Assembly: GCA_003541285.1 (NCBI GenBank)
Contig: DPMS01000234.1
Span: 12,559 to 50,414, forward strand
Length of the DNA stretch: 37,856 nucleotides
Source of the DNA: Actinomycetota bacterium
GTDB taxonomy: Bacteria; Actinomycetota; Actinomycetes; Streptosporangiales; Streptosporangiaceae
Reading direction: 5' to 3'
The notes beneath the pieces were generated by a model, which searched no databases, was not told where the DNA came from, and saw only the letters and a program-made list of their open reading frames with translations. Both the position numbers and the translations under genes were made by a program. Numbering within the stretch: the stretch's first letter is position 1; each line of letters opens with the position of its first letter. Shown here piece by piece: positions 1 through 37,856 of this stretch.

Positions 1-1
1 C

Positions 2-1597
2 CTCGACCCGCCGAACCGGCTGGTCTTTCTGCTCGACCACGAGTACACCCAGCAGGGCCTGAGCTGGAACCGGCTCAAGGGAGCTGACGCAAAGCGCGCC
101 GCGCTGCTGCGCGCCGCGGCGGAGCGTGCCGGGTGTGAGGCGGTGCTGGCGCTCTCCGAGGTGAAGGAGACGTGGGACGCCTGGCCCTCCGACGGCGAAG
201 CATGGGACGACTACGACTATTACGACGAGGAGGATGAAGACGACGAGGAGGACTATGACGGCGACGGCGTCTCCCGGGACCGGGGCGGCGACCACGATGA
301 CTACCAGCTCAATGAGCTGATCGACGATGAGATCACCCTCGGCTGGTGGACCAGCCCGGACGGCACGGGCGGCGAGCCGATATCGCTGCACGTCCCCGAC
401 TCCGAGGTGTGTGCCACCACCCCGAGCGCGGACCTGGTGCCCTACCAGTCCGAATACGAGGGCTACATGGGCAACTACGGCAACACGCTGGACCGGTGGT
501 ACCGCCGGGCCGCGGTCGTGGTGTGGCCGCTGGACCGGGCGTTCGCGGCGCGCGCCGAAGCCGGGTCGCAGCGGGCGCTGTCGGAACTGCGCACCCGCAT
601 CGAGGCTGGAGACCTGGAAGGGGCACGTGCTGGCGCGGAGTCGCTCGCGCCGTTCTGGAAAAAGATCGGATCGCAGGCCGGACTGCTGGGCACGGCGCTG
701 CATGTGGCGGCGGGCCTGGGGGCGGCCGGGACAGCGGCGATGCTGCTGGAGCCGTTCCGGGTGGAGACGGTCGCGCCGGAGCACGCGGGTGGGCTGGCAG
801 CGGCCGGACAGTACGGCGAGGAGTGGATGCGCGGGGTCGTCGCCGGGTGGTTCGGGCCGGGGCACTACCTTGAGGCGGACCGATACGAGTGGGTGGAGAG
901 GCTGCCGGGGCTGTGCGCGGGGCTGCGTGCCGCCGGGGGTCCGGGGGTGGCGCGGCTGCTGGCCGCCGGCGCCTGGGGCTGGATGGGTGATCAGCTGCGG
1001 CTCTGGACCACCACCGCGCGGACCGAGAGCCGGCAGCCGCGACTGGAGATGCTGAGCTCGCCGCTGGTGCGGCTGCTGGAGGCAGCCGACCACGAGCTGC
1101 GGGACGAGATCGTGGCGGCGCTGGGTGGGTACGGGGACAGCGTGCTGGGGTGCCTGATGCCGGCGCTGCGTTCGGCGGCTGCGCTGCCGGCGGACGCGCG
1201 GCGGGCGGCGGGGCTCGATGCGGTCGCGCGCGACTGCGGGCAGCGGCTCGGCGCGGTGATCGCCCGGCCGCTGCGTGACGAAGACGACTGGTCGATCGAA
1301 TGGGCCGGGTGCGGGTGCGACCTGTGCGACACGCTGGGGACGTTCCTCGGTTCCCGGTCGCGGCAGATCTTCGGGTGGCCACTGGCGACGGACGGGCGGC
1401 GGCACGTCCACAACCAGATCGACTCGGCCGCGCTGCCGGTTCGGCACCAGACCCGGCGGCAGGGGCGGCCATACACGCTCGTGCTGACAAAGACCGGCGA
1501 GCTGTTCACCCGCGAGCAGGAGGCGCGGGACAAGGCCGTGACCGACCTGGCGTGGCTCACGTCGGCGTGGGGTGACGGCCCGCCGGGAACGTCTTGA
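2..1597 (+). CDS. hypothetical protein, 5'-partial (reading frame open to the window edge)
   Basis: The frame of ORF 143..1597 stays open back to nt 2 (LDPPNRLVFLLDHEYTQQGLSWNRLKG...). GC3 is high. It has a D/E/Y-rich acidic run (DDYDYYDEEDEDDEEDYDGDG), a YEGYMGNYGNTLDRWYRRAAVVVWP segment and a CGCDLC cluster near the C-terminus. I cannot assign a family with confidence. Confidence 0.6.
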   Translation, partial: LDPPNRLVFLLDHEYTQQGLSWNRLKGADAKRAALLRAAAERAGCEAVLALSEVKETWDAWPSDGEAWDDYDYYDEEDEDDEEDYDGDGVSRDRGGDHDDYQLNELIDDEITLGWWTSPDGTGGEPISLHVPDSEVCATTPSADLVPYQSEYEGYMGNYGNTLDRWYRRAAVVVWPLDRAFAARAEAGSQRALSELRTRIEAGDLEGARAGAESLAPFWKKIGSQAGLLGTALHVAAGLGAAGTAAMLLEPFRVETVAPEHAGGLAAAGQYGEEWMRGVVAGWFGPGHYLEADRYEWVERLPGLCAGLRAAGGPGVARLLAAGAWGWMGDQLRLWTTTARTESRQPRLEMLSSPLVRLLEAADHELRDEIVAALGGYGDSVLGCLMPALRSAAALPADARRAAGLDAVARDCGQRLGAVIARPLRDEDDWSIEWAGCGCDLCDTLGTFLGSRSRQIFGWPLATDGRRHVHNQIDSAALPVRHQTRRQGRPYTLVLTKTGELFTREQEARDKAVTDLAWLTSAWGDGPPGTS

Positions 1598-1797
1598 CGT
1601 CCTGGGCTATACGCCATTTCCTTACTGCACTTCACAGGACGCGTTCTGGCCGTGGCGGGCCGTGCCACCCAAAGACATTCTCCGGGTCGGGCTGGCGATG
1701 GTGGCTGTGCCTGCTGAGTTCTGCCGAAGCGGCGCCGGCCCGCCCGCGACCTGCCGGGACTGCGGCGCTTGATGGAGCGGCCGTCTCCGTTCGCCGG

Positions 1798-1974
1798 ATG
1801 ACGCACCCCTACCGGCCGCCTGAGCTGCTTGCTGGCCATCACGATGTGTCGGGGTTCGAGCGCCGGTCATGTGAACAGACGGACTGGCTGCGCCGGTCCG
1901 CCCGCCAGTCGGCGTCCACGGGGACGACCAGAGTGTTCGTCGTCGGCTGGCTGCTGTCCATCGGGCTCTATTGA
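1798..1974 (+). pseudogene. N-terminal stub of a TacT-like GNAT acetyltransferase toxin (about 58 codons, rest missing)
   Basis: MTHPYRPPELLAGHHDVSGFERRSCEQTDWLRRSARQSASTGTTRVFVV follows the N-terminal pattern of DUF1778-associated GNAT toxins (P-x-L-x-x-H-x-V-x-x-F...LDxWL(K/R)...G-x-(A/T)-R-(T/V)-F-V-V). The ORF stops at 1974, and only about 100 nt remain before recD2. A GNAT fold needs about 160 aa. Confidence 0.55.
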
Positions 1975-2127
1975 CGCGCCCGGTTTGCCTGGGCGCGCCT
2001 GCAGGCACCAGTTCGGGTTGCTTGCGGTAGGCCGTCAGCCTGGGCGTACTGCCGGAGGGACCCGTGGTTCCGGCCAGTGAGAGGCCGCATCGTGTGGAGT
2101 GGCGGTGGCGTCGCGAGGATCGGCAGG

Positions 2128-4425
2128 ATGTCTGGTGTGACGAGCGTGCGCCAGTTCCCGCCGGGTTCCGGAGGTGAGTCGGTGCTGGAGGCGGTCCTGG
2201 AGCGGATCACCTTCGCGAATGAGGAGACCGGCTACACGATTGCCCGGGTGGCGACGGAGCGCAGCGGCCCGGACTTGCTGACGGTGGTTGGGCCGCTGCT
2301 GGGGGCGCAGGTGGGGGAGAGCCTGCGGCTGACGGGCCGGTGGACATCACATCCGCGGTATGGGCGTCAGTTCGAGGTGCGGTCGTATTCGACGGTGCTG
2401 CCCGCGACGATCCAGGGGATCCAGCGGTATCTGGGGTCTGGCCTCATTAAGGGCATCGGCCCGGTGATGGCCGAGCGGATGGTTGCCCACTTCGGCGTGG
2501 ACATCCTGCGGGTCATCGAGGAAGAGCCGCAGCGGCTGGTGGAAGTGCCCGGGGTGGGCCCGAAGCGCACCAAGCTGGTCGCTGCCGCGTGGGAGGAGCA
2601 GAAGGCCATCAAAGAGGTGATGGTCTTCCTGCAGGGCGTACGGGTTTCCACGTCGCTGGCCGTGCGGATCTACAAGAAATACAGGGATGACGCCATCAGC
2701 GTCGTCCGCCGGGAGCCTTACCGGCTGGCTGCCGATGTGTGGGGGATCGGGTTCAAGACGGCCGACACTATCGCCCAGGCGGTGGGTATCCCGCATGACA
2801 GCCCGGAGCGGATCAAGGCGGGGCTGGCCTACACCTTGTCCGAGGCGGCCGATGATGGCCACTGCTACCTGCCCGCCACGAACCTGGTCACCGGTGCGGC
2901 GAAGATCCTCGGCCTGGGCCGGGAGCTGATCGGGCCGTGCCTGGAGGAGCTGGCGGCCGCGGGAGGAGTGGTCTGCGAGAGCGTGCACCCCGGCGAGCAG
3001 GTGCCAGCGGTGTATCTGGTCCCGTTCCATCGCGCTGAACGCTCGCTGGCCTCGGGGCTGCTGGAGCTCCTGCATGCTCGCGAGGACCGGATGACCGTGT
3101 TCCAGCAGGTCGACTGGGGCCGGGCGCTGGCCTGGCTGGGCAGCCGGACCGGGACGGAACTGGCGCCGGAGCAGGAGCAGGCGGTGCGGCTGGCGCTGAC
3201 ACAGCGGGTAGCTGTGCTGACAGGCGGGCCCGGCTGCGGCAAGAGCTTCACCGTCCGCTCCATCGTCGAGCTCGCCAGGGCAAGGAAAGCGAGAATCGTG
3301 CTGGTCGCGCCCACCGGCCGGGCGGCCAAGCGACTGGCGGAGCTGACCGGCCACGAGGCTGCTACTGTCCACCGGTTGCTGCAACTGCAGCCCGGCGGGG
3401 AGGCGAAATTCGACCGGGGGAACCCGCTGGACGCCGATCTGGTCGTGGTGGACGAAGCCTCGATGGTCGACCTCATCCTCGCCAACAAGCTCGTCAAGGC
3501 CGTGCCACCCGGGGCTCACCTGCTGCTGGTCGGGGACGTGGATCAGCTTCCCTCCGTCGGTGCCGGCGAGGTGCTGCGTGACCTGCTGGCCGCCTCGGAC
3601 GTGATCCCCCGTGTGCGGCTGACCAAGATTTTCCGCCAGGCGCAGCAGTCCGGCATCGTCGTCAACGCCCACCGCGTCAACGGCGGCTCACCGCCCCGCC
3701 TGCAAGGGTTCCCGGACTTCTTCTGGTTCACCTGCGACGACAGTGAGCAGACAGCCGCCCTGACGGTCGACATCGTGGCCCGCCGCATCCCGCGCCGCTT
3801 CGGCCTCGACCCCCGCCGGGACGTGCAGGTGCTCGCCCCCATGCACCGCGGGCCCGCGGGGGCAGGCAACCTCAATGCGCTGCTGCAGGAAGAGCTCACC
3901 CCCTCCCGGGAAGGGCAGCCCGAGCGCCGATACGGCGGCCGGGTGTTCCGGGTCGGGGACAAGGTCACCCAGTTGCGCAACAACTACGACAAGGGCGCAG
4001 CCGGGGTCTTCAACGGCACCGTCGGCGTCATCACCGCGATGTCCCTGGAGGACAGCATGCTCACCGTCTTGACCGATGAAGACGAGAGCGTTGATTACGG
4101 TTTCGACGAACTCGACGAACTCGCCCACGCCTACGCCGTCACCATCCACCGTTCCCAGGGCAGCGAGTACCCGGCCGTTGTCATCCCGCTCACCACCAGC
4201 TCGTGGATGATGCTGCAGCGCAACTTGCTCTACACCGCCATCACGCGGGCTAAGAAACTGGTGATCCTCGCCGGCTCGCGCCGCGCGCTGGCCGCAGCCG
4301 TGCGCACAGCTGGCGCTGGCCGCCGCCACACCGCCCTTACCCACCGGCTGGACCGGCTGGCGACCGCGGGCTTGTCTGGTCAGCAACGCGGTGACTGGGA
4401 TGTGAAGCGCAAGCACCGGGGTTAG
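2128..4425 (+). CDS. recD2: RecD2-type ATP-dependent SF1 DNA helicase (RecD-like/YrrC family)
   Basis: N-terminus LERITFANEETGYTIARV, helix-hairpin-helix region (GIGPVMAERMV, VPGVGPKRT), Walker A GGPGCGKS, Walker B VVVDEASMVD, and C-terminal HRSQGSEYP...LLYTAITRAKKLVILAG. The ORF opens at GTG 2077; ATG 2128 is the more likely start. Confidence 0.9.
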   Translation: MSGVTSVRQFPPGSGGESVLEAVLERITFANEETGYTIARVATERSGPDLLTVVGPLLGAQVGESLRLTGRWTSHPRYGRQFEVRSYSTVLPATIQGIQRYLGSGLIKGIGPVMAERMVAHFGVDILRVIEEEPQRLVEVPGVGPKRTKLVAAAWEEQKAIKEVMVFLQGVRVSTSLAVRIYKKYRDDAISVVRREPYRLAADVWGIGFKTADTIAQAVGIPHDSPERIKAGLAYTLSEAADDGHCYLPATNLVTGAAKILGLGRELIGPCLEELAAAGGVVCESVHPGEQVPAVYLVPFHRAERSLASGLLELLHAREDRMTVFQQVDWGRALAWLGSRTGTELAPEQEQAVRLALTQRVAVLTGGPGCGKSFTVRSIVELARARKARIVLVAPTGRAAKRLAELTGHEAATVHRLLQLQPGGEAKFDRGNPLDADLVVVDEASMVDLILANKLVKAVPPGAHLLLVGDVDQLPSVGAGEVLRDLLAASDVIPRVRLTKIFRQAQQSGIVVNAHRVNGGSPPRLQGFPDFFWFTCDDSEQTAALTVDIVARRIPRRFGLDPRRDVQVLAPMHRGPAGAGNLNALLQEELTPSREGQPERRYGGRVFRVGDKVTQLRNNYDKGAAGVFNGTVGVITAMSLEDSMLTVLTDEDESVDYGFDELDELAHAYAVTIHRSQGSEYPAVVIPLTTSSWMMLQRNLLYTAITRAKKLVILAGSRRALAAAVRTAGAGRRHTALTHRLDRLATAGLSGQQRGDWDVKRKHRG

Positions 4426-4644
4426 CCGGCGTGCCGCGCGAGTACCACGGTGGCGCCTCCCGGAGGCTGCCCCCGGGCGTTGGCCCGGGTCCGGCAAGCG
4501 TCCCGGCGCCACGAGGGCCGGGTACCCGGCGGCCGCGGGCCGACCGGATGCGGAGCTATCCGGCTGGCCCTGTGGGGTGGCATGGCCTTTGCGCCGACTC
4601 GCCGCGTTGCTTGCTGACGTTCGCGGGCCGGGAGCGGGAAGCGG

Positions 4645-4901
4645 CGGCCTGCCGGACGTGGTGCGGCGGCAGTGGGCTACGAGACAGGCGTGGTGTGGCC
4701 GGAGTAGGAGATGGCCGGCACCCGCCGGGACGGCACCACGCACCAGATGGCCGGGGTGATCGTGTTCGGCGTCCGCGACGGGCGCTTTGCCTGGGCACGG
4801 TTCCACCTGGAGCCCGTGCAGGCCGGATCGCGGACGTCAACGAGGCAGCGCGCCAGCACGTCCGGGCCGGCGCCGGGCCCGCTCCCGGCTCCGGCCGGTG
4901 A
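4645..4901 (+). pseudogene. decayed NTF2/SnoaL-like protein gene (in-frame stop plus frameshifts)
   Basis: Three frames splice into a family-like sequence: GLPDVVRRQWA / ETGVVWPE*EMAGTRRDGTTHQMAGVIVFGVRDGRFAWARFHLEPVQAG / RIADVNEAARQHVRAG. TAG at 4705-4707 sits where this family normally has Trp (VW-x-EW-x-x-GT). Family assignment is from memory of actinobacterial NTF2-like proteins ending ...RFY(L/M)EPV.... Confidence 0.45.
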
Positions 4902-5081
4902 TCGTCGTCGCCGGGGGCCCTCGTCAGCCAGGCCGTGACCAGCCCCAGCCTGCACAGCTGAACGTGCGGCTGGCTTTGCCAGCGGGACGGTATCGGCCTG
5001 GTGTGGCCGGTGCTGGCGGGTGCACGGCTTCTTTTGCCAGGCTCGTCACGCAGGCGGCAGGGGCCCTGGCATCCTCGGGCT

Positions 5082-6377
5082 ATGGACAAGGCGCTGGTGC
5101 CCGTGCGCGACCTCACGGACTCTGATCAGAACCAGGCAGTGCTCGACGTGGCCTCCGCCCTGGCCGAGGGCCGCGCGGCGGCGGGGCATGTCGCGGGCAG
5201 CCACGGTCCGGCGGTGGCGGCCGAGGCGGTTGCTGCGGCCCGCTCGCGGCGGACGCTGGGCGAGCTCACCGGGCCGGTCCATCTGAGCGTGGTGTGGGCC
5301 ATGTACGGCGAGACGAGCCGTATGGTCCCCCGTGCAGCGCACCCGCACGGGGAGGACTTCGTACGGGCCAAGGTCCGCCAGCTCGATTGGCTGACTGGTG
5401 GCCTGCCCGGCGTCACGTGGAGCATCATCGCCTGCGACGACGGATGCCCGGACCGGCCCTCCAGCGCCGACCTCATGACCGGCATCGCGGCGGCCGAGGG
5501 CTACCCGGGGAAAGGTCACCGCAGCGTGACGGTGCTCAGGCTGGCCGAGGTGATCGGGGATGACATCCCGGTCAGCCCCGCATTCGACCGGCTGATCTCG
5601 ACCGAGCAGTCCCGCAAGGGCGGATCGATACTGGCCGGGCTGGCCGCCGCGGTCGGGACCGATCCGGTGCGGGCGAACGGCGCCGGCCGGCACATGGTCT
5701 GCTACACCGACGCGGATCTGTCCGCGAACCTGGCCCAGCTGGGCTCGCTGGCGGCGCCGGTGGTGGCCGGTGACAAGGTGGTCGGCGCGCTCGGCCAGCG
5801 TTACGGGATCGACGGGGCGGTGCTGGTCCGGGCCGACGGGCCGGTCACCGAGCCGCACAGCACCGGCGGCAAGCCGGACAAGATCATCATCCTGTTCCGC
5901 CATTTCGTCCGGGCCATGCTCATCCCGCCGCTGGCCCACGTGCTCGACACCCAGGCCGGCTTCAAGGTCTTCGACGGGGCCGCGCTCGGCCCGGCCATCC
6001 GGCAGATGACGTCCTTCAACGAGACCTTCGACGTCGAGCTGCTCATCCATCTCGCCCAGCACTACGGACCACAGGCCCTGGCAGTCGAGCCGATCGTCTT
6101 CACCGAGGACTTCGCCGCGACGAACTTCCCCTCCGTCAAGCCCGGGCCGCGCCACCTAACGATGGTTCACCAGATCGTGGAACTCTACGACCGGCTCGTC
6201 GCACCAATCGCGCCCGTCACCGGCGAGGCGGCCGGCCTGCTCACCCTGATCAGGACGCTCGACCTCGACGACTATGTCACCTTGATCGAGCACCTTCGCG
6301 CCGAGGACCGCGACGACCCGACACTGTTCGACCGGCGATGGCCCGTGCGGCACCTCCGCGACATCCTCCGCCGCTGA
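5082..6377 (+). CDS. glycosyltransferase family 2-like protein
   Basis: LSVVWAMYGE...WSIIACDDGCPD (nucleotide-sugar binding region), CYTDADLS (DxD-like) and DTQAGFKVFD (the GT2 D-x-Q-x-GFK motif). The ORF opens at 5001; ATG 5082 (MDKALVPV) is the likely start. Confidence 0.7.
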   Translation: MDKALVPVRDLTDSDQNQAVLDVASALAEGRAAAGHVAGSHGPAVAAEAVAAARSRRTLGELTGPVHLSVVWAMYGETSRMVPRAAHPHGEDFVRAKVRQLDWLTGGLPGVTWSIIACDDGCPDRPSSADLMTGIAAAEGYPGKGHRSVTVLRLAEVIGDDIPVSPAFDRLISTEQSRKGGSILAGLAAAVGTDPVRANGAGRHMVCYTDADLSANLAQLGSLAAPVVAGDKVVGALGQRYGIDGAVLVRADGPVTEPHSTGGKPDKIIILFRHFVRAMLIPPLAHVLDTQAGFKVFDGAALGPAIRQMTSFNETFDVELLIHLAQHYGPQALAVEPIVFTEDFAATNFPSVKPGPRHLTMVHQIVELYDRLVAPIAPVTGEAAGLLTLIRTLDLDDYVTLIEHLRAEDRDDPTLFDRRWPVRHLRDILRR

Positions 6378-6658
6378 CACCCGCCATGCGCATCCCCAAC
6401 GCACGGCCAGGTCCGCGCGCAGGCCAGGGCAGCGCTGGAACGCGTGAACGGCGAGAACAGTGAGCGGCACGGTCTCTGGGCGGAAGCCGACTCGCTGGCC
6501 GAAGCAGTCGGCGCACTGAACAGCATCCAGCTCTGCCGTTAGTCGCCTTCGGCATACCATCGCGGATCGCGGCAGCAGCGGGAGAGGCAGCCGCCAGACA
6601 TCACCGCAGGTCACTAGGCATCTGGTTGACGGCATCCAACCTTGTATGCAGAAATGTA

Positions 6659-6688
6659 TTGACACTTGCATCCAGCGGTGGCGATACT
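6659..6688 (+). promoter_or_regulatory. candidate sigma70-type promoter of the permease operon, with a GntR-like TGT-N4-ACA element over the -35
   Basis: TTGACA (6659-6664), an 18-nt spacer, then GATACT (6683-6688), inside the only AT-rich patch upstream of 6803. TGTATTGACA (6655-6664) is a GT-Nx-AC type palindrome of the kind bound by FadR/GntR regulators. Confidence 0.3.
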
Positions 6689-6802
6689 CCTCTCCATCGG
6701 GTGGTGCTTACCGCAGGTAGTGACCCTAACCTCGGGAGCGGAGCGACCCGTCGAGCCACGAGCTCACCTTGGTTGGATTAGGGACTCGCCTGGAGGACGC
6801 TC

Positions 6803-8293
6803 ATGGCCTCGGATACCGTCACTGCAAGTCACTCCACAAACGAACTGAAGCGCAACGCGCTCGGGCTGCCGAGCACCATGGCGATGTCACTCGCCTTCAT
6901 CTCCCCAACGATCGGCGTGCTGTTCATCTCGGCGTTGATTGCGGGCAAGGCGGGCGTGGCATCCCCGTTCACATTCATCCTCGGCACGCTGGGCATCGCG
7001 CTCATGGCATCCACGCTGGCCCAGTTCACCCGCCGGGTGACGTCAGCCGGCACGTTTTACAAGTTCATCACGCTGTCGCTGGGGCGGCAGGTGGGCTTTG
7101 TGGCCGGGATGCTGCTGATGTTCGCCTACGCGTTGCAGAGCCCGCTGAACACCAACCTGTTCGGCGGGTTCGTGAGCAGCACGCTGAAGACGGATTTTGG
7201 TTTCAGCATCCCGTGGTGGGTGCTCATGGTGGGGATCGTGGTGTTCGTCGGCGCTCTGGCATGGTATTCCGTGCACACGTCGATGCAGTTCGACATCACG
7301 TTCCTCATCGCCGAGGTCACCGTTGTGGCCGGCTTGCTGGTGCTGATCGTGTTCAAGGGCGGCGACTCAGGCCAGGCCCCGCAGGCGTTCTCACCGGCGC
7401 AGTCCGCCAACGGCCTGGGCGGCCTGGGAGAGGCGTTCGTCTTCATCATTTTCGCGTTCTTCGGCTTCGAGTCGTGTTCCACCGTCGCCGAGGAGTGCCG
7501 TAAGCCGCGCCGCAACATTCCCATCGCCCTGATCGGCTCAGTGGCCCTCACCGGCCTGTGGTTCACGCTGGCCATGTACGCCATCGTCGTCGGGTACGGG
7601 CCGGCCCACATGGGCAAACTGGCCGCGGCGACAGCACCGCTGCATGACCTCGCCGTCCGCTACATCGGGCCGTGGTATGCCAACCTGGTCGATCTCGCCG
7701 CCGTGTCGGCATTGGTCGCCGTGCTCCTCGCAATCCACACCGCGAACTTCCGGGTGCTGTATTCCCTTGGGCGGGATGGTCTGCTGCCGAGGGCACTCGG
7801 CCGTACTCACCCGCGGCACAAGACGCCGCATGTTGCGATCATCGCCTACTCGGTGGGGACCCTCATCGTCGGCCTGCTCGCCGGAGTTGGATGGGGGCCG
7901 ATGAGTGCCTTCGGTAACCTTGGCTATCTGTCCTCGCTCGGCATCCTCCCGGTATTCATCGCCACCAATGTGGCGCTCCCGGTGTTCATGCGCAAGCGCT
8001 ATCCGGCCGAGTTCTCGGTGCTGGTGCATGTGGTGTTCCCCGCCTTGTCGAGCATCACGTTCCTTGCCGCCATCTGGCTGAACATCCACCCGTGGCCGCC
8101 GCCGCCGCTCAGCTACTTCCCGTGGATCATCGTCGCGGTAATCGTGGCCGCGGCCGTCTGGGGCGCCGTCCTGAGGCGCCGCAGGTCACCGGTCCTTGAC
8201 CGGCTGGGCAAGGTGATGTTCATAGAGGCAGAGTCCACACCGCAGCGCGAGGGCACCGCAGCCATGCCAGTGCCAGCACCAGCTGAGGACTAA
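6803..8293 (+). CDS. APC-family amino acid permease
   Basis: GGAGGA RBS before ATG 6803. 496 aa with about 12 hydrophobic segments, N-terminal LKRNALGLPSTMAMSLAFISPTIGV and FFGFESCSTVAEECRKPRRNIP (the APC signature region). Confidence 0.9.
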   Translation: MASDTVTASHSTNELKRNALGLPSTMAMSLAFISPTIGVLFISALIAGKAGVASPFTFILGTLGIALMASTLAQFTRRVTSAGTFYKFITLSLGRQVGFVAGMLLMFAYALQSPLNTNLFGGFVSSTLKTDFGFSIPWWVLMVGIVVFVGALAWYSVHTSMQFDITFLIAEVTVVAGLLVLIVFKGGDSGQAPQAFSPAQSANGLGGLGEAFVFIIFAFFGFESCSTVAEECRKPRRNIPIALIGSVALTGLWFTLAMYAIVVGYGPAHMGKLAAATAPLHDLAVRYIGPWYANLVDLAAVSALVAVLLAIHTANFRVLYSLGRDGLLPRALGRTHPRHKTPHVAIIAYSVGTLIVGLLAGVGWGPMSAFGNLGYLSSLGILPVFIATNVALPVFMRKRYPAEFSVLVHVVFPALSSITFLAAIWLNIHPWPPPPLSYFPWIIVAVIVAAAVWGAVLRRRRSPVLDRLGKVMFIEAESTPQREGTAAMPVPAPAED

Positions 8294-8344
8294 CTGCCGC
8301 GCAGGCGATCCAGGAGCGCACGACGACCCACAAGGAGACCTGAT

Positions 8345-9106
8345 ATGGGCAGGCTTGACAACAAGACCGCGCTGATCACCGGAGGAGCATCCGGCATCGG
8401 CCGGGCAATCGCCCAGCTGTTCCTCGAACAGGGAGCACGAGTAGTCGTCAGCGACATCAACGCTGGTGCGCTCGATACCGCGGTGAAGGAGCTCGCTGAA
8501 TCCGGCGTGGTGTCCGGCGTTGCCGGCGACGTGAGGTCCATGGCCGACGCTGGGGAGATGGTGCAGGCCGCCATCGATCACTACGGCTCGCTCGACGTCC
8601 TTGTCTGCAACGCCGGCATCACCAGCGTCATGCCTATTGAAGAACTCGGCGAGGACGAGTGGGACAGCGTGCTCACGACCAACGTCAAGGGCATGTTCAC
8701 GCTGGTGAAGCATGCCGTGCCGCGCATGAAGGCCCAGGGCGGCGGGACGATCGTGACCCTCGGCTCGGAGATGGGCATGGTGGCGGTGCCGGAGTCACCG
8801 GCGTACAACGCGAGCAAGGGCGCGGTCATCATGTTCACCAAGTCGATCGCGATCGACCTGATCCGGTACAACATCCGGGTCAACTCCCTGTGCCCCGGGA
8901 TCACCCGCACCCCGCTCCTGCAGGCTGAGGTGGACAACAGCCTGGACCCGGGGAAAACGGCGGCCGAGCAGGCCGCGTGGGCACCCATCCGGCGGGTGGC
9001 CGATCCGCGCGAGATCGCGCAGGGCGCGCTGTTCCTGGCCAGTGAAGAGAGTTCGTTCGCCGTGGGCAGCTGCCTCGTGCTTGACGGGGGGTTCACGGCC
9101 AGATAG
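8345..9106 (+). CDS. SDR-family oxidoreductase (short-chain dehydrogenase)
   Basis: AGGAG RBS; TGGASGIGRAIA Rossmann motif, NAGI, catalytic Y-x-x-x-K (YNASKGAV), PGITRTP. 253 aa. Confidence 0.9.
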   Translation: MGRLDNKTALITGGASGIGRAIAQLFLEQGARVVVSDINAGALDTAVKELAESGVVSGVAGDVRSMADAGEMVQAAIDHYGSLDVLVCNAGITSVMPIEELGEDEWDSVLTTNVKGMFTLVKHAVPRMKAQGGGTIVTLGSEMGMVAVPESPAYNASKGAVIMFTKSIAIDLIRYNIRVNSLCPGITRTPLLQAEVDNSLDPGKTAAEQAAWAPIRRVADPREIAQGALFLASEESSFAVGSCLVLDGGFTAR

Positions 9107-9185
9107 CCACCTGGGCTACGTGCCCACAGCGCGCTCGTGCGTGTGACCGCGCATACCAGACGAGAACCTGAGGAGTCGGACAGTA

Positions 9186-10613
9186 ATGAAGCAGCTCGGC
9201 GCCCTAGTCAATGGCAAGCCGATCGAGACGGCGGGCACCGTGGACGTCACTGACCCGTCTTCTGGCGAGGTCTTCGCCCGCACCGCGGACTGCGGTCCCG
9301 CCGAGATCGACCAGGCGGTGATGGCCGCGCGTGAGGCCGCTGCCTCGTGGCGGCACGTCCCGGTGGCCGAACGGGCGCGCGTGCTGCGGGAGATCTCCCG
9401 GCTGATCGGGCGGCACACCGCCGATCTCGCGCGGCTCGAGGCGCAGCAGACAGGCAAGCCGCTGCGGCAGGCCCGCCGGGATACGGAGATCACCGGCAGG
9501 TATTTCGACTTCTACGCCAGCGCTATCGAAACGTTCTACGGGTCGACGATCCCGCTCGACGACAGCACCTTCGTCTACACGACATGGGAACCGCACGGCG
9601 TCACCGCGCACATCATCCCGTGGAACTACCCGCTGCAGATACTCGGCCGGTCGGTGGCACCATCGCTGGCGATGGGGAACTGCTGCGTCCTCAAACCCGC
9701 GGAGGAGGCGCCCCTGACCGCGCTGCGCCTGGGAGAACTGGCCCTGGAAGCGGGGCTGCCTGCAGGGGCGCTTAATGTCGTGACCGGATTCGGTGAGACG
9801 GCAGGAGCGGCGCTCACCGCGCACCCGGGCATCGACCACATCTCGTTCACCGGCTCGGTCGAGGTTGGCCGGCTCATCAGCAAGGCGGCAGCGGACCGGA
9901 CCATCCCGGTGACCATGGAATTGGGTGGCAAGTCACCCAATATCGTCTTCGCCGACGCGGAGATCGACCGCGCCCTGCCGGTCATCGTCAATTCAATCCT
10001 GCAGAACGCCGGGCAGACATGCTCCGCCGGTTCCCGGCTCATCGTGCAAGACAGCATCCACGACCTGCTTGTCGGGCGCATCGCCGAGACATTCGCCGCC
10101 GTGGACATCGGCCCTGCCCTGGAAGACCCGGCGCTCGGCCCGCTGATCTCCGAAGTCCAGCGCGAGCGCGTGCTCTCGTACATTGACCAGGGTCGTGCCC
10201 ACGCCTCCATCCGCTACGGGGGCGGCGCTCTGAACGGCGGCCGGTACGGCCACGGGTTCTTCGTCCAGCCGACACTCATCGACGGCGTCGACCCGGCCAG
10301 CACGCTGGGGCAGGAGGAGGTATTCGGGCCCGTCCTGGCCGTCACTGCGTTCCGCGACGCTGACGAGGCGGTGAGGTTGGCGAATGGCACCGACTACGGC
10401 CTGGTCTCAGGGGTGTGGACCTCGGACGTCAAGACGGCGCACCGGATGGTGCGCGATATCGTCGCCGGCCAGGTGTTCGTCAACACGTACGGCGCATCAG
10501 GAGGTGTCGAGCTGCCGTTTGGTGGCTTCAAGCGATCCGGTCACGGGCGGGAGAAGGGCGCCGAGGGACTGCGTGGCTTCGGCCAGATCAAGACCGCGGT
10601 TATCGCGCTGTGA
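9186..10613 (+). CDS. NAD(P)-dependent aldehyde dehydrogenase
   Basis: GAGGAG RBS; IIPWNYPL, VLKPAEEAPLTA, FTGSVEVGR, ELGGKSP (catalytic Glu), QNAGQTCSAGSR (catalytic Cys), EEVFGPVL. 475 aa. Confidence 0.9.
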   Translation: MKQLGALVNGKPIETAGTVDVTDPSSGEVFARTADCGPAEIDQAVMAAREAAASWRHVPVAERARVLREISRLIGRHTADLARLEAQQTGKPLRQARRDTEITGRYFDFYASAIETFYGSTIPLDDSTFVYTTWEPHGVTAHIIPWNYPLQILGRSVAPSLAMGNCCVLKPAEEAPLTALRLGELALEAGLPAGALNVVTGFGETAGAALTAHPGIDHISFTGSVEVGRLISKAAADRTIPVTMELGGKSPNIVFADAEIDRALPVIVNSILQNAGQTCSAGSRLIVQDSIHDLLVGRIAETFAAVDIGPALEDPALGPLISEVQRERVLSYIDQGRAHASIRYGGGALNGGRYGHGFFVQPTLIDGVDPASTLGQEEVFGPVLAVTAFRDADEAVRLANGTDYGLVSGVWTSDVKTAHRMVRDIVAGQVFVNTYGASGGVELPFGGFKRSGHGREKGAEGLRGFGQIKTAVIAL

Positions 10614-11758
10614 CCACCGAACAGGCCCCGCTGCCGCGGCCACTGCCGCCTGAGGCGGCGCTGCCCATGGACATCCATGACGAGCGGCTGGACACGCCCG
10701 CGATCCTTGTTGATCTCGGCGCCGTCGAGGCGAACGTCGCCAGGATGGCGGCCTTCGCGCAGCGGGCTGGGCTGCTGCTGCGGCCACACGTGAAGACCCA
10801 CAAGAGCCTGGCCATGGCCCGGCGGCAGCTGGCGGCCGGCGCGGCGGGGCTGTGCGTGGCGACGGCCTCCGAGGCCGCGGTGATGGCCGGCACTGGGGTG
10901 AATGACATCGTGCTGGCTTACCCCCTGGTGGGACGACGCAAGCTGGAACGGGTCGCAGCACTGATCGTCGGTTCGGTGCTCACTTTGGTCACTGACTCCA
11001 GCGAGGTGACGGAAGGCTACCGGGGCCTCGCCCGGCAACTCGGCCACGTGGTGCCCGTGCTGGTCGAGGTCGACTCGGGCATGAATCGCGCTGGAGCGGA
11101 TCCGCGTTCGGTGGTCAAGGTAGCCAGCGATGTGGCGCGGGGTGACGGGCTGAAGTTCCGCGGGATTCTGACGCATGCCGGTCATGCCCACGACACGACA
11201 GACCCGCTATCCATCGAGCGGGTCGCCAGGCGCGAAGCGCGCATCATGGGCGCCGTCCGGGAGGAGCTCGAAGCAGCAGGGCTCGAGGTCCCGGTCGTGT
11301 CTGCCGGGTCAACGCTCACCGCTCCGTACCTCCGGGCGTCCGACGGCATCACCGAGATCCGCCCCGGCACATACATCTACAACGATCTCCGGACGCTCGG
11401 ATGCTACGCCTGCACGCACGACGCGATCGCAGCGACAGCCCTGGCGACAGTGGTCAGCCTGAACGGTGACCGCGTCACCATCGACGCCGGCGGAAAGACG
11501 CTTACCCCCTCGATCGACGCCATCTACGGTCTCGGGCACTTGCGCGGTGACCCGGACGCGCCTGTCGCGCGTCTGTCAGAGGAGCACGGTGTGCTCACGG
11601 TGGACGGCGCTGAGTCGCGGGTGGCGATCGGGGATCGCGTCCAGGTTCTGCCCGTCCACGTATGTGCCTGGATGGACCTGCACGCTGAGGTCTACGGCGT
11701 ACGCGGTGGCCACATCGTCGAACGCATCTCAGTCGACGCCATGCGGCACAGCCTTTGA
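10610..11758 (+). CDS. alanine-racemase-fold PLP enzyme of the D-threonine aldolase / D-serine deaminase-like (DSD1/D-TA) family
   Basis: TPAILVDLGAVEANVARMAAFAQRAGLLLRPHVKTHKS (PLP-Lys motif HxKT) and C-terminal EEHGVL...GDRVQVLPVHVC. GTG 10610 overlaps the ALDH stop (GTGA). ATG 10667 is an alternative start. Confidence 0.8.
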   Translation: MTTEQAPLPRPLPPEAALPMDIHDERLDTPAILVDLGAVEANVARMAAFAQRAGLLLRPHVKTHKSLAMARRQLAAGAAGLCVATASEAAVMAGTGVNDIVLAYPLVGRRKLERVAALIVGSVLTLVTDSSEVTEGYRGLARQLGHVVPVLVEVDSGMNRAGADPRSVVKVASDVARGDGLKFRGILTHAGHAHDTTDPLSIERVARREARIMGAVREELEAAGLEVPVVSAGSTLTAPYLRASDGITEIRPGTYIYNDLRTLGCYACTHDAIAATALATVVSLNGDRVTIDAGGKTLTPSIDAIYGLGHLRGDPDAPVARLSEEHGVLTVDGAESRVAIGDRVQVLPVHVCAWMDLHAEVYGVRGGHIVERISVDAMRHSL

Positions 11759-11770
11759 GGCGGCGGCGTC

Positions 11771-12907
11771 GTGACAAGGGAGTACGTCTGCGCTGACTGC
11801 GGCGCGGCACTACCGGTCACACTCGGCCGCTGGGCTTGCGATGAGTGCGGCGGCCCGCTCGATCTCCGGCGGGCCGGGCTGGAGTGGCGGCATGGCCTGG
11901 CCGGGACTCGTGGCTGGCCCGGCTCTTGCCCGGCGCTGCCGTGCGAGGAGTGGGCGCTCGACCGCGCCTGGCTGGGGGAGGTGCCCACGCCGCTGGTTGA
12001 GATGCCGTCCGGTTCGGCGGTATGGCTCAAGTGCGATCATCTGATGCCGACGGGGTCGTTCAAGGACCGGGGCGCGGTTGTCCTTGCCGCGCTGGCGCTT
12101 GAACTCGGTGCGTCACGCATCATCAGCGACAGTAGCGGCAACGCTGCGGCAGCTATTGCTGCGCACGCGGCACGGGTGCGGATACCGTGCGAGGTCTTCG
12201 TGCCCCAGCGGACCTCCTCGCGGAAGGTCCGCCAGGCGCAGGGATACGGGGCCGAGGTTCATCTCGTGCCGGGCGGGCGGGCGGAGGCAGCGGCTGCCGC
12301 GCAGTGGGCCAGCCGTGCTGAGGGCGTGCTCTATGCCAGCCATGCCGCAAACCCCCACTTCCACCATGGAGTCAAGGCGTGGGCCTATGAAGTCCGGGAG
12401 CAGCTTGGCGCCGCACCTGACACAGTGGTCGTGCCGGTCGGCAGCGGCAGCCTGCTGCTCGGGATTGCGATCGGCTTCCGGGAACTCCTCGATAGCGGCA
12501 GCATCGCCGCGATGCCCCGCCTGGTGGCGGTTCAGTCGGCCGGCTGTGCCCCGCTCGCTGGCTGGCCACCCGCGGGCACGCCGCCAGGCCCGGGCGCTCA
12601 CCCGGTCGCAGAAGGTATCGCAGTACCCCAGCCGATCCGGCTCAGGCAGTTGCGCCAGGCAGTGGACCGTTCCAGCGGAACGGTGGTCGTGGTTGACGAC
12701 CAGCAGATTCTCCACGCCCACCGTGACCTGGCACGCAGCGGTCTTTGCGTGGAGCCGACGTCCGCCGTGGCATGGGCGGGCTGGCAGGCCCTGGCGGCCG
12801 GAGACCTCCCGCCTGGCCGGTCCGTTATCGCGCTCACCGGCTCCGGCCTGAAAACCGACCCACCTGAATCGCAGATACCGCAGATGCCCGGGAAGGGATT
12901 GCTGTGA
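11771..12907 (+). CDS. threonine-synthase-like fold-type II PLP enzyme with N-terminal Cys4 zinc ribbon
   Basis: CADCGA...CDECGG ribbon, MPTGSFKDRGA (PLP-Lys motif of threonine synthase/TrpB-like enzymes), SSGNAAAA, VPVGSGSLLLG. GAGG lies 9 nt before GTG 11771. Confidence 0.8.
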   Translation: MTREYVCADCGAALPVTLGRWACDECGGPLDLRRAGLEWRHGLAGTRGWPGSCPALPCEEWALDRAWLGEVPTPLVEMPSGSAVWLKCDHLMPTGSFKDRGAVVLAALALELGASRIISDSSGNAAAAIAAHAARVRIPCEVFVPQRTSSRKVRQAQGYGAEVHLVPGGRAEAAAAAQWASRAEGVLYASHAANPHFHHGVKAWAYEVREQLGAAPDTVVVPVGSGSLLLGIAIGFRELLDSGSIAAMPRLVAVQSAGCAPLAGWPPAGTPPGPGAHPVAEGIAVPQPIRLRQLRQAVDRSSGTVVVVDDQQILHAHRDLARSGLCVEPTSAVAWAGWQALAAGDLPPGRSVIALTGSGLKTDPPESQIPQMPGKGLL

Positions 12908-13317
12908 GAGAAGTCATGACAAGCGCCGCGCCCCAGCCGACCGGCCCCTACTCTCAGGCGATCAGCGCTGGCGGTCTGGTTTTCGTCGCCGGGCAGCGCC
13001 CGCAGGACCCAGTGACCGCGCAAATAGCGGAAGGGGTGGCCGCACAAACGCGCCAGGTCCTCCAGAACGTCCGCAGCGTGCTGGAGGCGGCGGGATGCAC
13101 CCTCGCCGACGTCGTGAAGGTGACCGTCCACCTAGCCGACCTGTGCGACTTCGACAAGTTCAATGCCGTCTACCGCGAGTTCTTCCAGGAGCCTTACCCC
13201 GCCCGCACGACGGTAGGATCGTCGTTGCGGGGCATACTCGTCGAGATTGACGTCATCGCTATCGCACCCGCCGCGCGGGAGCCAGGTGGCCGGCCCGCCG
13301 CCTGTAGCTACCTGTGA
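12904..13317 (+). CDS. ridA: RidA/YjgF/UK114-family reactive enamine-imine deaminase
   Basis: APQPTGPYSQAISAGGLVFVAGQ...VKVTVHLADL..F..FN.VY..FF...PARTTV...L.....VEIDVIA. GTG 12904 overlaps the preceding stop (GTGA). ATG 12916 is an alternative start. Confidence 0.9.
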   Translation: MREVMTSAAPQPTGPYSQAISAGGLVFVAGQRPQDPVTAQIAEGVAAQTRQVLQNVRSVLEAAGCTLADVVKVTVHLADLCDFDKFNAVYREFFQEPYPARTTVGSSLRGILVEIDVIAIAPAAREPGGRPAACSYL

Positions 13318-13375
13318 TTGCCGGCCGCGTCGTATGGGTCCACGTCTCAGGCGGCAGCCAGTGGAGGAGGTCCAA

Positions 13376-14059
13376 GTGTCCGCACCTGCTTCGGCATGGG
13401 ACGACCACGACACTCGGCCAGCCGAGGCGACCGCCAGCCGGTCCGCCGAGGTTTACGAAGAACTGCGGCGGGCGATTGTGGAAGGGCGGATCAGGCCGAA
13501 TGAGCGGCTGATCGAGACGGAACTCGCGGAGCGCCTGTCGGTGAGCCGGACGCCGATCAGGGAGAGCATCCAGCGGCTGGCAGCCGACGGGCTGGTGGAG
13601 AGCCGACGCCGCGGCTGGGTCGTCCGTGAGCACTCCGCCCAAGAGATACAGGAGATCTACGAGGTCCGCGCTGCCCTCGAGGGTTTCGCTGCCAGGCTCG
13701 CGGCGCAGCGGGCCACGGATGACATGCTCAGCAACATCGCCGCTATCCATTCGAATTACATCCGGGAACTTGAGCACTCTACCCGCGACCACATGGTGCG
13801 GCACAACGACGAATTCCACGACGCCATCATTGCGGCTGCAGGCAACACCCGGCTCGCCGAGCAGATCAGGCGCAGCCGCGACTACTACGTCATCCACCGC
13901 ATCACAGGGTTCCTGACCGACGAGGACGTCCGGACGTCACTCGCCGGCCACCAGGAACTCATCGATGCGCTACTCGCACGTGACCCTGACAAAGCCGAAT
14001 TGGTCGCGCGAACGAATGTTCTCAGTGGGCTCGATAAGACCCTCGCACGCCTTCTCTGA
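13376..14059 (+). CDS. GntR-family transcriptional regulator (FadR/FCD C-terminal domain)
   Basis: GGAGGAGG RBS 6 nt before GTG 13376. wHTH: VYEELRRAIVEGRIRPNERLIETELAERLSVSRTPIRESIQRLAADGLV. The FCD-like helical C-terminus has EFHDAII and the HQELIDALLARD region. Confidence 0.85.
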   Translation: MSAPASAWDDHDTRPAEATASRSAEVYEELRRAIVEGRIRPNERLIETELAERLSVSRTPIRESIQRLAADGLVESRRRGWVVREHSAQEIQEIYEVRAALEGFAARLAAQRATDDMLSNIAAIHSNYIRELEHSTRDHMVRHNDEFHDAIIAAAGNTRLAEQIRRSRDYYVIHRITGFLTDEDVRTSLAGHQELIDALLARDPDKAELVARTNVLSGLDKTLARLL

Positions 14060-14063
14060 CCGA

Positions 14064-14327
14064 TCAACGATCACTGCGTCGAGGGCTGTCCTCGGGGGTG
14101 GCGCTGCGGCCGATGGGGGTGGCCAGCCCTTCGTCGCGCTCGCCGGGGGTCTGGGATCCGGTGGCGATCCAGCCCGGGGCTACGGCGTTGACGGTGATTC
14201 CGTGCCTGGCGGCGTCGATTGCGGCCGCGCGGGTGAGGCCGACCATGCCTGCCCTGGCCCGGGCGTAGGCGGCATCGGCGCGTATCGCCATCACCGGACC
14301 GGTCACGCTGGCGACCATGATGATCCG
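14064..14327 (-). pseudogene. C-terminal remnant of an SDR-family oxidoreductase
   Basis: Minus-strand translation RIIMVASVTGPVMA..AAYARARAGMVGLTRAAAIDAARHGITVNAVAPGWIATG...PIGRSATPED matches the SDR core from the (I/V)xxxS(S/V) strand onward. There is no Rossmann TGxxxGIG region upstream, the catalytic YxxxK reads YARAR, and the C-terminus is cut off next to the GntR gene. Confidence 0.5.
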
Positions 14328-14496
14328 CCGCCAGTCGCGGCTGGTCATGGGGCAGGGCCGCCTTGGTGACCAGAAGGCCGTGGTCAGGTTCCGGTCGGGC
14401 GACGCCTGCCAGGCCGGCCGGCTTCCCTGACCCGGGAAGGCCTGCGCGCTGGCCCGCCAGGGCCGCTTCCTGGGACGCAAGATAGCCTTCGGGCCT

Positions 14497-16821
14497 ATGG
14501 TGCAGCGCCTCGATCCTCTGGAGACCACGCCGCCTGCCTTCGAGGTGGAGGCAGCCAGGCAAGTCCTCCGGGACGGCTTCGGTATGGAAGCGTCCCTCAC
14601 CGCCCTCGCGGGCGAACGGGACCAGAACTTCCGGGTGGACGCCGGGCCCGGGCGGCGCTTCCTGTTCAAGATCTCTAATCCGGCGGATGGCCCATCGATC
14701 GTGGACATGCAGACCGCTGCTCTCCGCCACATCGAGCGGGTGGATCCGGGCCTGCCGGTGATGCGTGTCCTGCCGGGCACGACGGGGGAACCCTGGGTCG
14801 AGGTCCCGGGGCCTGACGGCCGGGTGTACCTCGCGCGGCTGTTCACGTTCCTGCCCGGGCAGGTGACGGCGGCATCGGCGCTCACCACCCGGGCGATCTG
14901 GTCTTTCGGGCAGATCACAGCCCGTCTGGGGCGGGCGCTGCGGGGCTTTTTCCACCCTGCGGCCGACTACGAGATCTTGTGGGACGTCACGCACGCGCTC
15001 AAGCTCCGCCCGCTGCTCACTCACCTCTCTGACGGTGAGCGCAAGGCTCAGGTGGAACGGGTCCTGGACCGGTTCGAGGCACGGGTCGCCCCGGTGCTGC
15101 CGGAACTGCGCGCACAGGTGATCCACGGCGACATGAGCCTGGACAACGTGCTGCTGGGTGATGATCTTCGGGTCAGCGGGATCGTGGACTTTGGGGACAT
15201 GACCCATGCGGCACTGGTGTGTGATCTGGCTGTCGCCGTCGCGGATGTGCTCCACGGCCGTGATGACGCCATCGAGGCGGCCGATGCGATGATCGGCGGC
15301 TACGTCTCGGTGACGCCATTGGAAGACGAGGAGGCCGGCCTCCTCGCGGACCTGGTCGCGGCCCGGCTTGCCACGGAGGTCGCGGTCAGCGCCTGGCGGA
15401 GCGGGCTCTACCCGGGCAACGCCGCCTACAGCGTGAGCGGCGAGCCCGGGGCCCGCGCCTTCCTCGACGGCATTGAGGCAATGGGGATGGATGCTGTCGC
15501 GCGGCGTTTCCGGGAAGCCTGCCGCGGGCTGCCCTACCGCCGGTCCGCCACTGGCGATCTGCTGGAGCGGCGCCGGCGGGTGCTGCCCCGGTCGCCGTTG
15601 TTCTATGACCACCCGGTGCACCTGGTCCGCGGGGAGGGGGTCTGGCTGTTCGCACCTGACGGCCGACGGTATCTCGACTGCTACAACAACGTGCCCGTGG
15701 TCGGCCACAGCCACCCCCGGGTTGTGCGGGCGGTGGCCGGACAGCAGCGGCTCCTGGCGGCCCACAGCCGCTATCTGCACGAGGCGATCGTCGAACTCGC
15801 TGAGCGGCTCACAGCCACTGTGCCGCCCGGGCTCGACGCCGTCCTGGTCGTGAACTCCGGCAGCGAGGCCAACGACCTCGCGTGGCGGATCGCCCGCGCG
15901 GCTACCGGGCGGGCTGGCGCGGTGGTGAGCGCCTATGCCTACCACGGCCTGACCGAGGCCACCCACGCCTTCTCGCCCGAGGAGTGGGCCAAGGGCGAGC
16001 GGCCCGCGCATGTCGCTACGGTCCCCGCGCCCGACGGGTATCGCGGCGCTTACCGGCGAGAAGAAGACGGGTGGGCTGAGCGGTATGCCACCCATGTCGA
16101 CGGCGCCGCGGACGCGCTCGGCGACCGCGGCCTGGCTGCCATGTATGTTGATCCGGCTTTCACGGCCGACGGCATCCTGTCGCCCCCGCCCGCCTACCTG
16201 CGAGAAGCGGCCCAGCGGGTGCAGGCTCTGGGCGGCCTGCTGGTAGCCGACGAAGTGCAGGCCGGTCATGGCCGGTCCGGCACCCACCTGTGGAGCTTCC
16301 AGGCCTCAGGAATCGAGCCTGACATGGTGGTGATGGGAAAGCCGATGGGCAACGGCTTCCCGGTCGCCGCCCTCGTGGCCCGGTCCGGGGTACTTGAGAC
16401 CGTTCCGGAGGAGACCGAGCTGTTCAGCACCTTCGGCGGTAACCCGGTGGCCTGCGTGGCCGCGCTCGCCGTCCTCGACGTCATCGAGGATGAGAGCCTG
16501 GTGGCAAACGCCGCGCAGACCGGCGCCTACCTCAGGCAGGGCCTGATGGCACTCGCGGAGCGCCACCCTCTCATCGGGGACGTCCGCGGCGAAGGCCTCC
16601 TGCTCGGCGTCGAACTCGTTGACGACCAGCAGACCCGTGCGCCCGCAGCCGGGCACGCCCGGAGGGTCACTGAGGCGATGCGGGAGCGGGGCATACTGAT
16701 CAGTGCTACCGGCCCGGCTGGAAACGTGCTGAAGGTCCGGCCCCCCCTTGTTTTCCAGTGCGAACACGCCGACCTTTTCCTCCAGACCCTCGACGACGTC
16801 CTCGCCTCTTCCCGTCACTGA
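14497..16821 (+). CDS. fusion protein: APH/hydroxylysine-kinase-like phosphotransferase domain + class-III aminotransferase (phospholyase-like) domain
   Basis: N-terminal half: LTALAGERDQNFRV, QVIHGDMSLDNVLL, IVDFGDM (APH-type HxDxxxxN and DFG motifs). C-terminal half: DCYNNVPVVGHSHPRVV, VNSGSEANDLAWRIAR, LVADEVQAGHGRSG, MGKPMGNGFPVAA (PLP Lys), STFGGNP. 774 aa. Confidence 0.85.
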   Translation: MVQRLDPLETTPPAFEVEAARQVLRDGFGMEASLTALAGERDQNFRVDAGPGRRFLFKISNPADGPSIVDMQTAALRHIERVDPGLPVMRVLPGTTGEPWVEVPGPDGRVYLARLFTFLPGQVTAASALTTRAIWSFGQITARLGRALRGFFHPAADYEILWDVTHALKLRPLLTHLSDGERKAQVERVLDRFEARVAPVLPELRAQVIHGDMSLDNVLLGDDLRVSGIVDFGDMTHAALVCDLAVAVADVLHGRDDAIEAADAMIGGYVSVTPLEDEEAGLLADLVAARLATEVAVSAWRSGLYPGNAAYSVSGEPGARAFLDGIEAMGMDAVARRFREACRGLPYRRSATGDLLERRRRVLPRSPLFYDHPVHLVRGEGVWLFAPDGRRYLDCYNNVPVVGHSHPRVVRAVAGQQRLLAAHSRYLHEAIVELAERLTATVPPGLDAVLVVNSGSEANDLAWRIARAATGRAGAVVSAYAYHGLTEATHAFSPEEWAKGERPAHVATVPAPDGYRGAYRREEDGWAERYATHVDGAADALGDRGLAAMYVDPAFTADGILSPPPAYLREAAQRVQALGGLLVADEVQAGHGRSGTHLWSFQASGIEPDMVVMGKPMGNGFPVAALVARSGVLETVPEETELFSTFGGNPVACVAALAVLDVIEDESLVANAAQTGAYLRQGLMALAERHPLIGDVRGEGLLLGVELVDDQQTRAPAAGHARRVTEAMRERGILISATGPAGNVLKVRPPLVFQCEHADLFLQTLDDVLASSRH

Positions 16822-16822
16822 T

Positions 16823-16838
16823 TGCCTGGTGCCAGGCA
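16823..16838. terminator. short hairpin between convergent genes (candidate intrinsic terminator)
   Basis: TGCCTGG-TG-CCAGGCA palindrome 2 nt after the stop at 16821, followed by GGATTTTCGG. The stem is short, so this is tentative. Confidence 0.3.
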
Positions 16839-16922
16839 TGTGGACGGATTTTCGGCACGTATTTCGGTGTGCGGGCTGACCGTGTTCCCGCGTCCCCGCA
16901 AGCGGCGGGTCCGCGGTCACCC

Positions 16923-19900
16923 TCACCCAGGTAGATGGTGCTGAGCGCGGGCAGGCCCCCGGGCCGCGTAGTTGAGGTAGCGGCGGAGGTGCCTGAGCCC
17001 TTCACTGGTGACAGATTCGGGGATGTCGCCGGCGCGGATGCTGCTGACGATTTCGATGCGGTAGCGGGCGCGGGTGATGGCCACGTTGAGCCTGCGCCAC
17101 CCGCCGTGCCTGCTGAGGGGGCCGAAGTTCATCGTGAGCTTGCCGTTCTCGTCTGGCCCGTAGCCGATGGACAAGATCAGGACGTCCCGTTCGTCGCCCT
17201 GGGCCGATTCGGCGTTCTTGACGAAGAACCCGCGCAGCCGGTGGGTGGTGAAGAACCTGTCCAGGTCGGGCCGCTGCTGACGGGCCTTGCCAAGGGCGGT
17301 CTCGATGGCGCTGGCCTGGGCTTCGCTGAGGGTCACCACGCCCAGGCTGAGGGCCGGGCGGGTGTCGTAGTGGTGGATGACCCGCTGCGCCACCCGCGCG
17401 GCCTCGTCCGGGTTGTCCCGTGAGGTTCCCCTCCGGTAAGTCCCCTCGCCATGGAACAGTTCCACGCCGGCATCGGGCCCGCCGCTGTCCCCGCCGGGCA
17501 AGGGGATCAGGCGGCCCTGGTAGAACGCGGCGCTGGAGAAAGCGATCAGTGCCTCATGCCGGGATCGGTAATGCCAGCGCAGGGTGAGGTTCTGGAACAC
17601 CCCGGATCCCTTCGCGAGGTCGAGGACCGATTCGAGGTCGGAGGTTTCTTCGGATTCCGCCGGCCACTCCTCCCCATCGTCCCGGGGGCCGCTGCCGGAG
17701 CAGCTGGCGGGTGGCAGCTGCTTCTGGTCTCCGGCCAGGATCAGGGCGCTGCCGCGGTAGATGCAGGTGATGGCATTGGCCGGGCTGATCTGGCTGGCCT
17801 CGTCGAAGATGACGACGTCGAAGTGCATGCCGGCGGGCAGGTACTGGCTGACCGCCAGCGGGGACATCATGAAGCACGGTTTGATCGCCTGGGTGACGTG
17901 GCGGGCCTGTTCGATGAGTTCCCGCACCGGCATGTGCTTCTTCTGCTTTTCCGCCTCGCGGCGGATGACAGCGGACTCGCCAGTGTCGCTGCGCGGGCGC
18001 CGGGCGTTGCAGGCGCGGATGATGTCGCCGGCCGCCGCCGCTCGCAGTGCCCTGTCCAGCCGCTGGTACTCACGGACCAGCGCGTCCCTGCCCACGGCCC
18101 GGAGCGGAGCGAGGGCCGGGTCGGTCCGCAGCTGGTATTCAGCCCATTCCTGCAGGAGTGCCCGTTCGATCACCTGGGGGACCTGGGCAGGCTCAACCCG
18201 TTCGGCGATGCAGAAATCAACGGCCGCATCCATGCCGCGGGCGGCCAGGGAGGCACGGGCCGCCTGGTAGGCATGCCATTCATCACGCCCGCTCGTGTCG
18301 TTGAACATGACTTCGAACAGCTCATCGCCGCCCTGGTAGTCGTCGAGTTCGGCGGCCAGTTCCCGGCGGCGATGCGGGCTGAACGCCGCCAGCAGGGCCG
18401 CGCAACCCTCGCGCCACGCATCAGCGGCCTTGGCCAGGCGGTCGGTCGGAACAGCGCTTTCGGCCGCCTTGAGGTGCGACGGGGTGAGCGGCACGTGCTC
18501 GTAGCCCGGCATCGCGCGCAGGCGCCGCGCCCACTCCAGCGCGGCCCGGAGTGCCGCGACGTCGGTTGCAACTCCTGCGTACAGCTGACCACACAGGTCC
18601 TGGAACACGTCATCCCGCGCGGCCAGCTGTGCGTGGGCAGAGTCGGCCGCCTCCCGCAGGGCCACCATCTGCCGGGCCTGGCCGAAGGTGAGCTGCCTGC
18701 CCTTGACCTCGCTGACCGCACGGGTGAACTCGCTCGCGGCATGCAGGGGCCCCGGGTGGGCCCGCAGCCACCAGATCGCCTCGGCGATCGTGCCGTTCAG
18801 CAGTTCCGGGCGCGCGGCAGTCGCGGGCGGCGGCGCGAGAGTCGCCTGCCAGGCAGAAAGGTCCTGGCGGATCTCAGTCAAGGTTGCGGTGATAACCGGC
18901 TTCGGAACTGCGTCACGGGAGATGTGTCCGGCGGCCTGCGACAGGTCCTGCCCGCGAGCGCAGCGCACGGCGGTTGCGGCATGGGCGAGCGCCCGGCCGA
19001 GCCGGTCGAAGTCCGTGCCCCGGCCGATGTAATGCGGGCCGAGCAGCGTGGCGTGGCTCGCCTCGGCTGCGGCGAGCGCCTGCGCGGCGTGCTTCCAGGC
19101 GGCGGCGAGCCCGAGGTGCTCCTGCGCCGTCTCCACGGCTATCCCCTCCCTGGTGAACGCCGCGACGGTCTTCTTGTCGGCCCGGTACTCCCCGGACAGT
19201 TTGCCGAGGCGGTGATGGTCGTCCGCGAACCGCTGTGCCAGGCCGCCCACGTCGTGGCGGAGCGCGTCGCGGGTGAAGTAGGCGCTGGCGTCAGCTTCCG
19301 CTCTGTCCAGCGCGCGGTGGGCATCGTAGAGAACCCGCCCGGCGGTGCTGGCCGCCTGGTGACCGGGGACCGACAGCCAGGCTCGTTCGGGACGGTCGGG
19401 TTCTCCGGCCAGCCGGGCGAGGACCAGCACGTCGTTGGCCTGGCTGAAGGTCGCGGGAGCGCGGAGGCCGAGCATGCTGGCCAGGCCGGACAGCGTGACC
19501 AGCCGTTTTTCCAGCAGGCCAGCGCCCGCCGAGAAGTCCCGCGCGAGCCCGGCGATCTGCCCGGCGGTCAAGCCGCTGACGTCGGCGCAGGCCGGGGTCA
19601 GCGCCGCAAGGGCCTTGGAGTCGATCACGGGCAGCGCATCCTGCCGCGGTATCGCCGGCCAGGGGACTCCGGCAGCCTGAGAGGCCTGGCTTTCCCGGGC
19701 AGCGATCGCGGTGAGCGCGGCGGCGAGCTGGGCAACCGCCGTATCCACCGCGTCGAGCGTGTCCACCGTCAGCCACTCGTCCGGCAGCGCCTCCGGCCAC
19801 GTCATCAGATGGTCCACCAACCCGGCGAGGGCCTCCGCGTGAGACGGGCGGGTCAGCCCGGTGGCGTCGGCCAGTGTCTGGTTGACCCGGACCACCCCGG

Positions 19901-21488
19901 CGAGTGCTTCCAGGGCGGATGCTGCCTGGTAGAGCCGGTCGTCCAGCGAGCCCCGCTCGGTTACGCCGCGCCAGGCGAACGGCCGCCCCTGCGCGGCCGG
20001 CCGCCAGGCAGCCGCCAGGGCCGCCGCGGTGCGGCGGATTTCGCCGAACACCTCCGCTGTCAGGTGCACCGGGGCAAGACCCATGGCGGGAGCGGCAGGA
20101 ACCGCGTGCAGGCTGGCGATCATCCCGAGGACGTCATGCAGCGAGTACCCGAGCGGATCCCGTACACGGTTCACGGCGTTGGCGTACGCGGTGAGCTGCT
20201 CCCGGCGCCTGCGGGCCGCGTCCATGTCCATGGGCGGCACAGTTGCGGGCGCGGCAGGTACCGTGTCCAGCGCCTTGCCCAGCGACACGGCCACCTCTTT
20301 GCGCGTCGCGTTGTGCGAATGCAGGTCCAGCAGGTACCCGCCCAGCCCGGCCTCGGTCAGCCGGTCCCGCACCACGTCGAGCGCGGCAGCCTTCTCCGAT
20401 ACGAACAGCACGGTCTTGCCCGCGTGCAGCAGGGCACCGATCGTGTTCGCGATCGTCTGGCTCTTGCCCGTGCCCGGAGGGCCGTTCATTACGAACGAAC
20501 GGCCGCCGAGCGCGGCCGCGACGCAGGCCCGCTGCGAGGAGTCGGCGTCCAAGATCACCGGGGGGACCTCAGGGGCCGCGCGCGTGCCAGTCTGGTGCCC
20601 TGCGGTCTCCTCGAAGACGGGCCCGGACCAGGTCAGCCCGCGAGCAGCCAGGGCCCTCACCGCCGGGTGCACCGCGGCCAGGTCCTCATGATCGAGCAGG
20701 TCCCGGTACATCGCTCCCTTCATGAACGAGAAACACGAGAGCGCGGCGCTTTCGCTGACCTGCCAGCCATCCCTGGCAGCGACCGCTGCGCGGACCGCGT
20801 CCAGGAGCCCGCTCGGCGTGACCTCCGCCGGGTCGTCTACGCGGGGCAGCGCGAGCCCGTACTGGGACAGCTTCAGGCTGAGCGCCGGATTGACGGCCGG
20901 GTCATCGTCGGTCGGCTCCAGCATCGGCGGTTGCCGTGGCTCGGTGGTCACCAGCCGGACCGGCACCAGCAGCAACGGGCTCGTGTAGCGGGCCCGGTCC
21001 CGGTCGGTCCACGTCAAAGTACCGAACGCCAGGTACAGGACCGGCAAGCCCCGGTCCAGGTACTCCCGGTTCGAGTGCCGCATGAGCGCCCGGAGTGCGG
21101 CATCGAGGTCGTCCGGGTCCTTGCTGGTGTCGAGGATGTACGGAGCCGGTGGCGGGACCGCAGCCGCCGCACCGGCAGTCCGTTCACTTTCATCTGCTGG
21201 CTGGGTGTGTGCTTCCTCGCCCGCCCAGGGCTCGGTCGGCCAAGGCTTCAGGGACCGGAACGTGAAAGTGCCACCCGCCCTGAGGCGCGCGAGGATGTCA
21301 TCAGCAGAGGGGCGGGACACCCCCACCATGCCGGTCCTGCCCGGCCTGAAGTCGATGAGCCGGTTTGCCGCCGTGAGGTCGATGAGGCTGTCCCGCCAGC
21401 TGCTGATCGCAGAGCGGATGAGTGCCTCCCGGCCGGCTGCAGGCCGGCTGCTGTCTTTGTCCAGCACGCCGCGCCTCTCCATTCGCAT
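16923..21488 (-). CDS. DUF4011-type large SF1 (Upf1/DNA2-like) helicase, 1521 aa
   Basis: N-terminus SWRDSLIDLTAANRLIDFRP (DUF4011-like). Walker A GPPGTGKS at 20460-20483 (aa 336-343). DEASQ at 17790-17804 (aa 1229-1233). ILAGDQKQLPP, LRWHYRSRHEALI, and motif VI RRLNVAITRARYRIEIV 45 aa from the C-terminus. Confidence 0.85.
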   Translation of the reverse strand: MRMERRGVLDKDSSRPAAGREALIRSAISSWRDSLIDLTAANRLIDFRPGRTGMVGVSRPSADDILARLRAGGTFTFRSLKPWPTEPWAGEEAHTQPADESERTAGAAAAVPPPAPYILDTSKDPDDLDAALRALMRHSNREYLDRGLPVLYLAFGTLTWTDRDRARYTSPLLLVPVRLVTTEPRQPPMLEPTDDDPAVNPALSLKLSQYGLALPRVDDPAEVTPSGLLDAVRAAVAARDGWQVSESAALSCFSFMKGAMYRDLLDHEDLAAVHPAVRALAARGLTWSGPVFEETAGHQTGTRAAPEVPPVILDADSSQRACVAAALGGRSFVMNGPPGTGKSQTIANTIGALLHAGKTVLFVSEKAAALDVVRDRLTEAGLGGYLLDLHSHNATRKEVAVSLGKALDTVPAAPATVPPMDMDAARRRREQLTAYANAVNRVRDPLGYSLHDVLGMIASLHAVPAAPAMGLAPVHLTAEVFGEIRRTAAALAAAWRPAAQGRPFAWRGVTERGSLDDRLYQAASALEALAGVVRVNQTLADATGLTRPSHAEALAGLVDHLMTWPEALPDEWLTVDTLDAVDTAVAQLAAALTAIAARESQASQAAGVPWPAIPRQDALPVIDSKALAALTPACADVSGLTAGQIAGLARDFSAGAGLLEKRLVTLSGLASMLGLRAPATFSQANDVLVLARLAGEPDRPERAWLSVPGHQAASTAGRVLYDAHRALDRAEADASAYFTRDALRHDVGGLAQRFADDHHRLGKLSGEYRADKKTVAAFTREGIAVETAQEHLGLAAAWKHAAQALAAAEASHATLLGPHYIGRGTDFDRLGRALAHAATAVRCARGQDLSQAAGHISRDAVPKPVITATLTEIRQDLSAWQATLAPPPATAARPELLNGTIAEAIWWLRAHPGPLHAASEFTRAVSEVKGRQLTFGQARQMVALREAADSAHAQLAARDDVFQDLCGQLYAGVATDVAALRAALEWARRLRAMPGYEHVPLTPSHLKAAESAVPTDRLAKAADAWREGCAALLAAFSPHRRRELAAELDDYQGGDELFEVMFNDTSGRDEWHAYQAARASLAARGMDAAVDFCIAERVEPAQVPQVIERALLQEWAEYQLRTDPALAPLRAVGRDALVREYQRLDRALRAAAAGDIIRACNARRPRSDTGESAVIRREAEKQKKHMPVRELIEQARHVTQAIKPCFMMSPLAVSQYLPAGMHFDVVIFDEASQISPANAITCIYRGSALILAGDQKQLPPASCSGSGPRDDGEEWPAESEETSDLESVLDLAKGSGVFQNLTLRWHYRSRHEALIAFSSAAFYQGRLIPLPGGDSGGPDAGVELFHGEGTYRRGTSRDNPDEAARVAQRVIHHYDTRPALSLGVVTLSEAQASAIETALGKARQQRPDLDRFFTTHRLRGFFVKNAESAQGDERDVLILSIGYGPDENGKLTMNFGPLSRHGGWRRLNVAITRARYRIEIVSSIRAGDIPESVTSEGLRHLRRYLNYAARGPARAQHHLPG

Positions 21489-22218
21489 CGACTACATCAG
21501 GGCGCGGTACCTACGCAACCCGCCGCATCTGATCGTTCCGGCTGTCGCGGCGGGCAATGCCCTCGGCGCCGGCCCCCGAAGACTATCCGGTTGAAAAACC
21601 AGGTGTGGTGCCCATGCGCATTGCGGGCAAGGTTCGCAGGTCCGGGTTCCGGGTCGCCGGGTGTGCATGGGCGGCTGTGCGCCGGATGGCCACGCCCGGC
21701 CGCCTGCCCGGCCGCGGCCGTTGCCGAGGCGGCAACGCTCACGCTGGCGCCGGCAGTGGCCCCGTAGCTTACCCCGGCCGCCGCCGCCGATGAAGTCCTA
21801 TCCCCGCTTACGGCGGCCGTGACGCGGAGCCCGCAGGCGGCGGCCGCGCTGCATGTGCGGACCGCGGGTCGGCCGGTGCCACCCGGACACGGCTGGACTG
21901 CCTGACCGTGATTCGGTTGAAGGGTGGCTGAGCCCATTGTCCGTCCGGTGGCGAGACCGCGACCTGGGTACCAGCCATCACGGGTTCGGTGGCGGCGGCT
22001 TCGTACCGCTTGCCGAAGTGAGTTCACCCAGCGGCTGAGACATGGCAGGTTGCTGCCGGGGCAGGGGGCCGTCCGGTAAACGGTGCTTCGAGCCTGGTAT
22101 GACCTGAATTACGGATGTGTGTGCGCCTTATCACCAGCCCAAACTGCCACAGCAGCAGCGCTTTCAATCCCGGGGACGCCAGGCCGGGGCGGGCAGTGAA
22201 TGAATGTGAGAACCGAGG

Positions 22219-22248
22219 TTGCGCTGCCGATGCCGGTCATCATATTCT
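22219..22248 (+). promoter_or_regulatory. candidate promoter inside the AT-rich patch (about 22080-22400) upstream of the TIR cassette
   Basis: TTGCGC (22219-22224), an 18-nt spacer, then TATTCT (22243-22248). It lies in the most A/T-rich stretch of the 1.3-kb divergent intergenic region. This is motif-level evidence only. Confidence 0.2.
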
Positions 22249-22585
22249 GCTCTGGCGAATGCACGTCAAAACACAGTGAAAGGTGCTTAACGAACGCAGT
22301 GTGGAGGCGACTGCCTCGGACAGCCGATCACCCCGCGATCTGACGGCCCTGTGGTGATCGTTCCTTGCGGCGCTAGCAATCCCTATTTATTGGGTAGCTT
22401 TCAGGCGGGTTGTGGCCCCCAGCGCCGATGATCGGTCCCGGATGGCTGTCAGCCGGTCAACTCAGGCGCCAGTTCCCGTTACTGGGCAAGACCGCCAGAG
22501 GTCCGTGCCGTTGGCCGGCGTATGGGCCCGGAGCACGGAACCTTGCAGGCGCTGCGGGCGGGCGGACATAGGAGGGGACCGCGCG

Positions 22586-22807
22586 GTGATCAAGCAACCG
22601 CATGGCCGGGGGACTGGCCGCACAATCATCAGCTGGCACCTGTTCGCCAGGCCCGGCTTCCGCACTGGCAGTACCCGGTACTCGCGGAGCCCTTCCGCTG
22701 GCCCGCCAGCTGTTCTGCTCCACAGCACCTTTGTGCCTAGATTGGCTGAATCGTCTATGAGTGGTGCGATCCCTGACAAGCCACGCTGCTCAGGGAGGTG
22801 GATGTGA
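22586..22807 (+). CDS. candidate small ORF (73 codons from GTG 22586; frame open from 22412) translationally coupled to the TIR gene
   Basis: GGAGGGGA at 22571-22578 precedes GTG 22586. Stop TGA 22805-22807 overlaps GTG 22804 of the TIR gene (GTGA). The product is Arg/Ser/Gly/Pro-rich with scattered aromatics (SWHLFARPGFRTGSTRYSR). GC3 is about 71% by hand count, which does not discriminate it from the overlapping frame 22522..22740. Confidence 0.25.
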   Translation: MIKQPHGRGTGRTIISWHLFARPGFRTGSTRYSRSPSAGPPAVLLHSTFVPRLAESSMSGAIPDKPRCSGRWM

Positions 22808-24681
22808 ACATTTTCCTGAGCTACGCTGAGGAAGATAGCAGAATCGCCAGCAGGATTGCGGACCGGCTGACTGAGGCTGGTCACACGATCTTCAACTGGA
22901 TGGATCCGGTACAGAGGGGAGGGCGGTTCAGGCCACAGATCGAAGACCGTATAAGGCGTTCACATGCCTTCCTTGCCCTGCTGTCCCCGGATTTTCGCGA
23001 GTCGAACTGGTGTGGAATAGAACTCGATATGGCCATTCACCGCGAGCAAAGGCTCCAGGCCGACGATCCCAGCGCGGCCTTTATCAACGTGGCCGCCATC
23101 GCGAACGTTCCGCCCGCGGACGCCGGGGTTCTCGGCAGCTACGACTGGGTGGACATGTACAGCCCGGGGAAGGTCGAAGAGGGGCTTCGGCAGCTGGCCG
23201 GCCGGTTCGAGCGCGCCGAGGAACTGCTTTCTACCGCAGTGAACCCTGGCGGGCCCCGGCCGGCCAGCGACATCGAACCAGTCTTCCGTAACCGCCACGA
23301 CGAGCTGCAGAGGGTATTAAATGGGCTTGCCAATGCGGCGGGCCCGCACTTCTGGCTCGTGGTCGCACCACCCCAACTCGGTAGGACCTGGTTCCTCGAA
23401 CGCGTCAGCCACGATGACGCATTCTCCAAGCCTGTTCCCTGGGTCGTGAGGCTGCTTGACCTACGTTCGCAGCCAGCCGAGGTGCGTGCCGACCCAGTGG
23501 CGCTGCTCACGCTCCTGTTCGGAAATACCTCGCCGGCGGCTGCCGGGCAGAGCCCACGCCGCATCGCACAGGAGATCCTCAGGAGCGGACGGCCCAATCT
23601 GTGCCTGGTAGACAACGCCGAGTTGCTTACCGAAGAAACGGCCACTGCCCTGCGGGTGAGCCTGGGCCAGATCTACCGTTTCGTCCAGGACATGGGAAAG
23701 AGAGATCTTCGTCTCGCACTTATCGTGGCCAGCCGCCGGGACGATGGATGGCGAGGGGTTACTCCGCCGCCACGCCTTTCAGCCCTGCCGCTCACCGAAT
23801 TCACCCCCGATGTCGTGCAGCAAGCCCTGCGCGAGCTTTCCGATGCTATGGGAAACACCTTTTCCCCGGCGGAGTTCACAAGAAATGCCGCCCGCGTCCA
23901 TAGCGTGACCGAGGGGCTGCCCGCCCTGCTCGTGCGCTGCCTCCAGTGGGTACGGGAGGAGGAGTGGGTTGAGATGGACCGCCTGGAGACGCAGGACCTG
24001 TTCGAAGAACTCGCGGGCCCCTACGTCCGGGAGGAACTCCTCACGCCGGCGAGCCTGCTCCCCGATAGCCGGAAGGAAGCCGGCGGGCAACTGGCGGCAC
24101 TGGTGGACGCGTGCCGGGTGCTGACGCCATACCGCCTCTTCACCATGTCTCACCTGCGCCACCATCTGGATTCCGATGCTGGCTTCCGCGAAGCCCTGTC
24201 GGCTGCGGGCTGGGCACTGGCAGATCTGTCGGAGGCTATCAGCGACACCGCCCTGCTGCGCCGGCCGCTGAACGAACCATGGAAGGAGATGCACGCGGCG
24301 ATCCGCCGGCTGCTGTTCCGTCACTTCTACCGGTCACCGGAGCAACGGAGCCTGGCGCACGACGAGGCCCGCCAGTTCGTGGAGATCTGGGCAGACAAGC
24401 AAGTCGGCACCGAGCAGGTCGTTGGCTTGGTGGAGTGCCTGTGGCACGAAGCCAGCGCACTTTGCCTCCGCGACCCTGCCGAGATGAAGCCGAGGTTGTC
24501 CGAATCGGCAAAGAAACTGTCATCCGCACTCCGCGCCTCTGCCGCCTTTACGCTCGATGAACTCCGGGATTTTGCGGCGGAGCGGATGAAGAATGACGGC
24601 GAACTTGAGGAAGTTGTCGGCGATGGCGATGGCCTGCTCAGCCGGCTCGTCGAGATCGTACTGAATCCAGAGGATTCATGA
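22798..24681 (+). CDS. TIR-domain protein with degenerate STAND-like NTPase module and helical C-terminus
   Basis: N-terminus VNIFLSYAEEDSRIASRIADRL...AFLALLSPDFRESNWCGIELDMA (TIR; conserved Glu codon at 23020-23022). Then FRNRHDELQRVL...HFWLVVAPPQLGRTWFLERV (P-loop position reads GRT, 23365-23388) and CLVDNAELL (Walker-B-like). GGGAGG RBS; the start is GTG 22798 or 22804. Confidence 0.85.
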   Translation: MDVNIFLSYAEEDSRIASRIADRLTEAGHTIFNWMDPVQRGGRFRPQIEDRIRRSHAFLALLSPDFRESNWCGIELDMAIHREQRLQADDPSAAFINVAAIANVPPADAGVLGSYDWVDMYSPGKVEEGLRQLAGRFERAEELLSTAVNPGGPRPASDIEPVFRNRHDELQRVLNGLANAAGPHFWLVVAPPQLGRTWFLERVSHDDAFSKPVPWVVRLLDLRSQPAEVRADPVALLTLLFGNTSPAAAGQSPRRIAQEILRSGRPNLCLVDNAELLTEETATALRVSLGQIYRFVQDMGKRDLRLALIVASRRDDGWRGVTPPPRLSALPLTEFTPDVVQQALRELSDAMGNTFSPAEFTRNAARVHSVTEGLPALLVRCLQWVREEEWVEMDRLETQDLFEELAGPYVREELLTPASLLPDSRKEAGGQLAALVDACRVLTPYRLFTMSHLRHHLDSDAGFREALSAAGWALADLSEAISDTALLRRPLNEPWKEMHAAIRRLLFRHFYRSPEQRSLAHDEARQFVEIWADKQVGTEQVVGLVECLWHEASALCLRDPAEMKPRLSESAKKLSSALRASAAFTLDELRDFAAERMKNDGELEEVVGDGDGLLSRLVEIVLNPEDS

Positions 24682-27638
24682 ACATGGGCGAAGAGGACCT
24701 GTACCCAGGCTACATTCCGCGGGATGAGGAACGGCGGATCCTCGAGGAAGCCACGCGGGTACGGGAGGACCGCACGAGCCGCGCGGTGCTGCTGTATGGC
24801 CCGGGCGGTGTCGGTAAGACCTCGCTCGTGCGCAGGCTGGCGCAGGCCCGCGCGCACGATCCGGCGACGGTCTGGGTCCATCCGGTTGATATCGACGACT
24901 CGGAATACTGGCTGCTGTCCAACCTGGAGCGGCATGTCGCGAGTGGGCTGGACCCGGATCACCGTTTTTTCGGGCCATACCTGGAGCATCTTTCCCGGCT
25001 GCCGGTCTACACCAGGCCGCGCATTGGCTACGAGACGGTGGTCAGCCATCTCGCGCAGATCAAGAAGATCTTTGCCGACTGCTACCGGGATTTTACCGAG
25101 GGTAGTGGCAAGACGGTCGTCATAAGCATGGACACCGTGGAAGTCATCCGCGGCATGTACCTGCTGCAGACGCTGGCCCACTGGATGAAGGATCTTCCGG
25201 CCACTCTCTTCATCCTGGCTGGCCGTCCGCTCTGGGGGGCGGACGCAGAGGACCCGATCCGTCACGAACTGGAGGACCCGTACCAGCCCCTGCCCGTGAC
25301 CACCATCGAGCTTGGTGAGTTCACCCGGGAAGCCGCGCTTGACTATCTCACCAGGAGCGGAGTCGCTTCCGGCCTCTCCAAGGACGACAAGGAGAGAGAG
25401 AAGCTCATCCTGCTGACCCGGGGACACCCGCTCTGGCTGGCGTTCACGGTGGACTACCTCCAGAGCACCGGAATCCCGGAGGAGGCGGCCCAGTCGTTCG
25501 ACACCATCGCGGAGTGGGTGCCCTACCAGGGAGAACTGCCCCCGGCCGGGCGCAGCCTGCACGAGGCGTTCATGCGCCACCTAGTCGCGCCCTACAACGA
25601 GACCGACTTCTGGCACGAGGCACTCAAGCGGCTGGCCGTCGTGCGCGAGAGCGTCAACCAGGAGGTCTGGGAGCGGCTCATGGCTGACCGCCCGCTCCCG
25701 GATGGCGTACCGACCCTGGCCGCGGCCTGGGACGAGTTGCTCCGGATCCCCTGGATCCGGCCCCGGGCCAACCGCCGGTATGTGACGCTGCACGACGCGG
25801 TGGCCGAGGAACTCGCGCTGCGCATCGTTCCGTTGCATGACCAGGGCAAGCAGTGGCGGGACCAGCTATGGCAGCGCGCGCGAGCGATCTACACGGAACT
25901 GAGCGTTGCCAGCGAAACGGCGCTGAAGGAGGAACTGGCCAGGCTGGATGACGCGCTGCAATCCTTGCCGCCCAGGCTGGTGACCGACAGCGATCACGTC
26001 CCGGCTGAGGAGGAGAGCAGGCTCATCCGGGACGCGGCCCGGCTGGAGGCACAGAAACGTGAACTGTCCCAGTTCAAGGCCACCCGGCTCTGCTATGAGG
26101 TGCTGTGCGACTTCGGGAAAGGGTGCTCGCACTTCCTGACGTTGATGGACCAGGCCAAGACCGATCACGACATCCTGTTCCAGGATCTGCTCGCGGCCGA
26201 GATCCAGCGTTTCCTGCCCGGGGGAGTCCACGCGCATGCGTCCGGCGACGTCGTCGGCGAGGTCATCGATGAGTTCCGCGCATGGCTGGAATCCAGGCAG
26301 GGCAGGAATCTCCATCTTGAGATCGGCGTAAGCCTCGCTGACTACCTGATCAGGTCCGAGCAGCCGGGAACGGCGCTTAAGTTGCTCGACAACCTGCCGG
26401 AGGAGAGCGCCAGCACGATCCAGCGTTATCGCCTGTGCAATCTGCGCGGGAACGCATGCATGCGCATCCCGGGCCGGGTCAGGGAGGCCGAGGATCATTT
26501 CCAGCGATCGCTAGCCGAAGCGAGGCGCCTGCGGTCCGCGGACCGGCCGAGGCTGATCGCGAAGGCCCACAAGGAACTGGGCTTCTACTACCGCAACATG
26601 GGTAGCTGGCATGACGCCGACGACGCCTACGCGCGCGCGCGGGACGCGATCTCGGCGACTCTGCTCGCCGGGGGCTCAGCCGAGGACCGGGAGGAGATGG
26701 CCTCGATCCAGTCCAATTGGGCCTACGTCAAGGGACTGACCGGCGACTATCGTGCTGGCACGAACCTCGCGCAAAGTGCCATCACTGTCCGGCGCCGGCT
26801 GGGGAACCGGCAGGAGGAAGGCAACTCCTGGAGTGTCCTTGGCGAGGTGCTCCGTTATGAGCGCAGGTTCCAGAAGGCGTGGGAAGCCTACGCTGAGGCC
26901 GAGCGCATCTTCGAAGAGTTGCGGAACTGGGCGTGGCTGGGGCTTGTCTATCAGGAGCAGGCCATCTGCCTGTTCCAGTCGGCCCAGGAGCGGATCCAAC
27001 TCGTACCCGATCCCGTACCAGCGGCCAAGCGGCTCATCACGACGGCGCTGGACCTGTGCCGGGACCTGGCTGTCCGCGGCTATCCGTCCGCTCTCAACCG
27101 GGCCGGGCGCATCTACGGCGAGGACGTCGACGAGGGCCTGAAGTACCTGGCGACCGGTATCCGGGAGAGCCACAGGCTGTCCGATGGGTGGTTCTGGTTC
27201 GCGAGCCTGGTCGAGCATGCCGAACTGTGCTACCGGGCCTGGGTGAAGACGGGGCGGCCGGACTATCTCGATCAGATCGACGCCCACGAGGCTGAGATCG
27301 CTCAGGCCATGGGCGAGTACGAGTTCCCAGACCTGAAAGGCAGATGGGAACTCCTGCAGGGGCATCTCCTGGTTCGCCATTCACTGACGACGGGCGATGA
27401 GAGCGGCCTGGGCACTGCCCTGGATCACTACCGGAACGGTTTTGCCCTTATCGCACAGGAATACGTCGGGTCCTCTGGGGCGGCGACGGTCGCAGAAGAA
27501 TTCAGGGCTCTCGGGGAGCTCATTGCGCCGCTGTCACAACAGATCAAGGCAGAATGGCAGGCAGTTCTTCGCCGTGCCTGGAGCCGCGAGGCGTCGGCAG
27601 CGACCTTGCTCCTGGCCGGGCTGGAAGAGCTGTACTAG
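24678..27638 (+). CDS. STAND (NB-ARC/AAA_16-like) P-loop NTPase with C-terminal TPR array, no N-terminal effector domain
   Basis: ATG 24678 overlaps the TIR gene stop (ATGA). Walker A LLYGPGGVGKTSLVRRL (24798-24824), Walker-B-like VVISMDTVE, and TRGHPLWLAF (the GxP-like motif of STAND arms). TPR-like repeats run from about aa 560 (HKELGFYYRNMGSWHDADDAYARA; NSWSVLGEVLRYERRFQKAWEAYAEA; LGLVYQEQAICLF). Confidence 0.9.
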   Translation: MNMGEEDLYPGYIPRDEERRILEEATRVREDRTSRAVLLYGPGGVGKTSLVRRLAQARAHDPATVWVHPVDIDDSEYWLLSNLERHVASGLDPDHRFFGPYLEHLSRLPVYTRPRIGYETVVSHLAQIKKIFADCYRDFTEGSGKTVVISMDTVEVIRGMYLLQTLAHWMKDLPATLFILAGRPLWGADAEDPIRHELEDPYQPLPVTTIELGEFTREAALDYLTRSGVASGLSKDDKEREKLILLTRGHPLWLAFTVDYLQSTGIPEEAAQSFDTIAEWVPYQGELPPAGRSLHEAFMRHLVAPYNETDFWHEALKRLAVVRESVNQEVWERLMADRPLPDGVPTLAAAWDELLRIPWIRPRANRRYVTLHDAVAEELALRIVPLHDQGKQWRDQLWQRARAIYTELSVASETALKEELARLDDALQSLPPRLVTDSDHVPAEEESRLIRDAARLEAQKRELSQFKATRLCYEVLCDFGKGCSHFLTLMDQAKTDHDILFQDLLAAEIQRFLPGGVHAHASGDVVGEVIDEFRAWLESRQGRNLHLEIGVSLADYLIRSEQPGTALKLLDNLPEESASTIQRYRLCNLRGNACMRIPGRVREAEDHFQRSLAEARRLRSADRPRLIAKAHKELGFYYRNMGSWHDADDAYARARDAISATLLAGGSAEDREEMASIQSNWAYVKGLTGDYRAGTNLAQSAITVRRRLGNRQEEGNSWSVLGEVLRYERRFQKAWEAYAEAERIFEELRNWAWLGLVYQEQAICLFQSAQERIQLVPDPVPAAKRLITTALDLCRDLAVRGYPSALNRAGRIYGEDVDEGLKYLATGIRESHRLSDGWFWFASLVEHAELCYRAWVKTGRPDYLDQIDAHEAEIAQAMGEYEFPDLKGRWELLQGHLLVRHSLTTGDESGLGTALDHYRNGFALIAQEYVGSSGAATVAEEFRALGELIAPLSQQIKAEWQAVLRRAWSREASAATLLLAGLEELY

Positions 27639-27680
27639 CGAAATCCGTTCCACAGCTTCACCGTCAGAGAGGCGTGGTCC

Positions 27681-29231
27681 ATGACATCAGCACGGCGGGT
27701 GCGCCGGGCTATTGCGTTGTCCAGCTTCGACGTGCCTGGCGCGCCAGGACTCTTGATCCACAGCTGCGAAGACTGTGCCTGCCCCGTCAGCGACAGCCAG
27801 CAAGTGCGGGCACCGGGGGTCACCCCGCCGGTGGCCGCCACCGACACCCGACGCTGGGTCCGTGGCGCCGGCGTGGTGGAGATGCGGCTCGATGGACAAC
27901 ATCAACTGCTGTTCAACTCGGCGGGCCGGGGCGGCGTGGTCGTCGTCAACGAGCAGGCGCACCAGATCTTTCGCCGCTTTCAGCACCCGGCCACCCTGCA
28001 GGAGGTGCGGGCCCGCCTGCGGGAGGAGGAGCCGTCCGGGGGCGTGCACGCTGACCGGCCCGGTGATGACTTTGGAGAAGTCATCACCCGCCTCAGCCAA
28101 TTCGACGTTATCCATCCGGCCGGGCACCCTCCGCAGGGCTTGTTTCCCGGCGGCAAGGTCCTGACTGCCTGGCTGCATGTGACCAACGCCTGTAACCTGC
28201 GCTGCCCGTACTGCTACGTGAACAAGTCGGCGGAGGGCATGGACGAGTCCACCGGCCAGGCGGCCGTTGAGGCTGTGATCCGGTCAGCCATCGCTCACGG
28301 CTTCCCCGCTGTCAAGCTGAAATACGCCGGCGGAGAAGCGAGCCTCAATCACCGGCTGATGATGAAGATGCATGCCCACGCCCAGGAGCTGGCCGCCCAA
28401 TCCGGTCTGGACCTGCAAGCCACCCTGCTGAGCAACGGCGTAGCCCTCTCACCCGGGCTGATCGGGGCACTGAGGTCTGCGGGCATCAGGGTGATGATCT
28501 CACTGGACGGCCTGGGCAGCCAGCATGACATCCAGCGGCCGCTGGTGAACGGCAGGCCGTCCTTTCAGCTCGTCGAGCGCACGATCGGGCGGCTGATCGG
28601 GCAGGATCACGCTCCGCACCTGTCCATCACCATCACCAACCGCAACGTCGGCGGCTTGGCCGAAGTCGTCCGGTTCGCGCTGGACCGCGAACTCACGTTC
28701 AGCCTCAATTTCTTCCGCGACAACGACTGCGCGGCCAGCTTCCCCGACCTGCGTTACCAGGAACAGACCATGATCGCAGCCCTGCTCGAAGCCTTCTCCG
28801 TCATCGAGGAGTCACTGCCCCGCTGGAGTGTCCTGGGATCGGTCCTCGACCGAGGGCAACTGCTTGAACCGCGGCAGCACGCCTGCGGCGTCGGCCAGGA
28901 CTACGTGGTCATCGACCACCTGGGCAGGATCGCGAAGTGTCATATGGAGATCGAGCGGACGCTCGGCGATATTCTCACGCACGATCCGCTGCAACTGATC
29001 CGAACGGACACCGCAACAGTACAGAATCCGCCGGTCGAGGAAAAGGAAGGATGCCGCGACTGCACCTGGCGTTACTGGTGCTCAGGGGGGTGTGCGGTGG
29101 CCACTTTCAAAGCGACCGGCCGGTACGACATCAAATCACCGAACTGTCACATCTACAAGGCGATATACCCACAGGCGCTGAGACTCGAGGGCTTGCGGCT
29201 GCTCAGATATGCGGCACCCGCCCTGAGGTGA
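27681..29231 (+). CDS. radical SAM / SPASM-domain enzyme with N-terminal PqqD/RRE-like domain (peptide-maturase-like)
   Basis: CNLRCPYC (CxxxCxxC) at 28191-28214, KYAGGEASL, LLSNG, ISLDG. C-terminal SPASM Cys cluster CRDCTWRYWCSGGC at 29052-29093. Residues about 68-145 (LLFNSAGRGGVVVVNEQAHQIFRRFQHPATLQEVRARL...FGEVITRLSQFDVIH) fit a PqqD-like winged-helix pattern. An alternative start at ATG 27882 would remove a 67-aa extension containing SCEDCAC. Confidence 0.9.
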   Translation: MTSARRVRRAIALSSFDVPGAPGLLIHSCEDCACPVSDSQQVRAPGVTPPVAATDTRRWVRGAGVVEMRLDGQHQLLFNSAGRGGVVVVNEQAHQIFRRFQHPATLQEVRARLREEEPSGGVHADRPGDDFGEVITRLSQFDVIHPAGHPPQGLFPGGKVLTAWLHVTNACNLRCPYCYVNKSAEGMDESTGQAAVEAVIRSAIAHGFPAVKLKYAGGEASLNHRLMMKMHAHAQELAAQSGLDLQATLLSNGVALSPGLIGALRSAGIRVMISLDGLGSQHDIQRPLVNGRPSFQLVERTIGRLIGQDHAPHLSITITNRNVGGLAEVVRFALDRELTFSLNFFRDNDCAASFPDLRYQEQTMIAALLEAFSVIEESLPRWSVLGSVLDRGQLLEPRQHACGVGQDYVVIDHLGRIAKCHMEIERTLGDILTHDPLQLIRTDTATVQNPPVEEKEGCRDCTWRYWCSGGCAVATFKATGRYDIKSPNCHIYKAIYPQALRLEGLRLLRYAAPALR

Positions 29232-30130
29232 GCGCTTTGTCTGTCCCGGATGAAGTAATGAGCGAAACCGGTTTCCGCATCGATCCGCTGACAGGTGCCC
29301 ATGTGGTCGTCACTCCATGGCGACAGCATCGGCCTGTTCATCCGGATGGGATGTGCCCGTTCTGCCCGGGCGGGCTTGAGGCGCCCGGTGCGTATGATGT
29401 TCTGCACATTCCAAATCGTTGGCCTAGCCTGGCCAACGGGCGTCACGAAGTGATCCTGCACGGCCCCGACCACGATTCTTCCTTCCCAAGGCTAGGCGAG
29501 GACCGATCCGCCCGGGTCGTCGAGTTGTGGTCTGCGCGTACTTCGGTGCTTGGGTCGCGCGAAGACGTTAGCTATGTGTTCATTTTCGAGAACCGCGGCC
29601 GGGTCATCGGCACTACGATTGATCACCCTCACAGTCAGATCATGGCATTTAGCGAGATCCCTCCCATCCCTAAATCCGAGCTTTCGAAGAGTAATTGCGG
29701 CCTCTGCAAAGATATCGACGGCGAACTGATAGTCACACGCCAACCGGGATGGCAGGTGAGTGTGCCATGGGCTCCCTCATGGCCGTATGAAATGCTGATC
29801 TCCCCTTGCGCTCACGTTGCTGATCTGCCAACGGCGGGCCAGTCGCTGCGGACAGGGCTGGGAGTGATTCTCGTTGACTCGCTGACCCGCCTGGAGCGGC
29901 TCTTTGGGCGCGGCGCTCCCTACATGCTGTGGATACATCAGCGCCCAGCCGACGGGGGCGACTGGCCGGCCGCCCACCTCCATGTGCATCTAGCGCCCGT
30001 ATTGCGGGCGCCTGGTCTGCGGCGGCATCTTGCCGCCGCGGAGCTAGGTGCAGGCGTCTTCTTCGATCCGGTGGATCCCCGGGAGGCGGCAGCACAACTG
30101 AGATCCTCACCCGGAACGGCACAACCGTAA
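29228..30130 (+). CDS. GalT-like HIT-superfamily nucleotidyltransferase (galactose-1-phosphate uridylyltransferase / ADP-glucose phosphorylase family)
   Basis: GTG 29228 overlaps the rSAM stop (GTGA); ATG 29258 is an alternative start. CPFCPG at 29354-29365, NRWPS, FIFENRG, and the active-site motif DHPHSQIMAF (HPHSQ at 29624-29638). About 300 aa. No galK/galE/galM nearby. Confidence 0.85.
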   Translation: MSALSVPDEVMSETGFRIDPLTGAHVVVTPWRQHRPVHPDGMCPFCPGGLEAPGAYDVLHIPNRWPSLANGRHEVILHGPDHDSSFPRLGEDRSARVVELWSARTSVLGSREDVSYVFIFENRGRVIGTTIDHPHSQIMAFSEIPPIPKSELSKSNCGLCKDIDGELIVTRQPGWQVSVPWAPSWPYEMLISPCAHVADLPTAGQSLRTGLGVILVDSLTRLERLFGRGAPYMLWIHQRPADGGDWPAAHLHVHLAPVLRAPGLRRHLAAAELGAGVFFDPVDPREAAAQLRSSPGTAQP

Positions 30131-30294
30131 TGGCAGGGGGCGCCGGTGCTATCGCCATCGCCACCGTGATTGACGGCCAGGATGCGGCTGGCCGGCACCG
30201 GCACCGTCAGTCGTTCGGGGTCAAAGGGGACGTGCGCGGCGTGGCAGCGGATCGCCAGTTCCGGGCCGTAGGGACCATCACCATCAACCGGTGA
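30130..30294 (+). CDS. candidate small ORF (54 codons) coupled to the GalT-like gene; coding status ambiguous
   Basis: ATG 30130 overlaps the TAA stop of the GalT-like gene (TAATG). Product: MAGGAGAIAIATVIDGQDAAGRHRHRQSFGVKGDVRGVAADRQFRAVGTITINR. GC3 is about 80%. The opposite strand also reads as a plausible protein fragment (GPYGPELAIRCHAAHVPFDPERLTVPVPASRILAVNHGGDGD) with similar GC3. Confidence 0.2.
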   Translation: MAGGAGAIAIATVIDGQDAAGRHRHRQSFGVKGDVRGVAADRQFRAVGTITINR

Positions 30295-30296
30295 GT

Positions 30297-30908
30297 TCAG
30301 GCGGGAACGAGCGGTCGCTGGCTCCGGTTGCAGGACAGGACCACCGCCAGCGGCCAGACCGCCTGCGCCCCGCCCAGGAACCGCTCTGCCAGGCCGGCCA
30401 GCCCGCCCCCGGTGACCAGTTCCGCGCCGAACCACGCGAGGAGGCCGAGCAGCACCCCGGTGGCGCAGGCCGCAACAGCCGGCCGCAGCGCCCAGGGCAC
30501 CGAAGGCCCCCGCCGCTGGGCAGCAACCGGCCAGGCCGCCAGGGCTGCAAACCCGACCACCGCCCAGAACCTGTGCGACAGCGAAACGCCTCCCGCGGCC
30601 GGCAGTGGGCTCGCTGCGACCAGCATGCCAGCGACGCCACCCGCTATCAGGATCAGCCGCCCAGGTGCGCCGGCCGGCCTGAGCGCCAATCCCGATACGA
30701 CATCACAGGCACCCACTATCAAGAACGCGAGCGTCATCACCCACCGGTCTGCGGCGCCCACCGCCGCGAGGGCGCTGATGGTGCCAGTTACCGCATTGAA
30801 CGGGCGCGGCTGCAACCCGGCAGCAACTGTCCACCCGCCAACCAGCAGCACCGGGGCCGCGGCCGACGAGACCACGCCCCACCACGGAACTCCCCGCACG
30901 ACCACCAC
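30297..30908 (-). CDS. DUF998-family integral membrane protein
   Basis: 203 aa, about 6 hydrophobic segments, Ala/Gly/Leu/Val-rich with the W/R spacing typical of actinobacterial DUF998 proteins (WTVAAGLQP..FNAVTGTISALAA....RWVMTLAFLIVG). The exact start is uncertain. Confidence 0.65.
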   Translation of the reverse strand: MVVVRGVPWWGVVSSAAAPVLLVGGWTVAAGLQPRPFNAVTGTISALAAVGAADRWVMTLAFLIVGACDVVSGLALRPAGAPGRLILIAGGVAGMLVAASPLPAAGGVSLSHRFWAVVGFAALAAWPVAAQRRGPSVPWALRPAVAACATGVLLGLLAWFGAELVTGGGLAGLAERFLGGAQAVWPLAVVLSCNRSQRPLVPA

Positions 30909-30994
30909 CGTAGGCGACCACCGTGGCTGCGCCGGGCACCGGCGGTAGGGACAGCCCGCCTGCGGGGAAGTCGTCCGAGGCGGGTTTCTGTACC

Positions 30995-31806
30995 GTAGCC
31001 CGGTGGGACAACGGCCAGATCGTGGGTCGGCGCCGTCAACCTGTCAGGCTGCAGATCTTCCTGCCCGGATGGGTGCGCGCCCGCGGCCTGTCGGCCAGGA
31101 AACCATCACCCGCGACAACGTCACGATGCGGGTGGACGCGGTCGTCTACTACCGGGTCGTCGACCCTCTCAAGGCGATCGTCAACGTGCAGGACTACAAA
31201 TTCGCCAGCGCCCAGGTCGCCGCGACCTCGCTGCGGGCGGTCACCGGGCGCAGCGACATGGACCAGTTGCTGTCCGAGCGGGAGAAGGTCAACGCCGAAC
31301 TGAAGACCGTGATCGACCAGCCCACCGAACAGCCCTGGGGCATCCGGGTGGAGAGAGTCGAAGTCAGAGACGTCTCCCTGCCCGAGCCGATGAAACGCTC
31401 GATGTCCCGGCAGGCAGAAGCCGAACGCGAACGCCGGGCACGGATCATCGCCGCCGGCGGCGAATTCCGGGCCGCCAGTAAGCTCGCCCAGGCTGCGTCC
31501 GTCATGGCCGCCGACCCGGCCGCCCTGCAGTTGCGGTTGCTGCAAACGGTCGTCGAGGTTGCCGCCGAGAAAAACAGCCGCACCATCGTGATGCCCGTCC
31601 CGGTGGAAATGCTGCGCTTCCTCGACCGGGTGTCCCGCGCCGCTGACCGAGCCCAGCGTGAGGTGCGGCAGGACGTGGTGCAGGCCCGCCCGAGGGCGGG
31701 CCTGCACGGTCGTCGTCAGATAGCGCGGGCCTGCTCAGCCTGCGGGCCCTTGGGACCCTGGCTGGCGGTGTATTCCACCTTCTGGCCTTCGTCCAGGGTG
31801 CGGTAG
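30995..31806 (+). pseudogene. SPFH/Band-7 (stomatin/HflK-like) gene, 5'-truncated and frameshifted
   Basis: The core is intact from QETITRDNVTMRVDAVVYYRVVDPLKAIVNVQDY...VRDVSLPEPMKRSMSRQAEAERERRARII...AAL.LR.LQTVVEVAAEKNSTIVMPVP. The preceding segment (VARWDNGQIVGRRRQPVRLQIFLPGW, 30995-31081) is in another frame. No N-terminal TM helix remains. The ORF tail runs through the csp terminator hairpin and into csp on the other strand. Confidence 0.6.
31680..31705. terminator. GC-rich hairpin, probable terminator of the cold-shock gene (bidirectional position)
   Basis: GCAGGCCCGCC-CGAG-GGCGGGCCTGC: a perfect 11-bp stem with a 4-nt loop, 10 nt downstream of the csp stop (31716) on the minus strand. 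Confidence 0.6.
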
Positions 31807-31919
31807 CCGCCTGCATCGATCACCGAGTGGTGAACGAAGACGTCGGCGCTGCCGTCATCGGGGGCGATAAATCCGTACCCCTTATCCGGGTTGAACCACT
31901 TCACGGTTCCTTGAGTCAT
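31716..31919 (-). CDS. cold-shock protein (CspA family, CSD fold)
   Basis: [34 protein letters not shown] contains RNP1 (KGYGFI) and RNP2 (VFVHH). 67 aa. GGAGA RBS 8 nt upstream. Confidence 0.95.
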
Positions 31920-31952
31920 TTCCAGTTCTCCTTCAAGAGACGGGCCTGAAGA

Positions 31953-31970
31953 CCCGCATGGCTATGCGGG
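31953..31970. terminator. hairpin between the DEAD-box helicase stop and the csp start (terminator or csp leader element)
   Basis: CCCGCAT-GGCT-ATGCGGG: 7-bp stem, 4-nt loop, in the 120-nt gap 31920-32039. Confidence 0.3.
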
Positions 31971-32039
31971 CCGGCTGCTGTGTGCCGTGCCGGCCGCACC
32001 TCGCCCGGCAGACCGGTGCAGTCCGGGCACGGTCCGGCG

Positions 32040-33389
32040 TCAGCGCCTGCGGCCCCGGTAGCGGGCGGACATGGCGGCCGCACCGCGGCCGGTGGCCAGG
32101 GTTGCTGCCGGGGCCGGCTGCGGCGCAGCCCGTTGCGCCACTGGCGTTACTGGCTCGGCTGGTTCGCCGGCGATCGAGCGCAGCAGCGGTGAGCCGGGGT
32201 GTGCGGTGGCGGTCAGCGGGATGACGTTCGCCTTCCGCATCAGCGCGCGCACATCACCGGCTTGCGCGGGGGTCTGCAGGGTGATCACCAGGCCGCTGGC
32301 GCCCGCGCGCGCGGTCCGGCCTGACCGGTGCAGGTAGGCCTTGTGCTCGGCCGGCGGATCCGCGTGAATGACCAGATCGATGCCCTCAACGTCGATGCCG
32401 CGGGCCGCGATGTCGGTCGCGACCATGACCCGCGACGCACCGGATGCGAACGACGCAAGATTCCGCTCACGGGCACCCTGCGCAAGGTCGCCGTGCAGTT
32501 CGGCGGCGGGTATCCGCGCCGCAGCCAGCTGGCGGGCGAGCCGCTGCGCCGAACGCCTGGTCCGGGTGAAGATCAGCGACCGGTTCTTGCCACCCGCCAG
32601 GGCAGCGACAACACCCACCCGGTCCGCGGCCGTCACAGTGAGCACGCGGTGGACCATCGCGGCCGGCGCGGCAGCCGCCGAGTCCACCGAATGCCGCGCC
32701 GGGTCGCTCAGGAAACGCCGCACCAGGACATCGACGTCCTTGTCGAGGGTCGCTGAGAACAGCATCCGCTGGCCCTCCGCCGGGGTGGCATCCAGCAGGC
32801 GCCTCACCACCGGCAGGAACCCGAGGTCGGCCATGTGGTCCGCTTCATCGAGCACGCTGACCTCGACATCGCCGAGGTGGCAGTGGCCTTGCCCGATAAG
32901 GTCGGCCAGCCGGCCCGGGCAGGCGACGACGATATCGGTGCGGGCCTGGAGGGCGGCCACCTGGCGGCTCTGCGGGCTGCCCCCGAAGACCGTCACCACG
33001 CTCAGCCCTACCGCCTTGGCCAGGGGCAGGAGGACTGCCTGGACCTGGTTTGCCAGCTCGCGGGTCGGCACCAGCACCAGGCCGCGCGGGCGGCACGCCA
33101 TGGTGTGGCCCCCGGCCAGCGCGGCGACCAGCGGAATGGAGAACGCGAGCGTCTTGCCGGAGCCGGTCCGGCCCCGCCCGAGGATGTCGCGGCCGGCCAG
33201 CGCGTCCGGCAGCGTGGCCGCCTGGATCGGGAACGGGCTGGTGATGCCGGCGTCCGCGAGGGCGGCAGCCACCGCCGTGGGAACGCCGAGGGATGCGAAG
33301 GTGACGCCGGATGCGAAGGTATCTGGCTGGCTGTGCCGGGTATGCCCGCGGCGGGCAGCGTCAGGCCTTTCGATAGGCAGAGCTGACAA
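32040..33389 (-). CDS. DEAD-box ATP-dependent RNA helicase (RhlE/CshA-like)
   Basis: Q-motif region FASLGVP...GITSPFPIQ, Walker A GRTGSGKT, VLVPTRELA, VLDEADHMADLGF (DEAD), SAT, ARGIDV, HRSGRTARAG. Arg-rich C-terminal tail. Confidence 0.9.
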   Translation of the reverse strand: MSALPIERPDAARRGHTRHSQPDTFASGVTFASLGVPTAVAAALADAGITSPFPIQAATLPDALAGRDILGRGRTGSGKTLAFSIPLVAALAGGHTMACRPRGLVLVPTRELANQVQAVLLPLAKAVGLSVVTVFGGSPQSRQVAALQARTDIVVACPGRLADLIGQGHCHLGDVEVSVLDEADHMADLGFLPVVRRLLDATPAEGQRMLFSATLDKDVDVLVRRFLSDPARHSVDSAAAAPAAMVHRVLTVTAADRVGVVAALAGGKNRSLIFTRTRRSAQRLARQLAAARIPAAELHGDLAQGARERNLASFASGASRVMVATDIAARGIDVEGIDLVIHADPPAEHKAYLHRSGRTARAGASGLVITLQTPAQAGDVRALMRKANVIPLTATAHPGSPLLRSIAGEPAEPVTPVAQRAAPQPAPAATLATGRGAAAMSARYRGRRR

Positions 33390-33707
33390 AAGATCTGTCC
33401 TTAGGACTTTGGTGGCCGCATAGTCGGAGGGCCACCACGTCCGTGGGAACCGGCTCGATCACCGAGCGACATACGACCGGCGCGCCCTTGATGGCTGCGC
33501 CGTACCAGAGCAGCTTACCGCAAGCCAAGATCCACGGATGCGCGGCCGGTGCGGCCCAGCATGACATGCTGCACGAACCGGGGCGAGACGCGGCAGATGG
33601 TAACGTCAGAGAACCGAGGACTTCTCGTGCGCTGGCAGTCATGTCAGCGTCGCCCTGGGCGCACAGCAGACTGGTTCCGTCTGGAACCGAGATGGGCCTG
33701 GCCAGGC

Positions 33708-34118
33708 ATGATGCTGCACGGTACTGGTCTTCCACCCAGCGGGCTCAGGTTTTCGGCGCGGACCGGAGACGGCTATACCATCGCGGCGCTCAGCGGCAGG
33801 CTCGACGTTGCCCGCGCTTCCGTGCTGCGTGAGCAGCTTCTCGGTGTACTCAGGCCGTGGGCCAGCCGGCTCGTCCTCGATCTGTCCGAAGTCAGCTTCT
33901 GCGACGCCAGGGGCCTTGCGGTGCTGGTCGGCACCGGCCGCAGGGCCAGGCTGCTCGGCGGGGTGCTGCGCCTGGCCGCGCCCTCGCCCGCTGTGACTGC
34001 GGCGCTGCGCATCAGCGGCCTGCTCCGGCAATTCGACATCTTCCCGACCGTCCTGGCGGCGACCGCGCAGCCGCAAGCCGGCACCTCATGGGTACCAGCT
34101 CAAGCCCTCCCGCTCTGA
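33708..34118 (+). CDS. STAS-domain protein (anti-sigma-factor antagonist-like)
   Basis: GYTIAALSGRLDVARASVLREQLLGVL...RLVLDLSEVSFCDARGLAVLVG...RLAAPSPAVTAALRISGLLRQFDIFPT. The ORF opens at 33549; ATG 33708 gives a typical ~136-aa size. Confidence 0.75.
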   Translation: MMLHGTGLPPSGLRFSARTGDGYTIAALSGRLDVARASVLREQLLGVLRPWASRLVLDLSEVSFCDARGLAVLVGTGRRARLLGGVLRLAAPSPAVTAALRISGLLRQFDIFPTVLAATAQPQAGTSWVPAQALPL

Positions 34119-34139
34119 CCTCCCATGCAGGCGGGCGCG

Positions 34140-34310
34140 TCAGTTACTGCCGTCTGAAATGTTCTGTCTCGGAGTGGCTGAGGCGTCACCGGGAGAGACC
34201 CCGAGGTAGACGCGGCCCATCCCGCCGTGCCCGAGCAGCCCGATGAGCTGGTGCCTGCCGAGGTGCTGCGGGTCGCCCGGGGCCAGTGGCTGTATCAGAG
34301 GCCCGGTCAT
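34140..34310 (-). pseudogene. N-terminal stub of a Ser/Thr protein kinase (Hanks type)
   Basis: MTGPLIQPLAPGDPQHLGRHQLIGLLGHGGMGRVYLGVSPGD contains the Gly-rich loop (LGxGGMGxVY). It stops about 12 codons later, with no VAxK Lys or catalytic loop in any frame downstream. Confidence 0.55.
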
Positions 34311-34508
34311 GCGCCCTCCGGATTCCGCGGGCCAGCACGGCTGCGATGGGTGGGCAAGAACAGCAAGTGCAGGTCTCGCGCCAGCCGTGGGCAGAGCGCC
34401 GCGGGCCAACTTCCAGATATCTGGAAGCCGGGCGCAAACCGTTGACCTGCGCAGCCTGCCGTCCGCATCCTCGAAGGACCCACCAGGCTGCCGCGCGAGC
34501 GGCGCGTC

Positions 34509-35531
34509 GTGCAAGGACGGAATGTGATGACTGATCGCGGGCAGGCAACGCGCCGCCCGCCCCGTGCCCCGATGCCGAGGCGCAGGCGCAAACGCTGGGC
34601 GGCCGCGGCCGGTGTGGCCACCTGCTGGGCGCTGCTGCTCGCCATGACCGGATCTGTCGTTGCCGGCACCGCGTTCCTGCTGTTCTTGCTGGCGCTCGGC
34701 GCCGGGTGCGTGGTGGCGTTGCGGGCCATGGGAGTCGGTGCGGCACACCCATGGATCCAGCGGGTACGCAGCCGCCCGTGGCGCGACGGGCAGGAGGTCC
34801 TGCAACTGGGCCTGCGTCACCTGCCCGATGTCTTCGTGATAACCCCGGGTGGGTCGCTGCTCGCGCCGAACTCGGTCGAATTGCGGCTGAACCCGCGTGA
34901 GTTCGGCTCGCTGTGCGAGCTGATGGACATCAGCCTGGTCAACGCGAGTGCTTCCGAGGTGTACCAGGAGCAGGCTGCCGCCTGCGGCGCCCGGTTCGCC
35001 CGCCCGGGTGCGGCCGAGGTGTGGGTCACCGGCGATCCCTCGGTGCCGGCCGGCCGTTACCAGCTGCGGCAGGCCCGCCCGCTGGACACGGCGTCTGCCT
35101 TCCAGCCGGTCCGGGATTCTCAGCTGGTCCCGGCCGGCGGCTGGCCCTACGCCCACGATGGGCACACTCGCGGCGAGCCCGCATCGGCTGGGACGGTTGT
35201 CACCGGCCTGCCGACGGTCGCCGATCGGGGCCAGCCCCCGGTCCCGGCGCTGCGGCTGATCACGGGTGACTGTGTGGCGGAGACCCGGATGCCGGGTGCC
35301 CGCGCGGGGCGCGGGGAAGTGGAGCTCGTCCTGCCCGGGGTGCCCACGGTTTCCAGGGAGCACGCCCGGTTCACCTACGCCGACGGTCAGTGGTGGGTCA
35401 CGAACCTCGGCCGGAACGGGCTGACCCTGAACGGCGTCCCGCTGGTGGGGCAGCGCCCGGTCCGCGACGGCGATTCGATCCGGTGGGGGAGCAAGGCGGA
35501 CGCGCCGGTGTCCCGGGTTGAGGTCGGCTGA
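34509..35531 (+). CDS. membrane-anchored FHA-domain protein (FhaA/DUF3662-like middle region)
   Basis: Arg-rich N-terminus, two hydrophobic helices (WAAAAGVATCWALLLAMTGSVVAGTAFLLFLLALGAGCVVAL), a VELRLNPREFGSL segment, and a C-terminal FHA domain (VSREHARFTYADGQWWVTNLGRNGLTLNGVPL...VRDGDSIRWG). Confidence 0.8.
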   Translation: MQGRNVMTDRGQATRRPPRAPMPRRRRKRWAAAAGVATCWALLLAMTGSVVAGTAFLLFLLALGAGCVVALRAMGVGAAHPWIQRVRSRPWRDGQEVLQLGLRHLPDVFVITPGGSLLAPNSVELRLNPREFGSLCELMDISLVNASASEVYQEQAAACGARFARPGAAEVWVTGDPSVPAGRYQLRQARPLDTASAFQPVRDSQLVPAGGWPYAHDGHTRGEPASAGTVVTGLPTVADRGQPPVPALRLITGDCVAETRMPGARAGRGEVELVLPGVPTVSREHARFTYADGQWWVTNLGRNGLTLNGVPLVGQRPVRDGDSIRWGSKADAPVSRVEVG

Positions 35532-35707
35532 CCGCGCTGCTGCCCCTGCTCCGCTGACCAGCAGCAATCATTTCGCCCAACGGCTGCCAGCGACGGCGGT
35601 ACCGGACATGCCGGCCAGGCGCTGCCGCCGGGCATCATGGATCACGTGAACAGCACCAGCTGGGGCAGTGCTGCGGACGGGGTGAGCCGGGCAGCGGGGG
35701 AGCGGCG

Positions 35708-36544
35708 ATGAGCCAGCTCCTTATCTGGCGGCCTGAGCTCGGCAAGTGGGTGAGCTGCCCGGCCGACCAGATCACGTGGCTGGACCGGAGCCTGCTCAGC
35801 GGCAACCGGGACCTCACCCTGCACCGCCCTCCGCGGTGTGCTGGCCTCCGCTACGTCCACCATCAGTGGGAGCTGTTCAGCCGCGACACCACCCACGAGG
35901 TGTACCTGGCGCCACATGAGGACGAGACGCCGCTGGATCACCAGGCGGTGCAGCTGGCAGCCCGGCACGTTCTGCCGGTGGCACCGGCCCAGCACTACGA
36001 GACACTGCCGGTCGTGCTCGAGAACGGGGCCTGGCTGGTGAGCGTCGGCACCTGGGTGCTGCCGCTGCGGCTGGAGGCGCCGGCCCGCCGCGGCACCCAG
36101 CCAGCCGCGCCGCACGGCAGTGAGCAGCCGCCCACCCAGGAGGAGCGGGTCCGGGTGGCCAGGCGGGGCAGCCCGCCCCGGCCGGAGGCGGCGGCCGACG
36201 TGCGCGCCTGGTTCGACCGCAACGGCACCGCCCGGATGGCGATGGCCCTTCACTACCAGGAGTACATCCTCGGACTGCCTGCCCCGCAGCCGGTGCCGAT
36301 GATGGAAGTCGCCATCGCCCTGGACCTGAGCGGCGAAGGCGCGGTCTCCGACTACAAGAAGCTGCTGCAGGACTTCATCTGGGCCGAACGCGGTCACCCC
36401 CGGCAACTGGCGGAGTTCCTGCTCGCCAACGGGCTGCTGACGCGTGCTGACCTGGAGCTCGCCCGGAAGACCGCGGTGGCCAACGAGCGCAGTGGCAAGA
36501 GCGAGCTGACCCGGCAGCGGCTTCAGTACCTGAAGAAGAAGTAG
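35708..36544 (+). CDS. hypothetical protein with FHA-like N-terminal pattern and helical, basic C-terminus
   Basis: GC3 is high in this frame. The N-terminus GNRDLTLHRPPRCAGLRYVHHQWELFSRDTTHEVYL loosely follows the FHA pattern (GR..dl.l....vSr.Ha.l....W.l.D..S.nG..l). No other motif recognised. Confidence 0.55.
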   Translation: MSQLLIWRPELGKWVSCPADQITWLDRSLLSGNRDLTLHRPPRCAGLRYVHHQWELFSRDTTHEVYLAPHEDETPLDHQAVQLAARHVLPVAPAQHYETLPVVLENGAWLVSVGTWVLPLRLEAPARRGTQPAAPHGSEQPPTQEERVRVARRGSPPRPEAAADVRAWFDRNGTARMAMALHYQEYILGLPAPQPVPMMEVAIALDLSGEGAVSDYKKLLQDFIWAERGHPRQLAEFLLANGLLTRADLELARKTAVANERSGKSELTRQRLQYLKKK

Positions 36545-36576
36545 CGTCCCGGCGTGCCCGCGGACTGACCGGGGCG

Positions 36577-37856
36577 CTACTGGCCCAGTTCCCGGACCTG
36601 CTGAAGACTGTGATCGTGCAACTGGCCGGGCGGGTACGGGGCAAGACCGTGTTCTTCGAGCCGGTCCCGGCATTGTGGCTGCTCAGGCCGGTGGGCCTGG
36701 CGTTGCGCACGGACTACCGATAGGCACATGACGCCGAGCGGGCCGGCGACGAAGATGGAGGCCTCGAAGATGCCATGAGCGCGGCTCAGGAGACCGAGGC
36801 CGAGGGCGGTCGGGATGAAGATTCCGTAGCCGATGGTGCTGACCACCGACGAGGCCCCGGCCCTGATGTTCGACGGCATCGCCTCCTGCAGGTAGCGGGT
36901 CAAGGCGATGTTGAGGACCGTGATCCCCATGATCGTGGCCACCTGAGCGCCGATCACCACGACCGGGATCCTGACGAACAGGCCGCTGGAGACCGCGAGG
37001 GTGCCGAATCCGGCCACCAGCACCGTGCGCCCGCCCCGCAACCTGCCGGCGAGGGCACCGCCACTCCACGTCCCCGAATGCAGAAGCGCGCAACTGGGTC
37101 CGTACCAGATCGCGGGCAGGGCCAGGCCGAGGTACCAGAGCTGGCTGAATTCGATCAGCAGGCGCATGGCCACGCAGTTGGCCACCAGGCCGACGACGAT
37201 CCAGGCGACATCGGCCTTGGTCGCGCCGCGCAGTATCTGGCCGAGGTGAGCCGACAGATGCGCTTTGGCGGCCTTGCGGTGCAGGCTGGGCTCGCGGAAC
37301 CGGTGCAAGGTTACGAACGCGCAGCACGTGAACGGAATCGTCAGGAAGTATTCGAGCTGCAGGCTGGCGAACCGCGCGACGCCCGCGCTGAGCAGTGCAC
37401 TCGTGATGAACGCCGCTGAGTCGAACATCTGCAGGCGGCCGTAGAAGTGCTCGAAGCTGTCAGCCGAGCCCGTCTCCTCGACAACCACGTCGTAGATCGC
37501 CGAGTCGTAGGTCCCTGCGTACGCCGCATAGAAAAGGCCCCAGGCCGACAGCCCGGCGGCGTACATCACGAGACCGTGGCTGAGCCCGCATACCAGGGAA
37601 CTGGCGATGAGCGCGCAGGTGGCGAGGTTGAGCACTCCCTTACGGCTCCACCGGTCAGCAAGAATGCCGAGCGGGATGTTAGCTGTCATCATGACCACGA
37701 TGTAGACAAGCGTGGCGATGGTTATGAGGTAATCATTCAGGCCCATGGACCGCATGAAGAGTTTCTCGATCGAATACCACAGCACGAAGCCATGAATGAA
37801 TCCGGTCGCGTAAAGGGGCCGTAGCCGCGTTTCGATGGGCCGGGCTGCCAGTGTGC
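36577..37856 (-). CDS. MFS transporter, 5'-partial (frame open to the window edge)
   Basis: More than 10 hydrophobic segments and the MFS loop motif GILADRWSRKGV (G-x-x-x-D-R-x-x-R-(K/R)). The frame stays open upstream of GTG 37785 (TLAARPIETRLRPLYATGFIHGF...), so the true start is probably outside the window. Confidence 0.85.
   Translation of the reverse strand, partial: TLAARPIETRLRPLYATGFIHGFVLWYSIEKLFMRSMGLNDYLITIATLVYIVVMMTANIPLGILADRWSRKGVLNLATCALIASSLVCGLSHGLVMYAAGLSAWGLFYAAYAGTYDSAIYDVVVEETGSADSFEHFYGRLQMFDSAAFITSALLSAGVARFASLQLEYFLTIPFTCCAFVTLHRFREPSLHRKAAKAHLSAHLGQILRGATKADVAWIVVGLVANCVAMRLLIEFSQLWYLGLALPAIWYGPSCALLHSGTWSGGALAGRLRGGRTVLVAGFGTLAVSSGLFVRIPVVVIGAQVATIMGITVLNIALTRYLQEAMPSNIRAGASSVVSTIGYGIFIPTALGLGLLSRAHGIFEASIFVAGPLGVMCLSVVRAQRQAHRPEQPQCRDRLEEHGLAPYPPGQLHDHSLQQVRELGQ

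Follow-up and report, generated by a model that had tools for sequence, protein, structure and literature searches.

FxSxx-COOH (Fxs) systems, which process peptides, have been linked with TIR proteins and with AP-ATPase-TPR proteins (Kaur et al. 2020, eLife, PMC7159879, section 24), and at the domain level they share their parts list with the locus analyzed here: a radical-SAM (rSAM)/SPASM peptide maturase, a TIR or TIR-like protein and a TPR-containing STAND NTPase. Both are actinobacterial and occur in multicellular taxa, and for both a link between a modified peptide and a conflict system has been predicted. In contrast to Fxs, however, the three genes studied here (hereafter, the triad) encode neither an HExxH peptidase domain nor a separate FxSxx-COOH precursor, the candidate peptide being fused to the rSAM enzyme; the TIR domain is fused to an NB-ARC module of its own; and members of the family also occur in Chloroflexota, Nostoc and Cytophagia.

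A second group of related systems comprises the bacterial Avs and bNACHT proteins and the paired or helper NLRs of plants (the TNL RPP1, NRC), which share with the triad the NB-ARC module (P-loop, Walker B and GxP), the C-terminal repeats as presumed sensor and a swappable N-terminal effector. Swapping of output domains is typical of immune STANDs. Unlike these proteins, the triad divides sensor and effector between two NB proteins, of which the one with the effector is free of repeats and shows an atypical P-loop, and it includes an rSAM enzyme as obligate partner. The closest relatives of this enzyme, in both sequence and structure, are the thioether-forming maturases CteB (SCIFF) and PapB (ranthipeptide), whose substrates are Cys-rich and acidic, like the tail of the enzyme here. 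Finally, the effector-recruitment systems of multicellular bacteria based on EAD and Trypco1-trypsin modules (Kaur et al. 2020) resemble the triads of Nostoc, in which the short NB protein carries EAD9 and trypsin-EAD9 and Trypco1 proteins are encoded next to it. The main text of that study names EAD9 once and describes no rSAM-linked STAND pair, and the one supplement searched mentions neither EAD9 nor radical SAM (PMC7159879).

Results

A conserved three-gene unit

The window, i.e., the whole stretch of 37,856 nucleotides that was analyzed, contains the features listed in Table 1. A preliminary description had proposed a cassette of four genes joined by start/stop overlaps. Comparison with 83 related loci shows that a three-gene cassette is real and that the four-gene version is not. 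The TIR-NB-ARC protein with its second, atypical STAND module, the NB-TPR protein and the RRE-rSAM-SPASM enzyme with its cysteine-rich "DCAC" tail form one conserved unit, present in filamentous bacteria of four phyla, and the synteny of the three genes is kept in every informative actinobacterial locus. The distance between the TIR-NB and NB-TPR genes ranges from -8 to +10 nt in 27/27 actinobacterial loci measured, and the spacer between the NB-TPR and rSAM genes is 37-50 nt in 19 of these 27; over these loci the spacing of the junctions is kept beyond chance expectation. Adjacency of the NB-TPR and rSAM genes was found in Actinomycetota, Chloroflexota, Nostoc and one Cytophagia MAG, and in nearly all informative loci of the four phyla the neighbor of the rSAM gene is an NB-TPR orthologue at E<1e-150. 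The constant core is an NB-TPR STAND NTPase adjoining an RRE-rSAM-SPASM enzyme, and the variable output domain sits on the second, shorter NB-ARC-like protein. Most actinobacterial copies of the latter have TIR_2, as does the one in the window, with an intact catalytic Glu; other versions carry HTH_3 (an XRE-type HTH), both HTH and TIR, EAD9 (in Nostoc) or DUF4062, or have nothing at the N-terminus. A search of plasmids and phages gave no copy of the triad.

Table 1. Positions in the window of the genes, motifs and non-coding elements discussed in the text
Feature	Positions	Strand	Remarks
Conserved upstream DNA block	22217..22290	+	common to loci L016 and L002 (blastn, nhmmer, alignment)
131-aa ORF	22412-22807
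TIR-NB-ARC-like protein, 625 aa	22804..24681	+	start GTG 22804, alternative GTG 22798; TIR aa 5-133
Catalytic Glu of WCGIE	23020-23022
Atypical P-loop APPQLGRT	23365-23388		TIR-NB protein
Walker B LCLVDNAE	23599-23622		TIR-NB protein
GLPALL	23914-23931		TIR-NB protein
NB-TPR STAND NTPase, 986 aa	24678..27638	+	Pfam AAA_16, TPR_12; TPRs from ~aa 600
P-loop GPGGVGKTS	24798-24824		NB-TPR protein
Walker B VVISMDTVE	25116-25142		NB-TPR protein
GHPLWL	25422-25439		NB-TPR protein
NB-TPR/rSAM spacer	27639..27680	+	42 nt; conserved 3' block CACCGTC-AGAGAGG-CGTGG, including Shine-Dalgarno sequence
Radical-SAM/SPASM enzyme, 516 aa	27681..29231	+	N-terminal tail; RRE-like domain ~aa 55-145; Radical_SAM, SPASM TIGR04085
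Leader-like strand AIALS	27708-27722		rSAM tail
CEDCAC	27765-27782		rSAM tail; variable linker after
CNLRCPYC	28191-28214		rSAM core
CRDCTWRYWCSGGC	29052-29093		part of SPASM Cys set
galT	29258-30130	+	PF01087 + PF02744
CPFC (CxxC)	29354-29365		galT
HPH (HPHSQ)	29624-29632 (29624-29638)		galT
54-aa ORF	30130-30294

The overlap of TGA 22805-22807 with GTG 22804, the ATGA at 24678-24681 in which the stop of the TIR gene overlaps the following start, and the 42-nt gap before ATG 27681 are all present in the sequence, as had been stated. The same is true of the letters GTGA at 29228-29231 and TAATG at 30128-30132, but the first does not link genes, as galT starts at ATG 29258, and the second leads into the 54-aa ORF, which is unsupported. 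Neither the 131-aa nor the 54-aa ORF has a family match or a homologue in the 83 related loci, and the two proposed links that run through them, including the one into the TIR gene, are therefore unsupported; both small ORFs are bystanders. The five enzymatic motifs translate as claimed, and the domain calls were borne out by profile searches, which returned TIR_2, AAA_16 with TPR_12, Radical_SAM with SPASM, and both GalT domains. Horizontal acquisition had also been argued from a low G+C content at third codon positions (GC3). This holds for the TIR gene (0.744) and galT (0.649) but not for the NB-TPR (0.826) and rSAM (0.807) genes, which lie within the range of the flanking genes (0.72-0.89), and overall G+C across 22-30 kb is lower (0.61-0.66 vs ~0.70). 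The argument from composition is weak.

The block upstream of the TIR gene contains a weak promoter-like element (TTGCGC-17 nt-CATATT), ~550 nt 5' of that gene, which fails a strict sigma-70 scan; short ORFs 3' of the block show no protein-level conservation, and the block may mark the start of the operon. The spacer before the rSAM gene has a weak consensus fold (-2.6 kcal/mol), shows hardly any covariation and has no Rfam match.

Two NB proteins

The TIR-NB protein exceeds the Pfam TIR_2 threshold (71.8 bits vs 28, E=9e-20), and the Glu of its WCxxE motif does not vary in either of two sets of orthologues (22 and 57 sequences), which are the hallmarks of a TIR-domain NADase effector, NAD+ cleavage being a prediction. 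Its AF2 model (pLDDT 80.5) has the core of the plant TIR-NLR RPP1 (7dfv, E=3e-8) as best Foldseek match, followed by NRC NB-ARCs and the TIRs of SPARTA and SARM1. The protein carries STAND motifs as well but lacks C-terminal repeats, and hhalign aligns it with the N-terminus of the NB-TPR protein over 238 columns (probability 77%, E=2e-5). Its P-loop follows an atypical pattern, [A/S]PPxLGK[T/S], in orthologues; at a position that is Lys in at least 90% of the orthologues, the copy in the window carries Arg, and it may therefore be impaired or otherwise regulated. ThsB models give only weak, TIR-level matches (E 6e-6 to 7e-3), the cassette has no ThsA (SIR2/SLOG)-like gene, and the system is thus not Thoeris. 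The TIR-NB protein is likely an executor or helper.

The NB-TPR protein has the P-loop, Walker B, GxP(L) motif and C-terminal repeats of an NLR-like STAND NTPase of the AP-ATPase type, and is likely the sensor. It matched none of the PADLOC families, which include the named STANDs Avs1-5 and bNACHT. Conservation of its C-terminal tails is confined within clades.

The radical-SAM enzyme and its tail

With a CxxxCxxC motif, a SPASM domain of seven cysteines (C402, C420, C458, C461, C467, C471, C489; TIGR04085, 46.7 bits vs a cut-off of 27) and an N-terminal RRE (wHTH), the third protein has the architecture of a RiPP maturase. The cysteines of its core and SPASM domain are invariant in orthologues. 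The RRE is supported by the secondary structure of the AF2 model at aa 59-140 (pLDDT 73 for the model) and by its Foldseek alignment to CteB (5why/5wgg), the best match at E ~1e-12 over ~460 columns, followed by TigE and anSME. The nearest sequence families are PapB, nif11, QhpD and SCIFF, and equivalog cut-offs are not reached for PapB (122 bits vs 340), the SCIFF maturase (92 vs 425) or QhpD (93 vs 453). CteB and PapB share the RRE, CxxxCxxC and seven-Cys SPASM with the enzyme, but identity is ~18%, their substrates are separate precursors, and the genomic partners here are STAND NTPases instead of transporters or proteases. Nor is the enzyme a viperin: NF038283 scores 45.7 vs 180 in the rSAM core only, and the PADLOC pVip match (E 5e-12) covers just aa 165-282. 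The presence of SPASM and RRE favors a peptide over a viperin-type nucleotide as substrate.

A feature passed over in the preliminary description is the N-terminal tail of this enzyme. Its conserved motif is [E/D]xDCAC, present in 1-5 copies on a flexible tail behind a leader-like strand; in six-frame translations of the loci, DCAC is found almost only there. Variants include the minimal ETDCAC of Roseiflexus, CDCNCDCAC and CDCDGGDCAC, and in one lineage (L044) the motif has been relocated to the C-terminus. AF2 predicts a beta-strand at the conserved motif preceding DCAC (pLDDT ~78), with low confidence at DCAC itself. The varying copy number and the C-terminal position in one lineage make the tail look like a fused substrate peptide. 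No conserved small ORF that could be a separate precursor gene was found in the cluster, and the pattern suggests that the DCAC tail is probably the "missing" peptide of the locus.

Comparison with Fxs models agrees with the earlier statement that the locus is not canonical Fxs. The rSAM enzyme scores 49.5 bits with FxsB (TIGR04269; cut-off 370) and no cassette protein has an HE..H motif; FxsC_Nterm (NF040588) reaches 20 bits (cut-off 130), and the FxsT model is not among the NB-TPR matches at E<=0.01. The only match to an FxSxx-COOH pattern in the six frames of the window, at 17146, lies inside a helicase gene far from the cassette. MoxR and vWA genes are absent among Pfam-annotated neighbors of the window and of locus L091, so the MoxR-vWA ternary system (Kaur et al. 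2020) is not represented either. The view that the system is undescribed also stands: no PADLOC or NCBIfam model names the triad, and no describing paper was found in the literature searched.

Discussion

We consider the chance slightly better than even that 22804-29231 is a three-gene operon of a widespread, uncharacterized NLR-like conflict family (immune or programmed cell death), with TIR as output and the rSAM enzyme acting on its own tail. Judging from the sequence pattern, the enzyme would modify this tail, most likely by a Cys-derived thioether-type cross-link, by analogy with CteB and PapB, the nearest enzymes that have been characterized. The TPR sensor may then read the tail itself, whether it has been modified, or some trigger directed at it, and hetero-oligomerize with the TIR-NB protein via the NB-ARC modules; the TIR domains thus gathered would hydrolyze NAD+ or make an ADPR-derived signal, with growth arrest of the infected or damaged cell as the presumed end result.

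Alternatively, the locus could be of a RiPP-type signaling or natural-product kind, in which the enzyme matures a developmental or quorum signal or a toxin peptide and the STANDs regulate or receive it, without a role against phages. The maturase architecture, the replacement of TIR by an XRE HTH in some orthologous triads and the filamentous, developmentally complex hosts all agree with this, and processed peptides acting as signal or toxin have been proposed for related systems (Kaur et al. 2020, PMC7159879). However, the compared loci share no conserved gene for an exporter, a leader protease or immunity, the candidate peptide lies covalently within the enzyme, most copies lack a DNA-binding domain, and the outputs (TIR, trypsin-EAD9 with Trypco1, DUF4062) are typical conflict effectors, which leaves this reading unlikely. 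Ranked after it, and also unlikely, is the view that the tail binds metal or Fe-S, or is autoinhibitory, while the enzyme acts in trans on a STAND protein, an invader protein or a small molecule. The variants CDCNCDCAC and CDCDGGDCAC do resemble metallothionein-like ligand sets, AF2 confidence at DCAC is low, and the SPASM enzymes anSME and QhpD, both among the matches, modify whole proteins; yet the minimal Roseiflexus motif holds just two Cys, and the 1-5 copies, the relocation in L044, the conserved leader-like strand together with the RRE, and the clade-restricted conservation of the NB-TPR C-terminal tails all speak against this view.

A role of the TIR domain in maturation, by ADP-ribosylating the rSAM-modified peptide with NAD+ instead of acting as an NADase effector, is very improbable. 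An NAD+-dependent step after rSAM cross-linking has a precedent in MicD, which ADP-ribosylates the triceptide minviopeptin (PMC12912966), and FxsB is likewise accompanied by the TIR-like FxsC; MicD, however, has an ART fold and not a TIR fold (PMC12912966), and HTH, EAD9 or nothing takes the place of TIR in orthologous triads, so that TIR is not a maturation enzyme that every triad requires. Least probable of all is the four-gene cassette, in which the GalT-family nucleotidyltransferase would make or modify a nucleotide-linked signal. Its gene lies 26 nt 3' of the rSAM gene (from ATG 29258) on the same strand with no intervening terminator, which makes read-through transcription likely, and the arrangement is retained in relatives that are 98-100% identical, but the adjacency is limited to these. 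GalT is present in 0/83 comparison loci; orthologues with 80-82% DNA identity adjoin galK (L084, L085) or occur by themselves where the cassette is absent. In comparisons with four orthologues, homology sets in precisely at ATG 29258, where gene callers place the start (or at TTG 29237), GTG 29228 being an in-frame upstream extension. The two GalT domains, the HPH active site, the CxxC motif and the galK synteny in orthologues are those of a Leloir-pathway GalT, although TIGR00209 falls just under its cut-off (99.1 vs 102.1). The gene is an ordinary sugar-metabolism neighbor and a bystander outside the system.

As regards the genomic surroundings of the proposed conflict family, the upstream neighbor in the window is the PADLOC candidate PDC-S37 (942 bits), and some flanking genes in other loci match JetC/JetD, ZorD/DpdE-like, QatA and PifA. 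Most of the 122 flanking ORFs matched no defense model, and the defense-island signal is modest. Locus L001 is flanked by another TIR/NB-ARC pair. The variants with an HTH would agree with an output that, in some lineages, is transcriptional and not lethal.

A three-gene cassette that ends before galT

The order TIR-NB, NB-TPR and rSAM, the last being a radical-SAM/SPASM gene (see table), was found in every actinobacterial locus with enough flanking sequence when 83 loci were compared by tblastn. Junctions were measured in 27 actinobacterial loci: NB-TPR starts within -8 to +10 nt of the TIR-NB stop in every one of them, and the spacer between NB-TPR and rSAM is 37-50 nt in 19. In a scan for relatives that used one genome per species, 324 loci encode an rSAM relative; the best 80 of these 324, which we examined, comprise 30 loci of Actinomycetota, 31 of Chloroflexota, 18 of Nostoc and one of a Cytophagia MAG. 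Synteny of rSAM with NB-TPR extends across all four phyla: in almost every informative locus, an iterated HMM search found rSAM immediately beside an NB-TPR ortholog (E<1e-150), which lies either upstream on the same strand or, in Roseiflexus and Chloroflexus, convergently downstream. For the rSAM protein there are >120 cluster representatives of full length, with identities of 65-77%, and tblastn of plasmid and phage collections with rSAM gave no match.

The preliminary description had proposed a four-gene candidate immune or signaling cassette that included a GalT-like gene, with successive genes joined by start/stop overlaps. The plus-strand ORFs and junctions that it read are present in the sequence, the five motifs that it quoted translate exactly as given, and HMM scans upheld its domain calls (TIR_2, 71.8 bits; AAA_16 and TPR_12; Radical_SAM and SPASM; both GalT domains). 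Of the junction links, three failed. The two small ORFs at either end have no family match and no homologs in any of the 83 related loci, which removes them both as linked genes and as candidate precursors. DNA homology to four galT orthologs starts exactly at ATG 29258; therefore, the supposed rSAM/galT overlap is an upstream in-frame extension, and the true gap is 26 nt. Membership of GalT was rejected by co-occurrence, since GalT was found by tblastn in none of the 83 loci. Orthologs of galT with 80-82% DNA identity adjoin a galactokinase gene in two comparison loci (L084 and L085), L087, L088 and L090 have solitary orthologs and no cassette, and rSAM followed by galT was seen only on contigs 98-100% identical to the window. 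In GalT, the HPH active site and a CxxC motif are both present. It is encoded by a resident Leloir-type gene immediately upstream of which the cassette lies, and the locus boundary is thus corrected to ~29.25 kb. A DUF998 membrane-protein gene lies beside galT in the window and, in rearranged orientation, also in the cassette-free relative L090 (85% DNA identity), so that both genes look like the resident neighborhood of the cassette. The argument for horizontal acquisition from base composition was only partly upheld: the 22-30 kb region has a reduced G+C content, but the GC3 values of TIR-NB (0.744), NB-TPR (0.826) and rSAM (0.807) fall within the range of flanking genes (0.72-0.89), that of galT being 0.649.

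Features of the window and of comparison loci in other genomes (L-numbers)
Feature	Position (strand)	Remarks
ORF	14071-16287 (-)	No family match
ORF	16306-16926 (-)	No family match
Helicase gene	16923-21488 (-)	1521 aa; DUF4011/AAA_11/AAA_12
ORF antisense to helicase gene	17451-21767 (+)	1438 aa; Arg/Gly/Pro-rich translation
DNA block common to the window, L016 and L002	22217-22290	~75 nt
Upstream small ORF	22412-22807 (+)	131 aa; TGA 22805-22807 overlaps GTG 22804
TIR-NB	22804-24681 (+)	Joined to NB-TPR by ATGA, 24678-24681
TIR-NB P-loop	23365-23388	APPQLGRT
NB-TPR	24678-27638 (+)
NB-TPR/rSAM spacer	27639-27680	42-nt gap before ATG 27681
rSAM	27681-29231 (+)	GTGA at 29228-29231
galT	from 29258 (+)	TAATG at 30128-30132
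Downstream small ORF	30130-30294 (+)	54 aa
DUF998 gene	30297-30908 (-)	Membrane protein
DUF998 gene in L090	L090:3397-4010
rSAM N-terminus in L052	L052:9689-10100	Four DCAC copies
rSAM N-terminus in L074	L074:1394-1600	Three DCAC copies
rSAM C-terminus in L044	L044:4816-4876	Two DCAC copies
GNAT acetyltransferase gene	L062:9327-9872	Anaerolineae
rSAM after tandem NB-TPR paralogs	L079:3453-9897
Triad with XRE-type HTH	L094:8001-14446

Paired NB proteins and an exchangeable head

In the domain architecture of TIR-NB, a TIR domain whose WCxxE glutamate is invariant, in 22 as well as in 57 orthologs, is followed by an NB-ARC-like module with a P-loop, a Walker B motif (LCLVDNAE) and a GLPALL motif. 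NB-TPR carries the canonical motifs GPGGVGKTS, VVISMDTVE and GHPLWL, and then TPRs. Profile-profile comparison alone linked the NB module of TIR-NB to the N-terminus of NB-TPR (77% probability, E=2e-5, 238 columns); direct BLASTP of the two modules was not significant. The AF2 model of TIR-NB (pLDDT 80.5) has a predicted fold closest to the plant RPP1 TIR-NB-ARC core and then to NRC helper NLRs, and its TIR domain is closest to those of SPARTA and SARM1. The P-loop of the window's copy has Arg in APPQLGRT where at least 90% of 57 orthologs have Lys. Judged from this substitution, NTP binding by this copy may be altered, and an ortholog may therefore suit experiments better, for example that of Actinoplanes rectilineatus NRRL B-16090 (L025), whose P-loop has Lys.

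The head of the short NB protein is swapped between lineages. It is TIR_2 in most actinobacterial copies, and HTH plus TIR (as in the fusion proteins P0320 and P0357) or absent in some; it is an XRE-type HTH in the L094 triad, EAD9 in Nostoc, where genes for trypsin-EAD9 and Trypco1 precede it, and DUF4062 in the Cytophagia MAG, and it is lacking from the bare paralogs of ~430 aa in Anaerolineae. In immune STANDs, likewise, the NTPase scaffold is constant and the effector or adaptor heads can be swapped. Kaur et al. 2020 (PMC7159879) described this architecture for the conflict systems that multicellular bacteria carry. The L094 triad lies beside a FitA-like/PemK toxin-antitoxin pair. In some Anaerolineae loci (L062, L039 and L061), NB-TPR is separated from rSAM by an inserted gene for a GNAT acetyltransferase, and several of the paralogous NB genes lie upstream. 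In L079, rSAM is preceded by two tandem NB-TPR paralogs; close to the N-terminus of the second is a DEDEDCAC string that may be due to chance.

A radical SAM enzyme with a candidate substrate in its own tail

The rSAM protein has the CNLRCPYC motif and the complete set of seven SPASM cysteines, and these residues are invariant among orthologs. Its nearest families are the PapB, nif11, QhpD and SCIFF maturases, although it scores well under the equivalog cut-off of each; its closest solved structure is CteB. A viperin-like identity was rejected because the matches span the rSAM core only. In the AF2 model, residues 59-140 have RRE-like secondary structure. They are preceded, in this order, by a hydrophobic strand that is conserved (the window has RRAIALSS, Nostoc RPQILVS and Anaerolineae TPRILWS), an almost universal [E/D]xDCAC motif and a variable linker of low AF2 confidence; in a six-frame scan of all loci, DCAC was almost confined to this tail. 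Actinobacteria and Nostoc have a single copy, and several Anaerolineae have two. L074 carries three and L052 four, which in L052 form QCDCNCDCAC units; the repeats of these two loci resemble multi-core RiPP precursors. In L044, an Anaerolineales MAG, the N-terminal motif is absent and two copies are present in a C-terminus ending in ...HESDCACDDCACG, indicating that the motif has moved. Because of the variable copy number, this relocation and the predicted beta-strand of the leader-like segment (pLDDT ~78), we regard DCAC not as a structural element but as a peptide module on a tether.

On these sequence patterns and the model, the tail is probably a fused leader-plus-core substrate of rSAM, which would explain the absence of a separate precursor gene. 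A search for free-standing DCAC peptides with rSAM residues 1-160 against 1.84 billion representatives gave 56 matches, mostly short; those that were inspected have the appearance of frameshifted copies or of fragments at contig ends. The NB-TPR C-terminus was also considered as a substrate and set aside, its ...LLARLEELY tail being conserved only inside the actinobacterial clade. In the literature searched, we found no description of a self-carried substrate for RRE-rSAM-SPASM enzymes.

Proposed function and alternatives

TIR-effector STAND/NLR-like proteins are central to the immunity of bacteria, plants and animals; to our knowledge, the input of accessory enzymes into them is little understood. 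The nearest described kind of system is Fxs-type peptide processing coupled to TIR and AP-ATPase-TPR proteins. The Fxs locus had already been named as the nearest but non-matching parts list, and this view was borne out, since every test of Fxs membership failed for the triad. None of the NCBIfam equivalogs and PADLOC models names any of its three proteins, and a full-text literature search, whose coverage excludes many subscription-journal papers, found no description of it. What sets the triad apart is the split TIR-NB/NB-TPR pair together with an rSAM enzyme bearing a candidate substrate.

On balance, from computational evidence, we favor, by a modest margin over even chances, an NLR-like paired-STAND conflict system. 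NB-TPR would be the sensor and TIR-NB the helper or executor, its TIR domains being activated through NB-ARC-driven oligomerization, while rSAM would be an obligate, self-modifying partner acting on its own DCAC tail. Its chemistry, by analogy with CteB and PapB, would most likely be of the thioether type. We infer that the tail, or its modification state, would couple rSAM to the TPR sensor, and that the triad has an anti-phage role. Competing with this reading is a peptide-signaling or regulatory locus without immune function; for the tail itself, the alternative is that it binds metal and that rSAM acts in trans. The TIR domain might instead ADP-ribosylate the peptide, for which MicD offers a precedent, as an NAD+-dependent step following rSAM cross-linking (PMC12912966), although the fold of MicD is that of an ART and not of a TIR.

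A more specific form of the paired-STAND system, which we consider improbable, is a bacterial "guard" circuit, in which rSAM would continuously cross-link its own tail, a reaction dependent on SAM, on reducing power and on intact Fe-S clusters, and NB-TPR would monitor that tail. If a phage depleted SAM (e.g. by a SAM lyase), or damaged or inhibited the enzyme, the tail would be left unmodified or altered; NB-TPR, thus freed, would assemble together with TIR-NB as its helper and bring about NAD+ collapse. Such a circuit would pair a sensor NLR with a helper NLR and have as its decoy an enzyme that reports on itself, in analogy to plant integrated-decoy NLR pairs.

The family of such triads would offer (i) a tractable bacterial split sensor/helper NLR pair, (ii) a radical-SAM enzyme apparently carrying its own substrate, and (iii) a way to test a prediction made a decade ago, that the TIR/AP-ATPase conflict systems found in multicellular bacteria have rSAM-modified peptides wired into them.

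Non-coding DNA and neighboring genes

The DNA block shared with L016 and L002 holds a weak promoter-like element (TTGCGC-17 nt-CATATT). As it lies ~550 nt ahead of the TIR gene, the implied 5' leader is long; the element did not pass a strict promoter scan. The short ORFs that follow the block have no protein-level conservation, a promoter and terminator scan gave nothing above chance, and Rfam gave no matches in 21-31 kb at E<=0.1. The NB-TPR/rSAM spacer and its equivalents in L001-L041 are conserved in length and share a CACCGTC-AGAGAGG-CGTGG block around the Shine-Dalgarno sequence; the conserved 3' block forms a weak predicted hairpin with almost no covariation.

The helicase encoded upstream matches the PADLOC candidate PDC-S37 (942 bits) and Hhe (410 bits), and two co-directional ORFs follow its gene; together, 14071-21488 may be a second defense module beside the cassette. 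Of the 122 ORFs scanned in the flanks of 21 actinobacterial loci, a minority match JetC/JetD, a ZorD/DpdE-like helicase, QatA, PifA and others, and a second TIR/NB-ARC pair adjoins L001; these neighborhoods are suggestive of defense islands. The long ORF antisense to the helicase gene is read as a high-GC shadow ORF because the gene on the opposite strand is supported by Pfam.

What the first reader, a model, noticed from the sequence alone, without database searches (positions are those of the whole stretch)
27639..29231. Radical SAM/SPASM enzyme with an RRE-like domain but no obvious precursor peptide; Cys-rich N-terminal extension
Seen in the sequence.
- Residues about 68-145 follow a PqqD/RRE-type beta-strand plus three-helix pattern. 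They are followed by the CxxxCxxC core and a C-terminal SPASM Cys cluster. This is the architecture of RiPP maturases (sactipeptide, ranthipeptide and cyclophane-forming enzymes).
- The annotated ORF adds 67 residues upstream of Met68 that contain SCEDCAC. GC3 in that stretch is high, so it may be translated.
- If the real start is ATG 27882 instead, about 240 nt between the STAND gene and the rSAM gene would be untranslated.
- The STAND and rSAM ORFs are in the same frame, separated by one TAG and 14 codons (...LEELY*RNPFHSFTVREAWSM...).

Inference. The substrate may be a peptide encoded elsewhere in the cassette (candidates at 22412-22807 and 30130-30294). It could also be the enzyme's own extension, or one of the cassette proteins.
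Basis: partly seen in the sequence, partly recalled or inferred. Interest (0 to 1): 0.65.

Follow-up and report, generated by a model that had tools for sequence, protein, structure and literature searches.

The report
Peptide-fused radical SAM immune-cassette enzyme
This gene encodes a radical-SAM peptide-modifying enzyme with what looks like its own substrate peptide fused to its front end; it always sits beside two immune-receptor-like ATPase genes (here one with a TIR domain), which points to an undescribed defence-type system built around peptide chemistry.

Summary
ORF 27681-29231 encodes a 516-aa radical SAM/SPASM enzyme with an RRE-fold domain (aa 58-146) and a 57-aa N-terminal extension that is translated.

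The extension is the main result.
- Its D-C-A-C motif (C29-E-D-C-A-C34 here) is present in 77/77 genome loci whose N-terminus is on the contig, across at least five phyla, and evolves under purifying selection.
- In three relatives the extension is a separate 30-59-aa ORF directly upstream of a tail-less enzyme. It therefore corresponds to a RiPP-type precursor peptide (leader strand plus Cys/Asp core) that is normally fused to its maturase.

The enzyme is gene 3 of a conserved cassette.
- Gene 1 is an NTPase with swappable effectors: TIR, DUF4062, CHAT, or EAD adaptors.
- Gene 2 is an NB-ARC-like STAND-TPR, adjacent in 74/80 loci.
- One protein fuses all three parts.

No NCBIfam, PADLOC or literature description was found. 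The best reading is a self-modifying maturase whose tail is coupled to a STAND immune-type switch. The chemistry (probably a Cys thioether) and the defence role are inferred.

The parts
22798..24681 (+). Gene 1: TIR domain (aa 5-133) plus a STAND-like NTPase and a helical C-terminal region, 627 aa. This is the effector-carrying partner.
   Evidence: Pfam TIR_2 at 9e-20. The C-terminal 340 aa are homologous to the gene-1 protein of Cytophagia locus L027 (5e-18). The same position in other phyla carries AAA_16 NTPases with EAD9, EAD2, DUF4062, CHAT or TIR. Its stop overlaps the start of gene 2 by 4 bp.
24678..27638 (+). Gene 2: NB-ARC-like STAND NTPase plus TPR array, 986 aa. This is the presumed sensor or switch.
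   Evidence: Pfam AAA_16 and TPR_12. Walker A GxGGxGKT, DTxE, GRP and an LHD (MHD-like) motif are invariant across phyla. A profile built from the cross-phylum alignment finds this gene next to the rSAM gene in 74 of 80 loci.
27667..27672 (+). Ribosome-binding site GAGAGG, 8 nt before ATG 27681
   Evidence: Read directly from the sequence.
27681..29231 (+). Gene 3: peptide-fused RRE / radical SAM / SPASM enzyme, 516 aa
27705..27725 (+). Leader-like segment R9-A-I-A-L-S-S15 (family pattern: basic or Pro residue, x, I/V, hydrophobic), predicted as a beta-strand
   Evidence: Conserved in fused tails and in the free-standing peptides. AF2 predicts strand 12-14 with pLDDT about 75-78. The strand persists when aa 1-170 are modelled without the catalytic domain.
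27765..27782 (+). Core motif C29-E-D-C-A-C34. D31, C32 and C34 are invariant across phyla in the tail alignment that includes the free-standing peptides (A5); position 33 is Ala except in one CDC variant.
   Evidence: Present in 77/77 loci. Only synonymous codon changes are seen. AF2 confidence is low here, which fits a flexible segment.
27789..27851 (+). Variable linker, aa 37-57
   Evidence: Poorly conserved even among homologues at 65-77% identity. This is where stop codons separate the peptide from the enzyme in the split relatives.
27852..28118 (+). RRE (PqqD-like winged helix) domain, aa 58-146
   Evidence: AF2 pLDDT is 84-96 over most of the domain (64 in the 121-130 loop). Nine of the ten best-ranked Foldseek matches to the N-terminal model are chains of RiPP-pathway proteins that, from my own knowledge, carry RREs. 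The Pfam PqqD match is only 14.1 bits, E = 0.059, below the cutoff.
28191..28214 (+). Radical SAM cluster motif C171-x3-C175-x2-C178
   Evidence: Invariant. Lies within the Pfam PF04055 match at aa 167-305.
28728..29165 (+). SPASM auxiliary-cluster region: C350, C402-x12-G-x4-C420, C458-x2-C461-x5-C467-x3-C471, C489
   Evidence: TIGR04085 scores 46.7 bits, above the cutoff of 27, over aa 402-489. The cysteines are invariant or nearly so.

Best explanation
The 516-aa protein is an RRE / radical SAM / SPASM peptide maturase that carries its own precursor peptide as an N-terminal fusion.

Layout.
- Residues about 9-15 form a leader-like strand and residues 29-34 (C-E-D-C-A-C) form the core.
- A variable linker of about 20 residues joins this peptide to the RRE (58-146).
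- The catalytic barrel (about 160-345) and the two-cluster SPASM module (350-495) follow.

Proposed mechanism (inferred).
- The leader strand docks on the enzyme's own RRE.
- The linker lets the Cys/Asp core reach an active site, in cis or on a neighbouring protomer.
- The enzyme uses SAM-derived radical chemistry to modify the core. By analogy with its nearest characterised relatives (PapB, CteB/SCIFF maturase, QhpD), the most likely product is a thioether from a Cys sulfur to a carbon of the adjacent acidic residue.

System context.
- The gene is the third member of a conserved, horizontally mobile cassette.
- Gene 2 is an NB-ARC-like STAND-TPR NTPase. Gene 1 is a second NTPase that carries or recruits a swappable effector, here a TIR domain.
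- I infer that this is a conflict (immune-type) system. The state or accessibility of the enzyme-borne peptide would be coupled to the peptide-binding TPR array of the STAND protein, which switches the effector on.

Shown: the architecture, conservation of the tail, the equivalence of fused and split forms, and the gene linkage.
Inferred: the self-modification, the type of crosslink, the TPR read-out and the anti-phage role.
For: 1. The enzyme is intact and RiPP-like.
- The rSAM and SPASM motifs are present and the curated domain cutoffs are passed.
- The whole-model Foldseek top hit is CteB (E = 2e-15, 454-471 aligned columns, so the N-terminal domain is included).
- Nine of the ten best-ranked matches to the isolated N-terminal model are RiPP-pathway proteins; TbiB1 gives TM 0.71.

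2. The tail is under selection.
- DC[A/N]C is present in 77/77 loci with an intact N-terminus, from Actinomycetota, Chloroflexota, Nostoc, Cytophagia and KSB1, always 115-152 aa before CxxxCxxC.
- 121 of 147 representatives (clusters at 50% identity) have CAC or CxC there, and most of the rest have DCAP or CDAC variants.
- The codons change only synonymously.

3. The tail behaves like a substrate, not like a structural metal site.
- AF2 confidence is low at the motif.
- The copy number varies: two DCACPDDG units in L084, two DCAC in L031, ETNCF/ETDCF/ETDCAC in L029, (CD)n-CAC runs, and repeated DCAPI units in P0284.

4. Fused and split forms are equivalent.
- Three tail-less enzymes have a separate ORF immediately upstream that ends in the motif: L081 (59 aa...NDCACEDLSFH*), L082 (30 aa...LLHCCDDCACEITDETK*; E = 3e-7 against the window's tail) and L083 (32 aa...ALYDCDCN*).
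- All seven informative 'tail-less' cases keep the peptide, either fused or immediately upstream.

5. No other conserved small ORF exists around the cassette.

6. The leader-like strand 12-14 keeps pLDDT about 75 and strand geometry when only aa 1-170 are modelled, so its pairing partner lies in the N-terminal domain.

7. Linkage to the NTPases.
- The STAND-TPR gene is adjacent in 74/80 loci, even where the gene order is inverted (Roseiflexus).
- Gene 1 swaps TIR, DUF4062, CHAT, EAD2 and EAD9; the Nostoc locus adds a Trypsin-EAD9 partner.
- P0193 fuses CHAT, NTPase, TPR, a GGGGS linker, DCAC, RRE and rSAM in one chain.

8. Defence context.
- The window neighbour at 16923-21488 matches PADLOC PDC-S37 (942 bits) and Hhe. 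The Nostoc locus lies near a DpdF gene (749 bits).
- The cassette sits in a lower-GC island.

9. Precedents.
- Kaur et al. 2020 describe rSAM-SPASM peptide processing coupled to TIR / AP-ATPase-TPR proteins (PMC7159879).
- The HXS system is an rSAM-matured anti-phage effector (PMC13128918).
- PapB makes Cys-Asp/Glu thioethers (PMC9413430, PMC10739248). PapB is the top NCBIfam hit for three family members.
Against: - No biochemical datum exists. Modification of the tail, its chemistry and any phage phenotype are all inferred.
- I could not inspect model coordinates, so docking of the tail strand specifically in the leader-binding groove of the RRE is not shown.
- A covalently fused substrate implies at most one turnover per polypeptide, or trans action between protomers. 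That is unusual for an enzyme.
- The eight SPASM-region cysteines suggest two fully ligated auxiliary clusters. There may be no open iron site for a substrate Cys as in CteB.
- The three split examples lie on short metagenomic contigs, and all are in frame with the enzyme. They could be recently broken genes rather than functional two-gene systems, although two of them have 2-3 stop codons and all keep start codons for both ORFs.
- PapB similarity (122 bits) is far below its family cutoff (340), so the thioether guess rests on distant homology.
- In this window the Walker A lysine of gene 1 is Arg (LGRT, against GK[ST] in 24 homologues). This particular copy may be impaired.
- No model in PADLOC v2 recognises the system.
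Confidence: 0.55

Rival explanations
1. The tail is not a substrate. It is a built-in pseudo-substrate or regulatory plug: its leader-like strand occupies the RRE and its cysteines sit at or ligate an auxiliary cluster. The real substrate is another protein, either a partner NTPase or a phage protein, which displaces the tail on infection.
For: - The tail is tethered, conserved and predicted to contact the N-terminal domain.
- Fusion to the enzyme fits autoinhibition as well as it fits self-modification.
- The enzyme is always linked to sensor-type STAND proteins.
- No turnover problem arises.
Against: - The free-standing peptide genes in L081, L082 and L083 look like ordinary precursors, with the core at the C-terminus. 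They do not look like plugs.
- Motif copy number varies from one to more than four, which is typical of cores.
- No conserved Cys or other candidate motif was found in the STAND protein across phyla.
Confidence: 0.2
2. The cassette is a conventional RiPP natural-product cluster, and the precursor is a separate small gene in this window. The NTPases would be regulators.
For: - rSAM/SPASM enzymes with an RRE usually act on a separately encoded peptide.
- TPR/NTPase proteins such as HaaT accompany some RiPP clusters; the match here is weak (27.9 bits).
Against: - Neither ORF has any homologue in the 80 related loci, and no small ORF is conserved in the flanks.
- The codon-position GC of 22412-22807 is non-coding-like. 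ORF 30130-30294 has no Cys.
- The three cassette genes are close-packed (4-bp overlap and a 42-nt gap), leaving no room inside the operon.
- No protease or transporter is conserved with the cassette.
- Swapping of TIR, CHAT and DUF4062 effectors is not a feature of biosynthetic clusters.
Confidence: 0.03
3. The enzyme acts on a small molecule or nucleotide, in a viperin-like or cofactor-type reaction. It would make or destroy a signal for the STAND/TIR proteins, and the tail would be a metal-binding or redox-sensing appendage.
For: - Weak matches of the rSAM core to pVip models (43.9 bits).
- CxC and (CD)n runs resemble metal-binding peptides.
- Immune systems often use nucleotide chemistry.
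Against: - The pVip match covers only the generic rSAM core (aa 165-282).
- An RRE and a full SPASM module are, from established knowledge, typical of peptide- and protein-modifying enzymes.
- The best structural and HMM relatives are all peptide or protein maturases.
- Single-Cys DCAP variants cannot build a metal cluster.
Confidence: 0.07
4. The enzyme-level reading is as in the best explanation, but the cassette is not anti-phage immunity. It would be a developmental, kin-recognition or programmed-death signalling module of multicellular bacteria (actinomycetes, Nostoc, Chloroflexi).
For: - The taxa are mostly filamentous or multicellular. Kaur et al. 2020 stress the same bias for related conflict systems (PMC7159879).
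- STAND-TPR regulators such as AfsR exist; the match here is weak.
- The system was not found on IMG/VR viral contigs.
Against: - The effector repertoire (TIR, DUF4062 NADase, CHAT, trypsin via EAD) and the neighbouring defence-type genes are typical of immune or abortive-infection systems.
- The two roles are not exclusive.
Confidence: 0.15

Closest known systems
Fxs (FxSxx-COOH) peptide-processing system: FxsA peptide, FxsB rSAM/SPASM cyclophane maturase, HEXXH peptidase, TIR-like FxsC and the NB-ARC/TPR protein FxsT. Kaur et al. 2020 describe it alongside VMAP-ternary conflict systems.
   Same: - An rSAM/SPASM peptide maturase is genetically coupled to a TIR-bearing protein and an AP-ATPase/NB-ARC NTPase with TPRs.
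- It is actinobacteria-rich (PMC7159879).
- The NTPase of the fused relative P0193 scores 273.6 bits on the FxSxx_TPR model, just under its cutoff of 300.
   Different: - The window enzyme scores 49.5 bits on FxsB (cutoff 370).
- There is no FxSxx-COOH peptide, no HEXXH peptidase and no vWA-MoxR module.
- The peptide is a Cys/Asp motif fused to the enzyme.
- Two NTPase genes are present, with effector swapping.
Thioether-forming SPASM maturases: PapB (ranthipeptides), CteB (SCIFF) and QhpD (quinohemoprotein amine dehydrogenase)
   Same: - They are the best HMM relatives (PapB 122 bits, SCIFF maturase 92, QhpD 93) and the best structural relatives (CteB, E = 2e-15).
- They share the order N-terminal RRE, rSAM, SPASM.
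- Their substrates are rich in Cys and acidic residues. PapB links Cys to Asp/Glu (PMC9413430).
   Different: - All scores are far below the family cutoffs, so this is a separate clade.
- The motif is DCAC or (CD)n, not CX3D.
- The substrate is normally fused to the enzyme.
- The genomic partners are STAND NTPases, not transporters, proteases or dehydrogenase subunits.
HXS anti-phage system (HxsA effector matured by the rSAM enzymes HxsB and HxsC)
   Same: It is a precedent for rSAM/SPASM protein maturation as an integral step of a phage-defence system (PMC13128918). HxsB is a distant HMM relative (70.8 bits).
   Different: - HXS matures a separate periplasmic effector with His-Xaa-Ser repeats.
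- It has no STAND, TIR or TPR components and no fusion of substrate to enzyme.
STAND/NLR-type bacterial immune systems with modular effectors (Avs/AVAST, bNACHT, and the EAD-linked NTPase conflict systems of Kaur et al. 2020/2021)
   Same: - A STAND NTPase with a repeat sensor.
- Effector swapping among TIR, CHAT, DUF4062 and trypsin via EAD pairs.
- Defence-island neighbours.
   Different: - Two NTPase genes are present (a sensor-like one and an effector-carrying one) together with an obligatory rSAM enzyme.
- No PADLOC model matches the STAND gene.
- No radical SAM partner is mentioned in the Nature 2026 STAND survey or in the 2021 eLife paper on death-like domains.

Membership tests
Radical SAM superfamily (PF04055) | CxxxCxxC cluster motif and a Pfam score above the gathering threshold | tested here: met
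   C171/C175/C178 are invariant. PF04055 scores 47.5 bits against a cutoff of 29.5.
SPASM subgroup (TIGR04085) | C-terminal 7-Cys motif for two auxiliary 4Fe-4S clusters, with a score above the cutoff | tested here: met
   C402-x12-G-x4-C420, C458-x2-C-x5-C-x3-C471 and C489. TIGR04085 scores 46.7 bits against a cutoff of 27.
RRE / PqqD-like domain | Sequence match to PF05402 above the gathering score | tested here: not met
   14.1 bits, E = 0.059, against a cutoff of 23.4. Only 1 of 11 diverse members gave any hit. A profile search of PDB sequences found nothing relevant.
RRE / PqqD-like domain | Fold: a three-stranded sheet plus three helices (winged helix) that matches solved RREs | tested here: met
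   The AF2 N-terminal model has pLDDT 84-96 over most of the domain (64 in the 121-130 loop). Nine of the ten best-ranked Foldseek PDB matches are chains of TigE, TglHI, ThcOx, TbiB1 (TM 0.71), TruD and a 'heterocyclase' entry (4v1t/4v1v), with probability 0.85-1.00. That these proteins contain RREs is from my own knowledge.
PapB-family ranthipeptide maturase (NF047865) | Whole-protein score of at least 340 bits | tested here: not met
   122.2 bits for the window protein, 143.7 for P0250 and 128.4 for P0193.
PapB-family ranthipeptide maturase (NF047865) | Separate precursor with repeated Cys-X3-Asp/Glu motifs; Cys to Asp/Glu thioether product | not testable with these tools
   The motif here is D-C-A-C or (CD)n, fused to the enzyme. 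The product chemistry cannot be determined in silico.
FxsB / Fxs system (TIGR04269, NF040588, NF040586) | FxsB score of at least 370 bits; FxSxx-COOH peptide; HEXXH peptidase; FxsC and FxsT partners | tested here: not met
   FxsB scores 49.5 bits. FxsC_Nterm scores 20 bits (cutoff 130) on the TIR protein. The window STAND protein has no FxSxx_TPR hit. No HEXXH or FxSxx gene is present in the cassette.
RiPP pathway (generic) | A genetically encoded peptide with leader and core, next to or fused with an RRE-bearing maturase | tested here: met
   The tail is fused in the window. Homologous free-standing ORFs of 30-59 aa sit directly upstream of tail-less enzymes in L081, L082 and L083.
RiPP pathway (generic) | Demonstrated post-translational modification and release of a mature peptide | not testable with these tools
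   No conserved protease or exporter accompanies the cassette. Testing this needs mass spectrometry.
Known anti-phage systems (PADLOC-DB v2) | System-specific HMM matches for the component genes | tested here: not met
   The rSAM gives only weak pVip core matches (43.9 bits). The TIR gives generic TIR matches of 34 bits or less. The STAND protein matches nothing.
NTPase-centred conflict systems with effector-associated domains (Kaur et al. 2020/2021) | STAND or other NTPase core, lineage-variable effectors, and EAD adaptor pairs that link standalone effectors | tested here: met
   Gene 1 carries TIR, DUF4062, CHAT, EAD2 or EAD9. Nostoc locus L057 has a Trypsin-EAD9 gene next to an EAD9-NTPase. 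A bDLD1-CHAT gene is the neighbour in L085. This particular three-gene system with an rSAM is not described in that paper's text.

The most novel reading that the evidence does not exclude
The enzyme would be a self-modifying radical SAM 'fuse'. It installs a crosslink in its own N-terminal D-C-A-C peptide. That enzyme-borne RiPP-like peptide, in its modified, unmodified or displaced state, would be the ligand that the TPR array of the partner STAND NTPase reads in order to fire TIR, CHAT or NADase effectors. Immune signalling would then use ribosomal-peptide radical chemistry in place of a nucleotide second messenger, and the fused and split forms would record how a RiPP pathway was co-opted into an NLR-like switch.
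Probability: 0.3. Interest if true: 0.9.

Novelty: new variant of a known kind. Interest (0 to 1): 0.78.

Why it matters
If the reading is correct, three things follow.

1. It adds a large, phylogenetically broad family to the RiPP-type maturases. The family has at least 150 clusters at 50% identity with E < 1e-101. Its substrate is normally fused to the enzyme, which explains why precursor-based genome mining sees an 'orphan' rSAM. It also offers a ready-made, self-contained system for studying leader-RRE recognition.

2. It defines a three-gene STAND/TIR cassette that no defence catalogue I could query recognises. The cassette is present in actinomycetes, Nostoc, Chloroflexi and others. Its TIR, CHAT, DUF4062 and EAD effector swapping is the hallmark of immune systems.

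3. It would link radical peptide chemistry to NLR-like switching. That makes an open question directly testable, namely what ligands bacterial TPR-STANDs read. The test objects are a defined 6-residue motif and cultured hosts (Actinoplanes rectilineatus NRRL B-16090, Asanoa, Amycolatopsis and Nostoc strains).

Tried and rejected
- Alternative start at ATG 27882: rejected. Met68 is not conserved, and the upstream 67 aa are conserved with synonymous-only variation at the motif.
- Read-through or fusion of STAND and rSAM via the in-frame TAG: rejected. The frame relation varies among homologues.
tblastn found no counterpart next to any homologue, and flank clustering found no conserved small ORF.
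- Sequence-level proof of the RRE: weak. PqqD gives E = 0.059 and a PDB profile search gave only noise. The fold-level test was needed.
- Search for stand-alone tail-plus-RRE proteins with the N-terminal profile: it returned only 29 short, truncated or frameshifted fragments.
- Viral contigs (IMG/VR): no relative found.
- tRNA genes, flanking direct repeats, promoters and terminators around the island: nothing above chance.
- A conserved Cys or other peptide-like motif in the STAND protein as an alternative substrate: none found. Only NTPase motifs are invariant. The STAND C-terminus (…LLLARLEELY) is conserved only within actinobacteria.
- Literature: six full-text searches found no description of this family or cassette.


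Full report
WHAT IS THERE

The window is about 70% GC, which is actinobacterial in character. A lower-GC stretch (0.61-0.65) lies at about 22-30 kb. On the + strand it holds three close-packed genes.
- Gene 1, 22798-24681, 627 aa. It has a TIR_2 domain (9e-20).
- Gene 2, 24678-27638, 986 aa. It has AAA_16 and TPR_12 domains, and it overlaps gene 1 by 4 bp.
- Gene 3, 27681-29231, 516 aa. It follows after a 42-nt gap and has a GAGAGG ribosome-binding site 8 nt before the ATG.

The third protein has the following features.
- The radical SAM motif C171-x3-C175-x2-C178.
- A complete SPASM cysteine set.
- Scores above the curated cutoffs for PF04055 and TIGR04085.
- No family-specific NCBIfam model is reached. 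The best is PapB at 122 bits (cutoff 340), followed by nif11-type, DynA, QhpD, SCIFF and geopeptide maturases. FxsB scores 49.5 bits (cutoff 370).

CHECKING THE RRE

An AlphaFold2 model of the whole protein has pLDDT 70 and pTM 0.76. A second model of residues 1-170 alone has pLDDT 78.
- Both models give four strands (58-61, 65-69, 74-79, 86-90) followed by three helices (91-101, 106-116, 127-140). Confidence is 84-96 over most of this domain and drops to 64 in the 121-130 loop.
- The whole model matches CteB best (E = 2e-15, 454-471 aligned columns), then anSME, TigE, SkfB, ChlB and SuiB.
- The N-terminal model on its own matches TigE, TglHI, ThcOx, TbiB1 (TM 0.71 on the 88-residue lasso-peptide RRE), TruD, a heterocyclase entry (4v1t/4v1v) and MibB. 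From my own knowledge these are the classic RRE-containing RiPP proteins.
- At sequence level PqqD is only a sub-threshold hit (14.1 bits, E = 0.059).

THE N-TERMINAL EXTENSION IS REAL AND IS THE KEY FEATURE

Homologues at 65-77% identity cover 97-100% of the query. In an alignment of 20 of them, D17, C29, E30, D31, C34, V36 and W59 are invariant. Residues 37-57 are variable, and Met68 is not conserved.

A scan of one genome per species returned 80 loci. They come from Streptosporangiaceae and other Actinomycetota, Roseiflexus, Chloroflexus, Anaerolineales, Herpetosiphon, many Nostoc strains, a Cytophagia MAG and KSB1.
- Every one of the 77 loci whose N-terminus lies on the contig has D-C-[A/N]-C, 115-152 residues before CxxxCxxC.
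- Across phyla the whole tail has little else in common: C32-A33-C34 are invariant and D31 nearly so.
- A basic-or-Pro, x, I/V, hydrophobic segment lies near the N-terminus.
- Over 27 loci the six CEDCAC codons show TGC/TGT, GAA/GAG, GAC/GAT and GCC/GCT/GCG alternation with no amino-acid change.

A profile search of 1.84 billion cluster representatives gave 721 hits at E <= 1e-30, and the best 150 were all below 1e-101. Of the 147 that have a CxxxCxxC motif:
- 99 have CAC at that position;
- 22 have another CxC;
- 19 have other Cys variants, such as DCAP units and GQCDAC;
- 7 have no Cys.

The motif varies in copy number. Examples are (CD)n-CAC runs, two DCAC units in L031, two AE[QT]DCACPDDG units in L084, three ETxC units in Roseiflexus, and repeated DCAPI units in P0284. 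AlphaFold gives the motif low confidence. This behaviour fits a peptide core and does not fit a fixed metal site.

FUSED AND SPLIT FORMS ARE EQUIVALENT

I looked up nine apparently tail-less representatives.
- Three are clean splits, each with a separate ORF directly upstream of the tail-less enzyme.
  - L081 has a 59-aa ORF with its own AAGGAAGG site, ending ...GDNDCACEDLSFH*. Three stop codons lie before the enzyme's ATG.
  - L082 has a 30-aa ORF, MNPILLFAKKGLNLLHCCDDCACEITDETK*, whose TAA abuts the enzyme's ATG. It aligns to the window's tail at E = 3e-7.
  - L083 has a 32-aa ORF ending ...ALYDCDCN*, followed by two stops.
- A fourth (P0174) has a 69-aa gene in the same place, but no DNA is available.
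- Two were start-codon miscalls and are really fused (L084, L087).
- Two are frameshifted fused genes (L086, L088).
- One is cut by a contig end (L085).

So in 7 of 7 informative cases the DCxC peptide is present, fused or immediately upstream. The extension in the window is therefore homologous to a free-standing peptide of typical RiPP precursor layout, with the leader first and the core at the C-terminus. All three split ORFs are in frame with the enzyme. This suggests fission by stop codons in the linker, or fusion by their loss. It leaves open whether the split forms are functional.

NO OTHER PRECURSOR

Clustering of all ORFs of 20 aa or more in the flanks of 25 cassettes (24 related loci plus the window) found nothing conserved apart from alternative-frame artefacts inside the rSAM gene. 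ORF 22412-22807 has non-coding codon-position GC, and 30130-30294 lacks cysteine.

THE CASSETTE

- A profile of gene 2 finds it next to the rSAM gene in 74 of 80 loci. Five of the exceptions are cut by contig ends, and one Nostoc locus is degenerate.
- In Roseiflexus and Chloroflexus the pair gene 1 / gene 2 is on the opposite strand, converging on the rSAM gene. The linkage has therefore survived rearrangement.
- Gene 2 has Walker A, DTxE, GRP and LHD motifs, which makes it NB-ARC/AP-ATPase-like, plus TPRs.
- Gene 1 is a shorter AAA_16-type NTPase. Its extra domain changes with lineage: TIR in actinobacteria and in Anaerolineales L078; DUF4062 in Cytophagia (reported as a TIR-like NADase in bioRxiv 10.64898/2026.05.01.722283 and 10.64898/2026.09.04.749371); CHAT in KSB1 (L070) and in the unclassified MAG L043; EAD2 in Chloroheliaceae; EAD9 in Nostoc, with a Trypsin-EAD9 gene beside it; or none.
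- One representative, P0193 (1620 aa), is CHAT, NTPase, TPR, '...GGGGS', DCAC, RRE and rSAM/SPASM in a single chain. Its NTPase scores 273.6 bits on the FxSxx-system TPR protein model.
- The flanks are not conserved.
- In the window the divergent neighbour at 16923-21488 matches PADLOC PDC-S37 (942 bits) and Hhe. In Nostoc a DpdF gene lies nearby.
- No relative was found on viral contigs.

HOW IT MOST LIKELY WORKS

Shown:
- an intact RRE-rSAM-SPASM enzyme;
- an obligatory Cys/Asp peptide, fused to it or encoded just upstream;
- obligatory linkage to a STAND-TPR gene and an effector-bearing NTPase gene.

Inferred:
- The leader-like strand docks on the enzyme's own RRE. In the model it keeps strand geometry and pLDDT about 75 even without the catalytic domain.
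- The flexible linker delivers the core to an active site, in cis or in trans.
- The enzyme modifies the core. A Cys-to-acidic-residue thioether is the likeliest product. The reasons are that PapB, CteB and QhpD are the nearest characterised relatives and that Asp-Cys is the invariant unit.
- The TPR array of the STAND protein reads the peptide's state and switches on the effector, here a TIR whose W71-C-G-I-E75 motif suggests an active NADase (my inference from the sequence).

Kaur et al. 2020 proposed comparable logic for Fxs-type peptide processing coupled to TIR / AP-ATPase-TPR proteins (PMC7159879). The HXS system shows that rSAM-matured proteins can be defence components (PMC13128918).

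The main rival is that the tail is a pseudo-substrate plug and the true substrate is a partner or phage protein.

COMPARISON AND NOVELTY

The enzyme works like a thioether-type SPASM RiPP maturase, and the cassette works like an NLR-type conflict system. It fails the membership tests for PapB, FxsB/Fxs, pVip and every PADLOC system. Six literature searches found no description of it. I class it as a new variant of known kinds. If the self-modified tail proves to be the signal read by the STAND protein, it would have a claim to being a new mechanism.

CAVEATS

- Nothing here is biochemical.
- The split examples lie on short metagenomic contigs.
- I could not view model coordinates.
- The window's gene 1 has Arg in place of the Walker A lysine (LGRT at 23380-23388, against GK[ST] in 24 homologues). 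This copy may not be fully functional.

Noticed in passing
window 23383-23385 (gene 1, residue 196): The Walker A lysine of the TIR-NTPase is Arg here (APPQLGRT). All 24 actinobacterial homologues have GK[ST]. This may be an inactivating or regulatory substitution in this copy.
   Followed up: partly
window 16923-21488 (- strand): A 1521-aa DUF4011 plus AAA_11/AAA_12 helicase, divergent from the cassette. It matches the PADLOC defence candidate PDC-S37 (942 bits) and Hhe (410 bits), so the cassette sits beside another defence-type gene.
   Followed up: partly
window 29228/29258-30130 (+ strand): A divergent GalT-like HIT-family nucleotidyltransferase (127 bits against a cutoff of 448). It starts at the rSAM stop codon, inside the low-GC island, with GC3 of only 0.64. 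It is not found next to any homologous cassette, and its role is unknown.
   Followed up: partly
window 22000-30000: A lower-GC island (0.61-0.65, against about 0.70 in the flanks) covers the cassette and the GalT-like gene, which suggests horizontal acquisition. No tRNA gene or flanking repeat was found.
   Followed up: yes
window 2077-4425 (+ strand): A RecD2-like helicase (OB, HHH, AAA_19/30, SH3). It matches PADLOC typeIV_RecD (231 bits) and PDC-S68 models.
   Followed up: no
window 30297-30908 (- strand) versus 30291-30998 (+ strand): Two long overlapping ORFs on opposite strands. The minus-strand ORF has the more coding-like GC3 (0.82) and looks hydrophobic, so the + strand 235-aa ORF is probably not a gene. 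Neither has a family match.
   Followed up: partly
P0193 (1620 aa, metagenomic representative): A single polypeptide containing a CHAT protease, a STAND NTPase, TPRs, a Gly linker, the DCAC motif, an RRE and rSAM/SPASM. Here the 'tail' is internal, directly after the TPR array.
   Followed up: partly
L081:443-622, L082:82-174, L083:1558-1656: All three free-standing DCxC peptide ORFs are in the same reading frame as the downstream enzyme gene and are separated from it by 1-3 stop codons. This suggests fission or fusion events within the linker.
   Followed up: partly
L006, L015, L049 (gene 2) and L040: In three loci the STAND-TPR gene is split into two ORFs. In Nostoc locus L040 it is deleted, along with most of gene 1, while the rSAM gene remains. 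This looks like decay of the cassette in some genomes.
   Followed up: no
L057:4496-5389 and 5407-7062 (Nostoc linckia NIES-25 plasmid1): A Trypsin-EAD9 protein is encoded directly upstream of the EAD9-NTPase (gene 1). This is an adaptor-paired effector arrangement in place of the fused TIR. A DpdF-like helicase lies about 3 kb downstream of the rSAM gene.
   Followed up: partly
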